Below, one piece after another: positions 1-64,000 of a stretch of DNA of 64,000 nt; the first letter of the stretch is position 1, and each line of letters begins with the position of its first letter. The DNA lies in the NCBI GenBank assembly GCA_002255575.1, contig NCAT01000003.1, positions 126,341 through 190,340 on the forward strand. Reading direction: 5' to 3'. The stretch comes from Acidocella sp. 20-57-95 (lineage in GTDB: Bacteria; Pseudomonadota; Alphaproteobacteria; Acetobacterales; Acetobacteraceae). A program made the position numbers and the translations under genes. The notes beneath the pieces were generated by a model that saw nothing but the letters and a program-made list of their open reading frames with translations, made no database searches and was not told the DNA's origin.

Positions 1-783
1 TACATGAAGCATTACAGCAACATCTTTAAGCCAACCGAAGTGCTGATGATGCTCTCGGCCTTCTCAAATATTGAGACCGTGCATATCGCCGCCTATTCGC
101 ATCTGCTCGATACCGTGGGCATGCCGGAAGTGGAATATACTGCCTTCCTCAAATACAAGGAGATGAAGGACAAATACGACTACATGCATGCATTCAGCAT
201 GGATAGTAAGCACAACATAGCTAAAACCCTCGCAGCCTTTGGGGCTTTTACCGAAGGGCTGCAATTATTTGCCTCCTTCGCTATTTTGCTGAACTTCCCG
301 CGCTTTAACAAAATGAAAGGCATGGGCCAGATCATTACCTGGTCGGTGCGTGACGAGTCGCTGCATTGCGAATCGATCATCAAGCTCTTCCGGACCTTCG
401 TGCAGGAAAACCCGGAAATTTGGACCGAGGAGCTGCGCCGGGAACTGTACCTTACTTGCGCAACCATCGTGGACCATGAAGACGCGTTCATCGACCTCGC
501 GTTTGAGCTTGGGCCGGTAGAAGGGCTAACAGCCGAGGGGGTGAAGCGTTATATCCGCTACATCGCTGACCGCCGCCTGACCCAGCTCGGGTTGAACCCG
601 CTTTTCCATGTCAACAAAAATCCGCTGCCTTGGCTGGATGAGATGTTGAACGCTGTTGAACATGCGAATTTTTTCGAGAATCGTTCGACCGAGTACAGCA
701 AAGCCTCGACGACCGGCAGTTGGGAAGACGCTTTCGCGGATTTTGAGACGGTTGAGCCCGCAAATATCCTTCCCGCTGAATAA
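1..783 (+). CDS. nrdB: Ribonucleotide reductase class I beta subunit, 5' part outside window
   Basis: Di-iron motifs (ETVHIAAY, EGLQLF, RDESLH) and C-terminal NFFENRSTEYSK. Confidence 0.95.
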   Translation, partial: YMKHYSNIFKPTEVLMMLSAFSNIETVHIAAYSHLLDTVGMPEVEYTAFLKYKEMKDKYDYMHAFSMDSKHNIAKTLAAFGAFTEGLQLFASFAILLNFPRFNKMKGMGQIITWSVRDESLHCESIIKLFRTFVQENPEIWTEELRRELYLTCATIVDHEDAFIDLAFELGPVEGLTAEGVKRYIRYIADRRLTQLGLNPLFHVNKNPLPWLDEMLNAVEHANFFENRSTEYSKASTTGSWEDAFADFETVEPANILPAE

Positions 784-803
784 ACTATAGGCTAACCTGA
801 AGC

Positions 804-836
804 CAACCTGGCATCTAAAGATGCCAGGTTGCTTTT
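804..836 (+). terminator. Intrinsic terminator after nrdB
   Basis: Perfect 12-bp stem CAACCTGGCATC-TAAA-GATGCCAGGTTG followed by CTTTT. Confidence 0.75.
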
Positions 837-1056
837 CTACCTGAAGTTGCTTTTTATAATCATACCGGGTATGCATTAAGCCCGGAAGGAAACGACAACC
901 CTGCTGATATTTTGTATGAAACGCGATCAATTAGAACATTATTTTGGAATGTTGTAACGCGGCATGATTTTGCGGTAAGAGTACTCTCACTAAACTTTAT
1001 CACAGGAATTAGATTTATTTTGATTGTTTTCCGGTGAGTCCAAAATTCGAAATGGA

Positions 1057-1344
1057 ATGATGAGCGTGAGTGAGAGTGATGACACCGGCACCGAGGGGCT
1101 AAAACAAACAGGTGCCACGCCACGTTACAGTCGGCGCCTCTCTGATAAAATTCTCATCGCATTTCACCATGCTTGCGACCAAGGCGATTACGAGATCGCT
1201 GAACAACTGCTCCACATCCTGGAAAATATGTTAACCCGCAGGACCGTCTCGCCAGACGCTAACCGCCGCAAAAGTATCGAGAGCTTGGTCGCAGCGCATG
1301 AACGGCTTTGGCATTTGCGCCACCCGGAACGCAATTTCGGCTAG
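1057..1344 (+). CDS. Small helical hypothetical protein (RRLSDKILIAFHHACDQ motif)
   Basis: Standalone ORF after an AT-rich intergenic region; ATG at 1057 or 1060 preferred over TTG 1024. Confidence 0.75.
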   Translation: MMSVSESDDTGTEGLKQTGATPRYSRRLSDKILIAFHHACDQGDYEIAEQLLHILENMLTRRTVSPDANRRKSIESLVAAHERLWHLRHPERNFG

Positions 1345-1354
1345 CGTGATCACG

Positions 1355-2122
1355 CTACCACTTGGTTGTGCGCGCCACCAAGGCAAAATAGAGCGGCGCT
1401 GGCAAAATTCGCAAAAACCGCAACGGCCAAGCCAGTCCACCCGGGAAGGCAATCAGGAATTTGTTTTTATCAAGTTCCCGCAAAATTATCTTGGCGGCAT
1501 CCGAGACTTCCATCAAGAACGGCATCGGGAATTTGTTTTTGGCGGTAAGCGGAGTTTTCACAAACCCTGGTAAAATAACTGAAATCCCAACATTGGCGCG
1601 GTCAAGGTCAAATTTCAGGCTTTGTGCCATGGCGAGCAACCCGGCCTTGGTGGTACTGTAGGTGACAGCCCCGGGCAGGCCGGCAAGGCCAGCCAACGAT
1701 GAAACAATACCGATTTGGCCGCGTTTGGCAGCGAGCATATTGGGCAAAATCGCAGCGAGGCAATTGGCGGTACCGAGCAAATTCACATCAATTTGTGTTT
1801 TGAATTTGGCGATGTCAAAATCCGGCGCGGTATCGCGCAAATAGGTTCCGGCATTCAAAATTACCCGCACGATTGGCCGGCCTGCTGCAGCTTCGATTTG
1901 TAACACCGCAGCACGCACCGCCACTTCATCGGTGATATCCAGCGGAAACACTAATATTTTTCCAGGGTGTGCGGCTGCTAAGCTTTCTAATTCATCAGCG
2001 CGGCGTGCTGAAACAGCGACGACCCAACCAGCTTGAGCCAGTTGCGCGGCAACCTCGCGGCCAATGCCGCTTGATGCCCCTGTTACCCAAGCAATGCCAT
2101 CTGACGCTGTTGGTATTTTCAT
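1355..2122 (-). CDS. SDR family oxidoreductase
   Basis: TGASSGIG Rossmann motif, NAG, YSTTK catalytic motif. Confidence 0.93.
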   Translation of the reverse strand: MKIPTASDGIAWVTGASSGIGREVAAQLAQAGWVVAVSARRADELESLAAAHPGKILVFPLDITDEVAVRAAVLQIEAAAGRPIVRVILNAGTYLRDTAPDFDIAKFKTQIDVNLLGTANCLAAILPNMLAAKRGQIGIVSSLAGLAGLPGAVTYSTTKAGLLAMAQSLKFDLDRANVGISVILPGFVKTPLTAKNKFPMPFLMEVSDAAKIILRELDKNKFLIAFPGGLAWPLRFLRILPAPLYFALVARTTKW

Positions 2123-3657
2123 AGACCTGCGCCCCCTCTATCGATCATATCTAACACATAAGCAGCACGCTCCCGCAATGAATTCACTTTATCTGGAGCC
2201 ATTTTACGTAAACTGCGTACTGGCATCGCCATGCGGGGGTTATTCTCGAATTTTTCAGCATGGCGGGCGATAAAATCCCAATAAAGTGCGTTGAAGGGGC
2301 AGGCTTTTGCACCAGTTGCCAAAGTCACGTCGTAATGGCAGCCGGCGCAATAATCGCTCATACGGTTTATATAGGCGCCCGATGCCGCATAGGGTTTAGA
2401 GCCGACAACGCCGTGGTCAGCGTGCAAAGCCATACCGCGGGTGTTGGGCATCTCCACCCATTCATATGCATCGGCATAGACCGCCAGATACCATTCATCC
2501 ACCGCATCCGGGTGCAGCCCTGCTAACAGTGCAAAATTACCGGTTACCATCAAGCGTTGAATATGGTGCGCATAGGCATATTGCATGGTCTGGCTAATGG
2601 CATCGCGCATGCAACGCATTTTGGTCTCGCCGGTCCAGTAAAAGGCGGGTAGTGGACGCGTGGCATTCAAGCCATTGCGGGTGGCGTAGTCTGGCATATG
2701 CAACCAATAAATGCCGCGGATAAACTCACGCCAGCCAAGAATTTGGCGAATGAAGCCTTCAACAGCGTTGAGTGGCGCTGCCCCTGCCCGGTAGGCTTGC
2801 TCAGCCGCCGCGCATAAATCCAGCGGGTCCAGCAAGCCTAAATTTAAGGGCGCTGAAACCAGACTATGGAACATGGTCGGCTCACCGGCCGCCATCGCGT
2901 CTTGCCAGTCACCAAAGCCAGTTAGCCGGTGTTTGATAAAATCTGCGAAGCCGGTCTTCGCTTCTTTGGCAGTCACCGGATAATCAAACATATCTAGCGC
3001 GCCGCAATGATGGCCGAATTTTTCCGCCACCAAAGCTAAAACTTGCTGCGTAATTTCATCTGGGACAAACCGGCGGGGCCTCGGTGGTTTAATGTCTTTT
3101 GGTAATTTCTTGCGGTTTTCGGAATCGTAATTCCATTTACCGCCAACCGGCACATCCCCATCCATCAGGATATTTTTACGCCGCCGCATCTCGCGGTAGA
3201 AAAACTCCATCCGCAGGCTGGATTTTCCTGCCGCCCACTCTCTAAAAAACGCATGGGTTGCCAAAAACCTGTCGTCAGCGCGTAAATCAACCGGCACGCC
3301 CAGCTTCGCCTGCCAAGTTTGCATATCTTGCAAAACGCGCCACTCGGCAGCTTGCGTGGCGACCACACCGGCGGGCCGCAATTCTTGCACCGCGCGCGCA
3401 ACCTCCCCAGCCAGCGTTTGGGTATTTTGCGGGTCATCAAGCCGAATATATCGCACCTGCACGCCGCGCGCGCTAAGGGCTGCGGCAAAATGCCGCATTG
3501 CTGCCAGCACCAGAGCGATTTTCTGCTTATGATGGGGCACATAACTGCACTCGCCCATCACTTCGGCCATCAACACAACATCTTGGGCGGCATTCAGGCC
3601 AGCCAACGCCGAGAGTGATTCGGAAAGCTGATCACCGAGAATAATTCTTAAGTTCAC
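2119..3657 (-). CDS. phrB: Cryptochrome/photolyase, FeS-BCP (PhrB/CryB) type
   Basis: ILGDQL N-terminus, HHKQKI, HHIQRLM and four Cys (MRCM, YCAGC, ACPF). Confidence 0.9.
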   Translation of the reverse strand: MNLRIILGDQLSESLSALAGLNAAQDVVLMAEVMGECSYVPHHKQKIALVLAAMRHFAAALSARGVQVRYIRLDDPQNTQTLAGEVARAVQELRPAGVVATQAAEWRVLQDMQTWQAKLGVPVDLRADDRFLATHAFFREWAAGKSSLRMEFFYREMRRRKNILMDGDVPVGGKWNYDSENRKKLPKDIKPPRPRRFVPDEITQQVLALVAEKFGHHCGALDMFDYPVTAKEAKTGFADFIKHRLTGFGDWQDAMAAGEPTMFHSLVSAPLNLGLLDPLDLCAAAEQAYRAGAAPLNAVEGFIRQILGWREFIRGIYWLHMPDYATRNGLNATRPLPAFYWTGETKMRCMRDAISQTMQYAYAHHIQRLMVTGNFALLAGLHPDAVDEWYLAVYADAYEWVEMPNTRGMALHADHGVVGSKPYAASGAYINRMSDYCAGCHYDVTLATGAKACPFNALYWDFIARHAEKFENNPRMAMPVRSLRKMAPDKVNSLRERAAYVLDMIDRGGAGL

Positions 3658-4298
3658 GATGTTATTTTCTGGTATGATTCATCGCCGTTGACGTGAAATT
3701 CGAGCCCAGACCAAGTTTCATTCTGGTCGTACCAAACGCTCAAATGCAGCTTGCCTGTTACATCAAAACGTTGCGCCACGATAAACCCGCCTTCTGCGGT
3801 GGGCAGCTTGTTCCAACCTGGTGAATTGACAATCGCAGGGTAGGAATGCGCCGTTTGGATGTTCAGGATTGTGCCATTCAGCATGTTCTTGTTCCAATAG
3901 GTCAGCGGCATGGTGTTCGGTGGGGCGGTATAGGTTGGGTAGCTCTTGTCGGGGTCGGTGTGGTTAATACCGGTCACCGTATAGCCATCGGCAGATTTTG
4001 CAGCCTGCACTTCAAGATTGGTGCCGTTATCGTTGATCATGCTGTGCAGGCTCTGGAACACCCCGCCCGACCATTTTTCCACCGCCTTTAAGCTATAGCG
4101 AAACACCGGAATCGACGCGATGGTTACCACCAACCCAATATTGATATCGACCGCCAGGTCGTCCCCTGTTTGGGTGAAATTTAAGTGATGTTCACCAATC
4201 GGCGCGCCGTTGCGTAACACCTTGAAAGCAAGGCTGTTATTCGCAGGAATCGGCAATGCAAAAGCGGCCGCGCTCAGTAAAAAACGCCGTCGATCCAT
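3654..4298 (-). CDS. DUF6134-like exported protein
   Basis: Tat-like MDRRRFLL leader, FKVLRNGAPIGEH motif, AGGAG RBS, 4-nt overlap with photolyase start. Confidence 0.7.
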   Translation of the reverse strand: MDRRRFLLSAAAFALPIPANNSLAFKVLRNGAPIGEHHLNFTQTGDDLAVDINIGLVVTIASIPVFRYSLKAVEKWSGGVFQSLHSMINDNGTNLEVQAAKSADGYTVTGINHTDPDKSYPTYTAPPNTMPLTYWNKNMLNGTILNIQTAHSYPAIVNSPGWNKLPTAEGGFIVAQRFDVTGKLHLSVWYDQNETWSGLEFHVNGDESYQKITS

Positions 4299-4371
4299 GC
4301 AATTTGGTCTCCTTAAGTTTCAGTCGCTAGATAGGGGCGACAGCGGCGGCGCGCCATGGCACAATATCGTT

Positions 4372-4893
4372 ATGCACCAGTTATTCCTGCTCCGGCACGC
4401 TAAAGCTGCCCGCCCTTCTGCCGAAATCTCGGACCATGATCGGCCGTTGACACAGGAAGGCCTGCGCGCAACCGCTAAATTGGGCCAGTTCATGCGTAAG
4501 GCCGGGCTCGCGCCGGATGTGGTGCTCGTCTCCTCCGCACTGCGGACCCAGGAGACGCTTGAAGCCTTGGAGGCAGCGCAGGTCTGGGATGAGCGGCCGA
4601 ATATCGACACAATACCCGGCCTTTACATGGCAACACCCATGCAAATCAGAGATTTTGTGCGTGAGCTGCCAGAAACAGTTCGCAGTGCTATGGTTATCGG
4701 CCACAATCCGGGGTTGCATGATGCCGCGTTGGGTTTAGCGAGCGCGGCTGGCCAAAAGCCAGAATTTACCCAACTTTCAGAGGGTTATCCAACCGCCAGC
4801 CTGTCAGAATTCCTGATCACCACGCAGTGGCATAAAGTTGGAACAGGTACCGGCACGTTGCAGCGGTTCGTTCGTCCGGTTGACCTCAAGTGA
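4372..4893 (+). CDS. sixA: SixA-type histidine phosphatase
   Basis: LLRHAK, VSSALRT and GHNPG motifs; start moved to ATG 4372. Confidence 0.85.
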   Translation: MHQLFLLRHAKAARPSAEISDHDRPLTQEGLRATAKLGQFMRKAGLAPDVVLVSSALRTQETLEALEAAQVWDERPNIDTIPGLYMATPMQIRDFVRELPETVRSAMVIGHNPGLHDAALGLASAAGQKPEFTQLSEGYPTASLSEFLITTQWHKVGTGTGTLQRFVRPVDLK

Positions 4894-5004
4894 TTGCTGC
4901 GACTGCGAAGGTTGCCTTTTGTGCGGGCAAGGGATTTAATACCTTGCATTAAGCAGCTTCCTAACTGACCACCTCACCCAACAATATTTTCAGAGGTTAT
5001 TCGC

Positions 5005-6318
5005 ATGCCCCATACGGCAACCAGCAAAAACATCGGCAGCGCCACGCTGAGCTATAACGGTAAAACGGCAACTCTCCCTGTGTTGGAAGGCTCAATGGGG
5101 CCCGCCGTTGCCGATATCCGCAAAATCCAGGGTGATTTGGGGGTTTTCACCTTCGACCCTAGCTTCGGTGCCACCGCCTCCTGTGAAAGCTCGATCACCT
5201 ATATCGATGGTGATGAAGGCGTATTGCTCTATCGCGGTTACCCGATCGACCAGCTGGCCGAACATTCAACTTTCCTCGAAGTTGCGCATTTGCTGCTGTT
5301 CGGGAACCTGCCCACCACCGCTGAACTGGATCATTTCACCCACGGCGTCACCATGCACACCATGTTGCATGAGCAAATCCGCCGCTTCTGGGATGGGTTC
5401 CGCCGCGATGCCCACCCGATGGCGATGCTCTGCTCGGTCGTTGGCGCCATGTCTGCCTTCTACCCGGACAGCATCGATATCAACGACCCGCGCCAGCGCG
5501 AAATCAGCGCCTACCGGATGATCGCTAAAATCCCTACCATCACCGCCTGGGCGCATAAATACAATGTTGGGCAGCCCTTCATGTATCCGCGCAATGATCT
5601 CAGCTATTCTGAGAACTTCCTCTACATGTTCCATGCTGTGCCGCCGCAAACCTATGTGCCGAACCCGATTCTCACACGCGCCATGGACCGCATCTTCATC
5701 CTGCACGCCGACCATGAGCAGAACGCCTCGACCTCCACGGTGCGTCTGGCCGGCTCCACCGGTGCCAACCCATTTGCCTGCATCGCCGCCGGCATCGCCT
5801 CACTCTGGGGTCCCGCCCATGGGGGTGCCAATGAGGCCGTGCTGAAAATGCTCGCCGAGATTGGCCATAAGGACAATATCCCGGCCTTTATAGCGCAGGT
5901 GAAAGACAAGAACTCCCATGTCAAACTGATGGGCTTTGGCCACCGGGTTTACAAAAACTTTGACCCGCGCGCGAAAATCATGCAGCGCACCTGCTACGAA
6001 GTGCTCGGCGAACTTGGCATCAAGAACGACCCGATGCTCGACCTGGCCATCGAGCTTGAAAAAATCGCCCTCGAAGACCCCTACTTCGTCGAGCGCAAAC
6101 TCTACCCGAACGTGGATTTCTACTCAGGCATCATCCTGAAGGCGATGGGCTTCCCCACCACCATGTTTACCCCCATCTTCGCGCTCGCCCGTACCGTCGG
6201 CTGGATCAGCCAGTGGATGGAAATGATCGAAGACCCGCAACAACGCATCGGCCGCCCCCGGCAGGTATACACCGGCGCCCCAACCCGCGACTACGTGCCC
6301 ATCGATAAGCGGGGCTGA
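5005..6318 (+). CDS. gltA: Citrate synthase (type II)
   Basis: [35 protein letters not shown]. Confidence 0.98.
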
Positions 6319-6348
6319 TGCTCAAGGGGTTGGGTTGGTGGGGTTGTG

Positions 6349-6538
6349 AAGAAAGGCCAAGGGGCTCTGCCCCTTGGAACCCCGCTAAGGGCGCGGCCCT
6401 TAGAACCTTTAAGGTTAAGAAAAACGGGCGCGCCGCGGTGTTGAAACACCAATGGACGCCCGTTTTTTTTAACCTTCAAAAATGGTTTCCAAAGGCGAGC
6501 CTTTGGCGGGGTCCAGGGGCAGAGCCCCTGGCCTTCTT
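6349..6538. repeat. Composite palindromic element, copy 1 (MITE/RPE-like)
   Basis: Imperfect inverted arms of about 57 bp, each with two hairpins, around a long central hairpin; homologous to 16205-16369. Confidence 0.85.
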
Positions 6539-6568
6539 AACCGTCCTACCAACCAACCCTCCTCGAGC

Positions 6569-7624
6569 ATGACCCGTTCATCGGGCACCATGGCGCGGTT
6601 GCTGCGCTGGCTGGCGGAGTCGCCAGCGCGGAATTTGGTGTTTGGGCTGGTTTATATGGTGGTTGTCGTTGCGGGGGCGACGGCGGCTTATGTAGCGGAT
6701 GGCTGGAGCTGGGGGGATGCGTTTTACTTCGTCATCATTACGGTATTTACGGTCGGCTATGGTGAGCTTCACCCGGTTGCGACGTTTGACCTGCGTTTTA
6801 TTACCATTGCCACGATTATTTTGGGCTGTACGGGGATTATTTTTCTCACCGGCGCGCTCGTGCAGTTCATTACCATTGCACAGATTCAGCTTTTGCTGGG
6901 AACCAAACGAATGAAAACGCAGATCGAAAAGATGGCTGGCCATGTGATTATTTGTGGCTATGGGCGTATTGGCCAGATGTTGGCCGATGAGTTGAAAGCG
7001 GGCGGCACTGAATTTGTGGTGCTGGAGTTAAATGAGCAGCGTTTTCATGAATCGGTGGCGGCGGGCAACCTGACAGTTCGCGGCGATGCGACTGACGAGA
7101 CGGTTTTGCATTCGGTTGGCATCGCAAAGGCGCGGGCATTGGCGAGCGTCGTGCCGAATGATGCGGCGAATGTGTTCATTACCTTATCGGCGCGCAACTT
7201 AAATAAACAGTTGGAAATTATCGCGCGCAGCGAGGCCCCGAGTACCAAAAGTAAATTGCTGCAAGCGGGCGCCAACTCAGTGGTGGAGCCCACCCATATT
7301 GGGGCCGAGCGGATTGCGCAGCTTATTATTTTTCCGCGCACATCATCATTCACTGATGGCTCGGACCGGATGCGCACACTGGGGATGGGGTTGCGCACGC
7401 TGGGGCTGGATTTAGAGGTGATGGCGGTGGCGGCCGATAGCCCCCTAGCGGGCGCCACCATTGAAACCGCTGAACATCAGGCAAGCGGCAGTGTGTTCGT
7501 GATTGCAGTGAACCGTAAAAATGGCGAAACCCTTACCCGCCCTGACCCCGCCACCATTATTGAAGCGGGCGACGGCGTGGTTGTTATTACCCGGTCTGGA
7601 CGCAGCACCCCGAAAATCAGCTAA
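6569..7624 (+). CDS. Potassium channel with TrkA-N/TrkA-C (RCK) domains
   Basis: Two TM helices around TVFTVGYG filter, ICGYGRIG RCK motif; start 6569 or 6590. Confidence 0.9.
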   Translation: MTRSSGTMARLLRWLAESPARNLVFGLVYMVVVVAGATAAYVADGWSWGDAFYFVIITVFTVGYGELHPVATFDLRFITIATIILGCTGIIFLTGALVQFITIAQIQLLLGTKRMKTQIEKMAGHVIICGYGRIGQMLADELKAGGTEFVVLELNEQRFHESVAAGNLTVRGDATDETVLHSVGIAKARALASVVPNDAANVFITLSARNLNKQLEIIARSEAPSTKSKLLQAGANSVVEPTHIGAERIAQLIIFPRTSSFTDGSDRMRTLGMGLRTLGLDLEVMAVAADSPLAGATIETAEHQASGSVFVIAVNRKNGETLTRPDPATIIEAGDGVVVITRSGRSTPKIS

Positions 7625-7695
7625 CACACCCTCTCGATTTTACGGCAGTGCAGCATTACATCCGACTCAACGTAAACTTTTAAAGGCTTTGTTCC

Positions 7696-8760
7696 ATGCC
7701 CTCTTTGTTCGACAGTTTGAAACTTGGCGACATCACACTCCCCAACCGCATCATCATGGCCCCCCTCACCCGCGCCCGCGCCGGGGCACAGCGCATGCCC
7801 AATGAGTTGATGGCACAATATTATGCTGAACGTGCAACCGCCGGTTTGATTATCTCTGAAGCCACCTCGGTCACCCCTATGGGCGTTGGCTATGCGGATA
7901 CGCCCGGCCTGTGGTCGGCTGAGCAAGTTGAAGGCTGGAAGCTTATCACCAAGGCCGTGCACAAGGCCGGTGGCCGGATTTTTGCCCAGCTTTGGCATGT
8001 GGGCCGTGTCTCAGCGCCGATGTTCCTGAATGGCGAATTGCCGGTGTCTGCCAGTGCCATCGCCCCAAAAGGCCATGTCAGCCTGGTGCGCCCGCAGCAG
8101 GAATATGTCACGCCGCGCCCGCTTGAAACATCCGAAATCCCCGGCGTGGTGGAAGCATATCGCAAAGCCGCCATGAACGCCCAGATGGCTGGGTTTGATG
8201 GTGTGGAAATCCACGGCGCCAATGGCTACCTGCTTGACCAGTTTCTGCAAGACAGCACCAACCACCGCACGGACAATTACGGCGGCAGCATTCAGAATCG
8301 TGCCCGCCTGATGCTGGAAGTTACCGACGGCGTGCTTTCTGTTTGGGAAGCTGGTCTGGTCGGCATGCATCTTGCCCCACGCATGGACGCGCATTCGATG
8401 GGCGATTCCGACCGCTTGGGCACCTTCTCCTATGTGGCCCGCGAGCTCGGTGAACGCGGGCTCGCCTTCATTTGCGCCCGCGAGCACAAAGCCGAAGACT
8501 GGATTGGTCCCAAACTCAAGAAAATCTTCGGTGGCACCTACATCGCCAATGAAGGTTTCACCAAAGACTCGGCCCAAGCGGTGCTGGATACCGGTGAAGC
8601 CGATGCTGTCGCCTGGGGTAAGCTCTTTATCGCCAACCCAGACCTTGTCGAGCGCTTCAGAACCAACGCGCCCCTCAACGAACCCAACCCAAGCACTTTC
8701 TACGCCGAGGGCGCCACCGGCTATACCGACTACCCGGCACTGCAATCCAAAGCTGCCTGA
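7696..8760 (+). CDS. Old yellow enzyme family alkene reductase (NemA-like)
   Basis: NRIIMAPLTRARA, EIHGANGYLLDQFL, DNYGGSIQNRAR. Confidence 0.93.
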   Translation: MPSLFDSLKLGDITLPNRIIMAPLTRARAGAQRMPNELMAQYYAERATAGLIISEATSVTPMGVGYADTPGLWSAEQVEGWKLITKAVHKAGGRIFAQLWHVGRVSAPMFLNGELPVSASAIAPKGHVSLVRPQQEYVTPRPLETSEIPGVVEAYRKAAMNAQMAGFDGVEIHGANGYLLDQFLQDSTNHRTDNYGGSIQNRARLMLEVTDGVLSVWEAGLVGMHLAPRMDAHSMGDSDRLGTFSYVARELGERGLAFICAREHKAEDWIGPKLKKIFGGTYIANEGFTKDSAQAVLDTGEADAVAWGKLFIANPDLVERFRTNAPLNEPNPSTFYAEGATGYTDYPALQSKAA

Positions 8761-8776
8761 TTTGAGGTTGAGGCGC

Positions 8777-8806
8777 GTAAGGCCAGGGGTTATGCCCCTG
8801 GCCTTA
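8777..8806. repeat. Collapsed copy of the palindromic element; probable bidirectional terminator hairpin
   Basis: TAAGGCCAGGGG-TTATG-CCCCTGGCCTTA between convergent genes; first 13 nt identical to 16205-16217. Confidence 0.7.
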
Positions 8807-10372
8807 GCCCCAAAACAACCGGCTTTTGCGAAAGGCGCGCCAGGTGTCCGAGAGCTTGGCGTCATCGGCAGTGGCGCTGTGGCTGCACCAGCCAAGGATG
8901 ATGCCGGCGGCCCGGGTATCATTGCCGGTAAGGTGGCTGACGGTTTCGGTGGCGGTGATAAGGTCGTTGAAGCGGCCGAGCTCGTCTTGCAGGGCGGCGG
9001 CGGCTTTTAAGTAGGCGCGGGTTTGCGATTTGCTGGGAAAAAGCGGGCCGAATAGATCGGCAGCGTAGCGGAGCTTTTTTAAGTCAATCCGCAGCTGGTG
9101 GCGGTCATGCGGCGCAAGGGTGGCCAGATGCTTGCCACGTTTGAGAAGTTTATTGTGCAGGCGGGCGAGGTTTTGGCTGGCAAAATCCTGCGCGGGGGCG
9201 GTCAGGCGCGGCAGCGCTTCGCCGGATAGCGCATTGCGCCAGCCATAGCGGGCGACGAAGGCTTGTACTGAGAGCACGAAGCGCGTGGTGCTGGGGGCAG
9301 CAAGAAGCGCGCGTACTGTTTCGTAAGCGGCGGCGCGGCGGCGCTCACAATCGGCCAGGATGGCCGCAAATCCGGGCTCGTTCGGGAAAGCGGCAACCGG
9401 GCCTTGGCGCAGCAGGTTTAAAAAAACATCGAGGTTGCGGGCCTCTCCCATCAGGGCCGCGACATTTTTGGCTTCGGCGCGAAAGACAAGGAATTCCGGC
9501 GCGGGAAAGGCGTGGTGGAAAAGCCCGAGCATGGCCCTTAAGCGGCGCATTGCCACGCGCATCTGGTGAACCGCGCCGATTTGGTCGCCATCTTCAAAGG
9601 CCGGCCAGTTGGCGGCGAATTGTGTGAGGCAGCCATTAATCCCCTGGGCGATCGCTTCATCAACGGTAGGGTTGCCTTGAAGGTCAGTCTTGGCACGCGC
9701 GGCTTCAGGGGATTTGCCGGTTGCAAGCATAGCCCCGCGGTCTGACTTTGCGAGGCTGCTTAAACGAACTGGATATTGTTCGGCGAGTGCAATGCCGAGC
9801 CGGTACAAATCGGCACTATCGCCCGCTTTCAGCTCCATTTCGATTTCGCGGATCGGCCGGCTGATACTACCTGCAATGATGAAACCGGAATCGAACGCCA
9901 CCTCAATATCGCTGGTGGCAGTCTGCACGCGCTGCGTGAGGCGGCGGATATCAGTTTCATAGACCGCAGTGAGAACCCGGTCTTCGATGACGTCTGCGAT
10001 CATCGCGGCGACATTGGGGCCAAATAAAGCTGGGTCGGGCTGGTTGTTGAGGGTGGGGATTTCAATTTCGCCACGCTCGAACAGACCGCCCGACAGACCG
10101 CCACTCCATTTCAGTGTCATCATATAGCCGCGGCGCTGGCCACGCATACGGAGGACCATTTTGTGGCGCTGCAAATCACCACGGGGCGTATCAAAATACA
10201 CGGTGCGCAGGCGTTTGGAGGGTAAGCGCCGTCCGGCAGCGCCAAGCGCTGACCATTTTTGGCTGGCCTTAAAGCCGGAGTCGCTTACCAGGAATTTTAG
10301 CTCAAGCTCGCGGTTTATCGGCTTCAGGAGCGGAATAATTGGGCTGACCGGAACCAGATTGGTATCGAGCAA
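8804..10372 (-). CDS. CYTH plus CHAD domain protein
   Basis: ELELKF and EIEMELK CYTH motifs; HQMRVAMRRLR and HQLRIDLKKLRY CHAD motifs. Confidence 0.9.
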   Translation of the reverse strand: MLDTNLVPVSPIIPLLKPINRELELKFLVSDSGFKASQKWSALGAAGRRLPSKRLRTVYFDTPRGDLQRHKMVLRMRGQRRGYMMTLKWSGGLSGGLFERGEIEIPTLNNQPDPALFGPNVAAMIADVIEDRVLTAVYETDIRRLTQRVQTATSDIEVAFDSGFIIAGSISRPIREIEMELKAGDSADLYRLGIALAEQYPVRLSSLAKSDRGAMLATGKSPEAARAKTDLQGNPTVDEAIAQGINGCLTQFAANWPAFEDGDQIGAVHQMRVAMRRLRAMLGLFHHAFPAPEFLVFRAEAKNVAALMGEARNLDVFLNLLRQGPVAAFPNEPGFAAILADCERRRAAAYETVRALLAAPSTTRFVLSVQAFVARYGWRNALSGEALPRLTAPAQDFASQNLARLHNKLLKRGKHLATLAPHDRHQLRIDLKKLRYAADLFGPLFPSKSQTRAYLKAAAALQDELGRFNDLITATETVSHLTGNDTRAAGIILGWCSHSATADDAKLSDTWRAFRKSRLFWG

Positions 10373-10439
10373 AATTCACCCTGATGAATAATGAGGACTG
10401 AAACGCTACAGGAGAGTGACAGTAAAAAGCAATTACTCT

Positions 10440-11624
10440 CTAGGTGCCATGATCCTGATCAATTCGGCTGCTGAGGCGTTCCGCTGCAAATACAAAAATC
10501 CCTGAGGTCAGGGCGGCGACAGTGCCGATGCCAAATAGCAGCTGGTAGCTGCCGGTGGCATGAAACAAAGTGGAAAAAGCGGCAGCCGTGCCGGCTTGAA
10601 ACACCGCATAGGTCATGGTGGCCAGTCCCCAGTTGGCGGCAAGCTTGCTTGGCTCGACCAAGCTCGCGATCGCGCCGGAGGTAAGCAACACCGCCCCTAA
10701 GCCCATAGCGCCCACGCCAGCGGCTGAGACTGCCAACCAAACCTGGTTGCCTGTGAGCAGTGGCACGGCCACCGCCGCCGCCATAATCACATAGCCAAAG
10801 GTGAGTGTGCGCAGAAACCCAAAGCGGTCAGCAATGCGGCCCAAAATTGGTGGCCCGAAAGCGGCGGCAATACCAAGAACGGCTGAAACATCCGCCCCGG
10901 CAGCAACGCCACGTTGCAGGCCGATGGCGATGAAGCTGGCCAGAAATAACATATGCGGAACAAAGCCAAAAGCGCACAGCGAGTAGCCGATAATCAGCAA
11001 CAGGACAGGCTTATTGAGGACCTGCTTGCCTGGTTTTTTTACGGCGGGGGTGATGATGGCAGGCGGCATCATAAGCCAAACCGCGATCGTCGCTGCGAAG
11101 CTGAAAGCGCCCAGCATTGCCCAGGTCGCCGGCAGACCAAAAACCAAAATCCGCGGAATCAGCAGGCCGGAGACTAGAATGCCGGTACCCATCCCCGCGA
11201 AGGTAATGCCCCCCACCTGCCCGCGCTTGGCAGGCGGCGCCCGGCCCACCACGGCGGCGGCCATCAGCACCATCAGCCCGCCACCGGTAATGCCGGTCAG
11301 CAGCCGCCAAATAGCGGCATAGAGAATCCCGCCATTAAAGGCCGAGGCGACCAGGCTGAAGGCAGTCAGCCCCATTAACACCGTGATCGCGGCGCGCGTA
11401 TGGATAGGTTTGTGCCAAGCGCGCATGGATGCAGCACCGATAAGATAGCCAACAAGATTGACGGTCCCCAGCCAGAAGGCGGCAGAGGCGGTGAACCAAT
11501 GTGCCGCCACCAGGGCCGGAACCAAAGGCGCGTAGCCGAAGCGGGCGATCCCTACCCCCACCAGCATTGCCAACAACCCACAACTGGCCGCTCGGTAAAG
11601 CGGGAATGACTGTTCAGTTTCCAT
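10440..11624 (-). CDS. MFS transporter, YbfB/YjiJ-like
   Basis: GIARFGYAPLVP motif, about 12 hydrophobic segments, LGRIADRFG. Confidence 0.85.
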   Translation of the reverse strand: METEQSFPLYRAASCGLLAMLVGVGIARFGYAPLVPALVAAHWFTASAAFWLGTVNLVGYLIGAASMRAWHKPIHTRAAITVLMGLTAFSLVASAFNGGILYAAIWRLLTGITGGGLMVLMAAAVVGRAPPAKRGQVGGITFAGMGTGILVSGLLIPRILVFGLPATWAMLGAFSFAATIAVWLMMPPAIITPAVKKPGKQVLNKPVLLLIIGYSLCAFGFVPHMLFLASFIAIGLQRGVAAGADVSAVLGIAAAFGPPILGRIADRFGFLRTLTFGYVIMAAAVAVPLLTGNQVWLAVSAAGVGAMGLGAVLLTSGAIASLVEPSKLAANWGLATMTYAVFQAGTAAAFSTLFHATGSYQLLFGIGTVAALTSGIFVFAAERLSSRIDQDHGT

Positions 11625-11745
11625 GCCCCCGTACTTAGGGGACAGCTATGCTGCCAGGAAGGGAGGCAAATTCACCCCAGCCATGGCGTTGCAGCCTATA
11701 GGTTGATATAGAACGCTCTCATTTTACGAATCTATAAGGACGCAC

Positions 11746-12473
11746 ATGGCCCGCCGCCGGCAGCTTTACGAAGGCAAAGCAAAAATCCTGTTTGAAGGGC
11801 CGGAGCCCGGAACCTTGGTGCAATATTTCAAGGAATCACCGGCAAGGGTGTGCTGAATAACCGCATCAGCGAATTCCTGATGATCAAATTGGCTGAGATC
11901 AACATCCCGACCCACTTCATTCGCCGCCTGAATATGCGCGAGCAGTTGATTAAAGAGGTCGAGATTATCCCGATTGAGGTTGTGGTGCGTAATGTGGCTG
12001 CCGGGTCGCTTTCCTCGCGTCTTGGCATTCCGGAAGGCACCCGCCTGCCCCGCAGCATTGTGGAATATTACTATAAAAACGACCAGCTCGGTGACCCGAT
12101 GGTGGCCGAGGAGCATATCACCGCGTTCGGCTGGGCCACCCCACCGGATATGGATGATATTGTGCATCTGACATTGCGCATTAACGACTTCCTGACCGGA
12201 TTATTCCTCGGCGTTGGTATCACGCTCGTTGATTTCAAAATCGAGTTCGGCCGGTTGTTTGAAAACGAAGATATGCGGATTGTGCTGGCCGATGAGATCA
12301 GCCCGGATAATTGCCGCCTGTGGGATGCCAAGACCAACGAGAAAATGGACAAGGACCGGTTTCGCCGCGATCTTGGCAAAATCGAAGAAGCCTATCAGGA
12401 AGTGGCGCGCCGCTTGGGGATTCTCCCCGAAGCCGGCACCCGCGACATGAAGGGCCCGGAGATGATGCAATGA
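11746..12473 (+). pseudogene. purC: SAICAR synthetase with internal deletion and frameshift
   Basis: ATG 11746 reads [29 protein letters not shown] then stops at 11854-11856; the PurC frame resumes at 11835 ([10 protein letters not shown]) and continues to VDFKIEFG and LADEISPD. Confidence 0.85.
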
Positions 12474-12712
12474 AGGCGATTGTTACCGTTATGCTGAAAG
12501 ACGGCGTACTGGACCCGCAAGGCAAAGCCATTGGCCACGCCTTGAACAATCTGGGTTTTGCGCAGGTAGGCGATGTGCGTGCCGGTAAAATCATCGAGTT
12601 GGAATTGGCCGAAACCGACGCTGCCAAGGCCAAGCTGGCGGCAGAAGATATGGCGAAAAAGCTGCTCGCCAATCTGGTGATTGAAAGCTTTAAGGTCGAG
12701 ATCGCGGCTTAA
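12470..12712 (+). CDS. purS: FGAM synthase subunit PurS
   Basis: [13 protein letters not shown] and LLANLVIE motifs; ATGA overlap with purC. Confidence 0.95.
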
Positions 12713-12753
12713 GTTTGGCCCAAGGGCCTTCAGCAAATTTCAAGGTTTTCGTC

Positions 12754-13416
12754 ATGCTCCAAACCGGCATTCTTCTCTTCCCCGGCATCAACCGCGAGCG
12801 CGATATGGCGATTGCGGTTGAGCAAAGCTTTGGCCGTGCGCCGAAGATGATCTGGCATAAGGAAACTGACCTGTCCGGCATCGACCTGGTGATTATCCCC
12901 GGCGGCTTCTCCTTTGGCGATTATCTGCGTTGTGGCGCGATGGCGGCGCAGAGCCCGGTGATGCAGGCGGTGAAAGCCCATGCGGCGCGCGGTGGCTATG
13001 TGCTGGGCGTTTGCAACGGCTTCCAAATTCTCACCGAAGCCGGGCTATTGCCGGGCGCATTGTTGCGCAATGCGGGGCTACGCTTCCTCTCGATGGATAC
13101 CATGCTGCGGGTTGAGCGTAACGACACAATCTTCACCTCGCACTACCAAAAAGGCCAGGTGTTCCGCGCGCCGATGGCGCATGGCGATGGCAATTACACC
13201 GCCGACCCCGCCACGCTGGACCGGCTGGAGGGCGAAGGGCTGGTGGCGTTCCGCTATGCTGATGGTAACCGCAATGGCTCAGCACGGGATATTGCCGGGA
13301 TCTATTCTGAAAATCGCCGGATTTTGGGCCTGATGCCTCACCCTGAGGATCTGGTGGACCCGCTGATGGGCGGGATCGATGGCAAACCACTTTTTGACTC
13401 ACTGGCAGCCGCATGA
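12754..13416 (+). CDS. purQ: FGAM synthase glutaminase subunit
   Basis: [25 protein letters not shown]; start moved to ATG 12754. Confidence 0.95.
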
Positions 13417-15590
13417 AGCCCGTTAATATTGAACTCGCGAAATCCTTTGGTCTGAACGCTGAGGAATACGCCAAGGTCCTCGAAATTATGGGCCGCACGC
13501 CGAGCTTTACCGAGCTTGGTATATTCTCGGTGATGTGGTCGGAACATTGTTCCTATAAATCTTCCCGCGTCTGGCTGAAAACCCTGCCGACCAAGGCACC
13601 CTGGGTGATCCATGGGCCGGGCGAAAATGCCGGCGTGATCGATATCGGTGAGGGTCTGGCGGCGATTTTCAAGATGGAATCGCACAACCACCCCAGCTTC
13701 ATCGAGCCCTACCAGGGTGCAGCCACCGGTGTGGGTGGCATTTTACGAGATGTGTTCACTATGGGCGCCAGGCCGATTGCGAACCTGAACGCCTTACGTT
13801 TTGGCGACCCAAAACTGCCGGTTACCAAGCGCGTGGTGGATGGCGTGGTGCGCGGCATTGGCGGCTACGGCAATTGCGTCGGCGTGCCGACCGTGGGTGG
13901 TGAGGTGAATTTCCACCCCGCCTATAATGGCAACCCGCTGGTGAACGCCATGACGGTTGGTATTGCCGCGACTGATAAAATCTTTCTCTCGGCGGCGGCT
14001 GGCATCGGCAACCCCGTTGTGTATGTCGGCTCCAAAACCGGCCGGGACGGTATTCATGGCGCGACCATGGCCAGCACCGAATTTGATGCCAATTCCGCTG
14101 AAAAGCGCCCGACCGTGCAGGTGGGCGACCCGTTCACCGAAAAACTCCTCATCGAAGCCTGCCTGGAACTGATGCAGACCGACGCGATTGTGGCGATCCA
14201 GGATATGGGTGCGGCTGGCCTCACGTCCTCATCCGTCGAAATGGCCGGCAAGGGTGGCGTGGGCATTGAACTGACGCTCGATAATGTGCCGCAACGTGAA
14301 ACCGGCATGACTGCCTATGAGATGATGCTCTCGGAAAGCCAGGAGCGGATGCTGCTGGTGCTCAAGCCCGAGCGTTCCGACATGGCGCGCGCGATCATTG
14401 AGAAATGGGATTTGGATTACGCCATTATCGGTAAGATCACAGATACGGGGCGCATCGTCATCACCCATAAGGGCGTGGTAGAAGCTGATATTCCGCTGGC
14501 ACCATTATCGGATGAAGCGCCGCTGTATCATCGCCCGATTATTGAAACACCAAAGCCCGCACGACTCCGCGAAACGCATGACCCGGTTGGTTTTGAGGTG
14601 GCGTTGTTGAAACTGATCGGCTGCCCGGATCTCGCCTCGCGCCGTTGGATTTTCGATCAGTATGATTCCACCGTGGGCGGCCAGACAGTAAAACGCCCGG
14701 CGCAGGCTGATGCCGCCATCGTGCGGCTGGAAGGTACCAACCGTGCCTTAGCGATCACGACTGATTGCACGCCGCGGTATTGCGCGGCGGACGCTGAAGC
14801 TGGTGGTGCACAAGCCGTCGCAGAAGCCTGGCGCAATATTACCGCCACCGGCGCCGTGCCGCTGGCGGTGACTGACAATATGAATTTCGGCAACCCGGAA
14901 AAGCCCGAGATCATGGGGCAATTTGCCGCCGCCATTAAAGGGATGGGTGCGGCCTGTCTGGCGCTCGATTTCCCGGTCGTGTCCGGCAATGTCTCGCTCT
15001 ATAATGAGACTGAAGGCAAAGCGATTTTGCCAACGCCTGCCATCGGTGCAGTTGGCGTATTGGCAGACGTTTCGCTTGCCACCGGCATTGCCATCGCGCC
15101 TGGGCAGGAACTGGTCCTGATCGGTGAAACCAAGGGTGAGCTTGGCCAATCGCTGTGGCTGCGGGAAATCCTGGGGGCGGAAGACGGTGCGCCGCCGGAA
15201 GTTAACCTGCTCAATGAACGCGAAAATGGCGATTTCGTACGGGCCCAAATCCTCTCCGGCGCCGTCAAAGCCTGTCATGACCTCTCCGATGGCGGCCTCG
15301 CCGTCGCCCTCACCGAAATGGCGCTGGCGGGTGACACCGGCATCATTTTGCACCCCGCCCCGCCGCATTTGCCCGCCCACGCCTATTGGTTTGGCGAAGA
15401 CCAGGCCCGCTATGTTCTGGCGGTTACCAACCCGCATGACATCCTCACCGCCGCCCACGCGGCCGGCATTCCGGCACGGCATATCGGCCACACCGGCGGT
15501 AACAGTTTGACACTTGCGGGCAGCAACTCCATATCTTTGGCTTCCCTGCGCGACGCCAATGAGGGCTTCTTTCCCGCCTGGTTCGCCTAA
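13413..15590 (+). CDS. purL: FGAM synthase subunit PurL
   Basis: [38 protein letters not shown]. Confidence 0.97.
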
Positions 15591-15611
15591 AGCTTAAAAG
15601 GACACCGCATT

Positions 15612-15845
15612 ATGGCCATGCCTGCCAGTGAAATCGAGGCGCTGATCAAAGCCGCCCTGCCGGACGCGCGGATCACCATCGAAGATTTGGCTGGCGATAA
15701 TGACCATTTTGCCGCTACGGTCGTTTCTGAAGCGTTTCGCGGAATGTCCCGCGTGCGCCAACACCAACTCGTTTACGCGGCGCTGCAAGGGCGCATGGGC
15801 GGCGAACTTCACGCACTCGCCCTGCAAACCTCAGCCCCAGAATAA
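15612..15845 (+). CDS. bolA: BolA family protein
   Basis: DHF, F.GMSRVRQHQLVY and LHALAL motifs; adjacent to grxD. Confidence 0.9.
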   Translation: MAMPASEIEALIKAALPDARITIEDLAGDNDHFAATVVSEAFRGMSRVRQHQLVYAALQGRMGGELHALALQTSAPE

Positions 15846-15854
15846 GGATAAGCC

Positions 15855-16193
15855 ATGGACAACCCCGTCTTCGCCGAAATTCAGTCCTACATCGACTCCT
15901 CGCCGGTCATGCTGTTCATGAAAGGCACACCGATGTTCCCGCAGTGCGGCTTCTCCGCCCGGGTCATCCAAATCCTCAAACATGCCGATGTGCCCTTCAA
16001 AACCGTCAACGTGCTCGAAAACCCCGAGGTGCGCGAAGGCATTAAGGAATTCTCCAGCTGGCCAACCATCCCGCAACTCTACGTCAAAGGGGAGTTCATT
16101 GGCGGCTGCGATATCATCACCGAAATGTACCAATCCGGCGAGCTGCAAACGCTGCTAACGGAAAAAGGTATCTCCCATAACGCGGCTGCCTGA
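15855..16193 (+). CDS. grxD: Monothiol glutaredoxin
   Basis: PQCGFS and WPTIPQLY. Confidence 0.96.
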   Translation: MDNPVFAEIQSYIDSSPVMLFMKGTPMFPQCGFSARVIQILKHADVPFKTVNVLENPEVREGIKEFSSWPTIPQLYVKGEFIGGCDIITEMYQSGELQTLLTEKGISHNAAA

Positions 16194-16204
16194 GTGGCGG
16201 CTAG

Positions 16205-16369
16205 GTAAGGCCAGGGGCTCTGCCCCTGGACCCCGCCAAAGGCTTAGCCTTTGGAATCAATTTGTAGGGACTAAGAAAACCGGGTGCGCCGAGGTGTTGA
16301 AACACCATTGGGCACTCGGTTTTTTTAATCTTGGCGGGGCCCAGGGTTGGCGCTCCTGGCCTTCCTTAC
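16205..16369. repeat. Composite palindromic element, copy 2 (right arm partly deleted)
   Basis: GTAAGG...CCTTAC termini, the same two-hairpin arm and the same central GGTGTTGAAACACC hairpin as 6349-6538. Confidence 0.85.
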
Positions 16370-16391
16370 CGGCACTCAAGACACCCGCCTT

Positions 16392-17633
16392 ATGAGACTT
16401 GCCTTCATCACCGATGAGTTGCCGCGGGCGGGGGTGGCCGGGCATTTGGCGTTTAATGCGGCGGTAACCCATTGGCTGCGGGCGCAAGGGCACGAGGTTG
16501 TGGTTGTGTTGGTACGGCCCCGCCTGAGATGGCCGGTGGAGCGGTTTATAAATGGGGCAGTGGTTGGGCCGGGGGTGGTTTATTGGGATGGCCGGGTGAT
16601 TTGTTGGGGGCCGCGTCATATCGCAGCCATTCTGGCCAAGCGGGCTTTGGCGTCGTTGCCGACATGGTTGGGCGAGATGCTGCGCACCCGTGGGCGGGGA
16701 CCACGTTATGGCATTGTCGATGCGATTTTGGGGGCTTTTTTAACGCCAGTGCAGGTTCGGTGGTGTGCGGACAAGCTGACAGCATTACAACCTGATGCGG
16801 TGCTGGTGGATACGATTTTCCGCAGCCCGGTGCTGGATGACCCACAGATTTGCCGAATGCGCCGTGTTATATTCACGCATGATTTGTTTCACCAGCGACA
16901 CCGCATTTTGGCGAGTGCGGGGTACCGCCTACATCCGGCAGAACTCTCGCGTGAGATGGAAGCGGTTTATTTAAATAAGGCGGATGTGATTTCGGCGATC
17001 CAGCCGGCTGAGGCGGCTGAGATCCGCACCATGTGCCCCAACCGGCAGGTGATTGTGAACCCCATGCCAGCGATCCCCTGCCCGCGCCCGGCGCATGTGC
17101 AAAGGCGGTCTGAGCGTCTGGTGTTTATTGGTGGCGATACGCTGCCCAACCGGGATGGTTTGCTGTGGTTCTTTGAGGAAATATGGCCGCGTTTGCGCAG
17201 TTGGCGCGCCACAGTGACATTGGATTTAGTGGGCGATTGCATTCAAAGTTTGCGATCCGTGCCGACAGGGGTTCATAGGGTTGGCCGGGTGCCCGATTTA
17301 GCCCGAATACTTCACGAGGCCCGTTTGGCGATATCCCCTTTACGTGTCGGCTCCGGGCTCAAGCTGAAAATTCTCGATTATGCCAGGCATGGCTTGAGAA
17401 CTGTGGCCACCCCAATGAGCCTAGAAGGTTTTGCGGACGACCCCCAGGCGCCCTTCATCACGGCGTCTGACAGTCTCGCATTTTCCGAGGCCATCCAAAG
17501 ATACCTTGCGGCGCTTGTATCAATTACGGATGAAGCGGAAGCCTTGCGGTATGTTGAACGCCATTACGGTATCGACAAATCATTCGGAAGCTTGACTGCG
17601 TATCTGGCGGCACCGATCAGACAGACGGTTTAG
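16392..17633 (+). CDS. Glycosyltransferase family 4 (GT-B)
   Basis: MRLAFIT start, LVFIGG..PNRDGLLWF, GSGLKLKILDY. Confidence 0.8.
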   Translation: MRLAFITDELPRAGVAGHLAFNAAVTHWLRAQGHEVVVVLVRPRLRWPVERFINGAVVGPGVVYWDGRVICWGPRHIAAILAKRALASLPTWLGEMLRTRGRGPRYGIVDAILGAFLTPVQVRWCADKLTALQPDAVLVDTIFRSPVLDDPQICRMRRVIFTHDLFHQRHRILASAGYRLHPAELSREMEAVYLNKADVISAIQPAEAAEIRTMCPNRQVIVNPMPAIPCPRPAHVQRRSERLVFIGGDTLPNRDGLLWFFEEIWPRLRSWRATVTLDLVGDCIQSLRSVPTGVHRVGRVPDLARILHEARLAISPLRVGSGLKLKILDYARHGLRTVATPMSLEGFADDPQAPFITASDSLAFSEAIQRYLAALVSITDEAEALRYVERHYGIDKSFGSLTAYLAAPIRQTV

Positions 17634-17669
17634 GCAGCGGCGAGCGGCAACGCAGATTTCTTGTTCGCG

Positions 17670-17684
17670 TTAACTACGGTTTAA
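17670..17684. promoter_or_regulatory. CtrA-type binding site
   Basis: TTAA-CTACGGT-TTAA, exact TTAA-N7-TTAA, ending 43 bp before the EAL gene. Confidence 0.55.
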
Positions 17685-17727
17685 TCATCGCCCGCGCATC
17701 ATTGCGCTATGCAACGAAGATTTTTTT

Positions 17728-18594
17728 ATGTCTCACCCATCGGCGATGCAGCTTGAACAATCTGCCGCGTTGGGCGCGGCTACTGAATATCTTACCGACA
17801 AGGACGCAAGGGAATTGCGCGTGCGGGCCGCGCGCCGGGATGTGACTGAGCGGCGGCGGATTGCTGACCGGTTAAAACAGGCAGTGCAACAAAATGGCTT
17901 CCTGCTGCATTACCAGCCTTTCATTGATTTGAAATCGGGCGTCATGCAGGGGGCGGAGGCCTCGATCAGGTTGCAACACCGGCGCCGGGGCTTGATCCTG
18001 CCGCATCATTTCATGCCGGTCGCCGAGCGGTTTGATGTTATTAACGATATTGGTGCCTGGATTTTACGCCATACTTGCGCGGACGCTGCGACCTGGCCTG
18101 CTTCCTATGCGGTAGCGGTCCGCTTGGCACATCGGCAATTGCGCAGCGGCCTGTTAATCAAACATCTGATCGAGGCGCTGGCCGCCTCTGGCATCGCCTC
18201 CGAACGGTTGGAGCTGGGGTTAAGTGAAGCGATGTTGATTGATGATGACGCCGACACGGTTTTCACCATTAAGGCGTTGGCAAGCTTGAACGTCCGTCTG
18301 GCGTTGATTGATTTTGGTGCTCACCATGCGCGGCTGGCGGCTTTGAAACGCCTGCCGCTCAGCACCCTGAAGCTCGACCGTTCATTGACCCAACGTTTAG
18401 GGCTTGATCATGGCGATACCGCCATTGTTCATGCAGCCGTCGAAGCCGGTCACGCCATGGGCTGCACCGTGCTGGCCGACGGGGTGGAGAGTGAAGCACA
18501 ATGTCGGCTGCTCACTGATATTGGGTGCGATGAGGCGCAGGGTTCCTATTTCGGCCACCCAATTACCGCCAATGAATTACAGTTAAAAATCTAG
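17728..18594 (+). CDS. Standalone EAL domain protein, catalytically degenerate
   Basis: YQP, EASIR, LKLDRS, GVE and QG recognisable, but N, E, DD and catalytic E positions are substituted. Confidence 0.85.
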   Translation: MSHPSAMQLEQSAALGAATEYLTDKDARELRVRAARRDVTERRRIADRLKQAVQQNGFLLHYQPFIDLKSGVMQGAEASIRLQHRRRGLILPHHFMPVAERFDVINDIGAWILRHTCADAATWPASYAVAVRLAHRQLRSGLLIKHLIEALAASGIASERLELGLSEAMLIDDDADTVFTIKALASLNVRLALIDFGAHHARLAALKRLPLSTLKLDRSLTQRLGLDHGDTAIVHAAVEAGHAMGCTVLADGVESEAQCRLLTDIGCDEAQGSYFGHPITANELQLKI

Positions 18595-18631
18595 CCTTGC
18601 GGTGCGGCCAGTTTGCCGCCACCTGACTGGC

Positions 18632-19591
18632 ATGAATGAAATAAAGAACATCGCGGTTGTCGGCGCTGGTATGGCTGGTCTGGCGGCAGCTTCGCATCTC
18701 GCGAAAGCGGGGTTGAATGTCACTTTGTTCGATAAGGGGCGTAAGCCGGGTGGCCGCATGGCAACCCGGGCTTCAGATGGCTTTATGTTTAACCATGGCT
18801 GCCAATTTGCGAACGCGCGTGACGATGAGTTCCGAAATTGGCTGATCGCGCACGGCGCCGAAATATGGCCGGCGAGCGACGGGCGCTTTTCCGGAACGCC
18901 AGATATGGCCGGGCTAGCTGGCAGAATGGCGGGTGGGCTGAACCTGCAAACCGGAACCCATGTCAGTTTTCTAGGTCGTGATGATACACGGTGGCGCCTG
19001 AGCCTGCGGGATGCTGCCAGCACGCCGCCGGGCTTGGTGGAAGCGGGTGGCGCATTATCGGTGCCGTTTGACGCTGTGCTACTGGCGACACCAGCACCGC
19101 AAGCCGGGCCCTTACTTGCCGCCATCGACCACGAATTTGCACCGGCACTGACCAACGTGCGGCTTGCACCGTGCTGGGCGCTAATGCTGGGCTTTGCTGC
19201 GGCCGTTGAAGGCCCGGATATTTTGAAGCCCTCCGCAGGGCCGCTTTGTTGGATCGCACGAGAAAACTCCCGGCCGGGGGCATCACAACTGCCGGTCTGC
19301 TACACCGCCCATGCCAGTGCCGCCTGGAGCGCTGAAAATCTGGAGCTGCCAGCGGATATCGTAATCTCCGGCTTAAGCGCGGCCTTTGTTAACGCCACTG
19401 GTATCAGCGCAACACCGAGCTATGTGCGCGCCCATCGCTGGCGTTATGCACTGGCGGAAGTAACGTTGGGACAGGATAGTTTGTGGGACCCGCACATGCG
19501 GCTGGGCGTGTGCGGCGATTGGTGTTTGGCCGGAAAATTGGAAGCCGCCTATCTCTCGGGCCGGTCTTTGGGCATAAAGCTGACGACATGA
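18632..19591 (+). CDS. Renalase-like NAD(P)/FAD-dependent oxidoreductase
   Basis: VVGAGMAGL, DKGRKPGGRMATR, HRWRYA, CGDWC. Confidence 0.85.
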   Translation: MNEIKNIAVVGAGMAGLAAASHLAKAGLNVTLFDKGRKPGGRMATRASDGFMFNHGCQFANARDDEFRNWLIAHGAEIWPASDGRFSGTPDMAGLAGRMAGGLNLQTGTHVSFLGRDDTRWRLSLRDAASTPPGLVEAGGALSVPFDAVLLATPAPQAGPLLAAIDHEFAPALTNVRLAPCWALMLGFAAAVEGPDILKPSAGPLCWIARENSRPGASQLPVCYTAHASAAWSAENLELPADIVISGLSAAFVNATGISATPSYVRAHRWRYALAEVTLGQDSLWDPHMRLGVCGDWCLAGKLEAAYLSGRSLGIKLTT

Positions 19592-19860
19592 CCAATGACC
19601 CTGCCGAACAAGCTATTTTAACCCTCGTTATGGCGCGCGGGCCGGATAAATCTATCTGCCCAACGGAGGCAGCGCGGGCGCTGGCGGGGCACCCACCGGA
19701 CGAAAAATGGCGCTCTAGCCTCTCGCCGATCCGCCTGGCCGCCCAGCGCCTTGCCAAGGCAGGCAAAATTCAAATTCTGCGCAAGGGCAAGCCAGTGGCA
19801 CCTGAGGATGCTCGCGGCGTCATCCGGCTGCGCCTGGCACCGGAGAGTTCTAACGAATGA
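19588..19860 (+). CDS. DUF3253 family small winged-helix-like protein
   Basis: RGPDKSICPTEAAR and RKGKPV...GVIRLR; ATGA overlaps at both ends. Confidence 0.8.
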   Translation: MTNDPAEQAILTLVMARGPDKSICPTEAARALAGHPPDEKWRSSLSPIRLAAQRLAKAGKIQILRKGKPVAPEDARGVIRLRLAPESSNE

Positions 19861-20324
19861 GCGTTCTGGCCTGGATTTTAAGCGCCATCTTTCCGCTTTG
19901 CGGCACTTATGGGGCGAGCGGTATAACCCCGCCCGGACATGTTGATTTTACACATCTCCAGCTGCAAGGACATTCAGAGTTTCTGGCCGCCCCGGCACGT
20001 TTTAGCCCGGCCCCCAACCTGGTCACGCCGATCTATAACGTGACGCCAAGCGTTTTGTTTGACGATCTCGCGCAAGTGGCCGCCAGTGAGCCACGCCGTT
20101 TTAGCCTGGGTCGCGACGCCTCAGGCTTACAAATCGCTTTTGTCATTCGCTCACCTGCCGCCAATTTTCCGGATATTTTGGAGGCCGCCGTGGTCCCCGC
20201 GCCAGGCGGTAAAGCGGGATTGATTTTATATTCGCGCTCCATTTACGGAGAGAGTGATTACGGCAAAAATCACGACCATATTATAACCCTGCTGACTGAT
20301 TTGAACAGGAAAGTCTCCCCTTAA
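19857..20324 (+). CDS. DUF1499-like envelope protein
   Basis: Hydrophobic N-terminus, RS...FPD and YSRSIYGESDYGKN motifs. Confidence 0.7.
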   Translation: MSVLAWILSAIFPLCGTYGASGITPPGHVDFTHLQLQGHSEFLAAPARFSPAPNLVTPIYNVTPSVLFDDLAQVAASEPRRFSLGRDASGLQIAFVIRSPAANFPDILEAAVVPAPGGKAGLILYSRSIYGESDYGKNHDHIITLLTDLNRKVSP

Positions 20325-22069
20325 TGCGCCGTTCGATCACCAATTTTGTTACTGGTCTTGGCGAAGCCTGGACGCTTGCCAAGCCCTATTTCATTTCCGA
20401 GGAACGCTGGGCGGCGCGTGGGTTGCTCGTTGCTATCGTGGCGCTGAATTTGCTGATGGTCGCGTTCAACGTGGTGCTGACTTACTGGAACCGCGATTTT
20501 TTTGACGCAATTCAGAATATGGATTCCAGCACGTCCGTACAATTGTTATTCCTATACAAAGCATCACCTGGCTCGTTACCAATGCCTGGTCTGGTCGAAA
20601 TTCTAGCGGTGTACGTGGTCATCGCGGTTTATGCATTCTACCTCAACCAGATGCTGCAAATTCGCTGGCGGCAATGGATTACCAAACATTTTGTGGCAAA
20701 TTGGCTGGCAGACCGGGCATTCTACAATATCAGCCTGAGCCCTTCACAAACTTTAGGGGTCGACAACCCCGACCAGCGTATTGCCGATGATTTGCGCGAC
20801 TTTACCACCAATACGCTTTCAATCGGCCTGGATTTTATCTCCAATCTGGTAACTTTGTTCAGCTTTGTGTTCATCCTGTATGAAATCTCAGGCTCCATCA
20901 AACTGTTTGGCATTACCATCCCAGGGTATATGCTGTGGGTCGCACTGCTTTACGCACTGGTCGGCACAGGTCTGACGCATCTGATTGGTCGTAAATTGAT
21001 TGGTCTTTCATTCTTGCAACAGAAAGTGGAAGCAGATTTTCGTTACAACCTGATCCGCGTGCGGGAGAACCCTGAGGCGATCGCGCTTTATCATGGCGAA
21101 GATGATGAAAATATCAGCCTCACGGAACGCTTCGCAGCCATCCGCGCCAATTGGTGGCAGATTATGCGACGAACCAAAGCGTTGAACTTTTTTACCATTA
21201 GCTTCAACCAGATTGCGGGGTTCTTTCCTTTGATCGTGGCGCTGCCGCGTTATTTCAGCGGTGCGATCAAGCTTGGCGGCCTCACGCAAATACAAAATGT
21301 GTTTGGTCAGGTGCAGGGCGCGCTCTCATGGTTTGTCGGGGCTTACCCAAATTTGGTGACCTATCGCGCAACCGTGGCGCGGCTTTACGGATTTCAGGAG
21401 GCGGTGAGTGCCGCACGGGCAGCGTCCCTGAACGGTCCGCAAGTGACCCAAAGCGGCGCCGCGCTTGGCTTTAAAAACCTCACCATCAGCCTGCCCGACG
21501 GCCGCACGCTGGTGAATGACGCTACTCTTACGCTGCCACCTGGCATACCGGTTTTGCTCACCGGACCATCCGGTGCCGGAAAATCCACTTTGTTCCGCGC
21601 CATCGCTGGTATCTGGCCATTTGGGTCGGGCAACATAACGCGGCCCACCGGTACTGCATTGTTTCTACCGCAACGGCCCTATTTCCCGCTCGGTAGCTTG
21701 AAGCGAGCGGTTGCTTATCCGGCCTTGGAGGATAGCGTCTCCGATGCAACTGTTAGCGCCGCACTAACGGCCGTCGAATTACCTGAATTGATCGCGCGCC
21801 TGCATGACGTTGAGACCTGGAGCCAGATACTCTCCGGCGGCGAGCAGCAACGCCTTGCCATCGCCCGCGCGCTGATTGCCAAACCTGACTGGCTTTTCCT
21901 CGATGAAGCGACATCGGCGCTAGACACACCGTTGGCGGTACGGATGCATCGATTACTGGCCAGAGAACTTCCAAAAACCACAGTGGTGGCAATCACGCAT
22001 CGCGAATTGGATGCTTCACCAGCGCGCCACCTATCGCTCACACCGCAGGCGTTGGCCGGTGCTGATTAG
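20324..22069 (+). CDS. Fused ABC permease/ATPase, YddA/BacA(Rv1819c)-like
   Basis: DNPDQRIADD, EAIALY, GPSGAGKS, LSGGEQQR, LDEAT. Confidence 0.9.
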   Translation: MRRSITNFVTGLGEAWTLAKPYFISEERWAARGLLVAIVALNLLMVAFNVVLTYWNRDFFDAIQNMDSSTSVQLLFLYKASPGSLPMPGLVEILAVYVVIAVYAFYLNQMLQIRWRQWITKHFVANWLADRAFYNISLSPSQTLGVDNPDQRIADDLRDFTTNTLSIGLDFISNLVTLFSFVFILYEISGSIKLFGITIPGYMLWVALLYALVGTGLTHLIGRKLIGLSFLQQKVEADFRYNLIRVRENPEAIALYHGEDDENISLTERFAAIRANWWQIMRRTKALNFFTISFNQIAGFFPLIVALPRYFSGAIKLGGLTQIQNVFGQVQGALSWFVGAYPNLVTYRATVARLYGFQEAVSAARAASLNGPQVTQSGAALGFKNLTISLPDGRTLVNDATLTLPPGIPVLLTGPSGAGKSTLFRAIAGIWPFGSGNITRPTGTALFLPQRPYFPLGSLKRAVAYPALEDSVSDATVSAALTAVELPELIARLHDVETWSQILSGGEQQRLAIARALIAKPDWLFLDEATSALDTPLAVRMHRLLARELPKTTVVAITHRELDASPARHLSLTPQALAGAD

Positions 22070-23127
22070 GCGGTAATAAACCCGCCGCCTAAAATGCGCG
22101 AGCCGTCATAAAATACGGCGGCTTGGCCGGGGGCGGCGAGTGCGGGGTTATCAAGCAACAAAGCCGCGCCGGTGCCGCTGCCTGTTATCAGTGCCGGCTG
22201 GGGTATTTCACGAGCACGCAGCTTCACATGCGCCCTTAGCCCTTCCGGGGGCATATCAATCAGCCAGTTCACATCGCGCAGCTTCACATGGCGAGAGGCA
22301 GCGGCGCGCGGCCCGACCACAATGCGGCGGGTTCCGGGTTCGATTTTGCGTACCACCAGCGCGTCACCATGCTCATCGGCGGGAATCCCCAGCCGTTTGG
22401 CCTGACCCACCGTATAGCGCGCGATGCCCTGATGGGTGCCGAGCATGGTGCCATCCTCGGCCACAATCTCACCGGGTTGCAGCGCGTCCGGGCGAAATTT
22501 GCCGACAATATCCGCATAGCTGCCGCTCGGGACAAAACAAATATCCTGGCTATCCGGCTTGGCGGCAACCGCTAGACCCATCCTCGCTGCAACATCGCGC
22601 ACATCGGCCTTGCTGGCATAGTCACCCAGCGGAAATTTACAAAATTCTAGCTGGTCACGGGTGGTGGCGAATAAAAACCAGCTCTGGTCACGGCTGGCAT
22701 CCACCGCCTGGTGCAATTCCGCGCCGTTAGGGCCGTCTACCCGACGAACATAATGGCCGGTTGCCATCGCCTCGGCACCTAAATCCCGCGCCATATCCAA
22801 CAAATCGCCAAATTTCAGGTGCTGGTTGCAAGCGATGCAAGGCACCGGCGTCTGGCCGTTGGCATAACTGTCAGCAAATTCCGACATCACGCTGGCCCGG
22901 AAACGCGCTTCAGCATCGACCACATAATGCGCAAAGCCCAGCCGGTCCGCCACGCGCTTGGCATCATGAATATCCTGGCCGGCACAGCAGGCACCCTTAC
23001 GGCCCACGGCGGCGCCATGGTCATAAAGCTGCAGGGTTACGCCAATCACCTCATGCCCTGCCTCATGCATCAGCCCGGCCACCACCGAGCTATCCACGCC
23101 GCCGGACATGGCGACAACGATTCTCAT
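22066..23127 (-). CDS. mnmA: tRNA 2-thiouridylase
   Basis: [41 protein letters not shown]. Confidence 0.96.
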
Positions 23128-23453
23128 CCGGCCGCATTCCGTGTTGCACTCGGCAGCTTCACCACCAGCCCATCAAGCTCGTCGCTCATCACGATCTGGC
23201 AGCCCAGGCGTGAGGTTTTTTCCAGGCCGAAGGCCAGGTCCAACATGTCCTCTTCATCCTCGGTCGGCTTCGCCAGCTTCGCAATCCAGGCCGGATCCAC
23301 GATCACATGGCAGGTTGAGCAGGCCAGCGAGCCTTCGCACGCACCTTCAATATCAACGCCATGCTTGTGCGCCACCTCAAGAACGGACAAGCCAACCGGC
23401 GCGTCCACTTCCCGAGCCACCCCATTACGTTCCACAAAAACCATTTTAGGCAT
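23124..23453 (-). CDS. fdx: 2Fe-2S ferredoxin, adrenodoxin type
   Basis: [13 protein letters not shown] and SRLGCQ. Confidence 0.95.
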
Positions 23454-23464
23454 CGTTCAAACCC

Positions 23465-24583
23465 TTAATTCGCAAACTGCGCCTGGGTAAGCGTTACAGT
23501 CCCGCGATGCAAGGCACGTTTTGCCATGGTCTCGTAAGCTTGTTTGAAAGCCACGATATCGCTGCCAGAGACGTTCCAGGGCAGCGAGACCCTGACCGCC
23601 TGGGCAGCCAATTCGCCGAATCCCATGGCGAGCAGCACATGGCTGGCAGCGATTTTACCTGAAGAACAGGCAGACCCGGCGGAAACCGCGATACCCGCGC
23701 TATCAAGCGAAATTAACTGTGTGTCTGCCCGTACGCCGGGGAGTGCTATATTCAGGGTGTTGGGCAGGCGCGGCGCGCCCTGGCCAGCAACATGGGCGCC
23801 CAAGCCGACACAAAAAGCTTCAATATCATCGCGATATCCAGTTATCTTCGCTGCATCGTACGGGACCGAAAATGCCGCCGCCATGCTGGCGATGGCGGGA
23901 ATGGCAGGTGTGCCACCGCGCCAGCCGCGCTCCTGCCCACCGCCTTTGATGATCGGGGCAACCTGTTCGCCAAATGGTGGAGCGAAAATAACAGCGCCCG
24001 CCCCCAGCAAGCCACCGGCTTTATGGGCTGAAACAACAATCGAACTGGCGCCGAGCCGTAGCCAGTCCTGCCGCGCCCGTACGGCGGCCTGGGCAGCATC
24101 AACATGCAACAACGCCTTATGCGCATTGCAAACCCGCGCCGCCCGCGTGATGTCATGCAACACGCCGGTCTCGTTATTGGCGGCCATCAGGCACACTAGC
24201 GCATGCGGGTGCTGCGTTAGCAGATCATCGAGAACCTGCGGGTCGATCAGCCCATCCGGCAAAACCGGGATGGTAATGGCGTTGGGGGCAGCGGCACGTA
24301 CGGCATCATGTTCGGTAGCCCCCACCAAAACGGTGCGCCCAGCGCTGAGCGCGTGAATGGCCAGCGCGTTCGCCTCAGTGGCGCCAGAAGTGAACACCAC
24401 ATCCTGCGCACGGGCAGCAAATTGCGTCGCCAAAGCCTCGCGCGCGCTTTCTAAAATCCGCCGCACCTCCCGCCCGGCCTGATGAACAGACGCCGGATTG
24501 CCGGTGGCTACCATGGCGGCAAGCGCGGCCTCCCGCGCCTCGGGCCGGAGCGGCTCGCTGGCGTTAGCGTCTAAATAAACCAT
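23465..24583 (-). CDS. Cysteine desulfurase, NifS/IscS family
   Basis: FTSGATEAN, ANNETG, SAHK (PLP Lys), SAGSACSSG (catalytic Cys). Confidence 0.92.
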   Translation of the reverse strand: MVYLDANASEPLRPEAREAALAAMVATGNPASVHQAGREVRRILESAREALATQFAARAQDVVFTSGATEANALAIHALSAGRTVLVGATEHDAVRAAAPNAITIPVLPDGLIDPQVLDDLLTQHPHALVCLMAANNETGVLHDITRAARVCNAHKALLHVDAAQAAVRARQDWLRLGASSIVVSAHKAGGLLGAGAVIFAPPFGEQVAPIIKGGGQERGWRGGTPAIPAIASMAAAFSVPYDAAKITGYRDDIEAFCVGLGAHVAGQGAPRLPNTLNIALPGVRADTQLISLDSAGIAVSAGSACSSGKIAASHVLLAMGFGELAAQAVRVSLPWNVSGSDIVAFKQAYETMAKRALHRGTVTLTQAQFAN

Positions 24584-24588
24584 AAATG

Positions 24589-25248
24589 TCAGAAAACCTG
24601 TTGTTCGCGCGCAGCCTTGGAGATCCGGCTTTCCAGATCCGTCAATTCAGACCGTAGCAAATCGAGCTCGTGCAGCAGCGGGTCGAGGCAGGGGTCGCAG
24701 GGTGTGCCATAAGCATCAAACCGCGGTTTTTCGTCGCGATTGACGGGCCGGGCCGGAATACCGACCACTGTGGTACCGGCCGGAACTGGGGCTACGACCA
24801 CGGCATTCGCGCCAACACGGGCATTATCACCAATCAAAATCGCCCCTAAAACTTTCGCACCCGCACCGATAATCACGTTATTGCCGAGCGTGGGGTGGCG
24901 CTTGCCCGCCAAAGAGCTGGTACCACCAAGCGTAACCTGATGATAAATATAGACATCATCCCCAACCTCCGCGGTTTCGCCAATCACCACGCCCATACCG
25001 TGGTCAATTACGAAACGGCGGCCGAGCTTGGCGCCGGGGTGGATTTCAATGCCGGTCAGGAACCGGCCAATATGGGATAGGAAGCGGCCGGCTAGAAACC
25101 AACCGTGACGCCACAGGAAATGCGACACCGCATGGATGGCAACTGCATGCAACCCCGGGTAGCAGAGGATCACTTCCAGGTTCGAACGGGCGGCGGGGTC
25201 CCGTTCCCGGTACGCCCGAACAGTCTCAGATAAAAACATAAGGGCCAT
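24589..25248 (-). CDS. cysE: Serine O-acetyltransferase
   Basis: [36 protein letters not shown]; start moved to ATG 25248. Confidence 0.93.
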
Positions 25249-25428
25249 GCGACATTTCCGTAGGAAAGCTGAGAATAAGGATATATATATAACAATCCAG
25301 GGGAAACCCAAATTGTAAACTATCCGTGATTGTAAGTGTCATAGGACTCGGAATTGGTGGTCCAGACAAGCGCTTTCAATTGCCGGGTTTGCTGCGCGAT
25401 ACGGTTTAGATGAAAGACGAGTGATCGA

Positions 25429-26094
25429 ATGCCTGAAGTCATGTTTGCCGGGCCGGAAGGCCGCCTTGAAGGACGTTATCACCATGCCAAAGAACGCGGT
25501 GCGCCGCTAGCTTTGGTGCTACACCCACACCCGCTGCATGGCGGCACAATGAATAACCGCATCACCTATTCCATGTATCAGGTATTCCAGCGCCTGGGCT
25601 TTTCTGTGATGCGCTTTAATTTCCGCGGCGTCGGCCGTAGCCAAAGCAAGTTCGACGGGGGCATGGGCGAAATTAACGACGCTGCGGCGGCGCTGGATTG
25701 GATGCAGGCGTTGAACCCGGGCCATGGTGGTTTGTGGATTTCCGGCTATTCATTTGGTGCTTTCGTTGGCATGCAGCTGTTGATGCGCCGGCCGGAAGTT
25801 TCGGGCTGGGTATCGGTCGCGCCGCCAGCAGCGCATTATGATTTTGGCTTCCTCGCCCCCTGCCCTTGCGGCGGGTTGATGATCCATGGCGATGCGGACG
25901 AGATGGTACCGGAAAACTCGGTGCGTAAACTGGTTGATAAGCTGAACCTGCAAAAAGGCGTGGCGATTGATTACCGCGTGTTTGAGGGCGCTGACCATGT
26001 GTTCGCCAACCACGCCGATAAGGTGACCGAGGCGGTGGAAAGCTATGTGAGCCAATCGCTGGCCCGCAAGCAGATGGCCCTGGCCGCTGACTAA
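25429..26094 (+). CDS. Conserved alpha/beta hydrolase
   Basis: HPHPLHGGTMNN, RFNFRGVG, GYSFG nucleophile, ADHVF. Confidence 0.88.
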   Translation: MPEVMFAGPEGRLEGRYHHAKERGAPLALVLHPHPLHGGTMNNRITYSMYQVFQRLGFSVMRFNFRGVGRSQSKFDGGMGEINDAAAALDWMQALNPGHGGLWISGYSFGAFVGMQLLMRRPEVSGWVSVAPPAAHYDFGFLAPCPCGGLMIHGDADEMVPENSVRKLVDKLNLQKGVAIDYRVFEGADHVFANHADKVTEAVESYVSQSLARKQMALAAD

Positions 26095-26193
26095 GAGGGC
26101 AGCTGACTAACAGGGCACCTGACTAAAACGGCTGCTGACAAAGCAGGCCGCTGACTGAGCAGGTTGGCAACTAGGCTGGCCGCCGAGGACACA
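26082..26193 (+). repeat. Tandem array with 16-bp period, consensus GGCNGCTGACTAA
   Basis: CTGAC at 26087, 26103, 26119, 26135 and 26151, plus two degenerate in-phase units. Confidence 0.85.
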
Positions 26194-26208
26194 GCTTCAT
26201 TACGATGC

Positions 26209-26248
26209 AAAAAGGCGACGACCCATAATCTGGGTCGTCGCCTTTTTT
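26209..26248. terminator. Intrinsic terminator, probably bidirectional
   Basis: AAAAAGGCGACGACCCA-TAATC-TGGGTCGTCGCCTTTTTT. Confidence 0.88.
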
Positions 26249-26331
26249 GTGTTTACCCGGCGTGACGCAAATCAAAGTAGTGGGCTGCAGAATGCGATAT
26301 TTGTGCCGGATAAATTATGCGGAGCCCGGCA

Positions 26332-26685
26332 ATGATTACCAACTGGCAAGACCTGATCAACAACATGAATGGCGGCATCAAAACGCTGCGGCAGGGAGCC
26401 CCCGATATTATGAAAAGCTTTGGTGAGATGGCCAAGGCTGCGCACGGCGGCGAAGCGCTTGAGGCGAAAACCAAGGAGCTGATCGCGCTGGCCCTTGGTG
26501 TTGCGGCACGCTGTGCCCCTTGCATCGCTTATCACGCCGAAGCCGCCGCCAAACTCGGCGCTAGTCGTGAGCAAGTGCTCGAGACCATGGCTATGGCCAT
26601 TTACATGGGGGCTGGCCCATCCGTGATGTATGCGGCCGAGGCGCTTGAAGCGTTTGATCAGATGGCCGCAAAAACAACCCTATAA
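26332..26685 (+). CDS. Carboxymuconolactone decarboxylase/AhpD family protein
   Basis: KTKELIALALGVAARCAPCIAYH (CxxC) and GGAG RBS. Confidence 0.88.
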   Translation: MITNWQDLINNMNGGIKTLRQGAPDIMKSFGEMAKAAHGGEALEAKTKELIALALGVAARCAPCIAYHAEAAAKLGASREQVLETMAMAIYMGAGPSVMYAAEALEAFDQMAAKTTL

Positions 26686-26772
26686 CCATCTGACAAAAGC
26701 TAGTGGCATGGCTTTTGCTGCATCACAGCGGAGCCCGGCACTTGCGGGCATGGTTAAAGGAGTCGCTGTCAC

Positions 26773-27789
26773 GTGGATGAAACAATTAGCCGCCGCTCAC
26801 TGCTGGATGCGATCGCGAGCGACCCGTCATCAACCGATGAATTAGAGATACTCGTCAAGAAGGTTTATGCGCAATATTTAGGCAACCTGAAGGGCGAATT
26901 GGCGGATTATATACCCGAGCTTGCTAAGGTAGCACCCGACCAGTTTGGGATCGCGCTGGGGTTGCCATCGGGCCGGGTTGTCTCGGTTGGTGACGCGAAT
27001 GCGGAATTCACGATCCAGTCTATTTCCAAAGCCTATACCTATACAATGTTGCTGGACCTGATCGGGGCTGACGAAACGCTGAAAGTGGTGGGCGTGCAGC
27101 CAAGTGGCGATCCATTTAACACGATTTCTCTGGATGCCCGCACCAACCGCCCCCTCAATCCGATGGTCAATACGGGCGCCATTGCGGTGGCCGGTAAGCT
27201 GCTGGAATTGCTGGGTAAGGAGGCGTTTGATAAAATTCTGGATACATTTAGCCAGGCCGCTGGGCGGCGGCTGAGTTTTGATCAAAAAGTCTTTGAATCA
27301 GAACGTGACACCGGCCATCGCAACCGGGCGATCGGGCATTTGCTACGGGCAGCGCATGTCTATGAAGCTCCGGTTGATGACGTGCTGGATATTTATTTCA
27401 AACAATGCTCGATTTTAGTGACCGCCGCCGACCTTGCCGTGATGGGCGCCACCACGGCCAATCTGGGCGTCAATCCGCGCACTAAGCAGCGGGTGTTTGG
27501 GCTCGATCCTGTGCGTCAGGCATTATCAGTGATGTTCACCTGCGGGATGTATGACGGCGCAGGAGATTGGGCCTGCAAGGTGGGGCTACCTGCTAAGAGC
27601 GGCGTGGGCGGCGGTATATTGGCGGTGGTGAACCGGCAGATCGGGATCGGGGTGTTCTCACCGCGGTTGGATGCCAGCGGCAATTCGGTGCGCGGGCAGC
27701 TAAGCTGCGCGAAGCTTGCTGAGGATTTGGGCCTGCATGCGTTTGATGCGCTGAATCATGGGTCAAGCTTTTTGCGGGGGCTATTGTAA
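26773..27789 (+). CDS. glsA: Glutaminase
   Basis: GELADYIPELA, FTIQSISK, NPMVNTGA, GLPAKSGVGGG. Confidence 0.93.
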   Translation: MDETISRRSLLDAIASDPSSTDELEILVKKVYAQYLGNLKGELADYIPELAKVAPDQFGIALGLPSGRVVSVGDANAEFTIQSISKAYTYTMLLDLIGADETLKVVGVQPSGDPFNTISLDARTNRPLNPMVNTGAIAVAGKLLELLGKEAFDKILDTFSQAAGRRLSFDQKVFESERDTGHRNRAIGHLLRAAHVYEAPVDDVLDIYFKQCSILVTAADLAVMGATTANLGVNPRTKQRVFGLDPVRQALSVMFTCGMYDGAGDWACKVGLPAKSGVGGGILAVVNRQIGIGVFSPRLDASGNSVRGQLSCAKLAEDLGLHAFDALNHGSSFLRGLL

Positions 27790-27918
27790 AAACATCGCAG
27801 CCTTACTGGGTGTGCGATCAATCTGACTCATGGACGCTGATCAATAAAAACTCGTTCCTAAAAAAACACGACGACTGCCCCCCATATCGCCGGTCTCGTA
27901 ATTGCGGATTCGGGGATA

Positions 27919-28764
27919 TTACTGCAAAAACGCCGCAATTTCGCCGATGGTGAGGTCGTCCATCAAGGCGGGCGCGTGACCTGCATCCCCCACAGTTAGA
28001 CCTTTCGCGCCACGCGCTTGCATCTGCTCAAATGTTTCGGTGGTGAGCAGATCACTGCTCGCCCCGCGGATGCTGAGAACGGGGATTTTGATCAAATCCC
28101 AGAGCGGCCAAATATCAACATCGGTGGGTGTGTTATCGCGGATCGGTTCGATGATTTTTGGGTCGTAATGTAGCGCAAAACCACTTCCCCCCGCAGCATC
28201 CAATGCCGGGCGGGCGGAGATACGGGCTAGGTAATGCCATTGCGCGTCTGATAAATCACCGAACGGCGCATGGATTACCCGCAAATGCGCTTCCAGTGCC
28301 GCCATCGTCGGGAAGGTTTGCGGCGCAGCTTGCATATAGTCGCGGATGCGAATCAGCGCCGCGACCGGGATAAAAGGACCAATATCGTTCAGCACCATTT
28401 TGGTGATGGGAGATTTACCCGCGGCGGCGGTCATCATGCCGCAAATGCCCCCCAGCGACGTGCCCACCCAGGCCACCGGCTTGTTGATGTAAGCCAGCAA
28501 GTGCGCCAGCGCTGCCACATAGGTAGGGGGTTGATAGAGAGCCCCCGCCGGCAGCCAGTCAGACTTGCCACGTCCCGGCAAATCCGGACAGATCACATGG
28601 AAATGCTCGGCAAGTTTCATCGCCAGCGGGTCGAAATCCCGGCCGTTCCGCGTTAAGCCATGCACGCAAAGTACGGCGGGTGCTGCCGGGTTGCCGAATT
28701 CGGTGAAGGCCAGTTTGTAAAAGGCGGTACCGAGGAGGTAGCTGATCGACCCTGTACGCGCCAT
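27919..28764 (-). CDS. Alpha/beta fold hydrolase
   Basis: CVHGLTRNGRDFD, GTSLGG, GHAPAL. Confidence 0.88.
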   Translation of the reverse strand: MARTGSISYLLGTAFYKLAFTEFGNPAAPAVLCVHGLTRNGRDFDPLAMKLAEHFHVICPDLPGRGKSDWLPAGALYQPPTYVAALAHLLAYINKPVAWVGTSLGGICGMMTAAAGKSPITKMVLNDIGPFIPVAALIRIRDYMQAAPQTFPTMAALEAHLRVIHAPFGDLSDAQWHYLARISARPALDAAGGSGFALHYDPKIIEPIRDNTPTDVDIWPLWDLIKIPVLSIRGASSDLLTTETFEQMQARGAKGLTVGDAGHAPALMDDLTIGEIAAFLQ

Positions 28765-28775
28765 TTTCTGACCCC

Positions 28776-29990
28776 TTAAATTACGTTCTTGGCCTTCAAG
28801 GCGCTGAGTGCCGCCTCATCAAGGCCCAACCAGCTTTCGAGAACCTCTTTGGTATGCTGTCCCAAAACCGGCGGCGGCAAGCGATAATCCGCCGGGGTCT
28901 CGGAAAGCCGCACCGGGTTGGCCACTAAGGTCATGGTGGTGCCGCTGGCATGTTCCATCTGGATCAGGTTATTGCGGGCTTTCACATGCGGGTCGGCGAA
29001 TACCTGCTCAAGGTTATTGATCGGCCCGCAACCGATTTTCAGCGCTTCGAGCTGTTCAATCCAGTCTGCCGTGGTCTTGGTTTTCATAATCACGGCCAAA
29101 GTCTCGGTCACCAACTGGCGGTTCATCACGCGGGCAGCATTGGTGATGAAGCGTTCATCCGCCAGCAAAGCTTCCGCGCCAAAATTATTGCAGAATTTCG
29201 CGAACGTGGGATCGTTGCCGATGGACAGAACGATATAGCCATCCGCCGTCGCAAAAACCTGGTACGGCACAATGTTCGGGTGGTTATTTCCAAGCCGCAC
29301 CGGTGAAACGCCGGTGGCGAGGTAGTTCATCCCCTGGTTGGCCAGCCACGCGACATGCGTGTCCAACATGCCTATATCAACTTGCTGGCCAAGGCCGGTG
29401 CGTTCCTTATGGCGCAACGCCGCCAGCACGCCGATGCAGCCATACAGCCCGGCAAACACGTCCGCCACCGGCACGCCAACTTTCTGCGGCTCGCCGTCCG
29501 GGTCGCCGGTCAGGCTCATAATGCCGCCCATCGCCTGGATTAGCCCGTCATAGCCAGGGCGCGGCGCGTAGGGGCCGGTCTGGCCGAAGCCGGTGATCGA
29601 GCAATACACCATGCCGGGATGGATTTTATGCACATCCTCATAACCCAGACCGTATTTGGCGAGCGCGCCGACTTTGAAATTCTCCACCAGAATGTCGCAT
29701 TGCAGGAGCAATTTGCGGGCAATCTCCTGGCCTTCCGGGGTGGCAATGTCGAGCGCCACCGAACGCTTATTACGGTTCACGCCAGAGAAATAGGCACTCT
29801 CGCTGGTGCCGGGCATAAAAGGCGGCGCAAAGCCGCGGGTGTCATCCCCACTGCCGGGCTTTTCAATTTTAATAACATCGGCCCCCATATCGGCGAGCAT
29901 CTGAACACAGGTTGGTCCTGCCAGAACGCGGGTGAGGTCGAATACTTTAAGGCCGGTGAGCGGGCCGCTTGGCGTTTTTATGGTCATCAT
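28776..29990 (-). CDS. CaiB/BaiF family III CoA-transferase
   Basis: DLTRVLAGP, VNRNKRS, VENFK, PGYDGLIQA; start moved to ATG 29990. Confidence 0.93.
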   Translation of the reverse strand: MMTIKTPSGPLTGLKVFDLTRVLAGPTCVQMLADMGADVIKIEKPGSGDDTRGFAPPFMPGTSESAYFSGVNRNKRSVALDIATPEGQEIARKLLLQCDILVENFKVGALAKYGLGYEDVHKIHPGMVYCSITGFGQTGPYAPRPGYDGLIQAMGGIMSLTGDPDGEPQKVGVPVADVFAGLYGCIGVLAALRHKERTGLGQQVDIGMLDTHVAWLANQGMNYLATGVSPVRLGNNHPNIVPYQVFATADGYIVLSIGNDPTFAKFCNNFGAEALLADERFITNAARVMNRQLVTETLAVIMKTKTTADWIEQLEALKIGCGPINNLEQVFADPHVKARNNLIQMEHASGTTMTLVANPVRLSETPADYRLPPPVLGQHTKEVLESWLGLDEAALSALKAKNVI

Positions 29991-30004
29991 GGCAGGAATA
30001 AACG

Positions 30005-31183
30005 ATGAAACCATCCTCGACAACAGACACGGCGCGACAAATTTCGCTGCTCATCGTCCTCAGCGCGTGCGGCACGTTGAGCCTCGTCACGTTTATTTGG
30101 GCGGTCTTGAAACAGCCGGTTTTTAACAATGATTTCATGGGAATATGGTCGTTTGCCCAGTATGCGGTGAGCCAACCGGCAGCCGGGATATACGATGGCG
30201 ACCAGATCGGCGCATTGCAACATCAGCTGTTCCCCGGCTTACGGTCGATCTATGCGTTTGCATATCCGCCGCCGTTTCTATTGGCCGTCGGCTGGCTCAC
30301 AAAGTTCAGCTATACCAGCGCGCGGGTGATCTGGTGCGGCAGCGGCATGGTTTTGCTCAGCGCGGCCATTTGGGCGCTGCTGACGCCTCGTCGCCGGTGG
30401 CTTGGCATTTTTGCCAGTCTGGTCGCACCTGCCAGTTATATCAACGCCATCGGTGGCGAGACCGGCTGGTTTACCGCCGCATTTTTGTTGGGCGGCTTTG
30501 CCTTGCTGCCAAGGCGGCCAGCTTTGGCCGGCATTGCGTTTGGGTTGCTTAGCCTGAAGCCGCAATTGGCCTTATTAGTGCCCTTTGCCTTGCTCGGCGG
30601 TGGCTATTACCGAACCTTCCTGAGTGTCACGATCACCGTGTTTACGCTCTACTTAACGGCATATCTCGTATTGCCTCATGATGTCTGGCCGGCGTGGCTG
30701 AACCACATAGCTGGCTTTCAAAGCCTGGAATTAAGCAAAGCGCTCCCGCTTACCGCCATTATGGTAACTGTAACGGCAAATCTCATAACGCTGGGTCTGC
30801 CGCCGGCATTCGTGACGGCCGCGCAAGCGATGACCAGCGTGACATGCGCGGTTCTAACCTTTCTGAGTTTTCGAAACGGCAATACCCGCCTCGCTACCGC
30901 CGCCTTATTGGTGGGCAGCATCCTCGCGACGCCGCATGGCTTTGTTTATGATACCATCCCGCTAACTGCAGCAATGTTCCTTTATAGTGAGGCTGCTTGC
31001 ATAACATGGCCAATTTTGATGCTTGGGCTGGTGATTTATCTAAGCCCGATTCTGGTATTAACGCAGGCCAACCAGTGGTTTTTATATGCCGTCCCGAGCG
31101 CTCTGCTTTACTTGGCCATGCTGCGCCTTGCTTTTGCCACACCAGCGCGCGAAATTCCGAAATATGAGCCAAACATTAATTAA
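30005..31183 (+). CDS. GT87/DUF2029-like membrane glycosyltransferase (GT-C)
   Basis: DF in first loop, FAYPPPFL, GETG, LSLKPQL, many TM helices. Confidence 0.75.
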   Translation: MKPSSTTDTARQISLLIVLSACGTLSLVTFIWAVLKQPVFNNDFMGIWSFAQYAVSQPAAGIYDGDQIGALQHQLFPGLRSIYAFAYPPPFLLAVGWLTKFSYTSARVIWCGSGMVLLSAAIWALLTPRRRWLGIFASLVAPASYINAIGGETGWFTAAFLLGGFALLPRRPALAGIAFGLLSLKPQLALLVPFALLGGGYYRTFLSVTITVFTLYLTAYLVLPHDVWPAWLNHIAGFQSLELSKALPLTAIMVTVTANLITLGLPPAFVTAAQAMTSVTCAVLTFLSFRNGNTRLATAALLVGSILATPHGFVYDTIPLTAAMFLYSEAACITWPILMLGLVIYLSPILVLTQANQWFLYAVPSALLYLAMLRLAFATPAREIPKYEPNIN

Positions 31184-31604
31184 CCCATCCGAAGCCGCCA
31201 TGTTCCAGGGCGTACTGGCCCGGCGGCTATGCGCCTTCGCGGTTGACCTGATGATGATGACCGTTCTCGGCTGGGTTGTCGCAACGAATATATTTATTTT
31301 CGGTCTGTTTACCTTCGGGTTGGGGTTTTTCATGTTTCACGTGATGCCTTTCTTCCCGCTGGTTTATTACACATTGCTGGTGGCGACCGGTGGTACGTTG
31401 GGCCAGCGCATGTTCGGCCTCTCGGTGCGCCAGGATATCGACCTGTCCCCACCCTCACCGGCCCAGGCCCTGGCCTGGACTGTGCTGCTCTGGCTCAGCT
31501 TTTTCGTGTTCGCATGTCTGCCCTTTGCGATGGCTTTGGTGGGTGCCAGGCATCGTGCCGGGCATGATTTATTCTCCGGGCTTGTGATTATTCGCAATCG
31601 CTAA
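31164..31604 (+). CDS. RDD family membrane protein
   Basis: RRLCAFAVD, TLGQRMFGL, RAGHDLFSG. Confidence 0.85.
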   Translation: MSQTLINPSEAAMFQGVLARRLCAFAVDLMMMTVLGWVVATNIFIFGLFTFGLGFFMFHVMPFFPLVYYTLLVATGGTLGQRMFGLSVRQDIDLSPPSPAQALAWTVLLWLSFFVFACLPFAMALVGARHRAGHDLFSGLVIIRNR

Positions 31605-31648
31605 AACAATGCTTGACGCGGCTACGGACAAAGCCAAACATATAGGGA

Positions 31649-32425
31649 ATGAGCTTTAAACCCGCCCGTCGTCCGCATTTTTTTTACACTACCGCACCGC
31701 TGCCTTGCCCCTACGTGGATGGCCGTACGGAGCGGAAGGTTGTGACCGAACTGGCCGGGGTGAGTGCTGAGAGCCTGCATGACCGGCTTTCGCGCGGCGG
31801 GTTCAGGCGTAGCCATAATATCGCTTACGCGCCGGTTTGCCCTAGCTGCAATGCCTGTGTGCCCATCCGTATCCGCGCGCTTGATTTTGTGCCCAACCGC
31901 ACCCAGCGGCGCATTGCCAAACTAAATACCGACCTGAGCGTGCGAGAAATGCCGCCGCGTGCGACCGCTGAACAGTACCAGCTATTCCAGCGCTACCAGC
32001 AGGCCCGCCACGGCGATGGCGACATGGCAACCATGAGCTTCTACGACTATCGCGCCATGGTTGAAGATACCCCGATCGAGACATCAATCATCGAGTTCCG
32101 GGACCGTCAGGAGCGGTTGCTGGGTGCCTGCTTGATCGACCGGCTCGGCGACGGGCTGTCTGCTGTTTACAGCTTCTTCACCCCTGACGCTGATGACCGG
32201 TCACTTGGTACATTGGCCATTTTATGGCTGGTGGCGCGGGCGGCGGAGATGGACATGCCGTATGTGTATCTGGGCTATTGGGTCGAAGAGAGCCGGAAAA
32301 TGGCGTACAAGGCGAAGTTCCGCCCCAGCGAAATTCTCAAAGGCGGACAGTGGCGCTCCATCGAGGATAACGCCACCACCTGCGGGACATTAAACCTCAA
32401 TCTGCAACTTTCTCCAACGCGCTGA
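31649..32425 (+). CDS. bpt: ATE1-like aminoacyl-tRNA protein transferase (Bpt)
   Basis: CPY, GFRRS, C..CNAC, SAVYSFF, YVYLGYW, KMAYK. Confidence 0.9.
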   Translation: MSFKPARRPHFFYTTAPLPCPYVDGRTERKVVTELAGVSAESLHDRLSRGGFRRSHNIAYAPVCPSCNACVPIRIRALDFVPNRTQRRIAKLNTDLSVREMPPRATAEQYQLFQRYQQARHGDGDMATMSFYDYRAMVEDTPIETSIIEFRDRQERLLGACLIDRLGDGLSAVYSFFTPDADDRSLGTLAILWLVARAAEMDMPYVYLGYWVEESRKMAYKAKFRPSEILKGGQWRSIEDNATTCGTLNLNLQLSPTR

Positions 32426-32542
32426 ATTTTGGCCAAAAAACGCGCCTCCAAACGCGAGTGCTGTTATTTACAACCATAGATTGACGACATAAACTCGCAT
32501 CCAGCTGTGAGGTAACATGCTCGCCATCCCCGCCCCCATCTA

Positions 32543-34639
32543 ATGCCCCAATCTGACGAGCGTAAAACTCAGGACGCTCGTGCAACCCTGGCCATAACCA
32601 TGCCAGGGCTAGGTTTTTTCACCCAGCTACCAACACTCTGGCGGCGCTTACAGCGCGCTTCGCTTCTGGCGTCATTGCTGCCATTAGCATTTTATCTGCT
32701 GGTCACCAGGTTGATGTTCGATACCTCACCTGATTGGTCGAACCATTATTTTGGCGAGGGCGATGATCCTGTCACGCTGACCTGGTTTTTAAATTGGTGG
32801 GGCTTTGCACTGGCACATGGCTTAAATTTTTTTGTCTCCAAATATGCTTGGTTTCCTAGCGGTACCAATTTAACCTGGGATACCGCGGTGCCAGCTCTGG
32901 CACTTCTGGCCGCCCCCATCATTTACCTGAAAGGTGCGCTATTTGCATTTAATTTCCTGTCAATAACCGCGCCCGCGCTGGCAGCCTGGACAGCGTTTTT
33001 GTTGGCCCGGCAGATCTCGAATCACTGGCCAGCATCGGTGATTGGCGGTTATCTGTTTGGATTTTCCGCCTATGAGTTAGGGCAATTACGAGAGCACTTG
33101 AATCTCGACAGCATTTTCCTGATCCCTTTGGCTGTTTTGCTTTGCGTACGAAGGTTGCAAGGAAACATTAGCCAGCCGGTATTTATTATTCTGCTGGCTG
33201 CAATTTTTGTGATTCAGCTTGGCATCTCAACGGAATTACTGGCAACCCTCGGCTTCTTCGGCGCTGTTGCGTGGCTAATTTTTCTACTGTTTGGTCGCCA
33301 CGAATTACGACCGCGCTTATTCGGATTGGCGCGCGACCTCGTGCTCACATGCATCGTGGCGTTAATCTGCGCATCACCGTTTTTGTTTTATCTCTACGCC
33401 GCGCTGCCGGTCCCGGCGCGTGACCTTGATGCCGCTTTCGTCTATTCAGTTGACCCGCTGAACATTGTGATCCCCACCACCATTACACAATTGGGCGGCA
33501 TGCAGTTTGCCGCAATTAGCGCGCATTATCTCGGAGGCATCGCCGAACAGGGCGCGTATGTTGGTTTACCGATGTTATTATTGGTAACGCTTTATCTGCA
33601 TGCGCAACGCGCGCGGCCAATGACCCGTGCGTTAGCAATATGTTTGATATTTTGCCTCGTCCTCAGCCTGGGACCGCGCTTGCGAATATTTGATGGACCA
33701 GCACTCATTACGCTCCCCTGGTCTTGGTTCCGCAATTTGCCCTTGCTTGGCAGCGCGTTGCCGAGTCGATTTTCCCTTTATGTGTCACTTTGCTGCGCAA
33801 TTATCAGCACGCTGTATCTGGCCTGCCCAGGATCAAATTGGCAGCATTTCAGGCGTTATGCCCTGGTGGGGGTTGTCATCGCCTTTATGCTTCCCAACCG
33901 CACCGCCTATGGCTGGTCCACTTGGCCAACCGAGGCATTTTTCACAACCGGGAATATCGAGAAGACGCTCGGACATTCACCAAATGTTTTAATTCTACCT
34001 TATGGCAGCTCCGGCCCTGGCATGGCTTGGCAAATGGATGCGGGGATGAGCTTTACCCAAAGCGGTGGTTATACCGGGCTTGATCCGTCCAGCGAAAAAG
34101 GTATCGGGATTTGGGAGCAGTTGCGTGACGGCACAGTTTCGTCGCATTTTAGCAACGATCTAAAGGCGCTTTGCGCGACCCACCAGGTTGATGACCTGCT
34201 AATCGGTCCTGGCACGCCGCCTATCTTGGTCACGGCCATTGGCGCTCTCAACTGGCCGGAAGTTCAGGATAGAGGAGTTACGGTGGTAACTGTCCCGGCC
34301 CGCGCAGACCTCAGCTATTATCAAATCAGTGGCGATTATTGGCCAAGCGAGGCGCCAGCCAATTGGATGGGGCATCAAATTCTCATCAAAACACGCCACA
34401 CCCCGATCACGCTGATCCTCACCAAAGACACCAACCAGCCTGACCCCACCATACTCAGCGTCGCCGGAACCCCTGGGCCGACGAGCTATCGCGTGGTCCA
34501 TGGCCAGCCGCTTAGCATCGCAATTCCCGCCAATGCCGACATAACCCTCACAGCCAACCAGACCTTTATTCCTGACAAAACCCTGCATAACCGCGACGAC
34601 CGTTCGCTTTCAGTGATACTATCAATCCGCTCTCCGTGA
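32543..34639 (+). CDS. Large polytopic membrane protein, probable GT-C glycosyltransferase
   Basis: 698 aa, GDD in first external loop, many TM segments, soluble C-terminal domain. Confidence 0.6.
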   Translation: MPQSDERKTQDARATLAITMPGLGFFTQLPTLWRRLQRASLLASLLPLAFYLLVTRLMFDTSPDWSNHYFGEGDDPVTLTWFLNWWGFALAHGLNFFVSKYAWFPSGTNLTWDTAVPALALLAAPIIYLKGALFAFNFLSITAPALAAWTAFLLARQISNHWPASVIGGYLFGFSAYELGQLREHLNLDSIFLIPLAVLLCVRRLQGNISQPVFIILLAAIFVIQLGISTELLATLGFFGAVAWLIFLLFGRHELRPRLFGLARDLVLTCIVALICASPFLFYLYAALPVPARDLDAAFVYSVDPLNIVIPTTITQLGGMQFAAISAHYLGGIAEQGAYVGLPMLLLVTLYLHAQRARPMTRALAICLIFCLVLSLGPRLRIFDGPALITLPWSWFRNLPLLGSALPSRFSLYVSLCCAIISTLYLACPGSNWQHFRRYALVGVVIAFMLPNRTAYGWSTWPTEAFFTTGNIEKTLGHSPNVLILPYGSSGPGMAWQMDAGMSFTQSGGYTGLDPSSEKGIGIWEQLRDGTVSSHFSNDLKALCATHQVDDLLIGPGTPPILVTAIGALNWPEVQDRGVTVVTVPARADLSYYQISGDYWPSEAPANWMGHQILIKTRHTPITLILTKDTNQPDPTILSVAGTPGPTSYRVVHGQPLSIAIPANADITLTANQTFIPDKTLHNRDDRSLSVILSIRSP

Positions 34640-34770
34640 GCATCCTGCGCGAGCCGCCCCATCTTGCAGCGCCGCTTTTAGGCGCTGCGATTCTGCCGTT
34701 ATACACAACCTTGGCAACGCCACATTAACAGCCATGAGAGGCGTGGTCTGCTCATGACAGGCTGGTTGCA

Positions 34771-34799
34771 TTGCATCAGCCACCCCGGCTTGCTAGAGC
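34771..34799 (+). promoter_or_regulatory. Putative sigma70 promoter of tRNA-Pro
   Basis: TTGCAT, 17-nt spacer, TAGAGC, ending 12 nt before the tRNA. Confidence 0.35.
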
Positions 34800-34811
34800 C
34801 TCTCTCACGGT

Positions 34812-34888
34812 CGGAGCGTAGCGCAGCCTGGTAGCGCACCAGTCTGGGGGACTGGGGGCCGTGGGTTCGAATCCCGCCGCTCCGACCA
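34812..34888 (+). tRNA. tRNA-Pro (GGG)
   Basis: CGGAGCG acceptor stem, CCAGT/ACTGG anticodon stem with CTGGGGG loop, GTTCGAATC T-loop, encoded CCA. Confidence 0.96.
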
Positions 34889-35021
34889 TTTTTGGCGCAC
34901 CCCTTTGGCGCTTTTCAACGCAACGCGGCACAGCATTTCACGCCATACCGGTTGCGTTCGCGCGCCCGGCGTCACATGATCCTAATGCTTTTCGGGTCAC
35001 CATCAGCCTTCCTGGAACTTC

Positions 35022-35762
35022 ATGACAGTTGCCCTTACGGTCCGTGGCCTTTGCAAATCCTTCACAAAACCAGTGATTCAGAATCTCGACCTGACCATCG
35101 CACCTGGTGAGGTCTATGCCCTGCTGGGGCCGAACGGGGCGGGTAAAACCACCACATTGCGGATGATCGCGGGGCTGCTGAAGCCAGATGCGGGCACGAT
35201 AGCCGTATTTGGCACTGATGTTATCGCGGCCCCCTTGCAAGCCAAAGCCCAGATGGCCTGGCTGCCCGATGAACCTCTGCTTTACGATAAGCTTTCACCG
35301 CTTGAATATCTCGAATTCGTTGCTGGACTTTGGCAGGTGGAGCCCGCGCGCGCCGCCAGCCGCGCCGACGAGTTGCTGGAAACTTTAGGGCTCTGGCCGC
35401 ACCGGCATGAGCGCTGCGAGGGATTTTCGCGGGGGATGAAGCAAAAGACTGTGCTGGCCGGTGCCCTCATCCATGCGCCAAAATTTTTCATTCTTGACGA
35501 ACCTTTAACCGGGCTCGATGCCGCTGCCGCAAAACTGGTTAAAGCCATTCTGATGGAACGGGCCGCTGCCGGGGCGGCGATCATCATCACCACGCATATT
35601 CTGGAAGTCGCTGAGAGACTGGCCACGCGCATCGGGATATTATCAGGCGGTGGCTTGCTGGCGGAAGGCAGTTTTGCGCAATTGCAGGCGCAGGCGGGCA
35701 AGCATGAAAATGCCACGCTGGAAGATGTATTTTTACACCTCACCAGCACCGCACATGTTTAA
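35022..35762 (+). CDS. ABC transporter ATP-binding protein (exporter type)
   Basis: GPNGAGKTT, FSRGMKQK, ILDEP. Confidence 0.93.
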   Translation: MTVALTVRGLCKSFTKPVIQNLDLTIAPGEVYALLGPNGAGKTTTLRMIAGLLKPDAGTIAVFGTDVIAAPLQAKAQMAWLPDEPLLYDKLSPLEYLEFVAGLWQVEPARAASRADELLETLGLWPHRHERCEGFSRGMKQKTVLAGALIHAPKFFILDEPLTGLDAAAAKLVKAILMERAAAGAAIIITTHILEVAERLATRIGILSGGGLLAEGSFAQLQAQAGKHENATLEDVFLHLTSTAHV

Positions 35763-37179
35763 GCCTACCAGCTTTTCCTGGCTGTTCGCCCATGAGATCA
35801 ATCTGCTCTGGCGCAACTCAATCCTGATCCGAACCAGCCGGCATGTCATCATCCCGGTCATTTTCGTGGGTGTTGTTTTCCAGGCCGTCGCGCTCGGCAT
35901 TGCGTATTTTCTGCGCGGTCAGAATTTTAGCCTGCCGGTCATGATCGTCGCTGCAAATATCAACTTGATTTTCTTATTCGGCCTGATGCTTTCACGTGCC
36001 ATGACCTCGGCGATCGATGTTTTATATGCGCGCGGTGATGCTGATTTTCTGCTCGCCTCCCCGATCCCACCGGTGCGGATTCTGGCCGTGCGCATGCTGG
36101 GCGTTACCGCCAGCGTGGCAGCGCCCTGGATGCTGCTTACGGGCGTGCTGGCCAATGCCTTCGCGATATTTGGAAAACCGCAGGCGCTGGCAGCCTATAT
36201 CATGATCCCCATGGAAGCCGCAGTGGCAACATCGCTGGCGTTTCTGCTGGTGGTGGTGCTGGTTTCAAAACTGGGGCCGCGGCAGGCCAGGCGCGTTTCA
36301 CATAGTCTTGCACTGGTGGTTGGCGTGGTGATTTTCGCGCTCGGCCAGGCACCACATTATATTCCCGCATCCTCCCTGCGCGGGCTATGGCTGGCACTGA
36401 TGCCCAATGACCAAAATATTAACGCACCAATCTGGTTGCCCGCCCGGGCGATGCTGGGGCAGGCGATACCGGTGCTGATAATTTGTACGCTCTGCACTGG
36501 GTTTTTCCTGGCCGTGCTATTCGGGCGCGCCAAGCAATATGCCGACGGCACCATTAGCGCTGCGTCCTATGCGGGCGACTCGCCACCGCAGCGAGACAAC
36601 GGCCATTTCCGGCAAGCCCCGCTAGCGGCGACGATGTTAAAAAATTTACGGATATTGCTGAGATTTCCCGGTTTGGTGACCCAGACTGTCTATCGCTCCC
36701 TCACCCTCGTGCCGGTGCTGATGATTTTAACCGGCAGAGTTGCCATCGGCACCGGTCCTGAAGTGGTGGTGCCTTTGCTGGTGTTCCTGACAGGCCAGTT
36801 GGCACTGTTTTTTGTCTCCATCATTACCGGTGGCGACCAAGCGCCGGAGTTGCTGGCTTCAGCACCCGTGCTTGCCGCAACCGGGCGCAAGGCCGCCTAT
36901 GCCGCCGCCGGCTATGCCAGCTTGGTGGTGATGGCGCTGCCGGTTATAGGGGTGCTGCTACGGCAGGGCGGCCACCTGCCAGCCTTGCTGGCCTGCATGG
37001 CCGGGTGTGGCCTGAGCAACCTCATTCTGGGGCAGCGCTTGCCAATCCCCCTCTACCGGCCAGCCTTTGGCAAAACCCAAACCGGCACGGTACTGGGGTT
37101 GATATTAGGTGTGTCGGCCAGTTCGGTGTGGGCGTTGCTGGCTTGGTTACTCGTGGTGCCGCAGCTACCGCACCTTTAG
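35755..37179 (+). CDS. Putative ABC exporter permease
   Basis: About 12 TM segments, LLASPI motif, overlaps ATPase stop; start moved to ATG 35755. Confidence 0.7.
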   Translation: MFKPTSFSWLFAHEINLLWRNSILIRTSRHVIIPVIFVGVVFQAVALGIAYFLRGQNFSLPVMIVAANINLIFLFGLMLSRAMTSAIDVLYARGDADFLLASPIPPVRILAVRMLGVTASVAAPWMLLTGVLANAFAIFGKPQALAAYIMIPMEAAVATSLAFLLVVVLVSKLGPRQARRVSHSLALVVGVVIFALGQAPHYIPASSLRGLWLALMPNDQNINAPIWLPARAMLGQAIPVLIICTLCTGFFLAVLFGRAKQYADGTISAASYAGDSPPQRDNGHFRQAPLAATMLKNLRILLRFPGLVTQTVYRSLTLVPVLMILTGRVAIGTGPEVVVPLLVFLTGQLALFFVSIITGGDQAPELLASAPVLAATGRKAAYAAAGYASLVVMALPVIGVLLRQGGHLPALLACMAGCGLSNLILGQRLPIPLYRPAFGKTQTGTVLGLILGVSASSVWALLAWLLVVPQLPHL

Positions 37180-38804
37180 CCAGCCGCCGCCACCAACGAG
37201 CCACCGGCCAGCCGCCAAATACGATCCAGCTTCTCCACACCCGTCAAACGATGCGCGATCAACACCAGGGTCCGGCCTGCTACGGCATGATTAAGTGTTT
37301 CAAAAAACGCGGCTTCAGTCGCAGCATCCAGCCCCGCGCAGGGTTCGTCCAGCAGCAAAATCGGCGCTTGCGAAAGCAGCGTGCGGGCCAGAGCCAAACG
37401 CCGCCCCTGCCCGCCGGAGAGGGTATTCCCACCCTCGCCCAGCCATTCATCCAGACCATTTGGCAATGCCCGCACCACACCGGCAAGCTGAGCGGATTCA
37501 AGCGCCGCCCAAAGCCGGGCCTCATCGGCCGAAGGGTCGCCCAGCAGCAAATTATTGCGAATGGTATCGGCAAATAAATGCGTGGTTTGCGACAAATAAG
37601 CGATTTTACTGCGCACAGCCTCCGCTGGGAGCGCCGCAATATCAACCGTCCCTAATTTAATTTTGCCGCTTTGCGGTGCTGCCAGCTTCAACAGCAAACC
37701 CGCGATGGTGGATTTACCGGCCCCCGAAGGCCCCAGAATCGCGGTGCGCGATCCGGCTGGCAATTGCAACGACAGATTTTCAAACACGAAAGGCAGATCA
37801 TGGGCGTAACGGAAACCAACATGTTCAAAACTGACCGCATACCCGGTGAGCGGCGGCGGCGGCGCAGCCGGGTCTGGCACAGTGGGGCCTGCTTCAGCGG
37901 CTTCCACAACACGCGCAGCAGCAACCCGGGACTGGCCAAGTAACACGCCGGCCCGCGGCATGGCGCTGACCGCTTCAAACGCCGCGACAGCCACGAACAA
38001 AGCCACGGCAGACGCCACGGGGCCAGACATAAACCCCAACAACAACACCAGAAGAATGCCAGCCTGCACTGTGATAAAACCAATAATATTCAACCGGCTG
38101 ACGCGCTGTGCCAATTCACGCTGTGCCGCCAGCAGGGCAGATTCGCGGGCTTGAACCAGCGCCAGCATGCGCCCTTCGGCTGCAAATATTTTGACCTCGC
38201 GCAGGCCACTCAGCGTATCCAGAGCCGCGTTGCGCAACCCAGCCATGGCAAGAGACACACGTTTGGCGTTGTCACCGGCCAGCGCAGCAGCCTGCCACGG
38301 CAGCACCAGCGCGATCACGGCGAAGGGAAAAATCACCAGCAACGCCCAGCCGTTTTCACGGCTCAGCACAACCAGCAAAACCGGCAGCAGCATCAAAGCA
38401 GCAAGGCCTGGCACGATGATGCGTAGATACAACCCATCCAAAGCTTCCACATCATTCACGAGCCTCGCCAGCGCATCGCCCGCCCGGCGCAGACCCAAAC
38501 CACCGGCAGCACTATTGGCAAGCCCGGTGAAGAACCACACACGCACGCGCCCCAAGGCGCGGAACATGGCGTCATGACTGACCAGACGTTCCAAATAGCG
38601 CAGCACCACCCGCGCCACACCGGCCATTTGCAGCGCCACAGGCACCAGCAGAACGCCACCTAAAACAGCGGTCGCGGTGTAGAGCCCGGCATTTTGCATC
38701 AGTGCAATACCGGCCGCGAGTGCTGCCAAAGCCAACAGGGCGCCCAACGCCAGGTGCCAATAATGCGCCTGCCAAAGCCGCAGAATTTTCATTACCGGGA
38801 TCAT
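37176..38804 (-). CDS. cydC: Thiol reductant ABC exporter CydC
   Basis: RYLERLVSHDA, GPSGAGKS, LSGGQGRR. Confidence 0.93.
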   Translation of the reverse strand: MIPVMKILRLWQAHYWHLALGALLALAALAAGIALMQNAGLYTATAVLGGVLLVPVALQMAGVARVVLRYLERLVSHDAMFRALGRVRVWFFTGLANSAAGGLGLRRAGDALARLVNDVEALDGLYLRIIVPGLAALMLLPVLLVVLSRENGWALLVIFPFAVIALVLPWQAAALAGDNAKRVSLAMAGLRNAALDTLSGLREVKIFAAEGRMLALVQARESALLAAQRELAQRVSRLNIIGFITVQAGILLVLLLGFMSGPVASAVALFVAVAAFEAVSAMPRAGVLLGQSRVAAARVVEAAEAGPTVPDPAAPPPPLTGYAVSFEHVGFRYAHDLPFVFENLSLQLPAGSRTAILGPSGAGKSTIAGLLLKLAAPQSGKIKLGTVDIAALPAEAVRSKIAYLSQTTHLFADTIRNNLLLGDPSADEARLWAALESAQLAGVVRALPNGLDEWLGEGGNTLSGGQGRRLALARTLLSQAPILLLDEPCAGLDAATEAAFFETLNHAVAGRTLVLIAHRLTGVEKLDRIWRLAGGSLVAAAG

Positions 38805-40489
38805 GCGACCCCCCGGAATTTGGCATGGCGTATGGCATCCAAATCCAACCGCCGCGCCCCGGTGTCGTGGGCAAATTCCAGCGCCAACGCGGCGTGGCTG
38901 GCCAGCACAACGGTACGGCCGATTGCCAGACGTTTCAGGCTCTCCAGCACATCGCGTTCAATCGCCGGGTCAAGATGCGCCGTGGGTTCATCAAGCAGCA
39001 GCAACGGTGCGTCTTTCAGGAACGCCCGGGCGATGGCGATACGTTGCGCCTGGCCACCCGAAAGCCCGAACCCTGCTTCGCCGATCGGGGTGTCCAAACC
39101 GCGGGGCAGCTCGGCAATCACATCGCTCAGCCGTGCTAGTTTCACCGCTTGCGCCAACGCCTCGTCAGTCGCTTCCGGACGGGCAAACCTGATATTTTCA
39201 CCGATCGTGCCCCCGAAAATCATCGGTTTTTGGCCAATCCAGGCGATCATCCGCTCGCGCGCGGCTGGAATGACGGTGGTGAGTTCGATGCCGTTGAAGG
39301 TGACTTTGCCAGACTCAGGCGTGATGAAACCAAGAATCAGGTCGATGATCGTGGATTTGCCAGCACCGGACGTACCGGTAAGGAGCATCGTCTCACCCGC
39401 TGGCACCCGAAACGACAAATGTTCTAGCACCGGCCCACGCGCCGAACCCCAACCAAAACTCACATCCTCAAACGCCAGCGTGACACCGTGGGCGGCGATG
39501 TTGCGAATTTCTACCGGCGCGATAGGGGCCGGCATGGCAGGCAGCGTTGCCAAATCCTCGCCCACCGCCTCGGCTGCCATCCGGTCCTGATAGACCGCCG
39601 CAAATGCCCGCAAGGGCGCAAAGAATTCCGGTACTAAAAGCAATAAAAACAACGCTTTTTGCGCTAGTATTAAGTTACTTTCTAAATGTGGTGCAAAACG
39701 GATAACCACCAGCACCAAAGCCGCAGCTGCGGCCAAATCGAGCGCGGTCGAGGATAAAAATGCCACGCGTAACACGCGCATGGTGCGGGACCGCAGCTCA
39801 TCGGCCGCCCGACCAAGCGCTGCTGCTTCATCGGCCGTGCGGCCTGCCAGAACAATAGTTGAAATGCCGCGTATTCGGTCCAAAAACCGCACCTGCAGCC
39901 TGGTCATGGCGACAAACTGCCTCCGCGCCGCCACCCCGGCACCGATGCCCGCGACCGCCATCGCCACTGGCACCAACAAACCGGCCACCAGCAAAATCAG
40001 GCCGGAACGCCAATCAACGACCAACGCCACGATGCCGATCAGGCCAGGGCCAAGAACCGCCAAGCTGGTGGCGGGAATCCAGCGCGCGTGAAAGCCTTCC
40101 ATCGCCTCTACCCGGTCCACCGCCACCGCCGCTAATTCCGCTGAATGACGGCCATGCAACCCGTTCGGGCCAACCGCCAGCAGCCTGGAAAACATATCGC
40201 TACGCAAGCGCCGCCGCGCGGCGGCACCGAGCTCAAAGCTGCGCGACTCCGTCTGGTCCAGGCATAAGGCACGCAACAACACAAAAATGCTAAAACCAGC
40301 CACGTATAGAAATATCGCGGTACTGCTACGTAATGCTGGCAGCAACACCAGCGCCAGCAAATGCGCGGCGCAGTATATCTGCCCGATGCCCGCCGAAATT
40401 TGCGCGAGGCCCCAAACAACCGGCAGCCGCGCTGCCTTCCGCCCAAGCTTCTGTTCGGCGGCCACCCAGGCTTTGGTTTCAAGACTCAT
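38801..40489 (-). CDS. cydD: Thiol reductant ABC exporter CydD
   Basis: TMRVLRVAFLSS, LLVPEFFAPLR, LSGGQAQR. Confidence 0.93.
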   Translation of the reverse strand: MSLETKAWVAAEQKLGRKAARLPVVWGLAQISAGIGQIYCAAHLLALVLLPALRSSTAIFLYVAGFSIFVLLRALCLDQTESRSFELGAAARRRLRSDMFSRLLAVGPNGLHGRHSAELAAVAVDRVEAMEGFHARWIPATSLAVLGPGLIGIVALVVDWRSGLILLVAGLLVPVAMAVAGIGAGVAARRQFVAMTRLQVRFLDRIRGISTIVLAGRTADEAAALGRAADELRSRTMRVLRVAFLSSTALDLAAAAALVLVVIRFAPHLESNLILAQKALFLLLLVPEFFAPLRAFAAVYQDRMAAEAVGEDLATLPAMPAPIAPVEIRNIAAHGVTLAFEDVSFGWGSARGPVLEHLSFRVPAGETMLLTGTSGAGKSTIIDLILGFITPESGKVTFNGIELTTVIPAARERMIAWIGQKPMIFGGTIGENIRFARPEATDEALAQAVKLARLSDVIAELPRGLDTPIGEAGFGLSGGQAQRIAIARAFLKDAPLLLLDEPTAHLDPAIERDVLESLKRLAIGRTVVLASHAALALEFAHDTGARRLDLDAIRHAKFRGVA

Positions 40490-40582
40490 GCGCAGTTCAT
40501 TAATCGGTTCATAGCTTCCTGCCCAGCCATCGCAACCGCGAAATGCTGGACGGAAAGATAAATTTCGCGCAAAGCGCCGCTT

Positions 40583-41398
40583 ATGCTGATCGCCCGCACC
40601 CTACCCGACCTGCGCGCCGCCCTGACCGGCGATATCGGTTTCGTCCCCACCATGGGGGCACTGCATGAGGGGCATTTGGCGCTGATTGCGGCCGCGAAGC
40701 GTGCCGGTGGCAAGGTCGCGGCCAGCATCTTCGTCAATCCCAAGCAATTTGGCCCGAATGAGGATTTTTCGCGCTATCCTCGCACAGAAGCATCTGACCT
40801 CGAGAAATTAGCCGCCGCGGGGTGTCACGTTGTTTGGCTGCCCGACGTCGCGACCATGTATCCGGATGATGCGGCAACCATGATCACACTTGAAGGCCCG
40901 GCCTTGCGCTGGGAAGGCGCCGTCCGGCCCGGCCATTTCGCCGGCGTTGCCACGGTGGTGGCCAAATTATTCGGGCAGGTGCGGCCCACCCGCGCCTATT
41001 TTGGCGAAAAAGACTTCCAGCAAGTGCAGGTGATCCGCCGGATGGTGGCTGATTTGCTGCTGCCCGTTGAGGTCATCGCGATTCCCACAGTGCGGGAGAC
41101 CGACGGGCTGGCCTTGTCTTCGCGCAACCGGTTTCTCTCAGCAGAGGACCGCGCCAAGGCACCGGCCTTATTTGCCGCCTTGCAGGCTGCGGCCACTAGC
41201 ATCCGTGGCGGCGCCGATATTACTGAAACGCTTGCAAAAGCCTGTCATTATTTGATGAACTCTGGCCTGGTGCCGGATTATTTCAGCTTGGTTGATGCTG
41301 GCAGCTTAGAGCCGCTGCAAGCCTTCACACACCCTGCCCGGATATTGGCGGCAGCAAAGCTAGGGCCGGTCCGGCTGCTCGATAATATTGCGGTCTGA
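40583..41398 (+). CDS. panC: Pantoate-beta-alanine ligase
   Basis: PTMGALHEGH, FVNPKQF, FGEKDFQQ, LSSRN, RLLDN. Confidence 0.96.
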   Translation: MLIARTLPDLRAALTGDIGFVPTMGALHEGHLALIAAAKRAGGKVAASIFVNPKQFGPNEDFSRYPRTEASDLEKLAAAGCHVVWLPDVATMYPDDAATMITLEGPALRWEGAVRPGHFAGVATVVAKLFGQVRPTRAYFGEKDFQQVQVIRRMVADLLLPVEVIAIPTVRETDGLALSSRNRFLSAEDRAKAPALFAALQAAATSIRGGADITETLAKACHYLMNSGLVPDYFSLVDAGSLEPLQAFTHPARILAAAKLGPVRLLDNIAV

Positions 41399-41415
41399 TA
41401 ATTAGCCAACGAGGC

Positions 41416-42060
41416 TCATTCAGCGGCCGCCCGCAATGCCGCCCCGGCAGCCAAGGGGGCCAAAGGCAGAGCCATCACCAACATTGCCGCCAGCATCAGC
41501 AAAGCCGCCTGCGGGTGCGGGGCCGTGGCGGCGGCACAGCCGAAAATCAGCGTGGGGATCATCAGCGGCAGGGTGATTAATGGCATCAGCACAGCCGAAC
41601 GCCGCGCCCCCAGCGTAATCGACGCCGCCATGGTTCCCAGCAATGACAGCAACAATGTACCCGGCAGCAATGTAAGCAGCAGCAGCGGCACTTGTTCAGC
41701 CGGCATCCGCAGCATGACAGATAAAGGTGCCGCGATGATCAGCAGTGGCAGCCCGGTGGTGAGCCAATGGGCGGTAGTTTTCACCGCTGCCACACCACCG
41801 GCTGTGAGGCCCGAGAGCAGCAGTAAATCCAACGTGCCATCTTCAAAATCCGCGCCGAACAGCCGTTCCAGCGGCAGCAGGGCCGCCAGCAACGCGCAAA
41901 CCCAGATGATACCGGGGGCAATGACGCTCAGCACATGCGGGTCTGGCCCCAGAGCAAACGGAAATAATGTTGCAGCGATGACAAAAAACAGCAAAGCCGC
42001 CGCCGTGTCAGCCGATTGCCGCCAGGCCAGCCGTAGTTCCCGTGCGAGCATCCCTCTCAT
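41416..42060 (-). CDS. ccmB: Heme exporter permease CcmB
   Basis: FPFALGPD, DFEDGTLDLL, PLMIPTLIFG. Confidence 0.93.
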   Translation of the reverse strand: MRGMLARELRLAWRQSADTAAALLFFVIAATLFPFALGPDPHVLSVIAPGIIWVCALLAALLPLERLFGADFEDGTLDLLLLSGLTAGGVAAVKTTAHWLTTGLPLLIIAAPLSVMLRMPAEQVPLLLLTLLPGTLLLSLLGTMAASITLGARRSAVLMPLITLPLMIPTLIFGCAAATAPHPQAALLMLAAMLVMALPLAPLAAGAALRAAAE

Positions 42061-42629
42061 AGCGCCAATATCTCAGCACTCGGCAGGTCAAGCGGCGTAT
42101 GGGTACTGGCAATAACCATCCCGCCTTTTGCGCGGTGTGCCGCAAATACCGCCGTCAGCAGCGCAATCGAGGCTGTGTCCAGCCCGTTGGTTGGCTCATC
42201 AAGCAGCCAAAGCGGCGTATTTGAGGCTGCAACGCGGGCTAGAGCCAACCGCCGCTTCTGCCCCGCAGACAGCAATTTCGCCGGTAAATCCCGGTAGGAG
42301 GCCAGCCCAAGGGCCGCCAAAGCCGCCGAGTCTACCACATGCTCGCCCACATTCAGCGCGAATTTCACAGCATCCAGATGCCCGAGCCAGGCGATACGTT
42401 TTGCGTGGGTCGGCAAATCCTCCAACGCATCCTCGTCGCCCCAAAGCAGCTTGCCCGTGGCTAATTTGGTCAATCCCGCCAAGGCCCGCAGTAACGATGA
42501 CTTCCCAGCCCCGTTTGGGCCGCGCAACAGCAATGCCCCCCCTGCCGGGACCGCAAAGCTAATATCGCGGAAAACCAGCCGCTCGCCGCGAAACACCGCC
42601 AGATTTTGCGCAACGAAAGGCCCGGTCAC
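42057..42629 (-). CDS. ccmA: Heme exporter ATPase CcmA
   Basis: GPNGAGKSS, LSAGQKRR, WLLDEP. Confidence 0.93.
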   Translation of the reverse strand: MTGPFVAQNLAVFRGERLVFRDISFAVPAGGALLLRGPNGAGKSSLLRALAGLTKLATGKLLWGDEDALEDLPTHAKRIAWLGHLDAVKFALNVGEHVVDSAALAALGLASYRDLPAKLLSAGQKRRLALARVAASNTPLWLLDEPTNGLDTASIALLTAVFAAHRAKGGMVIASTHTPLDLPSAEILAL

Positions 42630-42794
42630 TGCGTTAAAAACCCCTCACCTCAATGGACGGACCGGCAAGCCTATGGTTAAAGCCCTGGCAGATCGACGAT
42701 GTGATGGTTGATACATAAAACCAGTCATCCATACCATCGTCCCGGTCGCGCCTAAGACCATTTCCGCGTTTGCAAAAAAAGGAACACCCGCGCA

Positions 42795-45482
42795 ATGACA
42801 GCCATTGGCCAAGACACCCTTAAAACCTTGAAGACCCTGACCGTTGAGGGCAAGGATTATAAGTATTTCTCTCTGGCTGAAGCCGCTGATGCGCTTGGCG
42901 ACATCTCCCAGCTGCCGCGCACCCTTAAGGTGCTGCTGGAAAACGTGCTGCGCTTTGAGAATGGCGGCAGCTATACCGTTGATGACGCCAAAGCGATTGT
43001 GGAATGGCTGAAATCTGCCTCCTCGACCAAGGAAGTGCCCTTCAAGCCGGCCCGTATTCTGATGCAGGATTTCACCGGCGTGCCGGGCGTGGTCGACCTC
43101 GCCGCGATGCGCGATGGTATTGTGGCCCTGGGCGGCAAGCCCGAAAAAGTGAACCCGCTGATCCCGGTTGACCTGGTGATCGACCATTCCGTGATGGTGG
43201 ACGTCGCCGGCACCTCCAGCGCGCTTTCAAAGAATATCGACCTGGAATTTGAGCGTAATGACGAACGCTACCGCTTCCTGCGCTGGGGCCAGGAAGCGTT
43301 TGATAATTTCCGCGTGGTGCCGCCAGATACCGGCATCTGCCATCAGGTGAACCTGGAATACCTCGCCCAGGTGGCCTGGACCTCCGAAAACGGCGGTTCA
43401 ACCTTTGTGTACCCGGACACTTTGTACGGCACGGACAGCCACACCACCATGGTGAACGGCATGGGCGTGCTGGGCTGGGGCGTCGGCGGTATCGAGGCCG
43501 AAGCTGCCATGCTTGGCCAGCCGATCGCCATGCTCATCCCCGATGTCATCGGCTTCAAGCTGACCGGCAAGCTGCCGGAGGGTGCGACCGCAACTGACCT
43601 GGTGCTGACCGCTACCCAGATGCTGCGCAAGAAGAGCGTGGTTGGTAAGTTTGTGGAATTCTATGGTCCGGGCCTTGATGATCTGGGTCTGGCTGACCGC
43701 GCCACCATCGCCAATATGGCGCCGGAATATGGCGCGACCTGCGGCTTCTTCCCGGTTGACCAGATCACGCTGGATTACCTGCATCTTTCCGGCCGCGATG
43801 AGCACCGCATCAAGCTGGTGGAAGCCTACGCCAAGGCGCAGGGCCTGTGGCGCACCAATGTCGATCCGAAATTCACCGACACGCTGGAACTCGACATGTC
43901 CACCGTGCAGCCCTCGCTCGCCGGTCCGAAGCGCCCGCAGGACCGCGTGCTGCTGAAGGATGCCTCCGCCGCGCTGAAAGTCGAACTGACCAAGTCACTC
44001 GGCGTGCCCGCTGGCGATGTCGACGTGAAGGCCAAAGTTGCTGGCACAAACTACGAACTCACCCATGGTGACGTGGTGCTGGCGGCTATCACCTCCTGCA
44101 CCAACACCTCGAACCCGAGCGTGCTGGTGGCTGCTGGTCTGGTGGCGCGTAAAGCACGTGCCCTGGGTCTGACGCCGAAACCGTGGGTGAAAACCTCGCT
44201 GGCCCCTGGGTCACAGGTTGTCACTGAGTATCTCAACAAGTCCAACCTCTCGGCTGACCTCGACGCGATGGGCTTCCAGACCGTTGGTTATGGCTGCACC
44301 ACCTGCATTGGCAATTCCGGCCCACTGCCGGATGCGATTGTGGACGCGATTGAAAACAACAAGCTGGTGGCGGTCTCGGTGCTGTCTGGCAACCGGAACT
44401 TTGAAGGCCGCGTGCACCCGAACGTACGGGCCAACTACCTCGCCAGCCCGCCTTTGGTGGTGGCCTACGCGCTGCTCGGCAATATGCGCGAAGACATCAC
44501 CACTGCGGTCATCGGCACCTCGAAGGACGGCAAGGATGTGTTCCTGAAAGACATCTGGCCGACCAACAAGGAAATCAACGACACTGTGCATGCCGTGCTC
44601 AGCCGCGAAATGTTCCTTGACCGTTACAGCGATGTTTTCAAAGGTCCGAAGCAGTGGCAGGCGATTGAAGTGAAAGGTGGCACCGACACCTATGCCTGGC
44701 CGTCTGGGTCTACCTACGTGAAGAACCCGCCCTACTTTGATGGCATTACCATGACCCCGGCACCGGTAGCCGACATAAAGGGCGCGCGTATTCTGGCCAT
44801 TCTGGGTGACTCGATCACCACCGACCATATCTCGCCCGCCGGTAACATCAAGAAATCAGCCCCGGCGGGTGTGTTCCTGAGCGAACACCAAGTGCTGCAG
44901 AAGGATTTCAACTCCTACGGTGCGCGCCGTGGCAATGATGACGTGATGGTGCGCGGTACGTTCGCCAACATCCGCATCAAGAACGAAATGCTGAACGGTG
45001 TGGAAGGCGGCATGACCCGCCACTACCCGTCCGGCGATGAACTTTCGATCTATGATGCGTCCGTGCGCTACAAGGCTGCCGGCATTCCGCTGGTCGTGTT
45101 TGGCGGCAGGGAATATGGCACCGGTTCATCGCGTGACTGGGCCGCCAAGGGCACCATGCTGCTGGGCGTGAAGGCCGTGATCACCGAGAGCTTCGAGCGT
45201 ATTCACCGGTCCAACCTGGTGGGCATGGGCGTGCTGCCGCTGACCTTCAAGGAAGGCATGGACCGCAAGTCACTGAACCTGAGAGGTGATGAGCTGATCG
45301 ACATTGTGGGCTTGGAAAACCTCTCCCCACGGATGGATTTGAAACTCGCCATCCACCGCGCCAACGGCACGGTTGACCATGTTGATCTGTTCTGCCGCGT
45401 GGATACAGCTGACGAAGTTAATTATTATCAGCATGGCGGTATTTTGCAGTACGTGCTGCGCGGCATGGCGAAAGCTGCGTAA
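42795..45482 (+). CDS. acnA: Aconitate hydratase A
   Basis: [47 protein letters not shown]. Confidence 0.98.
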
Positions 45483-45502
45483 AAATTTCTACACTCCACA
45501 TC

Positions 45503-45529
45503 AAAAGGGGGCCTTGCGGCCCCCTTTTT
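45503..45529. terminator. Bidirectional intrinsic terminator
   Basis: AAAAGGGGGCC-TTGC-GGCCCCCTTTT between convergent acnA and queF. Confidence 0.88.
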
Positions 45530-45567
45530 ATGTCTTTGCCACCTCCCGCCAATAATACATCCATCCC

Positions 45568-45591
45568 GTCATACCCGCGCAGGCGGGTATC
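45568..45591. repeat. Half copy of a GTCAT-type palindromic element (REP/RPE-like)
   Basis: GTC-ATACCCGC-GCAG-GCGGGTAT-C resembles the recalled GTCATTCCCGCG(N)GCGGGAATC motif. Confidence 0.5.
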
Positions 45592-45597
45592 TTCTTA

Positions 45598-46062
45598 TCA
45601 ACCCCGGCCGCGATACGCCGGCACAGCTTGCTCTGGTAGCCACACGCCTTCCGGCGCCGCGCCGGTTTGCCAGAATACATCGATGGGAATGCCGCCGCGT
45701 GGATACCAATAGCCACCGATACGCAGCCATACCGGGTTCAGCAACGCAATAATCCGGTCCGCGATCATGATGGTGCAGGCTTCATGAAACGCCCCGTGGT
45801 TGCGGAAGCTTTGCAAAAATAGCTTCAATGATTTGCTTTCCACCAGCCAGTCACCGGGGATGTAGTCAATCACGATATGCGCGAAGTCCGGCTGGCCGGT
45901 GATCGGGCAAAGCGAGGTGAATTCTGGGCAGGTGAAGCGCACCATATAATGTTTGCCATTGGTCTTGGCGGCAACACGTTCCAGCACCGCTGCTTCAGGC
46001 GAAGCCGGCATGCCAGTAGCAGCACCAAGCTGGTTTAAATTCTGATAACGATCGTCTGTCAT
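45598..46062 (-). CDS. queF: preQ0 reductase
   Basis: [34 protein letters not shown]. Confidence 0.96.
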
Positions 46063-46065
46063 GTA

Positions 46066-46782
46066 TTAAGTGCCTGCTGAAAATTTCTGGAACCCCTGCG
46101 CCCGCAAGGCGCAAGACGGGCACGTGCCGCAGCCGAAACCCCAAGCATGTTTGGTGCTGCGGTCGCCATAATAGCAGGTATGGGTGCCGTTGATGATGAT
46201 ATCAACCAACGCCTGCCCACCTAAATCTTTCGCAAGGTTCCAGGTGGCGGCTTTATCAATCCACATCAGCGGCGTGTGCAGCACGAATTGCCGTGCCATG
46301 CCGATATTCAATGCCAGTTGCATGGCTTTAACGGAATCATCACGGCAATCGGGGTAACCGGAAAAATCCGTCTCACACATGCCACCGACGATGTGTTTGG
46401 CACCACGGCGGTACGCGACCATCGCCGCAAAAGTGAGAAAAGCCAAATTGCGGCCAGGTACAAAGGTTGTCGGTAAACCTTCAGCGGTCATTGCAATCTC
46501 AATATCCTTGGTCAGCGCACTGTCCCCCAGCGCGCCCAGCACGGAAAGATCGACCACATGATCCTCAGCAAGGCGGTTATGCCATACTGGGTTAATATCA
46601 CGGATGGCTTGGCGCACCGGCTCCCGACACGTCATTTCCACAGCATGGCGCTGGCCATATGCAAACCCGATAGTTTCAACCGTGGTAAAATTCTGCAACG
46701 CCCAGCCAAGGCAGGTGGTGGAATCCTGCCCGCCGGAAAATAGCACCAGGGCCTTACAATCATCCAGCACGGAAAATACCAT
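46066..46782 (-). CDS. queC: preQ0 synthase
   Basis: [32 protein letters not shown]. Confidence 0.96.
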
Positions 46783-46833
46783 TCATCCGGCCATAACTCG
46801 CATTTTCCATAAACGTCCTGCCCGCATTGTTCC

Positions 46834-49056
46834 TTAATCCCCAAACTTACCAGACTTTGGAAAGCCGTTCGGCGGTAAGCGCCCCGCTTGCGCGCGGGAG
46901 CCGATCCATTCGGTTAACTTGGTTTCAGTGCGGGTATTGGCACCGAGCTTCCAGGTAAGGCCTTGCGCCAAGGTGAACACTTTCACATCAGCCATGCCGC
47001 CATCCTTATACTTCTGTAAGGCCACACCAGCACCTTTGGTCATTTCTGGTAGTTCGCTAAGTGGGAACACCAATAGCTTACGGTTCTCGCCAATCACCGC
47101 CACATGGTCGCCATTTGCCGGCACACAGTGCGAAAGCTCCTCTCCGGCTTTCAGACTAAGAATTTGCTTGCCCGCCTTACGTTCAGAATTTAATTCCGCG
47201 CCCGGGATAATAAAACCACGCCCGGCAGTGGCCGCAATCAGATAATTCTGCGCCGGGTCGGGTATGAATAAATCCACCACAGCATCATCATTGCCAAGTT
47301 CAATCGTCAGCCTAATCGCCTGCCCGTCACCACGCCCGCGCGGCAAATCCGAGGCTTTCAGCGTGTAAACCCTCCCATTGGTAGCCAGCAGCGCCAGACG
47401 GTCGGTTGATTCGCAGCGGCGCAATATGTGCAGCTTATCGCCTTCCTTGAATTTCAACTCGGCATCGGCAGCCAAATGGCCTTTGAAGGCGCGTATCCAG
47501 CCTTTTTGGCTGAGCACAACCGTCAACGGTTCGCGCTCCACAAAGGCTTCGGCGACAATTTCCAATACCGGTGCCGCAGCACTTATTTGCGTACGGCGAG
47601 CGCCGAGCGGGCCAGACCCAAACTTGGTCTGCACCTCGCCAATTTCGATGACGATTTTCTCCCAGCGCTTGCCTTCATCCTTCAGCAGCGCCTGCAAGCC
47701 TTTCTGCTCGGTGGAGAGCTTTTTATGCTCTTGCCGGATTTCCATTTCCTCCAGGCGGCGCAGTGAGCGCAGCCGCATGTTCAGAATCGCTTCCGCCTGC
47801 ACTTCGGTCAGCTTAAACGCCTTGATGAGTTTGGGCTTTGGCTCATCCTCGGTGCGGATGATCCGGATGACTTCATCGAGGTTTAAGAAAACCGCCAGAT
47901 AGCCTTCAAGAATCTCCAACCGCTTAGCGATGGCTTCGAGCCGGTGATTGGAACGGCGGATCAGCACCTCATGGCGGTGGTCGGTCCAGGATTTCAGCAA
48001 ATCCTTCAGCCCCATCACACGCGGGGTGCGGCTGGCATCCAGCACATTCATGTTCAACGAAAAGCGCGTTTCCAGGGCAGTGGATTTAAACAACGACGCC
48101 ATCAGCATCTCAGGGTCCACGGTGCGCGAGCGCGGCTCCAGCACCAGGCGGATTTTATCGTCCGATTCATCACGGATATCGGCCAGCAGCGGCAGTTTCT
48201 TCTCCTGCAACAGCACCGCCACCTGCTCGATTAGCCGCGATTTCTGCACCTGATACGGAATTTCGGTCACCACAATCACCCAGGTGCCGTGCTTTTGTTC
48301 TTCCCGCACCCAACGGGCGCGGGTGCGCAAACTGCCCCGGCCGGTTTCATAAGCAGCCAGCAAGGTTGCCTCATCTTCCACCAACTCGCCGCCTGTCGGG
48401 AAATCTGGCCCACGCAGATGTTTCAGCAAATCCGCCGTGCTGGCATTAGGGTGTTGGATCAGGTGAATTGCGGCGGCACAGACTTCCCCGGCATTATGCG
48501 GCGGAATCGAGGTCGCCATGCCAACGGCAATACCACTCGCACCATTGGCGAGCAGGTTGGGAAATGCCCCCGGCAGCACCACCGGCTCACTTTCCTCACC
48601 ATCGTATGTGGCGCGGAAATCCACGGCGTTTTCATCAATGCCACGCAGCAGAAATTCCGCTACTTCGGTCAGGCGGGATTCCGTGTAACGCATGGCCGCG
48701 GCATTATCGCCATCGATGTTGCCAAAGTTCCCCTGGCCTTCGATCAACGGAAAGCGCGAGGAGAATTCCTGCGCCAACCGCACCAGCGCCTCGTAAATTG
48801 AAGAATCGCCATGCGGATGGAATTTACCCATCACGTCACCCACCACGCGGGCGCATTTTTTGAAGCCCGAGCGCGGGTCAAGCTTCAACTGATGCATCGC
48901 GTAGATCAGGCGGCGATGCACAGGCTTTAACCCATCGCGTGCATCCGGCAGCGAGCGGGACATGATGGTGGAGAGCGCATAGGCCAAATAGCGTTCAGAG
49001 AGTGCCGAAGCCAGCGGGGCGTCTTCAATATGGCCGGTGCTCATGTCGATAGGCAT
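46834..49056 (-). CDS. parC: DNA topoisomerase IV subunit A
   Basis: [25 protein letters not shown]; alphaproteobacterial ParC-type C-terminus. Confidence 0.93.
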
Positions 49057-49794
49057 TTATGAATCCTGTAAGCGTTCAAGCAGAAGGTCATAAAGCCGCT
49101 CGCGCGCCGGTGGAAGGGGCTTATGGCGGCTCCCGAACACGTCACGCGCCAGGAAATGCCCCGTCAGTTTCAGCCCATCCGCGCAATCTTCCTCAGTCAC
49201 GCGGACATCATCGAGCAAAAACGCTGGCAATTTCAACAAGCGAGGTGCCCAGTCACCGGCGGCTGAAATTGACAGCGCCCGGCCGGTTTTGGGTGACACG
49301 TAAGCGAGCTGGTCATTGTCCCCTGCCACCGCCCGCGCTGAAAAATCCAGGCCAAACCCCAGCTCGCGCAGCAAGTCCAATTCCCACCGCACCAAGGCGG
49401 GCAGCGCCATGCCGGGGATGTTAATCCCCGCCAGCAGCCGTGCGAGCCCCGCAAAAATATCGGGTGCCGCTTCCCGCTCCGGGAGAGAGCCAGCCGCCAA
49501 CGCACAGGCTGCGTTCAGTATTGCGAGGTTCAACCGGTCATCCATCGCCAACGCCGCCGCCGGGTGCACCATCTCGCCAGTAAAATGCCCTAATTGTTCT
49601 GGCAACCTGGCACTCCAGCCGGCGGTGATGAGATTACCAGGCTGCCAAAGTGCGGTTTTTCCCCGCCCATTGCCACCCCGCACCAGCCCTTTCCATGTGC
49701 CTTGCCCGGCGGTGAGCAGCATAATTAGCGCGTCACCCTCGCCGTAGGGGGCGGTCTCTAACACAATCGCTGGTTCGTCCCATTCTACGCTCAC
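49057..49794 (-). CDS. recO: DNA repair protein RecO
   Basis: OB-fold N-terminus, LRELGFGLD, YVSPKTGRA, LTGHFL. Confidence 0.93.
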   Translation of the reverse strand: MSVEWDEPAIVLETAPYGEGDALIMLLTAGQGTWKGLVRGGNGRGKTALWQPGNLITAGWSARLPEQLGHFTGEMVHPAAALAMDDRLNLAILNAACALAAGSLPEREAAPDIFAGLARLLAGINIPGMALPALVRWELDLLRELGFGLDFSARAVAGDNDQLAYVSPKTGRALSISAAGDWAPRLLKLPAFLLDDVRVTEEDCADGLKLTGHFLARDVFGSRHKPLPPARERLYDLLLERLQDS

Positions 49795-50924
49795 CTGAGG
49801 GCGGCTTTGGCGACCCCCGCCAGATAATGCGCCGCGATGGGAAGAATTTCGTCGTTATAGTCAAAATGCGGGTTGTGCAGATTGGCGGAATTACCATTGC
49901 CGATCCAAGCATAGGCGCCGGGAATTTCCATCAAGAAGCAACCAAAATCCTCCGCCCCCATGGAAGGCGCCATGTCACGGCGTACCGCCAGCCCCTGCCC
50001 GGCAGCCACCTCTGCCGCAAAATCTGCCTGCGCTTTGTCATTCACGGTGGGCGGCAGCACACCAAAAATCTCGACCGTTGCGCTAAGCCCAAAGGCAGCG
50101 GCGGTATGGGCAGCAACATCGCGGATCCGGGCCTCGATCTGCCGCATCGTTGCAAGCTGCAATGCGCGATACGTCCCCCCTAGGCTCGCTTGCTCAGGAA
50201 TTTGGTTGTTGGCGTTACCTGCTTGCAATTTGCAGGTGGAAATGACCGCGGTGTCGAGCGGGTCAGCGTTGCGGGCGACAATCGAATTCAGCGCGATGAT
50301 CAGATGGGCCACACCTTGCACCGGGTCCTGGCTCAGATGCGGCATGGCAGCGTGGGCAGCTTTGCCATGCAGGGTAATGGTGAAGTTGGAAGCCGCCGCC
50401 ATGATCGGCCCGTCATGGATCATGACTGTGCCGGCTTCGAGGCCGGGCCAGTTGTGGTAGCCAAAAATCCGCTCCATCGGGAATTTTTGTAACAGCCCAT
50501 CTTTTAGCATTGCGTCCGCGCCGCCAAAGCCCTCCTCGGCCGGCTGAAATACCAGATGCACTGTACCAGCCCAATCATGGTCTTCCACCAGCAATTTTGC
50601 CGCCCCTAACAGGGAGGCTGTGTGCCCGTCATGCCCGCAGGCATGCATTACGCCTGGGCGTTGCGAGGCATAGGGCGCGTTGGTGGCCTCCATGATCGGC
50701 AGCGCGTCCATATCTGCCCGTAACCCCACCGACCGGTTAGACCCAGCCCGAGAGATGGTGGCCACCACGCCATGACCGCCAATATGGGCGGTGAAGCCGA
50801 TGCCGAGCTTATCAAGCTGCTCACAGACAAACGCCGCAGTTGCCGATTCGTGTAACGACAACTCAGGGTGGGCGTGCAAATGGTGCCGCCAGTGCCGTAA
50901 TAAATTCACAAAATCCAGTGGCAT
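49791..50924 (-). CDS. M20D amidohydrolase (hippurate hydrolase-like)
   Basis: HPEL, RADMDALP, HACGHDGH, FQPAEEG, AEDF, LHNP. Confidence 0.92.
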   Translation of the reverse strand: MPLDFVNLLRHWRHHLHAHPELSLHESATAAFVCEQLDKLGIGFTAHIGGHGVVATISRAGSNRSVGLRADMDALPIMEATNAPYASQRPGVMHACGHDGHTASLLGAAKLLVEDHDWAGTVHLVFQPAEEGFGGADAMLKDGLLQKFPMERIFGYHNWPGLEAGTVMIHDGPIMAAASNFTITLHGKAAHAAMPHLSQDPVQGVAHLIIALNSIVARNADPLDTAVISTCKLQAGNANNQIPEQASLGGTYRALQLATMRQIEARIRDVAAHTAAAFGLSATVEIFGVLPPTVNDKAQADFAAEVAAGQGLAVRRDMAPSMGAEDFGCFLMEIPGAYAWIGNGNSANLHNPHFDYNDEILPIAAHYLAGVAKAALR

Positions 50925-51124
50925 CGCCAAAACCCCGCCCAAGTTGCTGATTTGAAGATGGCGTGGGTGGCAAAAATTGTCGAGGCAATTTGAGAAAACA
51001 ATCTGTTACGTTACGCCTGCTTTATGTCGTAAGTTCGGCATGGCAGAGACATAAATCATCAATAATCAGTTCACGCCTTAAAAGCAGAATCGATGATTAA
51101 CCAAACCTGACAAGGAGCTGTCTT

Positions 51125-51379
51125 ATGCGTCTTTTCTCACGTCCCAGCATTCGTAGCGCTGTATTCGCCGCCAGCTTCATGGCAATTGGCGCCCTGACAA
51201 CCGGTGCAGCCATGGCTTATCAGGGCCATATGCATGAAGCTCTTGAAAGCCTTTACCACGCCCGTGGTGAATTAGTGGCGTCCGAAGACAATAAAGGCGG
51301 CCATCGCGATGAGGCGATCCGCTTGGTCAACGCTGCGATCGAGCAAGTTCGCGCCGGCATTGCCTACGCCGACCACTAA
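51125..51379 (+). CDS. Small secreted helical protein (KGGHR motif)
   Basis: AAGGAG RBS, signal peptide ending AMA, mature part about 53 aa. Confidence 0.75.
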   Translation: MRLFSRPSIRSAVFAASFMAIGALTTGAAMAYQGHMHEALESLYHARGELVASEDNKGGHRDEAIRLVNAAIEQVRAGIAYADH

Positions 51380-52092
51380 GCCGCAGATTGCGCAGCCGCG
51401 ATATAGTTAATGCTTGTATCGCGGCTGATGCCAAATTGCCCGCGCAGCGCATCAAAGCTCAACCCAGCCACATCATTCAACCGGAGCCCTTGCTGGCGGC
51501 ACAGCCTGCCTAATTCGGCTGGGGTGATGAATTGTTTCCACTCATGGGTGCCCACCGGTAGCATTCGCAGCACATATTCCGCGCCGAACTTGGCCACCAG
51601 GTAGGACTTGGCTGTTCGGTTGAGCGTGGAGATGAACAGCAACCCGCCCGGTTCAAGCAAACCGGCCAACGTTGCTAAAAATGCCGCCGGGTCGGCCACA
51701 TGCTCGATCACTTCTAAAGCTGTGATGACCGGGAATTTTAGCCCCTCGGCTAACAGCGCCTCGGCCGTACCAGTCCGGTAGGAAAGTGTTAGCCCCTGCC
51801 CCACCGCATGGGCACGGGCAGCTTCAATCGCCTGTCCCGCCGCATCCAGCCCCAGCACGTCGCAGCCGGCCTTGGCCAAAGCTTCGGAGAGCAAACCCGC
51901 CCCGCAGCCAACATCCAGCACCCGCACGCCTGGCTGAAACTGCCGCAATACCCGCGCCAGCAGCCAGTTGGCCCGCACCGGGTTCATCATGTGCAATGGT
52001 CGCATCGGACCCTTTGGTTCCCACCAATGGGCGGCCAGCGCGTCGAACCGGGCGATTTCGTCTGCTTTTGCGGAAGTTTCGGTGGCCATCAT
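51376..52092 (-). CDS. ubiG: Ubiquinone biosynthesis O-methyltransferase
   Basis: EIARF..WW, PLHMMNP.R, LDVGCGAG, EVIEHV, STLNRT. Confidence 0.95.
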   Translation of the reverse strand: MMATETSAKADEIARFDALAAHWWEPKGPMRPLHMMNPVRANWLLARVLRQFQPGVRVLDVGCGAGLLSEALAKAGCDVLGLDAAGQAIEAARAHAVGQGLTLSYRTGTAEALLAEGLKFPVITALEVIEHVADPAAFLATLAGLLEPGGLLFISTLNRTAKSYLVAKFGAEYVLRMLPVGTHEWKQFITPAELGRLCRQQGLRLNDVAGLSFDALRGQFGISRDTSINYIAAAQSAA

Positions 52093-52175
52093 TGCGGAAC
52101 CCTTTCTCGACCGTTATGTGACGCTCCGGCCCGGAATGCACAAGGTTCGGGCAGTCTTGGAGCATACAACAGCTT

Positions 52176-53390
52176 ATGGCGCGCATAGTAATGAAATTCG
52201 GCGGCACGTCCGTCGCCGACCTGGACCGGATCCGCAATGTGGCTGCCCGCGTGCAGCGTGAAGTTGCAGCAGGTAACGAGGTGGCCGTGGTGGTCTCTGC
52301 CATGGCGGGCACCACCAACCAGCTGGTCGGCTGGTGCCAGAGCTTGTCCCCGATGTTTGACGCCCGCGAATATGATGCGGTGGTTGCAACCGGCGAGCAG
52401 GTTACGGCTGGTCTTTTAGCAATCGCCTTGCAAAATCTCGGGCTCGAAGCACGCTCCTGGATGGGTTGGCAGATTGCCGTGGATACTGACGGCCAGCACG
52501 GTAAAGCCCGGATCAATGATATTGAAGGCGATGAGTTAATCACCCGCATGCAAGCCGGCCAAATTCCGGTGGTGGCCGGCTTCCAGGGCATCGGCCCGGA
52601 TAACCGCATCACCACGCTTGGCCGGGGCGGTTCAGATACCTCTGCCGTAGCCCTTGCGGCGGCGCTGAAAGCCGACAGATGTGATATCTATACCGACGTG
52701 GACGGAGTTTATACAACCGACCCCAGGATCGTCGCGAAGGCCAAGAAGCTTGATAAGATCACCTATGAGGAGATGCTCGAACTCGCCTCAGTAGGGGCCA
52801 AAGTGCTACAGACCCGCTCGGTTGAGCTGGCCATGAAAGAACGCGTTCGGGTGCAGGTGCTCTCCAGCTTTGTGGATATGCCCGGAACCCTGGTTGTTGA
52901 TGAGGATGAGATTGTGGAACAGGAAATTGTCGCCGGTATCGCTTATTCGCGGGATGAAGCCAAAGTCACTGTTCGCCGGGTGCCGGACAAACCGGGCATC
53001 GCCGCCGCCATTTTCGTGCCTTTGGCTGAAGCTGGCATAAATGTTGATATGATTGTGCAGAATGTCTCGGCTGATGGCACCACCGACATGACCTTCACGC
53101 TCGGCAAAACCGATCTCGCACAGGCATTGGCAAAGCTTGAGACCATTAAGCTGCAGATTGGCTATGCCGAAATCACCACCGATAAGGACGTGGCAAAGCT
53201 TTCCGTAGTGGGCGTTGGTATGCGCAGCCACGCCGGCGTGGCCGGCACCATGTTCAAAACGCTTGCCGACCGGGGAATTAACATTCAAGTTATTTCAACG
53301 AGCGAAATTAAGGTGAGCGTTCTGATCGCTGCCGAATATACTGAACTTGCTGTGCGCGCCTTGCACACAGCCTATGGGTTGGATGCATAA
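52176..53390 (+). CDS. lysC: Aspartate kinase
   Basis: KFGGTS, VVSAM, TLGRGGSD, TDVDG, ACT domains. Confidence 0.96.
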   Translation: MARIVMKFGGTSVADLDRIRNVAARVQREVAAGNEVAVVVSAMAGTTNQLVGWCQSLSPMFDAREYDAVVATGEQVTAGLLAIALQNLGLEARSWMGWQIAVDTDGQHGKARINDIEGDELITRMQAGQIPVVAGFQGIGPDNRITTLGRGGSDTSAVALAAALKADRCDIYTDVDGVYTTDPRIVAKAKKLDKITYEEMLELASVGAKVLQTRSVELAMKERVRVQVLSSFVDMPGTLVVDEDEIVEQEIVAGIAYSRDEAKVTVRRVPDKPGIAAAIFVPLAEAGINVDMIVQNVSADGTTDMTFTLGKTDLAQALAKLETIKLQIGYAEITTDKDVAKLSVVGVGMRSHAGVAGTMFKTLADRGINIQVISTSEIKVSVLIAAEYTELAVRALHTAYGLDA

Positions 53391-53391
53391 A

Positions 53392-54438
53392 ATGACAAAC
53401 TCACCCGCCGCGCAATTTGAAGCCCTGCAAGCCCGTGGCGCTGCCTTTCTAGGTACCGAGCTTGCCATTATGGGCGGTGCGATGAGCTGGGTCTCTGAAC
53501 GCAACCTGGTCGCCGCCATTTCCAATGCTGGTGGCTTTGGCGTGATCGCCTGTGGCTCGATGCCACCTGCAATGCTGGAAGCCGAAATCGCGGCCACCCA
53601 GGCGCTGACCAACAAGCCATTTGGGGTTAACTTGATCACCATGCATCCGCAGCTTGATGATCTGGTGCAGGTCTGCTTGCGTGCCAAAGTGAGCCATGTG
53701 GTGCTGGCCGGTGGTATCCCGCCGGGCCCGGCGGTGCGGGCGGTGAAAGATGGTGGCGCCAAGCTGGTGGCCTTCGCCCCCGCTTTGGTGCTGGCCAAGC
53801 GCTTTGTGAAATCGGGCGTGGATGCGCTGGTGATTGAAGGCTCTGAAGCTGGCGGGCATATTGGCCCGGTTTCGCTGACCGTGCTGGCGCAGGAAATTCT
53901 GCCTTATATGCGCGATGTTCCGGTATTCGTGGCGGGCGGGCTTGGCCGGGGCGAGGCGATTTTGAGTTACCTTGAAATGGGGGCCGCTGGTGCGCAGCTC
54001 GGCACGCGCTTTGCCGCCTCCACTGAGAGCATTGCGCACGCTAATTTCAAAAACGCCTTCGTGCGCGCCAATGCCCGCGATGCGCTGCCATCGCTTCAGT
54101 TGGATGAGCGCTTCCCGGTGATCCCGGTCCGCGGCTTGGTGAATGAAGGCACCAAACGCTTTATGGTGCACCAAGCTGAGACGCTAAAGAAATTCCAAAA
54201 CGGCGAATTGGATAAAACCCAGGCACAGCTTGCCATTGAACATTTCTGGGCTGGCGCACTTCGGCGCGCGGTGGTGGAAGGCGATGTTGAAAATGGCTCC
54301 GTGATGGCTGGCCAGTCGGTTGGCATGGTGAGCGCCATCCAGCCGGTCGCTGAGATATTGGCTGAATTGAAAGCACAGGCGGTTGCGGCATTGGCGGCGC
54401 GGGAACAAACTCGTAGCCATGCTGAAAAAGCCGCCTAA
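53392..54438 (+). CDS. Nitronate monooxygenase/FabK-like flavin oxidoreductase
   Basis: GGAMSW, EGSEAGGHIG, AGG, GTRF, MAGQSVG. Confidence 0.88.
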   Translation: MTNSPAAQFEALQARGAAFLGTELAIMGGAMSWVSERNLVAAISNAGGFGVIACGSMPPAMLEAEIAATQALTNKPFGVNLITMHPQLDDLVQVCLRAKVSHVVLAGGIPPGPAVRAVKDGGAKLVAFAPALVLAKRFVKSGVDALVIEGSEAGGHIGPVSLTVLAQEILPYMRDVPVFVAGGLGRGEAILSYLEMGAAGAQLGTRFAASTESIAHANFKNAFVRANARDALPSLQLDERFPVIPVRGLVNEGTKRFMVHQAETLKKFQNGELDKTQAQLAIEHFWAGALRRAVVEGDVENGSVMAGQSVGMVSAIQPVAEILAELKAQAVAALAAREQTRSHAEKAA

Positions 54439-56704
54439 CTACGAGCCGAAACCAGAGGCCAAACCAAAGCCGAAGCGGCGGCGGCGGATCAGGGATGCAC
54501 GTAAATTATTTGCGCGGCTGCGGGAGGCTTTGGCTTCGGGTGCCGCTAGCCTGCCCGACATTGCAACCTTGGTGGCGCAGGAATTACCGGCCGACGCGGT
54601 GGCGATTTACGTGGCCCGCGCTGGTGAGTTTTTGGAGCTGGCGGCGACTTACGGGTTAAATGTTGGCGCTGTTGGGCGCACGCGCTTGCGGATTGGCGAA
54701 GGCATTATCGGTATGGTGGCAACCTCCGGCGATGCGCTGAACCTGCCGGATGCGCAAAACCATCCGCGCTTTGTTTATAAATCTGAAATTGGTGAAGAGC
54801 CTTTCGCCTCAATGCTGGCAGTGCCAGTGAAACGCGCCGGGCGGATCCTTGGTGTGATTGCGTTGCAAAACCGCCAGCCGCGCTTATTCGCGCCCATTGA
54901 GGTCGAATCCGTCGGCACAATTGCCATGCTGCTGGCGGAAATTCTCTCAACCGCCGGGGCCACCGACCTGCCGGAAGAAGGGCTGGGCGATGCCTTGCCG
55001 CGCCGTTATGCGGGGCATGTCCTCAGCCCTGGCATTGCCCGTGGCCCGGTGCTGCCCTACGGCGCGGCCCCCCCGATCAAACATCTGCTGACCGACGACC
55101 CAGATACCGAATTGGAACGGTTGGAACGCGCCGTTGATAAGGCAAATAAGAACTTGGACGGTTTGATTTCCGCCTCACTGCCCGGCGGCAACGCCCCGCG
55201 TGACGTATTGGACGCATACCGCATGGTGGCGCAATCGGCTGGTTGGCTCACGCGCGTCAAGGAAGCGATTAATGACGGCCTGACGGCTGAAACCGCCGTG
55301 GATAAGGTGGCACGGGACCTGCGCGAGCGGATGCGCAAAATCGCTGACCCGTATTTGCGTGAGCGTCTGGCCGATATCGAGGATATGATCGGCCGTTTGA
55401 TGGTGGCGCTGGGCGGGGCTGCGGCCAAGCCCGAGCGGGCCGATGGCATGTTGCTGCTGGTGCGCCGTTTGGGCCCAGCGGATTTGCTGGATTGGCATAC
55501 GCGCGGCATCACCGGCATTGCGATTGAGGAAGCCTCCCCCTCCGGCCACGCTGCCATTCTGGCACGTGCGTTGGGGCTGCCAGCCTTGCAGGTGGACCGT
55601 GGTGCGGTGGAAGCCGCCCATGCGGGTGACGAGGCGCTGCTGGATGCCGAGGGTGCAACCTTTATTCTGCGGCCGGAGCCAGAGGTCATTCAGGTCTATG
55701 ATCGCGCCTTGGCGGCCCGCAGCGTGCGAGCAGCAGAGCTTGCTAAATACCGCGACATGCCCGCCATGACCAAAGACGGTACCGCGATCAGCCTGATGCT
55801 GAATGTGGGTCTGGCGCTGGAACTTGACCAGTTGGAGCGCACCGGCGCCGATGGAATCGGCCTGTACCGCACTGAAATTGCAGCATTAGCAGCGGGCGGA
55901 TTGCCCGATGTCGCCGCCCAAGCCGCCGAATATGGCCGCGTGCTGGACCGCGCCAAAGGGCGGCGTGTGCAGTTCCGCACGTTGGATTTGGGCGCCGACA
56001 AATTGCTGCCTGGCGAGAGCAATGCCGGCGAAGAAAATCCCGCAATGGGCTGGCGCTCGCTGCGGGTAGGGCTGGACCGGCCCGCAATCCTGCGGCGGCA
56101 ATTGCGGGCCTTACTGCTGGGCGCGCAGGGCCGGGCTTTATCCATCATGTTCCCAATGGTCGCGACCGTGGAAGAATTTCGTTTGGCACGGGATTTGTTG
56201 GAAGCTGAGGTGGCACGGGTACGACCAGCGCCGGAAAGCCTGGAATGCGGTACCATGCTGGAAGTGCCATCCCTCCTGTTTCAATTACCTGGGTTGCTGG
56301 CCGAAGCCGATTTCGTCTCGGTCGGCACCAATGATTTGATGCAGTTTCTGTTTGCAGCCGACCGAGGCACGCCGGAACTGGCCGACCGGTATGACACGCT
56401 TTCCGCCCCGGTACTGGAATTACTCGAACGGCTGGTGCTGGCCTGTGGGGAAGCGGGCGTACCACTTTCTGTATGTGGCGAAGCCGCCGGGCGGCCTCTG
56501 GATGCGCTGGCCTTTGCCGCCATCGGAGTGACCACACTTTCAATGTCCGGCAACGCCATTTTACCGGTGAAAGCCATGCTGGCAGAGGCTGATTTGAATA
56601 GTTTCAGACCCATATTACGTGAACTACGCCGCGCCGGTGCCGCCGGTAGCAGCATTCGCGAGCCCCTCACGGGCTGGGCACGAGAACATAATTTGCCGGT
56701 TTAA
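54419..56704 (+). CDS. ptsP: Enzyme I(Ntr) with GAF domain
   Basis: GAF N-terminus, SGHAAIL phospho-His, GIGLYRTE, NPAMGWR, VGTNDL, VCGE. Confidence 0.95.
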   Translation: MLKKPPNYEPKPEAKPKPKRRRRIRDARKLFARLREALASGAASLPDIATLVAQELPADAVAIYVARAGEFLELAATYGLNVGAVGRTRLRIGEGIIGMVATSGDALNLPDAQNHPRFVYKSEIGEEPFASMLAVPVKRAGRILGVIALQNRQPRLFAPIEVESVGTIAMLLAEILSTAGATDLPEEGLGDALPRRYAGHVLSPGIARGPVLPYGAAPPIKHLLTDDPDTELERLERAVDKANKNLDGLISASLPGGNAPRDVLDAYRMVAQSAGWLTRVKEAINDGLTAETAVDKVARDLRERMRKIADPYLRERLADIEDMIGRLMVALGGAAAKPERADGMLLLVRRLGPADLLDWHTRGITGIAIEEASPSGHAAILARALGLPALQVDRGAVEAAHAGDEALLDAEGATFILRPEPEVIQVYDRALAARSVRAAELAKYRDMPAMTKDGTAISLMLNVGLALELDQLERTGADGIGLYRTEIAALAAGGLPDVAAQAAEYGRVLDRAKGRRVQFRTLDLGADKLLPGESNAGEENPAMGWRSLRVGLDRPAILRRQLRALLLGAQGRALSIMFPMVATVEEFRLARDLLEAEVARVRPAPESLECGTMLEVPSLLFQLPGLLAEADFVSVGTNDLMQFLFAADRGTPELADRYDTLSAPVLELLERLVLACGEAGVPLSVCGEAAGRPLDALAFAAIGVTTLSMSGNAILPVKAMLAEADLNSFRPILRELRRAGAAGSSIREPLTGWAREHNLPV

Positions 56705-56742
56705 GCGGGCAGTGCTTTATAGCGCCGAGCGCAGGAATTATC

Positions 56743-57705
56743 ATGGATCATCCGCTTGAGACTGGCATGTTGCAAGACGAGTCTGGCAGCCCAATCACCG
56801 GGGCCGCCCGCGTTGGCATAGAACTGCGCGGTGTACGCGAGCGGCTTGGCTGGCGGCTGACTGATCTGGCTGCGCAATTGCGTATTCGTGAACCATATCT
56901 GGCCGCCATCGAAAGCGGCAATCTGGCTTTGCTGCCGGGCGCCGCCTACCAGGCGGGTTTTGTGCGCACCTACGCGCAGGCCTTGGGGCTTGATGGTGAA
57001 GAGATTTTACGCCGGTTCCGGGCCGAAGGGTCTGGGGTCAACGCCAAAGCCGAATTGAGTTTTCCCGCCCCCGTGCCTGACCGCGGCGTACCAACGGGTG
57101 CGCTGGTGTTGTTGTGCTTGCTGCTCGCGCTAGGTGGCTATGGCGTTTGGTACGTGCATACCGCTTCACAAGCAAAGTTAGCGGCTGCCGTGCCAAGCGT
57201 GCCGGTTGACCTGGCCCCGCTCGCCGTATCGTCGAAACCGCCCGAGCCACCGGCCCCGCCAAAGCTGGATGCCAGTGCGGCGCCAAGCATGTCATCTGCC
57301 CAGCCGCCTTTAGCTGCAGGGGCCCAAACGATTTCGCCAGCGCCGCCCACAGCACCGCCCGTTCCGGCGGCCACATCACCGGTAACCTCCACCATGCCCG
57401 CCAGCAACGGCAAAACCATCCAAGCCACCGGGGATGATTGGGTTGAGGTCAAAGACTCCAAGGGCAATATTCTGTTCAGCAAATTGCTGCATGCGGGCGA
57501 TAGCTGGCCAGTGCCCGATATGCCGGGCCTGACCATGACGGCGGGCAATGCCGGAGCGACCTCGATTTTTGAAAATGGCAAGGCTGGGGCACCGCTGGGT
57601 GCTGCCAGTACGGTGCTACATGATTATCCGCTGACAGCGGCTACGCCTGGGAGCGCGACAACGGTCCCTGCCCCCTCGACAACGCCGCCTGCCAAGACCA
57701 ATTAA
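56743..57705 (+). CDS. rodZ: RodZ-like HTH/DUF4115 membrane protein
   Basis: LRIREPYLAAIE HTH, one TM helix, Pro-rich linker, GNAGA C-terminal domain; upstream of ispG. Confidence 0.85.
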   Translation: MDHPLETGMLQDESGSPITGAARVGIELRGVRERLGWRLTDLAAQLRIREPYLAAIESGNLALLPGAAYQAGFVRTYAQALGLDGEEILRRFRAEGSGVNAKAELSFPAPVPDRGVPTGALVLLCLLLALGGYGVWYVHTASQAKLAAAVPSVPVDLAPLAVSSKPPEPPAPPKLDASAAPSMSSAQPPLAAGAQTISPAPPTAPPVPAATSPVTSTMPASNGKTIQATGDDWVEVKDSKGNILFSKLLHAGDSWPVPDMPGLTMTAGNAGATSIFENGKAGAPLGAASTVLHDYPLTAATPGSATTVPAPSTTPPAKTN

Positions 57706-57728
57706 CTGCAAAGTTTTAAGGACCGGCT

Positions 57729-58853
57729 ATGAACTACCGCGAATACCAGCAGATCACCCGCCGCAAATCCCGCCAGATCAGTGTGGGCAATGTGAAAGTG
57801 GGCGGCGACGCGCCGATTAGTGTGCAGACCATGACCAACACGTTGACCACTGACGTGGAAGCCACCGTCGCGCAAATTCTGCGGGCCGAGACCGCCGGTG
57901 TGGATATCGTGCGCGTCTCCTGCCCAGATGAGGAAAGCACGGCGGCGCTGAAGCATATCGTCCCACGGGTGAACGTGCCGATCGTCGCTGATATTCACTT
58001 TCACTATAAACGCGGCATTGAAGCAGCCGAGGCCGGTGCGGCCTGTTTGCGGATTAACCCCGGCAATATCGGCAGCCCGGAGCGGGTGCGCGATGTGATC
58101 AAAGCGGCCCGGGATTATAATTGCTCGATGCGGATTGGCGTCAATGCCGGCAGCCTGGAGAAGCATTTGCTGGAAAAATACGGCGAGCCGAACCCCGAGG
58201 CTTTGGTGGAAAGCGCGCTCGAGCACGCCAAGATTTTACAGGACCATGATTTCCACGAATTCAAAATTTCGGTGAAGGCATCAGATGTGTTCATGGCGGT
58301 GGCCGCCTATCAGCAACTGGCTGATGTGTGTGACCACCCGCTGCATATTGGTATTACCGAAGCTGGCAGCAAACGCGCCGGCACCGTGAAATCCTCAATC
58401 GGCCTCGGCTCGCTGCTATGGGCTGGCATCGGCGATACGATGCGGGTTTCGCTCTCAGCCGAGCCAGAGGAAGAAGTGCTGGTGGGCTGGGATATTCTAA
58501 AATCCCTGGGCATTCGCCATCGCGGCGTGCGGATTATTTCCTGCCCGTCTTGTGCCCGCCAAGGGTTTAACGTGATCAAAACCGTGGAAACGCTGGAAGA
58601 ACGCCTTGCGCACATTAAAACCCCAATTACGCTCTCGATTATTGGCTGCGTGGTCAATGGCCCTGGCGAAGCGCTGATGACCGACCTGGGCTTAACCGGC
58701 GGCGGCAATGGCAAGCATATGATCTATGCCGCTGGCAAAACCGACCATACGATCGATGGTGGTGATATGGTCAACCATATAGTAGATTTGGTTGAGCAAA
58801 AGGCGGCGGCTTTGGAAGCTGAAAAAGCTCTGGAAAAACAGGCCGCCGAATAG
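57729..58853 (+). CDS. ispG: HMBPP synthase
   Basis: [33 protein letters not shown]. Confidence 0.97.
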
Positions 58854-58868
58854 CGGCGCTTTCCTCCT

Positions 58869-58893
58869 CGTCATTACGAGCGCAGCGAAGCAA
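58869..58893. repeat. Degenerate remnant of a GTCATTGCGAG-type palindromic repeat
   Basis: CGTCATTACGAGCGCAGCGAAGCAA between ispG and hisS. Confidence 0.4.
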
Positions 58894-58961
58894 GATGTTT
58901 TTGTAAAGCGGTACGTGATGATGGCTTAACCCGTATCTTCGTAACGCTTGAGAGTTTTATT

Positions 58962-60170
58962 ATGGCACCTCCTTTGCAACCGGTTCGCGGCACCCGCGAT
59001 TTAATTGGCGATGATGCCGCACGCCACGCGCATGTGGTGGACACCGCCCGGCGGATCACCGCGCTGTACGGGTTTGCCGAATGGCAGACGCCGATTTTTG
59101 AAGACACCAAGGTATTCTCACGGACTTTGGGTGAGACGTCGGATGTGGTCACCAAGGAGATGTACATATTTGAGGATCGTGGTGGCGATTCCGTTACGCT
59201 GCGGCCCGAGGGTACAGCGGGCGTTTGCCGGGCATTGATCACGGCGGGGCTGACGCAGACGCTGCCGCAAAAAGTTTTCTATAACGGCCCAATGTTTCGC
59301 TATGAGCGCCCGCAGAAAGGCCGCTACCGGCAGTTTCACCAGATTGGCGTAGAGCTTTTGGGACCCAGCGTGCCGTTGGCTGATGCGGAAGTCATTGCAG
59401 CAGGCTGGCAAATTTTAAATGAACTTGGTGTTGCCAAAGACGTTGTGCTGAACATCAACACGCTGGGTGATGCTGAGTCGCGCGATCATTACCGCGCCGC
59501 TTTGGTAACATATTTTACCGCCCATGCGGAAAGTTTGTCGGCTGACAGCAAGACCAGGCTGGAGAAAAACCCGTTGCGGATTTTGGATTCCAAAGATCCT
59601 GGTGACCAGGCCCTGGTGGCAAACGCGCCGTTGATCTATCAACATCTTTCCGAAAAAGCCGCGATTTTCTACGCGGATTTGAAATCCGCCCTGACTAGCT
59701 TTGGCGTGCCATTCACAGAAAACCCCCGCATCGTCCGCGGTTTGGATTATTATAATCACACGGCTTTTGAATTCGTCACCACCGCCTTGGGCGCACAAGG
59801 CACCGTGCTGGCCGGTGGGCGCTATGACGGCTTGGTGGAACAGATGGGCGGCCACCCAGTGCCAGGCGTTGGTTGGGCGGCAGGGATTGAGCGTTTGGCC
59901 ATGCTGCTGGAAAACCCGCCGGTTTCAGAACCGCCCGTAATCGTGATGGGTGAAGATAAAGCCATCGAGGTTGCGGCATATTTGCGAGCACATAACATAA
60001 AGGCTGAGATCTCGTTTCAAGCCGGTTTCAAAAATGGCCTGAAATATGCCAACCGCCGCGCCGCCAAATGGGCCGTGCTCGCCAGTGTGGATGGACTCGT
60101 TTTGAAAAATCTTGAGGATGGAACTCAAAGTGATGTGACGATTGAATCACTCCCGGGTTTCGTCGCGTGA
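58962..60170 (+). CDS. hisS: Histidine--tRNA ligase
   Basis: [36 protein letters not shown]. Confidence 0.97.
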
Positions 60171-60207
60171 ACATTATTTATTCTCATCTTACTGAGCATC
60201 GCGTATT

Positions 60208-61263
60208 ATGAGCTTCGAACATAAACTCGACCGAATTCTCTCGCGCGCTGAAGAACTGCGCTTCATGCTTTCTGGCTCCCTGAGTGGCGAGGCGTTTGTG
60301 AAAGCCTCGAAAGAGCTTTCAGAATTAGAGCCGATTGAGCAGCGTATTTCTGAACTGCGGGCAACCGAGCAAGCGGTTGCTGAAGCCGAGCAAATGTTGG
60401 CCGACCCGGAGATGAAATCTCTCGCTGAGGCAGAATTGGTAAGCCTTAAGCAAAAACTACCGGAATTGGAAATGTCTCTGCGGCTGGCTTTGCTGCCCAA
60501 GGACGAGGCCGATGATCGCTCCGCGATTCTGGAAATCCGCCCTGCCGCTGGTGGTGACGAGGCCGGCCTATTCGCCGCGGAATTATTCCAGGCCTATCAA
60601 AAATACGCAGGTTTGCATGGCTGGAAGTTTGAGGTGATGGAGTATGGTGAGAGCGAGCTCGGCGGCCTGAAAGAAGGTATCGCGGAAATCACCGGAAAAT
60701 CAGTGTTTGCCAAACTGAAATTTGAATCCGGCGTGCACCGGGTGCAGCGCGTACCCGCCACTGAAACACAAGGGCGTATTCACACCTCTACCGTCACGGT
60801 TGCTGTTCTACCACAAGCCGAGGAAGTGGATGTTGAGGTCAATGAAAGTGACCTGCGCATCGATGTATATCGGGCCTCCGGTGCTGGCGGCCAGCATGTG
60901 AACAAAACTGAATCTGCTGTACGCATCACGCATATTCCGACCGGCATTGTGGTGGCCATGCAGGAAGAACGCAGTCAGCACAAAAACCGCGCCAAGGCGA
61001 TGAAAATTCTGCGCGCCCGGATGTATGAACAACAACGCTCCAGCCTGCACGCAACGCGCGCGGCTGACCGGAAATCGCAAGTCGGCACGGGGGATCGTTC
61101 AGAGCGCATCCGCACCTATAATTTTCCGCAAGGCCGGGTAACGGACCACCGCATAAACCTCACCTTGCATAAAATTGATCGCATCATGCTGGGCGAAATG
61201 GATGATGTGATCGATGCGCTAATCGCCGAGGACCAAGCCTCACGCCTGGCTGCCGACACATGA
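60208..61263 (+). CDS. prfA: Peptide chain release factor 1
   Basis: PAT anticodon-recognition motif, [15 protein letters not shown]. Confidence 0.97.
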
Positions 61264-62087
61264 AAACCGCCGACGCCGTGACGCATGTGGCGGCACGTCT
61301 GGCGGCGGTTGGGATTGAAGATGCGCGGCGCGAAGCCAGGATTATTCTTGCTGCGGCGCTCCAAACAGATGCAGCAGGCTTGCTCATAAGCGATAATATC
61401 GATGAAGCTGCATTTGAACCATTGCTCAAACGCCGCGAAGTCCGCGAACCTCTGGCCTATATACTAGGGCAACGGGAATTTTGGGGGCTGGATTTTGCGA
61501 CCTCGCCAGTCACGCTCATCCCCCGGCCGGACAGTGAAACCTTAATTGAAGCTGCGCTCACGGCGTTTCCGGACAAGCATATAGTGCGCCGCGTTCTCGA
61601 CCTGGGCACCGGTACTGGCTGCCTATTGGTTGCAGCCTTGCATGAGTTCCCCGAGGCGTTCGGGGTTGGTGTTGATCTTTCGCCAGAGGCTGCGGCACTC
61701 GCCCAGCAAAACGCCCAGAATCTCGGTGTTAGAAGGCGGGCCGCGTTTATCACCGCAGACTGGGCGGCCGCCCTCACTGGAACTTTCGAACTGATTTTCA
61801 GTAATCCGCCTTATATCCCCGCCCCGGACCTGGAGAGGCTTATGCCGGAGGTAAGGGATTACGAACCTGCCCGTGCGCTTGATGGTGGGGCGGATGGGCT
61901 GATCGCCTACCGTGCCATAATTTCCGCTCTGCCCGCTCTGCTGGCACCAGGTGGCGTGGCGGTCCTGGAGCTTGGCGTCGGCCAACTGGCCGGTGTCGCA
62001 GCTCTTGCGACCAAAGCAGGATTGGAAAGTGCCGCGCGGCCCGACCTTGCAGGGCACCCCCGCGCCCTGATCATCAGAGCTAAATAA
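61260..62087 (+). CDS. prmC: Release factor glutamine methyltransferase
   Basis: [20 protein letters not shown]. Confidence 0.96.
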
Positions 62088-62236
62088 CATTTGGCAGAAT
62101 GCCTATATGGGGCTAAGGACAAGGCGCGCGGCATGAACGGCCCTCGAGTCCTGGCAACTTCCGGGGCCAGACCAGGTTCTACGGGAGCAATACCCTTAAC
62201 CCGCGCAAGCAATCTGACGAGGATATATTTAGGCAT

Positions 62237-63169
62237 ATGAATATGAAGCGCATGCGTGGCCGTAACCATCGCCCTAACGGCGGCGGCGGTGGTGGGGGCG
62301 GGTTTCGCAACCAGCAAAATGGTATCCCCCTAAATCGCAACCATGTTTTTGACAGTTCCGGCCCGGAAATGCGCGTACGTGGTACGGCCCAGCAGCTTTT
62401 TGAGAAATATCAGCAGCTTGGGCGCGACGCCGCCAGCAGCGGTGACCGGGTTTTGGGCGAGGCCTACTACCAGCATGCTGAGCATTATTTCCGCATCATC
62501 AGCGCCATTAACCAGGCCCAAGGCCAGCCGAATGGTCAGCCAAACACGCAGCCAAATGGCCAGCCGAGCGCGCAACCGAATGGCCAAAACCAGCAGGACC
62601 GCAACGGCAACCAGAATAATGGCGACTATAACCGCCGGAATGATCAGAACCCGCAAGATTTCAGTGCTGAGGCGCAAGGCGAAAACCGCTATGAGCCGCG
62701 TAACCAGGAATCACGCCAGCAGGATAACCGCCAGGAGCCTCGCCGGTTTGAGCAACGCCCTTACGAGCCACGCAATAAGCAGGATTTCCAGCCGCGCCAT
62801 GAGCGCAATGATCGTAACGACCGCAATGATCGTAATGATCGCCCGGACCGTGCTGAGCGTTTCCGGCCCGAAACACCCGTGGCTGACGCGCCGATTGATA
62901 TCAGCTCGGCCCTGGAAGCTGAACTTGCCGCCGCCGTTGGCGGTATGAACGAGCCTGCCGGATTTGGTGAACAACCGGTTGTCATCCAAGCCGCGCCGGT
63001 TGATGCCCGCGCGATACCGATCATCCCCGATGCGCCCCCGCCGGCAGCATTCGCGGCCGAGGCTTCCGTACCGGCTGCGCCGGAAGTGGCAGCGGTAAAG
63101 GTGCCACGCCCCCGGGGCCGCCCCCGTATCGTCAAACCTGAAGCCGATGAGTTAAAACTCGAAGATTGA
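62237..63169 (+). CDS. DUF4167 domain protein with long disordered tail
   Basis: FDSSGP..RVRG, YQQLGRDA, QHAEHYFR; conserved position after prmC. Confidence 0.85.
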   Translation: MNMKRMRGRNHRPNGGGGGGGGFRNQQNGIPLNRNHVFDSSGPEMRVRGTAQQLFEKYQQLGRDAASSGDRVLGEAYYQHAEHYFRIISAINQAQGQPNGQPNTQPNGQPSAQPNGQNQQDRNGNQNNGDYNRRNDQNPQDFSAEAQGENRYEPRNQESRQQDNRQEPRRFEQRPYEPRNKQDFQPRHERNDRNDRNDRNDRPDRAERFRPETPVADAPIDISSALEAELAAAVGGMNEPAGFGEQPVVIQAAPVDARAIPIIPDAPPPAAFAAEASVPAAPEVAAVKVPRPRGRPRIVKPEADELKLED

Positions 63170-63198
63170 AAAGAAGCCGGGGTGACCCGGCTTTTTTT
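63169..63198. terminator. Intrinsic terminator between convergent genes
   Basis: AAGCCGGG-GTGA-CCCGGCTT with A and T flanks. Confidence 0.85.
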
Positions 63199-64000
63199 AC
63201 GAAATAATGCCGGGCGCCCAGGCCAGTTGTGCTTCGGCCCAAGCGGCGGTGCGCAACAGCTTTTGGTCGGACCCAAACGGGCCACATATCTGCAGGCCCA
63301 GCGGCAGTTTGCTGCCTGACCAACCCGATGGAATTGACAGCGCCGGTACGCCCATCAGGCTCCATGCGGCGCAAAATGTTGAGTCACCGGTAAAGGCCAA
63401 ACCAAGCGGCGCCGCGCCCAAGGCTGGCAGCGTGAGAACCGCATCGTATGGTGCCACCAACGCTTCGAAATCAGCCTTTAGCTGCTTTTGCAACATTTTG
63501 GCGGCATTATATTCCGCGTCAGTCACCGCCAGCCCGTTCGCTACCAGCTGGTGCAGAATATCGCTGGCTTTTTCAGGATGGTTGGCGATCAGGGACTGAT
63601 GAATCCGGGCTGCCTCATATTGCAGGATGCTAAGTGTGGCTGCGAAAATCGCATCGCTATCAACCGGCAGAGATACCTCATGTAAAATCGCACCAGCCTG
63701 CCGGAGCTTCGCCAATGCGGCGTCAAAATCAGCTTGTTGCTCGCGATCCGCCTTGCCCCAAGCCTCGGTGCGGATAACCGCAAATGTTGGGGGGGCTGCG
63801 GCGGGAAAATGGGCCTGCCAAGCAGCCTCTGAACCCAACACGTCCGGCGTTTGGGCTGCGAACAACGCATAAGCTGCCGCAGCATCGGCAACATTGCGGG
63901 TGAAAAAGCCCAGATGGTCAAGCGATGCCGCCAGCGGGTGAACACCCTCAAGGGACATACTGCCAAAGCTGGGTTTGAAGCCCACCACCCCGTTAAATGC
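63197..64000 (-). CDS. Amidase signature family protein, 5' part outside window
   Basis: GVVGFKPS, SLDHLG..TR, GVPALSIP, LPLGLQ. Confidence 0.88.
   Translation of the reverse strand, partial: AFNGVVGFKPSFGSMSLEGVHPLAASLDHLGFFTRNVADAAAAYALFAAQTPDVLGSEAAWQAHFPAAAPPTFAVIRTEAWGKADREQQADFDAALAKLRQAGAILHEVSLPVDSDAIFAATLSILQYEAARIHQSLIANHPEKASDILHQLVANGLAVTDAEYNAAKMLQKQLKADFEALVAPYDAVLTLPALGAAPLGLAFTGDSTFCAAWSLMGVPALSIPSGWSGSKLPLGLQICGPFGSDQKLLRTAAWAEAQLAWAPGIIS

Follow-up and report, generated by a model that had tools for sequence, protein, structure and literature searches.

The analysed window is a 64,000-nucleotide stretch of the genome of Acidocella sp. 20-57-95 (contig NCAT01000003.1, positions 126,341 to 190,340 of the forward strand), in which the genes scanned (n=20) are all housekeeping. 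Two of its gene junctions, gltA-kch and grxD-glycosyltransferase, hold full copies of a long palindromic element, and at both of them a reading frame stays open across the element. A third, reduced copy lies between these two. The features are listed below with window positions.

5005..6318, plus strand: gltA (citrate synthase), 437 aa, PF00285; its stop TGA at 6316-6318 overlaps ATG 6318 (TGATG)
6318..6572, plus strand: ORF84, an 84-codon relay ORF, with its ATG within TGATG and its TGA within the ATGA of kch
6321..6567, no strand: full mosaic palindromic element, copy 1; one strand folds, as predicted, into a single hairpin of ~120 bp
6357..6377, no strand: outer hairpin A of copy 1, CCAAGGGGC-TCT-GCCCCTTGG, with the GT-rich tail 6321-6354 before it
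6385..6403, no strand: inner hairpin C of copy 1, CTAAGGGC-GCG-GCCCTTAG
6420..6470, no strand: central hairpin of copy 1, made of the A-run 6420-6424, stem, core GGTGTTGAAACACC at 6437-6450, stem and T8 run 6463-6470
6489..6506, no strand: inner hairpin C' of copy 1, CCAAAGGC-GA-GCCTTTGG
6513..6531, no strand: outer hairpin A' of copy 1, CCAGGGGC-AGA-GCCCCTGG, followed by the CA-rich tail 6534-6567
6569..7624, plus strand: kch (K+ channel, RCK domains), 351 aa
8761..8815, no strand: solo element between convergent genes, with a GT-rich tail, a single hairpin at 8783-8801 and a CA-rich tail
15855..16193, plus strand: grxD (monothiol glutaredoxin), stop TGA 16191-16193
16159..16395, plus strand: stop-free frame of copy 2, whose closing TGA lies within the glycosyltransferase ATGA, with no ATG, GTG or TTG near the upstream stop
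16190..16391, no strand: full element, copy 2, with a C'-type hairpin at its left side and a deletion of the right inner hairpin; outer hairpins 16211-16229 and 16341-16359, core 16293-16306, T7 run 16320-16326
16392..17633, plus strand: glycosyltransferase (group 1), start ATGAGA (ATGAAG in its counterpart in the relative L030)

The original prediction described ORF84 as starting at ATG 6318-6320 in the overlap with the gltA stop, spanning copy 1 and ending at TGA 6570-6572 within the kch start. It described the copy 2 frame as free of stops from 16159 to TGA 16393-16395, overlapping the ATG at 16392, with CTG 16186 and GTG 16294 as the only candidate starts. All of these positions are correct.

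The full element is a mosaic palindrome of roughly 200-250 bp. A GT-rich tail, an outer hairpin, ACCCCGC, an inner hairpin and a central hairpin with an A-run, stem and T-run are followed by the mirror image, and the solo form is the element reduced to one outer hairpin. The whole of copy 1 has a predicted folding energy of -165.5 kcal/mol (z = -13.7). The core at 6437-6450 is invariant, and the central stem covaries between copies, with 12 pairs changed on both sides. Its covariation score is 0.348 compared with 0.175 in shuffles, none of 500 shuffles reaching the observed value, and it falls to 0.06-0.14 once the pairs are slid as a control. The central hairpin of copy 1 has predicted energies of -25.3 kcal/mol with U8 on the plus strand and -27.1 kcal/mol with U5 on the minus strand, and that of copy 2 has -31.0 kcal/mol with U7. 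A GC-rich stem thus stands directly before a U-run, as in an intrinsic terminator; a simple terminator scan misses this hairpin because its stem is interrupted. By its predicted fold, the element centre resembles a bidirectional intrinsic terminator. A search with the Rfam covariance models gave no match at the gathering score and only chance-level matches at E <= 1.

The predicted fold of copy 1 also pairs AUGCUC 6318-6323 with GAGCAU 6565-6570. We rejected the idea that the palindrome of copy 1 itself extends into the gene ends, since its basal ATG/CAT pairs arise by coincidence from motifs that are ancestral; in copy 2 the last grxD codons take part in a pairing that may be of the same kind.

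The element family is a non-coding mosaic palindromic repeat of Acidocella, and all copies seen are intergenic. Full copies, 8-9 in total, occur twice in the window and in L025, L006, L007, L011, L024, L072 and L073; solo copies occur at 8761-8815 and in L030, L034, L070 and L033. The core points either way with respect to the genes beside it, depending on the copy, and in 4/4 tandem contexts the element lies within about 20 nt of both the upstream stop and the downstream start. Read depth is about 25-30x baseline over the outer hairpins and 3-6x over the core. The core is 96% identical, as compared with 68-84% at neighbouring synonymous sites. The grxD-glycosyltransferase site carries the full form in the window and the solo form in L030, which documents a full-to-solo relationship at orthologous sites. 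Pattern scans gave one real copy and two chance matches in genome contigs (the window's own genome not being among the matches), 3 real copies among 18 matches in metagenomes, 32 chance matches and no real copy in viral contigs, and only a 34-nt hairpin match, in Pseudoroseomonas, in plasmids. The nrdA-nrdB spacer of L071 holds half an element, with no relay frame.

The element shares many features with REP, BIME and REPIN sequences and with the RIME of rhizobia. Like them, it is an intergenic mosaic of short GC-rich palindromes, often at gene 3' ends, in which inverted units join in pairs to make a long hairpin and singles outnumber doublets. As in REPs and REPINs, many intergenic copies exist as singlets and inverted doublets; however, the tag of those repeats, a 20-40 nt palindrome with GTAG or CGTC at one end, is replaced here by an outer hairpin preceded by (G)TAAGG. 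At about 200-250 bp the Acidocella unit is also much larger, and a terminator-like hairpin of its own occupies the centre. Our literature search found no report of palindromic repeats in Acidocella or Acidiphilium and no description of this mosaic family, which lies in the Acetobacteraceae, where CGTC repeats, one of the two classical tagged REP super-families, are reported missing (PMC3733652). The Correia elements of Neisseria and the ERIC elements of enterobacteria are of similar size, are imperfect palindromes over the whole unit and are co-transcribed with their neighbours. Correia and ERIC elements are reported to act as terminators and as RNase III substrates. Unlike in them, the internal modules of the Acidocella element are themselves hairpins, and we know of no cognate insertion sequence. 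The terminal inverted repeats of a MITE are present, as the whole unit, tails included, is an imperfect palindrome. However, comparison of filled with element-free spacers reveals no target-site duplication and no clean empty site: the 67-nt spacer of the relatives is replaced, not cleanly interrupted, and the spacers of L027 and L030 are unrelated to the element flanks.

The original prediction proposed that both copies are open in the same frame and that their peptides align. In the pairwise alignment the codon phase is shared over 86 of 203 aligned bases, namely the RGSAP stretch and the central 67 nt, and indels shift the phase in both arms. In the central stretch the two copies can only agree in phase, since the alternative frames are blocked by two stops, a conserved TAA in TTAAGAAAA and a TGA in the GTTGAAAC loop. 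The alignment of the peptides is thus a consequence of DNA homology. In dinucleotide shuffles the given frame is open with P = 0.068 for copy 1 and 0.117 for copy 2, and any of the three frames with 0.20 and 0.33. Six family copies taken together have open frames in 4/36 cases. The overlaps of starts and stops are a separate matter: TGATG and both ATGA motifs are present in relatives without the element (L027 and L030 for gltA-kch, L030 for the glycosyltransferase gene) and are features of the flanking gene ends, not of the element. The open frame of copy 2 is probably due to chance.

The gltA-kch junction itself carries such a frame in other lineages. We define the relay frame as one with a start overlapping the gltA stop that runs open to the ATG of kch or ends no more than 11 nt away from it. 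It is present in 7 of the 8 lineages with a fully readable spacer: its carriers are the window, L025, L072, L073-76, L027/29, L030/31 and L077-80, and in L034/35 it is fused in frame with kch. L071 is the sole readable lineage that lacks it. The partial upstream sequences of L033 and L036 are open in this frame too. The spacer is 67 nt in L027 and L030, where it has its own small terminator, 104 nt in the A. aminolytica group (L077-80), and 241 nt (L072), 250 nt (window, L025) or 256 nt (L073) where three different element variants fill it. The lineages that keep the relay frame have otherwise unalignable spacers; the TG after the gltA stop is kept and the following bases differ in every lineage. 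The start of the frame lies in TGATG, TAATG or GTGA. Its end is an ATGA overlap or falls 6-11 nt short of the ATG, the distance being 11 nt in L073. Stop-start overlaps of -1 or -4 stand at both ends of ORF84, and the same or equivalent ones are found in L027, L030, L072, L073 and L077. Each of these spacers has a hairpin inside the relay frame, several with a U-run, which fits ribosomes overriding a terminator with handover to kch. Most Acidocella relatives seem to share a short relay frame linking gltA to the next gene, with or without the element, and ORF84 would be its local version.

We suggest, with a probability of about 0.55, that a non-coding element and an element-independent relay frame overlap at 6318-6572, the copy 2 frame being due to chance. 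Ribosomes finishing gltA would reinitiate at 6318 via the TGATG, with a spacing of -1, and translate through the element. The relay frame, which has no conserved sequence, would cross whatever hairpin or terminator fills the spacer. With translating ribosomes occupying the left arm, neither the terminator nor the 120-bp hairpin that would bury the kch AUG could form, and the ribosomes would then pass to kch at the ATGA with a spacing of -4. The element could last here only as variants that do not close the frame. What the data show is the anatomy, the family, the pattern across lineages and the lack of selection on the peptide; that the relay frame is translated, and what this does to termination and to kch, we infer. 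The -1 (TGATG) and -4 (ATGA) spacings are the commonest in translational coupling (PMC12548453), and the two junctions of the relay frame use both of them. Unlike in usual coupling, they are chained here by an 84-codon frame of no conserved sequence across a palindrome of 250 nt. If the frame is translated, it is a natural case of two chained stop-start overlaps moving ribosomes across 250 nt and an intrinsic terminator, and it shows a genome tolerating a large, very stable palindrome between coupled genes.

For copy 1 it is thus plausible that ribosomes bridge the element; such bridging would belong to the gltA-kch junction and is suggested by the comparison of lineages, on grounds other than those first given. 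For copy 2, and for the family as a whole, we find no support: copy 2 has no start codon, the solo form of L030 at the copy 2 site is not bridged, and two other full copies, L006 and L007, which lie between tandem genes, have stops in all frames and no overlapping start.

The strongest competitor, which we regard as rather unlikely, is pure chance: the frame is never translated, the TGATG and ATGA motifs are inherited, and a GC-rich palindrome with few stop triplets is open by luck. The per-frame open probability of 0.07-0.12 and the family count given above agree with this reading, as do the left-arm stops, which cluster in one frame and leave two open anyway, the occurrence of the overlap motifs without the element and the absence of selection on the peptide. 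The finding was, besides, picked because the frame looked open. What weighs against luck is the behaviour of the long spacers, with shuffle nulls of 0.086 (window), 0.119 (L072) and 0.031 (L073); those of the short spacers, 0.48-0.86, are nearly uninformative. In L072 and L073, which served as independent test lineages, an overlapping start again leads into an open frame; their joint null is about 0.004, a value to be read with the shared ancestry of the lineages, under which null probabilities may not multiply, and with the junction pattern having been noticed after the fact. Moreover, all three long spacers have lengths of 1 mod 3 despite differing element orientation and centre, the TG after the gltA stop is conserved in spacers that cannot otherwise be aligned, and 0/6 other tandem pairs with spacers over 200 nt are bridged.

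It is improbable that the frame stays untranslated and long-range RNA unfolding couples the genes, with a ribosome at the gltA stop melting the base of the 120-bp hairpin (6318-6333/6555-6570) and exposing the kch AUG. Such a model is established for other gene pairs (PMC12548453), and it would suit both the predicted pairing of the two ends of copy 1 and the near abutment of the element on stop and start in every tandem context. However, it leaves the open frame and the 1 mod 3 spacer lengths unexplained, it is inapplicable to the element-free 67-nt spacers, and the basal pairing comes partly from the coincidence of the ancestral TGATG and CATGA motifs.

Still less probable is that the family evolved to be translatable in one frame, so that any copy couples its neighbours, in the manner of Rickettsia palindromic elements. 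In every copy the central VLKH frame does have fewer stops than the other frames of the core strand, and it is fully open in both window copies and in L011. But the stops of L006 and L007 fall in all six frames, copy 2 cannot start, the window copies share phase over less than half of the aligned bases, the left arm of L072 is read in a different register from that of the window, and core orientation relative to the genes is mixed. The likeness to the Rickettsia elements is that a palindromic repeat sits inside a translated frame and leaves it unclosed, as in the kch N-terminus of L034 and in gltA of L025; unlike there, the host frame is a relay frame of arbitrary sequence and not a conserved protein, and most copies are not open. 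Open frames across such repeats are usually meaningless, which is a warning for annotation; their meaning is set by the junction and not by the repeat.

The reading in which 6318-6572 encodes a functional small protein is effectively refuted: the ORF has an ATG start and 84 codons and its frame is open in L025 too, but its peptide has no homologue among 5.8 billion proteins and matches no Pfam family at E <= 1, gene callers pass over the ORF in MAGs, and the same-junction frames of other lineages encode unrelated peptides. Between the window and L025 it differs by 14 nonsynonymous and 4 synonymous codons, with substitutions of 13/4/6 by codon position, as compared with nonsynonymous to synonymous ratios of 11:119 for gltA and 39:141 for kch, so this pair gives no sign of purifying selection on the peptide. 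Protein search, Pfam and substitution pattern, all negative, led us to reject ORF84 as a gene.

Returning to the overlap of a non-coding element with a relay frame, we tentatively extend it to a translation-dependent switch, a possibility to which we give rather low weight: terminator-bearing mobile or recombining palindromes may settle in a coupled junction only with an open relay frame. With ribosomes close behind in gltA, the terminator and the 120-bp hairpin would be blocked and kch would be made; with lagging translation, transcription would stop after gltA. The three element variants at this junction would then be three independent outcomes of an open-frame filter. A similar arrangement acts in pyrBI attenuation in E. 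coli, where a short frame crosses an intrinsic terminator and ends beside the structural gene, and a close ribosome blocks the hairpin. The relay frame likewise runs through a terminator-like hairpin and ends next to the downstream start. Unlike in pyrBI, it would be entered by reinitiation from the upstream gene and not from a leader ribosome-binding site, and the model calls for no nucleotide-sensing pause. Two possibilities weigh against the proposed coupling: the T8-tailed hairpin at the centre might stop most transcripts whether or not they are translated, and the right arm could hold a separate kch promoter; a simple sigma-70 scan of the right arm of copy 1, which covers alphaproteobacterial promoters poorly, found none.

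No lineage has a Shine-Dalgarno motif before kch. We dropped the argument from this absence, since only 25-48% of the genes checked have one and 52-75% of called genes lack it as well. Three lineages count against the proposed coupling. L025 has lost the gltA stop (GGATG), its gltA runs 42 codons into the element, and ribosomes cannot terminate and reinitiate at that ATG; the frame of L073 ends 11 nt short of the kch ATG; and L071 does without a relay frame. The annotated kch N-terminus of L034 includes the solo hairpin, read in frame. The kch start, ATGACC, is the same in relatives, and a second in-frame kch ATG, at 6482 inside the copy 1 element, is not conserved.

At the gltA-kch junction of this Acidocella (Acetobacteraceae), a host known from MAGs and found in mine-drainage and aquatic metagenome runs, the canonical coupling overlaps (-1 and -4) are conserved and are joined by a frame of arbitrary sequence. 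Relay bridging by ribosomes from gltA to kch, which encodes an RCK-domain K+ channel, across the palindromic element is plausible here, and it is testable.

Features of the window
5005-6318, + strand: gltA (PF00285), stop TGA 6316-6318
6318-6572, + strand: 84-codon ORF, ATG 6318-6320 in a TGATG with the gltA stop, TGA 6570-6572
6321-6567: copy 1 of the full element, gltA-kch spacer
8761-8815: solo form (tails and one outer hairpin), found also in the relatives' loci L030, L034 and L070
16190-16391: copy 2 of the full element, grxD-glycosyltransferase spacer

The ORF stop sits within the ATGA at the kch start (6569), which is the start called in MAGs and agrees with the N-termini of relatives. 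The frame and both overlaps lie where the original prediction placed them, and so does the copy 2 frame, which is stop-free over 16159-16395, terminates at the ATGA start of a group-1 glycosyltransferase gene and lacks an upstream ATG, with CTG 16186 and an internal GTG 16294 as the only possible starts. The claim that both copies are open in the same frame holds for the RGSAP stretch and the central 67 nt and fails in both arms: in the pairwise alignment the codon phase is shared at 86 of 203 aligned bases, the arms being read in different phases because of indels. In the centre the other two frames are closed by the conserved TAA of TTAAGAAAA and by the TGA of the loop GTTGAAAC. An open frame can therefore read only ...VLKH... 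at this point, and the central agreement is forced. The observation is thereby partly confirmed.

Copy 1 is an imperfect palindrome, which opens with a GT-rich tail, followed by the outer hairpin (CCAAGGGGC-TCT-GCCCCTTGG) and ACCCCGC, the inner hairpin (CTAAGGGC-GCG-GCCCTTAG) and a spacer, and the central hairpin (A5-CGGGCG...GGTGTTGAAACACC...CGCCCG-T8). The right half mirrors these modules and closes with a CA-rich tail. Folded as a single strand, copy 1 is predicted to form one hairpin some 120 bp long (-165.5 kcal/mol, z = -13.7); the predicted fold of copy 2 has -135.2 kcal/mol and z = -9.5. On either strand the central hairpin of copy 1 is shaped like an intrinsic terminator, with -25.3 kcal/mol and U8 on one and -27.1 kcal/mol and U5 on the other; that of copy 2 has -31.0 kcal/mol with U7. 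The stem of the central hairpin covaries strongly among seven copies, with 12 pairs changed on both sides and a score of 0.348 against 0.175 in shuffles (0/500 as high) and 0.06-0.14 with the pairs slid. The predicted pairing of copy 2 (16172-16193 with 16375-16400) reaches the last seven glutaredoxin codons and the glycosyltransferase ATG, which may be coincidence or outward growth of the palindrome. The window's version of the element is backed by three MAGs differing at one base (6478, A to T in L003). Public assemblies of runs X1-X4 over window 6250-6650 break inside it, the contigs ending at ~6380 and restarting at ~6507; copy counts and sequences of such repeats in MAGs therefore call for caution.

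The relay frame recurs in other lineages. In the element-free 67-nt spacer of the relatives L027 and L030, which holds a small terminator (-12.8 kcal/mol, U5), the ATG of a TGATG opens a frame across the whole spacer that stops in the kch ATGA and has 23 codons in both, though the 5' spacer halves differ. Other spacers are as follows.

Relay frames at further gltA-kch junctions
L077-80 (A. aminolytica group): 104-nt spacer with its own terminator; TAATG; 32 codons, ending 6 nt before the ATG
L072: 241-nt spacer with a diverged element; GTGA; 82 codons, ending at ATGA
L073-76: 256-nt spacer holding an element whose centre differs and whose arms are flipped; TGATG; frame of 81 codons that stops 11 nt short of the ATG
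L034/35: solo hairpin; TGATG, its ATG lying in the kch frame; the frame runs through the hairpin and is fused to kch

In the partial upstream sequences L033 and L036 the +1 frame is open over all 73 and 123 nt available. The arrangement is absent only in L071 (TGACC, ATGG); L070, whose upstream gene lies beyond the contig and whose kch has a non-ATGA start and stops in the +1 frame, was outside the scoring. The relay peptides are unrelated between lineages, and in most of them the gltA stop is followed by TG, the following bases differing in every lineage. The length of each of the three long spacers is 1 mod 3, three different element variants leave the frame open, and a hairpin, often with a U-run, lies inside it in every lineage. 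The solo hairpin of L034 (10001-10090) and L035 lies within the called kch coding region, where it reads ...QGQGASLPGL...; this fused arrangement may represent an ancestral direct gltA-kch coupling. In the orthologue L025 (9835-9963, matching window 6316-6444) GGA stands in place of the TGA stop of gltA, and because of this loss gltA, called as 479 aa, continues for 42 more codons across the element's left half and stops at the core-loop TGA, either a repeat-encoded natural C-terminal extension or an assembly/variant artefact.

Chance has to be weighed against this pattern. A frame reaching to within 15 nt of the ATG arises in shuffles with probabilities of 0.086 (window), 0.119 (L072) and 0.031 (L073), and of 0.86, 0.48 and 0.66 for the short spacers. 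The joint null is ~0.004 for the two complete long spacers not in the discovery, a value to be read with the relatedness of the lineages, the post hoc finding of the pattern and the lost L025 gltA stop in mind. Among 35 background tandem pairs with 30-320 nt spacers, long ones are bridged only at gltA-kch (2/2 vs 0/6), and short ones in ~15-20%.

We suggest the following route at copy 1. Ribosomes finishing gltA would reinitiate at 6318 and translate through the element; on the left arm they would block formation of the terminator and of the long hairpin, which, if formed, would bury the kch AUG at its base according to the predicted fold. The ribosomes would then pass to kch at the ATGA. Ordinary translational coupling is one half of this logic. 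In pyrBI-type leader-peptide attenuation the frame passes through the terminator up to the start of the structural gene, a logic that the relay frame shares. A palindromic repeat read through in frame is also reminiscent of the Rickettsia palindromic elements.

Bridging was originally proposed for both elements. It is plausible at copy 1 as an element-independent property of the junction, and it does not extend to copy 2 or to the family, so the interpretation is partly supported. Two full copies that separate tandem minus-strand genes (L006, from an upstream gene to proC; L007, rplS to leuC) have stops in every frame and no start overlapping the upstream stop. Across copies, the core may lie in either orientation with respect to its neighbouring genes. 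Chance is the simplest reading for the open frame of copy 2: a start codon is lacking, no frame bridges the solo form that L030 has at this site, and an open frame has a prior probability of ~0.12. The frame of interest stays open in 6.8% of dinucleotide shuffles of the copy 1 spacer and in 11.7% of those of the copy 2 spacer, and at least one of three frames in 20% and 33%, respectively; 4 of 36 frames are open across six copies of the family. The stop/start overlaps are not linked to the element: the TGATG at the gltA stop and the ATGA at the kch start are also present in relatives whose spacer is element-free (L027/L029 and L030/L031, 67-nt spacer) and the glycosyltransferase start is ATGA in L030 too. 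An ATGA implies no more than a second codon starting with A, and -4 is the commonest overlap spacing among prokaryotes (PMC12548453).

Protein coding by the ORF or the element is effectively excluded: searches of 5.8 billion proteins and of Pfam found no counterpart of the 84-residue peptide, the ORF is passed over by gene callers, and its codons differ from L025 by 14 nonsynonymous and 4 synonymous changes (gltA 11:119, kch 39:141). The 23 substitutions, with no indels, fall 13/4/6 by codon position. The core (window 6345-6540) is identical to L025 at 188/196 positions and the tails at 36/51, as against 84% (gltA) and 68% (kch) at the third codon positions beside it, which therefore points to constraint on nucleotide sequence or structure of the core, not on the peptide. 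Recent exchange of the element between lineages is an alternative explanation of the core identity.

The element family is a mosaic: L072 and L073 have centres of their own, the arms are flipped in L073 and L011, and an additional small hairpin is present in L007 and L036.

Copies of the element in relatives and metagenomes
L006: full copy, Acidocella MAG
L007, L011, L024: full copies, one metagenome
L025, L072, L073-76: full copies at the gltA-kch site, other lineages
L033, L036: partial copies at the gltA-kch site

In L011 (124-353) the arms are oriented as in the window and the central loop is GGTGTTTCAACACC, not GGTGTTGAAACACC; the loop is thus inverted against the arms, a state that resembles flip/flop and is represented by one example only. 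The grxD-glycosyltransferase site holds the full form in the window and a solo form with one outer hairpin and both tails in L030 (19773-19846). Collapse of the full form, its two outer hairpins recombining as in the case of solo LTRs, would explain this pair, as would an insertion into a single outer hairpin. Relative to the contig baseline, metagenome depth is ~25-30x at the outer hairpins and 3-6x at the core.

The element has no Rfam match, the tRNA gene at 34812-34885 being the only one at gathering score in the window. It works like the REP/BIME/REPIN, RIME, Correia and ERIC repeats. However, its hairpin carries neither the GTAG nor the CGTC tag of classical REPs, and comparison of element-bearing and element-free sites revealed none of the target duplication of MITEs; we thus go no further than to call it a new mosaic palindromic repeat of this general type. 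CGTC repeats were reported absent from Acetobacteraceae (PMC3733652), and our literature search found no paper describing the present ones. The value of these findings lies in the conserved relay frame and in the undescribed repeat family.

The nrdA-nrdB spacer of L071 (2923-3122), 200 nt long as against 56-119 nt in relatives, contains half of an element, namely outer hairpin, ACCCCGC, inner hairpin and terminator-like hairpin, with no relay frame from the nrdA stop. At purC-purS in L030 (15940-16007) the purC stop overlaps an ATG (ATGA) that begins a frame of 22 codons ending 1 nt before the purS start; this could be a further short relay frame, or the product of chance in a spacer of this length. 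In the Pseudoroseomonas cervicalis plasmid NZ_CP115854.1 (L037, 1400-1540), four GC-rich hairpins in a row, joined by ACCCCGC/GCGGGGT motifs, sit between convergent rpoD and a hydrolase gene. The last has the stem of the window's outer hairpin with one loop base different, so that the hairpin module extends beyond Acidocella.

Follow-up and report, generated by a model that had tools for sequence, protein, structure and literature searches.

Nested hairpin modules form a palindromic intergenic repeat in Acidocella, probably a REP/BIME-like mosaic around an exchangeable, terminator-like centre

Two copies of a composite palindromic element follow gltA and grxD in a 64,000-nt stretch of DNA from Acidocella sp. 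20-57-95 (contig NCAT01000003.1, positions 126,341 to 190,340 of the forward strand; the whole stretch is called the window below). The reading that we favour, with moderate confidence, is that the element is a nested mosaic of non-coding DNA repeats of the REP/BIME kind with an exchangeable central hairpin, which in the window is terminator-like. It represents a new family within a well-known class of bacterial intergenic repeats and is not a dedicated RNA gene. The repeat stands outside any named family, as it carries no GTAG or CGTC tag, no REPIN doublet, no MITE duplication, and no TMECO consensus. Its first layer is the arm, in which two short GC-rich hairpins, module A and then module B, stand in tandem, each with a tail that mirrors its stem. 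Such modules are dispersed in the genome and in Acetobacteraceae and related alphaproteobacteria, mostly at gene 3' ends, either singly or as inverted pairs. The second layer would be a hairpin at the apex between inverted arms, here apparently built like a two-way intrinsic terminator. On this reading the element is tolerated, and probably useful, at the 3' ends of genes.

The original prediction held that the two copies share one layout. This was borne out by a reading of positions 6200-6700 and 16100-16500, with the qualification that the right arm of copy 2 is degenerate, consisting of a single hairpin without a B' module (Table 1). Copy 1 has the order AAGG-A-linker-B-AACC-spacer-core-spacer-GGTTT-B'-CGGGGT-A'-CCTT. 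Its flanks had been described as inverted and nearly the entire spacer as palindromic; indeed, the whole spacer 6319-6568 folds as one hairpin that extends from just past the gltA stop codon to just before the next start, the right flank ending one base upstream of the ATG (6569) of a TrkA-type channel gene. RNA folding gave -163.8 kcal/mol for copy 1 (z -13.9, 0/200 shuffles) and -114.9 kcal/mol for copy 2 (z -8.4). The two cores are 85 % identical over 61 nt. The changes listed earlier as preserving pairing in the central stem (A-T to C-G, C-G to T-A, and one G-T wobble) were all found to be correct, as was the arm hairpin change from CTAAGGGC/GCCCTTAG to CCAAAGGC/GCCTTTGG.

Table 1. Parts of the two element copies and of a solitary hairpin in the window (L127 is one of the relatives compared in the text)
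Feature	Position	Strand	Sequence and remarks
Copy 1, outer left flank	6319..6352	no strand	GT-rich (GGGGTTGGGTTGGTGGGG...); inverted relative to 6536-6568; paired in the fold
Copy 1, left module A	6353..6384	+	AAGG, hairpin CCAAGGGGC-TCT-GCCCCTTGG (6357-6377), mirror tail AACCCCG (6378-6384)
Copy 1, left module B	6385..6407	+	hairpin CTAAGGGC-GCG-GCCCTTAG (6385-6403), tail AACC
Copy 1, left spacer	6408..6414		TTTAAGG, of which AAGG is the pairing partner of CCTT (6474-6477); L127 ortholog: CTTAAGG
Copy 1, core	6415..6473	+	terminator-like hairpin, stem CGGGCG/CGCCCG; A-tract 6420-6424; cap GGTGTT-GA-AACACC (GGTGTTGAAACACC) 6437-6450; T8 6463-6470
Copy 1, right spacer	6474..6483		CCTTCAAAAA(T); kept in L127 as CCTCAAAAATGG
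Copy 1, right module B' (inverted)	6484..6506	-	leader GGTTT, hairpin CCAAAGGC-GA-GCCTTTGG (6489-6506)
Copy 1, right module A' (inverted)	6507..6535	-	leader CGGGGT, hairpin CCAGGGGC-AGA-GCCCCTGG (6513-6531), CCTT
Copy 1, outer right flank	6536..6568	no strand	CA-rich; inverted copy of 6319-6352
Copy 2, left arm as a whole; A part	16197..16259	+	GGCGGCTAGGTAAGG, hairpin A CCAGGGGC-TCT-GCCCCTGG (16211-16229), ACCCCG
Copy 2, left arm, B part	within 16197..16259	+	hairpin B CCAAAGGC-TTA-GCCTTTGG (16236-16254), AATC
Copy 2, core	16272..16330	+	TAAGAAAACCGGGTG...cap GGTGTTGAAACACC (16293-16306)...CACTCGGTTTTTTTAA
Copy 2, right arm	16335..16373	-	leader CGGGGC, degenerate A' CCAGGGTTGGCGCTCCTGG (16341-16359), CCTT, CCTTACCGGC
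Solitary A-type hairpin	8778..8806		TAAGGCCAGGGG-TTATG-CCCCTGGCCTTA; between convergent genes; no tail or B module

The arm motif occurs six times in the window, against 0.01 occurrences expected. Over about 35 nt, the reverse complement of the right arm of copy 1 is identical to the left arm of copy 2; it differs from the left arm of copy 1 itself, which has different A and B variants. The solitary A-type hairpin folds with -25.3 kcal/mol (z -4.5). The gene identities given earlier hold as well: gltA encodes a citrate synthase (PF00285) and is followed by the TrkA-type channel gene, while grxD encodes a 112-aa glutaredoxin (PF00462) and lies after BolA. Contigs of three metagenome-assembled genomes, all belonging to one species, match the window identically. 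The citrate synthase is 84-85 % identical to the enzymes of Acidocella species, and DNA of the organism was found in acid-mine-drainage and aquatic metagenome runs.

Contigs of metagenome runs containing this organism were aligned to the element at a likeness of at least 80 %, and their depths were summed to estimate copy numbers, which are approximate for that reason. In run X1, the unique flanks had a summed depth of about 58x, the value found for the left flank of copy 1 (6319-6352), which is thus single-copy. The core reached 354x (about six times the flank), the B region about 500-670x (about 9-11 times), and the A region 1500-1850x (about 25-30 times). The element was thereby shown to be a multi-copy repeat of which the layers differ in copy number. 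What had been described as one composite element thus consists of nested layers. Loose contig ends in the same analysis revealed that other copies of the core are also flanked by B modules and that the outer CA-rich flanks recur beside other copies; these flanks may be a degenerate part of the repeat family.

The arms were sought outside the window with the query pattern GGGGCNNNGCCCCTGGNCCCCGC, using one genome per species, and at least 120 loci were obtained. Among the loci listed, about 90 belong to Acetobacteraceae, Rhodospirillales, or related alphaproteobacteria, including Roseomonas, Acidiphilium, Siccirubricoccus, Rhodovarius, and Teichococcus, and most of the listed arm loci begin with a shared RRGNAAGGCC end. 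Arms are also present on 16 contigs that are viral or proviral and have a similar GC content, and a distant-mode search of a plasmid database returned one 34-nt arm match, on a Pseudoroseomonas plasmid without annotation. The modules are hairpins of 18-21 nt plus tails and are thus short, multi-copy, and mostly located in intergenic 3' regions. Where both arms of a locus could be recognized, the central hairpin between them varied from locus to locus. The layout is BIME-like, with modules in alternating orientation (A-B-spacer-centre-spacer-B'-A') and conserved linkers; ACCCCG, TTAAGG, and CCTYAAAAATGG are common to the window and its relative L127. Only a tRNA at 34812-34885 passed the gathering threshold of an Rfam search of the window, and permissive thresholds gave nothing relevant either; the best scores on the elements were 11-24 bits, against thresholds of 43-162. 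An exact-sequence search of the open-access literature retrieved no paper on the element. Both results agree with the suggestion that it is unnamed.

That the hairpins covary had been suspected from the two copies, and this persists in a larger sample. The scan pattern left the sequence after the A tail unconstrained; nevertheless, a perfect hairpin of at least 6 bp follows directly 3' of that tail in 112 of 131 arms, with 40 different stems, while shuffling left such a hairpin in 1 of 131. In an ungapped alignment of 39 arms, 96.5 % of the cells of hairpin B are paired, and in slid controls pairing fell to 19-60 %. Seven of the eight pairs have changed on both sides, in 70 cells altogether, a result matched by 0 of 500 shuffles.

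A further regularity concerns the tails. Every hairpin is followed by a tail of 5-7 nt that mirrors its own 3' stem half, as in GCCCCTGG|ACCCCG, GCCCCTTGG|AACCCCG, and GCCTTTGG|AAACC or AATCC, and likewise in GCCCTCTGG|ACTCCC and GTCCTTAG|AACCT. The rule is that a G in the stem corresponds to a C in the tail and an A in the stem to an A or T. Counted over the 135 distinct modules that the search pattern had not imposed, the rule holds at 474 of 646 positions (shuffles: mean 317, sd 10; 0 of 2000 reach 474), G being matched with C 71-96 times per position. Standard pair counting puts the relation at 71.8 %, which understates it since A-A is scored as unpaired. Loci of other phyla found in the scan follow the same rule, at 58 of 63 positions in Bacillota and 33 of 36 in Desulfovibrio-like bacteria. 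Hairpins thus covary and stem and tail covary. Pairing of the tail with the next module, or its replacing the 5' stem half, was ruled out, since the tail repeats its own stem in mirror order and is neither a direct nor an inverted copy of it; Watson-Crick accounts of the tail were rejected on this basis.

On the G-rich strand, the order of parts is leader, CC, purine half, loop, and pyrimidine half, with G.G-C, A.A-T, and T.A-T triads. This is the sequence pattern of a class I intrastrand purine-motif triplex on the G-rich strand and of class III on the C-rich strand, in the classes defined for BoxC/PIT/TMECO sequences; a candidate strand for such a triplex is 5'-CGGGGTCCAGGGGCAGAGCCCCTGG-3'. 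We infer from this pattern that the modules may form an actual triplex; the 2-nt turn can also base-pair and the triad run is short.

The gltA-trkA locus was compared with that of four relatives, here called L124 to L127, in all of which gene order is kept. The 250-nt spacer of the window contains arms and core. In L127 (GltA 92 % identical) the spacer is 334 nt long and has the same asymmetric arms and spacers around an unrelated central hairpin of 59 nt. L125 (GltA 88 %) has a spacer of 137 nt with A-B-spacer-A' and no core. L124, the sister of L127, likewise has a GltA identity of 92 % and a 72-nt spacer with a CGTC-tagged REP hairpin only. In L126 (GltA 88 %), the spacer measures 56 nt and holds no element. 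The grxD site of L125 is empty, with 22 nt. The empty sites that had been called for were thus found at both loci. True CGTC-tagged REPs constitute a separate family in the same genomes (45571-45590 in the window and 11332-11351 in L124).

The window and L127 have in common a left B of the C[G/T]AAGGGC type, a right B of the CCAAAGGC type (the B' variant CCAAAGGC-GA-GCCTTTGG of copy 1 is also present in the right arm of L127), and the spacers TTAAGG and CCTYAAAAATGG. In the left B, a T-A pair of the window corresponds to a G-C pair in L127, where the hairpin reads CGAAGGGC-ACA-GCCCTTCG. The right A modules differ in that one of them carries an extra A-T pair and, with it, an extra A in the tail; such a three-way change is most simply explained by replacement of the whole module. 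The differences first described as compensatory may in part reflect swapping of whole pre-formed module variants instead of stepwise compensation. The resemblance of the right arm of copy 1 to the left arm of copy 2, and not to its own left arm, points to exchange between loci and argues against a recent local inverted duplication. No clean insertion boundary was visible in the orthologous gltA-trkA comparison, in which spacers with and without the element differ throughout. Neither copy has a direct repeat beside it that could be a target-site duplication; the flanks continue the palindrome.

Arm clusters were found in 30 convergent, 51 co-directional, and 9 divergent spacers, and their orientation relative to gene direction was the same in 25 cases and opposite in 19. 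These context counts are approximate, as they derive from a crude GC3-based gene caller that makes some errors. The elements are enriched at the 3' ends of genes and show no strand preference.

The cores have the sequence features of intrinsic terminators, namely, a stable GC-rich hairpin with a U-tract immediately after it. Core 1 folds with -28.8 kcal/mol on the + strand and -27.1 on the - strand and is followed by U8; for core 2 the values are -34.5 and -23.1 kcal/mol, followed by U7. The fold on the opposite strand is weaker, since each G-U pair turns into a C-A mismatch there. Both cores are oriented like the genes upstream of them; this orientation and the better fold of the sense strand are hints of some RNA-level selection on the core. 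Ordinary terminators of the window (26209-26247 and 45503-45528) share the build of A-tract, stem, and T-tract. A simple terminator scan returned no more sites than were obtained with shuffles and missed both cores because of their internal loop. Judged by its sequence, the core probably terminates transcription. It is a small repeat family of about six copies found only in this species: it is absent from all loci of other species in the arm set. A metagenome scan gave 29 matches to the core, all of them unrelated chance matches. The central hairpins of other species have no U-tracts, so terminator activity does not characterize the family as a whole. Acidiphilium rubrum has a similar element between two co-directional genes, and metatranscriptome contigs cover both of its flanks at 10-15x and not the centre, which is contained as a 108-nt unitig in DNA runs of an isolate. 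This RNA gap fits termination and is suggestive only, as it lies in GC-rich hairpins, which sequence poorly, and the contig ends coincide with repeat-induced assembly breaks.

The element might instead be a dedicated cis-acting RNA, a stabilizer or terminator in the 3' UTR or a small RNA derived from it, with selection on the RNA fold and the DNA repeats as a by-product. The strong hairpin covariation would suit such an RNA, as would the position of both copies after the stop codons of + strand genes with their cores in the same orientation, the better sense-strand fold of the core through G-U pairs (most pronounced in copy 2), and the excess of convergent over divergent spacers. However, the arms take either orientation relative to genes, and if the core terminates, the right arm would be untranscribed, yet the two arms are equally well preserved. 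The same site is empty in close relatives, or has its core exchanged for an unrelated hairpin, no Rfam family matches, and the best fit of the stem-tail code is to a purine-motif triplex on the G-rich strand, a motif reported not to form in RNA (PMC4666352). A structured RNA or 3' UTR module, one of the options of the original prediction, is for these reasons not favoured and appears quite unlikely. The other option, a repeated palindromic element of the REP or MITE type that preserves its structure, is supported. A classical MITE in the strict sense, in which a DDE or HUH transposase encoded at another site would recognize the arms as terminal inverted repeats and move the composite in one piece, would account for arms inverted at both ends, for the several composite copies (about six cores, most with flanking B modules), for presence and absence among relatives, and for the arms on viral or proviral contigs. 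It does not sit well with the lack of a direct repeat beside either copy, where the sequence outside the arms is itself inverted, or with an A-hairpin depth about five times that of the core and arms that occur singly and in many combinations. In addition, arms of different loci resemble each other more closely than do the two arms of a single element, and arm pairs 0.5-3.5 kb apart enclose ordinary genes; among those recognized by eye from translations of the open reading frames are a class D β-lactamase, a threonine dehydratase, an M3 peptidase, and a histidine kinase. An autonomous element between the arm pairs was thereby rejected, and neither a transposase nor a RAYT, as had been proposed, was found between arm pairs in the fetched loci (8-kb pieces). 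A cognate full-length element was likewise not encountered in about 1 Mb of fetched loci, a sample not designed for finding one. We consider a MITE very improbable.

Another possibility is that the palindrome has grown locally and has no mobility, a structure-prone terminator sequence provoking template switching and repair that symmetrize the spacer. The palindrome of copy 1 does extend into its single-copy flanks (58x) and covers the whole spacer, and this spacer has been remodelled between species with 92 % GltA identity. Moreover, known triplex-motif loci of E. coli are hypervariable and display a "palindrome effect" (PMC4666352). Against this stand the near-identical arms at many unrelated loci in many genera, which need copying between loci, and the recurrence of the outer CA-rich flanks beside other copies. 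The arms of copy 1 also carry different module variants, an asymmetry that is kept in L127, which means that the right arm did not arise recently by inverted copying of the left. Purely local growth is thus unlikely.

The REP/BIME-like mosaic can be put in mechanistic terms as follows. The ability to fold as a single strand may be a precondition for modules to persist or spread, with structure-specific recognition taking place during a copying step at the DNA level, and this would account for the self-complementarity of all variants. Dispersed homologous arms might undergo recombination or gene conversion with one another and so move cores and whole modules among loci, which would give rise to the differences that look compensatory. 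Once in place, a core hairpin with its U-tract would terminate the gltA and grxD transcripts, and the arm hairpins upstream of the core could act as extra barriers to 3' exonucleases. A more far-reaching version, which we regard as doubtful, is that the modules are selected as a hairpin plus a third strand and not as plain hairpins, and that inverted pairs serve as homology handles through which recombination exchanges terminator hairpins between the 3' ends of genes. If true, this would mean portable terminators that spread without a transposase, and one grammar for repeats of Alphaproteobacteria, Bacillota, and Desulfovibrio-like bacteria. For annotation it matters that such repeats occupy much of the 3' intergenic space of Acetobacteraceae, where they can pass for small RNAs or short ORFs. 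With conserved arms around different centres at one orthologous site, terminator exchange between loci becomes testable.

Compared with known systems, the element comes close to the REP and BIME sequences of enterobacteria and pseudomonads, among them the GTAG/CGTC REPs (Di Nocera et al. 2013, PMC3733652). Both are short, GC-rich, multi-copy extragenic palindromes, found for the most part 3' of genes or in convergent spacers. Both are present as single units or as inverted clusters with conserved linkers, and in both presence varies between relatives. In contrast to GTAG/CGTC REPs, the hairpin foot of the element carries no tag, the feet being AAGG-CC..., CCCCG-CC..., and ...GG-ACCCC. Its units also have the stem-mirroring tail, an inverted pair encloses an exchangeable central hairpin, and no RAYT is linked to them. 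With REPINs (Bertels and Rainey; RAYT, PMC5581495) it has in common two inverted palindromic units around a variable centre and the possibility of forming one long hairpin. The element differs from them in keeping its local hairpins and not the long-range pairing, and its arms do not form a co-evolving doublet, as arms of different loci are more alike. Group 1 RAYTs, which are the most widely distributed, are reported to be rare in Alphaproteobacteria (PMC5581495).

Intrinsic terminators resemble the core in its A-tract, its GC-rich stem of -29 to -35 kcal/mol, its 7-8 U, and its location 100-150 nt after the stop codon. Unlike them, this putative terminator core is a repeat family with a conserved cap and is embedded between inverted arms. 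Bacterial MITEs such as Correia/NEMIS, RPE, ERIC, and Nezha are similar in their length of 150-250 nt, inverted termini, long-hairpin transcript, and dispersed intergenic copies, whereas the element has neither a target-site duplication nor a cognate insertion sequence and consists of modular layers at different copy numbers.

The tails bring the modules close to the BoxC/PIT/TMECO sequences (Hoyne and Maher 2000; Holder et al. 2015, PMC4666352). In each, three blocks follow one another along a single strand, on the G-rich strand a reverse-Hoogsteen, a purine, and a pyrimidine block, with G.G-C and A/T.A-T triads, and both are GC-rich, multi-copy, and often arranged as palindromes at loci that are remodelled between close relatives. 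The modules follow the PIT/TMECO triad code of three blocks with short loops. Their block order differs, being class I or class III instead of class II as in TMECO, and their putative triad run is 5-7 positions long instead of 9. The turn of the element is 2 nt (CC/CT) and can also pair with the 3' GG/AG. The TMECO consensus CCCTCNCCC-N3-6-GGGNGAGGG-N3-GGGNGAGGG, with its stem of nine triads, was not found in the element, whose sequence is unrelated. More than 500 GC-rich motifs are noted in a Rhodospirillum genome (PMC4666352). The three-way covariation of 5' stem half, 3' stem half, and tail in several phyla provides comparative evidence on such motifs, and it bears on the question of whether selection acts on them or they merely promote instability.

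The arms of the arm/core element are adjoined by GT-rich tracts full of G-runs, such as GGGGTTGGGTTGGTGGGG in the window and GGGGGGTTGGGGGGGGGTTGTTGGGGGG in L127, a relative's locus that has the same arms, and these tracts could form G-quadruplexes. In copy 1, which lies in the gltA 3' spacer, the CA-rich partner tract ends one base ahead of an ATG at 6569; no Shine-Dalgarno sequence is visible at this ATG. A lone 12-bp hairpin was observed at 8778-8806 of the window, where an OYE-type gene and a CYTH/CHAD gene converge. This hairpin consists of the outer AAGGCC stem and the A stem, has neither tail nor B module, and may be a minimal or collapsed version of the element.

Hairpin modules with the same kind of stem-mirroring tail as those of the element, as in CCAGAGGGC...GCCCTCTGG-ACTCC, were also found in high-GC Clostridia/Bacillota and Desulfovibrio-like genomes, and one such locus (L043) has four matches spaced by 24 nt. 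The typical AAGGCC-A-B arm occurred in 16 of the 18 viral-collection matches (IMG/VR contigs L157-L174); the arm-bearing contigs, with a GC content of 62-73%, are presumably Acetobacteraceae phages or prophages.

Two observations concern other features. An Rfam search of the window gave a tRNA gene (34812-34885) as the sole match above the gathering threshold. On the long contig of L125, a locus with arms and without core, purQ and purL (14935-17765) are each broken into at least two open reading frames, probably by long-read assembly frameshift errors.

Repeats and tracts in the window and in other loci
Feature	Locus	Positions
Tracts adjoining arms	window	6319-6352, 6536-6568
Tracts adjoining arms	L127	11560-11640
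AT-rich hairpin repeat	L126	6978-7001, 13645-13666, 17373-17396, 17473-17494
Looser AT-rich hairpin	L126	13545-13567
CGTC-tagged REP hairpins	window	45571-45590
CGTC-tagged REP hairpins	L124	11332-11351, 13895-13914, 17686-18780
CGTC-tagged REP hairpins	L127	6280-6299
Stem-mirroring-tail modules, non-alphaproteobacterial	L007, L010, L014, L021, L043, L055, L077 and others	

Two further repeat families were observed. The 3' spacers of L126, a relative's locus without the element, are populated by an AT-rich hairpin repeat, GGTTCTTTTTT-TC-AAAAAAGAACC, and the same niche is therefore occupied by different palindromic families across lineages. The other family, unrelated to the element, comprises CGTC-tagged REP hairpins with the pattern cgtcATNCCCGC-GNAG-GCGGGNAT-c..., one of which sits in the gltA 3' spacer of L124 where the element would be. 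L124 also carries three tandem PurS open reading frames with a period of 536 nt (17686-18951), and one pair of CGTC-type hairpins recurs at the borders of every repeat unit; the tandem reflects either REP-mediated amplification or an assembly artefact. The CGTC-tagged hairpins of the window, L124 and L127 agree with the CGTC class of REPs known from Alphaproteobacteria.

What the first reader, a model, noticed from the sequence alone, without database searches (positions are those of the whole stretch)
11746..11860. purC broken by an out-of-frame deletion of the conserved DDATAF segment in an otherwise intact pur operon
Seen: TTC AAG GA|ATC ACC GGC AAG at 11827-11846 joins YFK directly to ITGKG in another frame, and the first frame stops at 11854. 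Established: alphaproteobacterial PurC has about 13 residues here (DDATAFN..KKG.), part of the active site, so roughly 37 nt are missing (estimate). Frameshifting or restart at GTG 11850 would not restore them. The rest of purC and purS, purQ, purL show no decay, so the lesion is recent or an artefact. If real and with no second purC, the strain would be a purine auxotroph that can still make AIR for thiamine.
Basis: partly seen in the sequence, partly recalled or inferred. Interest (0 to 1): 0.7.

Follow-up and report, generated by a model that had tools for sequence, protein, structure and literature searches.

The report
purC gap absent from public copies
The purine-synthesis gene purC really is broken by a 37-base gap in this copy of the sequence, but every public copy of the same bacterium's DNA has those 37 bases and an intact gene, so the break is almost certainly a defect of this copy and not biology.

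Summary
purC starts at 11746, changes frame at 11834|11835 and stops at 11854-11856. The rest of the gene continues in another frame to 12473.

The biological reading fails. The window belongs to an Acidocella sp. population from mine-drainage and aquatic metagenomes. Five NCBI MAG assemblies and Logan contigs of three runs from two studies match the window exactly on both sides of the junction. All carry the same 37 nt (CGACGCGACCGCGTTTAACGCCCAGAAAAAGGGTACG) and a 254-aa purC.

The only public contig long enough to hold the window (DAIDEG010000001.1, 352,720 nt) is 100.000% identical to window 1-45,762 apart from these 37 nt. Other public contigs reproduce the rest of the window letter for letter.

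The repaired protein is exactly OYV60123.1. No product that only a deleted gene would give is on record. The gap has no microhomology, flanking repeat or hairpin, so neither slippage nor k-mer collapse explains it.

Verdict: a defect private to this copy (assembly, record or handling). The organism is not a purine auxotroph. A rare real variant cannot be fully excluded without raw reads. Interest is low.

The parts
11746..11856 (+). 5' fragment of purC: 29 native codons (M1-K29, including the ATP-site GKAK loop), then 7 out-of-frame codons (ESPARVC) and TGA
   Evidence: Residues 1-29 are identical to the 254-aa PurC of public records.
11834..11835 (+). Junction where 37 nt (CGACGCGACCGCGTTTAACGCCCAGAAAAAGGGTACG) are absent from the window. 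There is zero microhomology.
   Evidence: joint 11834|11835, 'both' = 0, inserted letters listed; blastn: two 100% HSPs separated by 37 nt in each locus; 14 of 14 same-population loci carry the same 37 nt.
11835..12473 (+). 3' part of purC (I43 to Q254 of the intact protein) in the -1/+2 frame relative to the start. The first possible restart is GTG 11850 (207 aa).
   Evidence: TIGR00081 positions 44-274, 185.3 bits; 100% identical to the intact genes.
12470..12712 (+). purS (80 aa), intact. Its ATG overlaps the purC stop (ATGA).
   Evidence: exact product on record, PF02700.
12754..13416 (+). purQ (220 aa), intact
   Evidence: gene call on L015 9342-10004, which is window 12754-13416; PF13507; 100% identity.
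13413..15590 (+). purL (725 aa), intact
   Evidence: exact product on record; AIRS/AIRS_C domains.

Best explanation
The 37-nt gap in purC is a defect of this particular copy of the sequence. It was introduced at assembly, deposition or later handling of the text. It is not a feature of the organism. The organism is an Acidocella sp. population known from mine-drainage and aquatic metagenomes, and it has an ordinary intact purC-purS-purQ-purL cluster and makes a normal 254-aa SAICAR synthetase.

Shown: the gap exists in the window. The same locus, with zero mismatches on both sides, carries the 37 nt in every public assembly and contig set examined. The whole window is otherwise reproduced letter for letter by public contigs.

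Inferred: the window derives from, or is a sibling assembly of, DAIDEG010000001.1, and the gap arose as an artefact. I cannot say at which step it arose.
For: 1. Logan contigs of runs X1 and X2 (aquatic metagenome, 2022) and X3 (mine drainage, 2017) match window 11500-11834 and 11835-12500 with 0 mismatches. They hold 37 extra letters at the junction. X4 contigs end inside the same insert.
2. Five NCBI MAG assemblies have a 254-aa purC at this locus: GCA_027308665.1, GCA_035427845.1, GCA_035427385.1, GCA_027311305.1 and GCA_002255715.1. So do two Logan contig sets. In 14 of 14 fetched same-population loci the insert is the identical 37-mer, and it restores [13 protein letters not shown] in frame.
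3. DAIDEG010000001.1 (352,720 nt) is the only contig on record long enough to span the window. It is 100.000% identical to window 1-11834 and 11835-45762. The 37 nt lie at record positions 100328-100364.
4. The remaining 18 kb of the window is reproduced exactly by other public contigs. The gap is therefore the only difference in 64 kb, which argues against a generally noisy assembly or a diverged strain.
5. The repaired protein is exactly OYV60123.1 / HQT64550.1 / HQU03956.1. The 36-aa stub and the 207-, 197- and 182-aa restart products are not among about 15 billion proteins or 153 billion gene positions.
6. More distant strains in X5 and X6 carry synonymous versions of the same 37 nt. No contig in 8 runs crosses the junction in the deleted form.
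7. The boundaries share no bases ('both' = 0). No direct repeats flank them, and the hairpin fold is no better than shuffled sequence (z = +0.82). Slipped mispairing, the usual route to a natural deletion, is therefore not indicated.
Against: - I could not see raw reads. All runs were available only as Logan contigs, which drop rare variants, so a minority deleted allele is not excluded.
- The identity of the window's source record is inferred, not shown. The window is exactly 64,000 nt with the gap included, which would fit a source record that already carries the gap.
- The lack of microhomology also argues against the commonest assembler error, collapse between repeated k-mers. The step that produced the artefact is therefore unexplained.
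- The MAGs and the Logan contigs may come from overlapping sets of runs. The number of truly independent data sets is at least two studies and three to four runs, not eight.
Confidence: 0.88

Rival explanations
1. This is a real, very recent deletion in one cell line of the population, captured by the window's source assembly. That lineage lacks SAICAR synthetase and is a purine auxotroph, fed purines by its prototrophic clonemates or the community. It can still make AIR for thiamine.
For: The lesion is clean. The surrounding operon shows no decay and is 100% identical to the intact records, as expected for a deletion that has just happened. Logan contigs cannot exclude minority alleles (tool caveat). 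The window length of exactly 64,000 nt with the gap included is compatible with a source record that has it.
Against: No public assembly, contig or gene call of this genotype has the junction or its products. The only contig long enough to be the source has the 37 nt. A metagenome assembler reports the majority allele, and the majority allele is intact in every run examined, at depths of 7 to 68. No microhomology or repeat is present of the kind that usually underlies spontaneous bacterial deletions.
Confidence: 0.09
2. This is a functional split or recoded purC. Either a programmed -1 frameshift near 11830, or a separate 36-aa N-terminal peptide plus a 207-aa protein restarted at GTG 11850, would together give activity.
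For: The two frames overlap by about 20 nt, and a GTG lies at 11850.
Against: Any such product lacks D30-T42, including the T-A-F-N substrate-binding residues that are present in every solved PurC. There is no X XXY YYZ slippery site at 11820-11840 (read from the sequence). No relative shares the arrangement: the 120 best homologues listed are nearly all 254 aa, and all 14 same-genotype copies are in frame. The restart would separate the ATP-site GKAK loop from the body of the enzyme.
Confidence: 0.01

Closest known systems
PurC (SAICAR synthetase, EC 6.3.2.6; TIGR00081 / PF01259) of Acidocella sp. 21-58-7, OYV60123.1, and the identical HQT64550.1 / HQU03956.1
   Same: With the 37 nt restored, the window's gene encodes this 254-aa protein residue for residue. 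The DNA is 100% identical on both sides of the junction, and the purC-purS-purQ-purL context is the same.
   Different: The window lacks 37 nt (codons D30-T42) and therefore changes frame and terminates at 11854-11856.
Solved PurC structures: 3KRE (closest match, E = 7.5e-83), 2YWV, 2GQR/2GQS, 4FE2, and the SAICAR synthetase domain of human PAICS (2H31)
   Same: The repaired protein aligns end to end. The segment FKD-x-x-TAFN-x-x-K is present in the alignments shown. In human PAICS, Thr40-Ala41-Gly42-Asn43 belong to the SAICAR site and Thr40 hydrogen-bonds the aspartate substrate (PMC9376930).
   Different: The window allele has no counterpart of this segment. The equivalence T33-A34-F35-N36 = Thr40-Asn43 rests on the alignment offset and on my own knowledge of the human sequence. 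It was not shown by an explicit alignment printed here.
Local indel errors in metagenome-assembled genomes, and frameshifted pseudogenes reported by annotation pipelines
   Same: There is a single frame-breaking indel in an essential, otherwise perfect housekeeping gene of a MAG, and other assemblies of the same population contradict it.
   Different: Typical assembler deletions lie between repeated k-mers and typical sequencing indels sit in homopolymers. This gap is 37 nt, blunt, and has no repeat.

Membership tests
PurC / SAICAR synthetase (TIGR00081, PF01259) | A whole-protein match to the family model above the curated cut-off | tested here: not met
   The window's longest purC reading (212 aa from 11835) scores 185.3 bits against a cut-off of 189.9, and covers profile positions 44-274 only. 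The 36-aa stub matches nothing. The repaired 254-aa sequence is identical to proteins that NCBI names PurC.
PurC / SAICAR synthetase (TIGR00081, PF01259) | The substrate-site segment (K-D-x-x-T-A-x-N) is present and contiguous with the N-terminal GKAK ATP loop | tested here: not met
   The segment is absent from the window. It is present in all 14 same-genotype copies and in the solved structures aligned. Its role is taken from PMC9376930.
PurC / SAICAR synthetase (TIGR00081, PF01259) | Gene context purC-purS-purQ-purL | tested here: met
Natural deletion pseudogene (slipped-strand mispairing type) | Short direct repeats or microhomology at the deletion end points | tested here: not met
   'both' = 0 at joint 11834|11835. 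The only nearby direct repeat (AAGGGT, 18 nt apart) does not match the boundaries.
Natural deletion pseudogene (slipped-strand mispairing type) | The deleted allele is seen in independent reads or assemblies of the organism | tested here: not met
   None appears in 8 runs' contigs, 5 MAG assemblies, the protein collection or the gene-position index. Raw reads were not available.
Programmed ribosomal frameshift / split gene | A slippery site, and conservation of the frame change in relatives | tested here: not met
   No slippery heptamer lies at 11820-11840. All relatives are in frame.
Assembly or record artefact | The lesion is contradicted by the reads from which the assembly was made | tested here: inconclusive
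   Contigs built from the reads of X1-X3 contradict it. I could not establish which run or runs the window's assembly came from, and I could not see raw reads.

The most novel reading that the evidence does not exclude
The gap is a genuine, just-arisen purC-null allele inside an otherwise clonal acid-mine-drainage Acidocella population. That lineage would be a purine auxotroph living on purines released by its own prototrophic clonemates, and would be a very early snapshot of 'Black Queen' gene loss.
Probability: 0.07. Interest if true: 0.35.

Novelty: not a real feature. Interest (0 to 1): 0.06.

Why it matters
As biology it matters little. The organism has a normal purine pathway, and no claim of auxotrophy should be made from this sequence.

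It matters as quality control. A single frame-breaking gap in an essential gene of a metagenome-derived sequence was contradicted within minutes by sibling assemblies and run-level contigs. Metabolic reconstructions that take such a lesion at face value would wrongly score the genome as lacking SAICAR synthetase.

If the gap were real, it would be a modestly interesting case of newly arisen auxotrophy within a clonal environmental population.

Tried and rejected
- **Programmed frameshift or restart at GTG 11850.** Rejected. There is no slippery site, 13 substrate-site residues would still be missing, and no relative shares the arrangement.
- **Second purC in the window.** tblastn finds only the broken locus. 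The rest of the genome could not be scanned, and the question is moot because the population's purC is intact.
- **Microhomology, direct repeats or a hairpin as the deletion mechanism.** None found.
- **Species-representative genomes (left-flank 26-mer).** Only Acidisphaera sp. L21 and a Neomegalonema MAG matched. In the Acidisphaera locus a 37-nt in-frame segment fills the same position; the other locus was not read there. The window's own species was not hit, perhaps because it is masked or not a representative.
- **JGI metagenome contigs.** There were 0 hits for the left flank and 0 for the deleted junction. The population is simply not in that collection, so this says nothing either way.
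- **Run index queried with the junction alone.** 0 runs, but only 3 words were sampled.
- **Looking for a 237,884-nt contig hinted at as an alternative source.** It never appeared. It does not carry the window's exact 581-aa ABC protein, so it is unlikely to be the source.
- **Covering window 46-64 kb on DAIDEG010000001.1.** The tool never showed that contig for this part. Other public contigs covered the stretch instead.

Full report
**1. The observation.**
An ORF starts at ATG 11746 and encodes [29 protein letters not shown]. It then reads ESPARVC and stops at TGA 11854-11856. From 11835 another frame reads [14 protein letters not shown]... without interruption to TGA 12471-12473. The first start codon in that frame is GTG 11850 (207 aa).

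The downstream part matches the NCBIfam purC equivalog TIGR00081, but only from profile position 44. It scores 185.3 bits, just under the 189.9 cut-off. The 36-aa stub matches no family. The best homologues are Acidocella-type PurC proteins, nearly all of 254 aa, and they read [21 protein letters not shown]. The gene is therefore purC, and it lacks 13 codons' worth of sequence out of frame.

**2. The size and nature of the lesion.**
I laid Logan contigs of four metagenome runs on window 11500-12500. Contigs of X1 and X2 (aquatic metagenome, 2022) and X3 (mine-drainage metagenome, 2017) match 11500-11834 and 11835-12500 with zero mismatches. Between 11834 and 11835 they carry CGACGCGACCGCGTTTAACGCCCAGAAAAAGGGTACG. 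Inserting it gives TTC AAG GAC GAC GCG ACC GCG TTT AAC GCC CAG AAA AAG GGT ACG ATC ACC, which reads [17 protein letters not shown], in frame.

The tool reports no bases shared between the two sides of the joint ('both' = 0). In X4, contigs end inside this segment because two co-occurring strains differ there by synonymous changes.

**3. What the window is.**
The repaired 254-aa protein is in the public collection letter for letter, as OYV60123.1 (MAG Acidocella sp. 21-58-7) and as HQT64550.1 and HQU03956.1 (MAG TPA Acidocella sp.). I used the window's own PurS, PurL, MFS transporter and several other proteins as exact-match probes. These recovered the locus from five NCBI MAG assemblies:
- GCA_027308665.1
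- GCA_035427845.1
- GCA_035427385.1
- GCA_027311305.1
- GCA_002255715.1

They also recovered it from Logan contigs of SRR21686645, SRR21686646 and SRR5352534. Every record that includes the purC site has a called 254-aa SAICAR synthetase gene. All 14 fetched same-population copies carry the identical 37-mer.

**4. The rest of the window.**
blastn shows that DAIDEG010000001.1 is 100.000% identical to window 1-11834 and 11835-45762. This contig is 352,720 nt and is the only one on record long enough to span the window. The 37 nt lie at record positions 100328-100364 on the complementary strand. Window 45220-59794 is identical to a 53-kb Logan contig, and 57331-64000 is identical to DAICZC010000071.1.

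So the whole 64 kb is reproduced exactly by public DNA of the same genotype, and the 37-nt gap is the only difference. That rules out a noisy, indel-rich assembly and a diverged strain.

**5. Searches for the deleted form.**
- No gene with the 207-aa product is on record.
- The 36-aa stub and the 207-, 197- and 182-aa restart products are absent from about 15 billion proteins.
- No run is returned for the junction alone.
- Contigs of four further runs either carry their own synonymous versions of the 37 nt (X5, X6) or break there. None crosses in the deleted form.
- The JGI metagenome collection holds neither the left flank nor the junction, so it is uninformative.
- The scan of species-representative genomes found the 26-nt left flank only in Acidisphaera sp. 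L21 and a Neomegalonema MAG. The Acidisphaera locus has a 37-nt in-frame segment at this position.

**6. Mechanism.**
Spontaneous bacterial deletions of this size usually lie between short direct repeats, by slipped mispairing (established knowledge). Collapses in de Bruijn graph assembly need a shared k-mer. Neither applies here:
- There is no microhomology.
- The only nearby direct repeat (AAGGGT, twice, 18 nt apart) does not fit the boundaries.
- The intact region folds no better than shuffled sequence (z = +0.82).

The gap is therefore blunt and arbitrary. This does not tell me which step produced it. It fits a record or handling defect at least as well as any biological process.

**7. Consequence of the lesion if it were expressed.**
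The missing residues D30-T42 include T-A-F-N. In human PAICS the SAICAR-site model includes Thr40, Ala41, Gly42 and Asn43, and Thr40 hydrogen-bonds the aspartate substrate (PMC9376930). The correspondence follows from the alignment offset to 2H31 and from the motif. I did not print an explicit alignment, so this step is partly from my own knowledge.

The segment is present in the solved PurC structures whose alignments were printed (3KRE and 2YWV). There is no second purC in the window.

**8. Verdict.**
Contigs built from reads of several runs, and every sibling assembly, contain the missing bases.

The best explanation is a defect private to this copy of the sequence (confidence 0.88). The organism, an Acidocella sp. 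of acidic mine waters, has an ordinary intact purC-purS-purQ-purL cluster. A real low-frequency or sample-specific deletion (0.09) cannot be excluded, because only contigs and not raw reads were available, and because the window's source record is inferred rather than known. A functional recoded or split gene is effectively excluded (0.01).

Classification: not a real feature. Interest is low.

Noticed in passing
P0001, a 385-aa protein on a 1339-nt NCBI contig; not in the window: This 'PurC' has its C-terminal ~150 residues repeated from a second, diverged strain (...[26 protein letters not shown]...). It looks like a chimeric short-contig assembly and not a real fusion. It topped the homology list only because of the doubled match.
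   Followed up: no
whole window; runs X1/X2 (2022, aquatic metagenome) and X3/X4 (2017, mine drainage metagenome): The same Acidocella genotype is 100% identical over tens of kilobases in two studies five years apart. Either a very stable clonal population or related sites would explain it. I could not tell which.
   Followed up: partly
window 11834|11835, in run X4: Logan contigs of X4 break inside the 37-nt segment because two co-occurring strains differ there synonymously (GCGTTT/GCGTTC, GGTACG/GGCACC). The site is a branch point in assembly graphs, which could make local assembly errors more likely there.
   Followed up: partly
window 10440-11624 (-): The MFS_4/MFS_1 transporter next to purC is called as 394 aa in some records and 375 aa in others. 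This is only a difference in start-codon choice.
   Followed up: no
window 62237-63169 (+): A 310-aa ORF with no Pfam match is called in the NCBB01000053.1 and DAICZC010000071.1 contigs (310 and 308 aa). DAOMBO010000018.1 has no called gene in the corresponding ~1.1 kb. This may be a strain-variable spot.
   Followed up: no
window 46000-64000; For genes in this part of the window, the look-up tool never displayed the 352,720-nt contig, although each table lists a block in the 0.2-1 Mb class. Identity of the window to DAIDEG010000001.1 is therefore shown only for 1-45,762. The rest is covered by other contigs.
   Followed up: partly
window 12470-12473 and 13413-13416: The purC stop overlaps the purS start (ATGA), and the purQ stop overlaps the purL start. 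This is the usual translational coupling in this operon.
   Followed up: no
window 30005-35762 (+): There is a run of cell-envelope genes: a GT87-family glycosyltransferase, an RDD protein, arginyl-tRNA-protein transferase-like ATE_N/ATE_C, and a 698-aa protein with a weak DUF6311 match followed by an ABC ATPase. I did not examine them.
   Followed up: no
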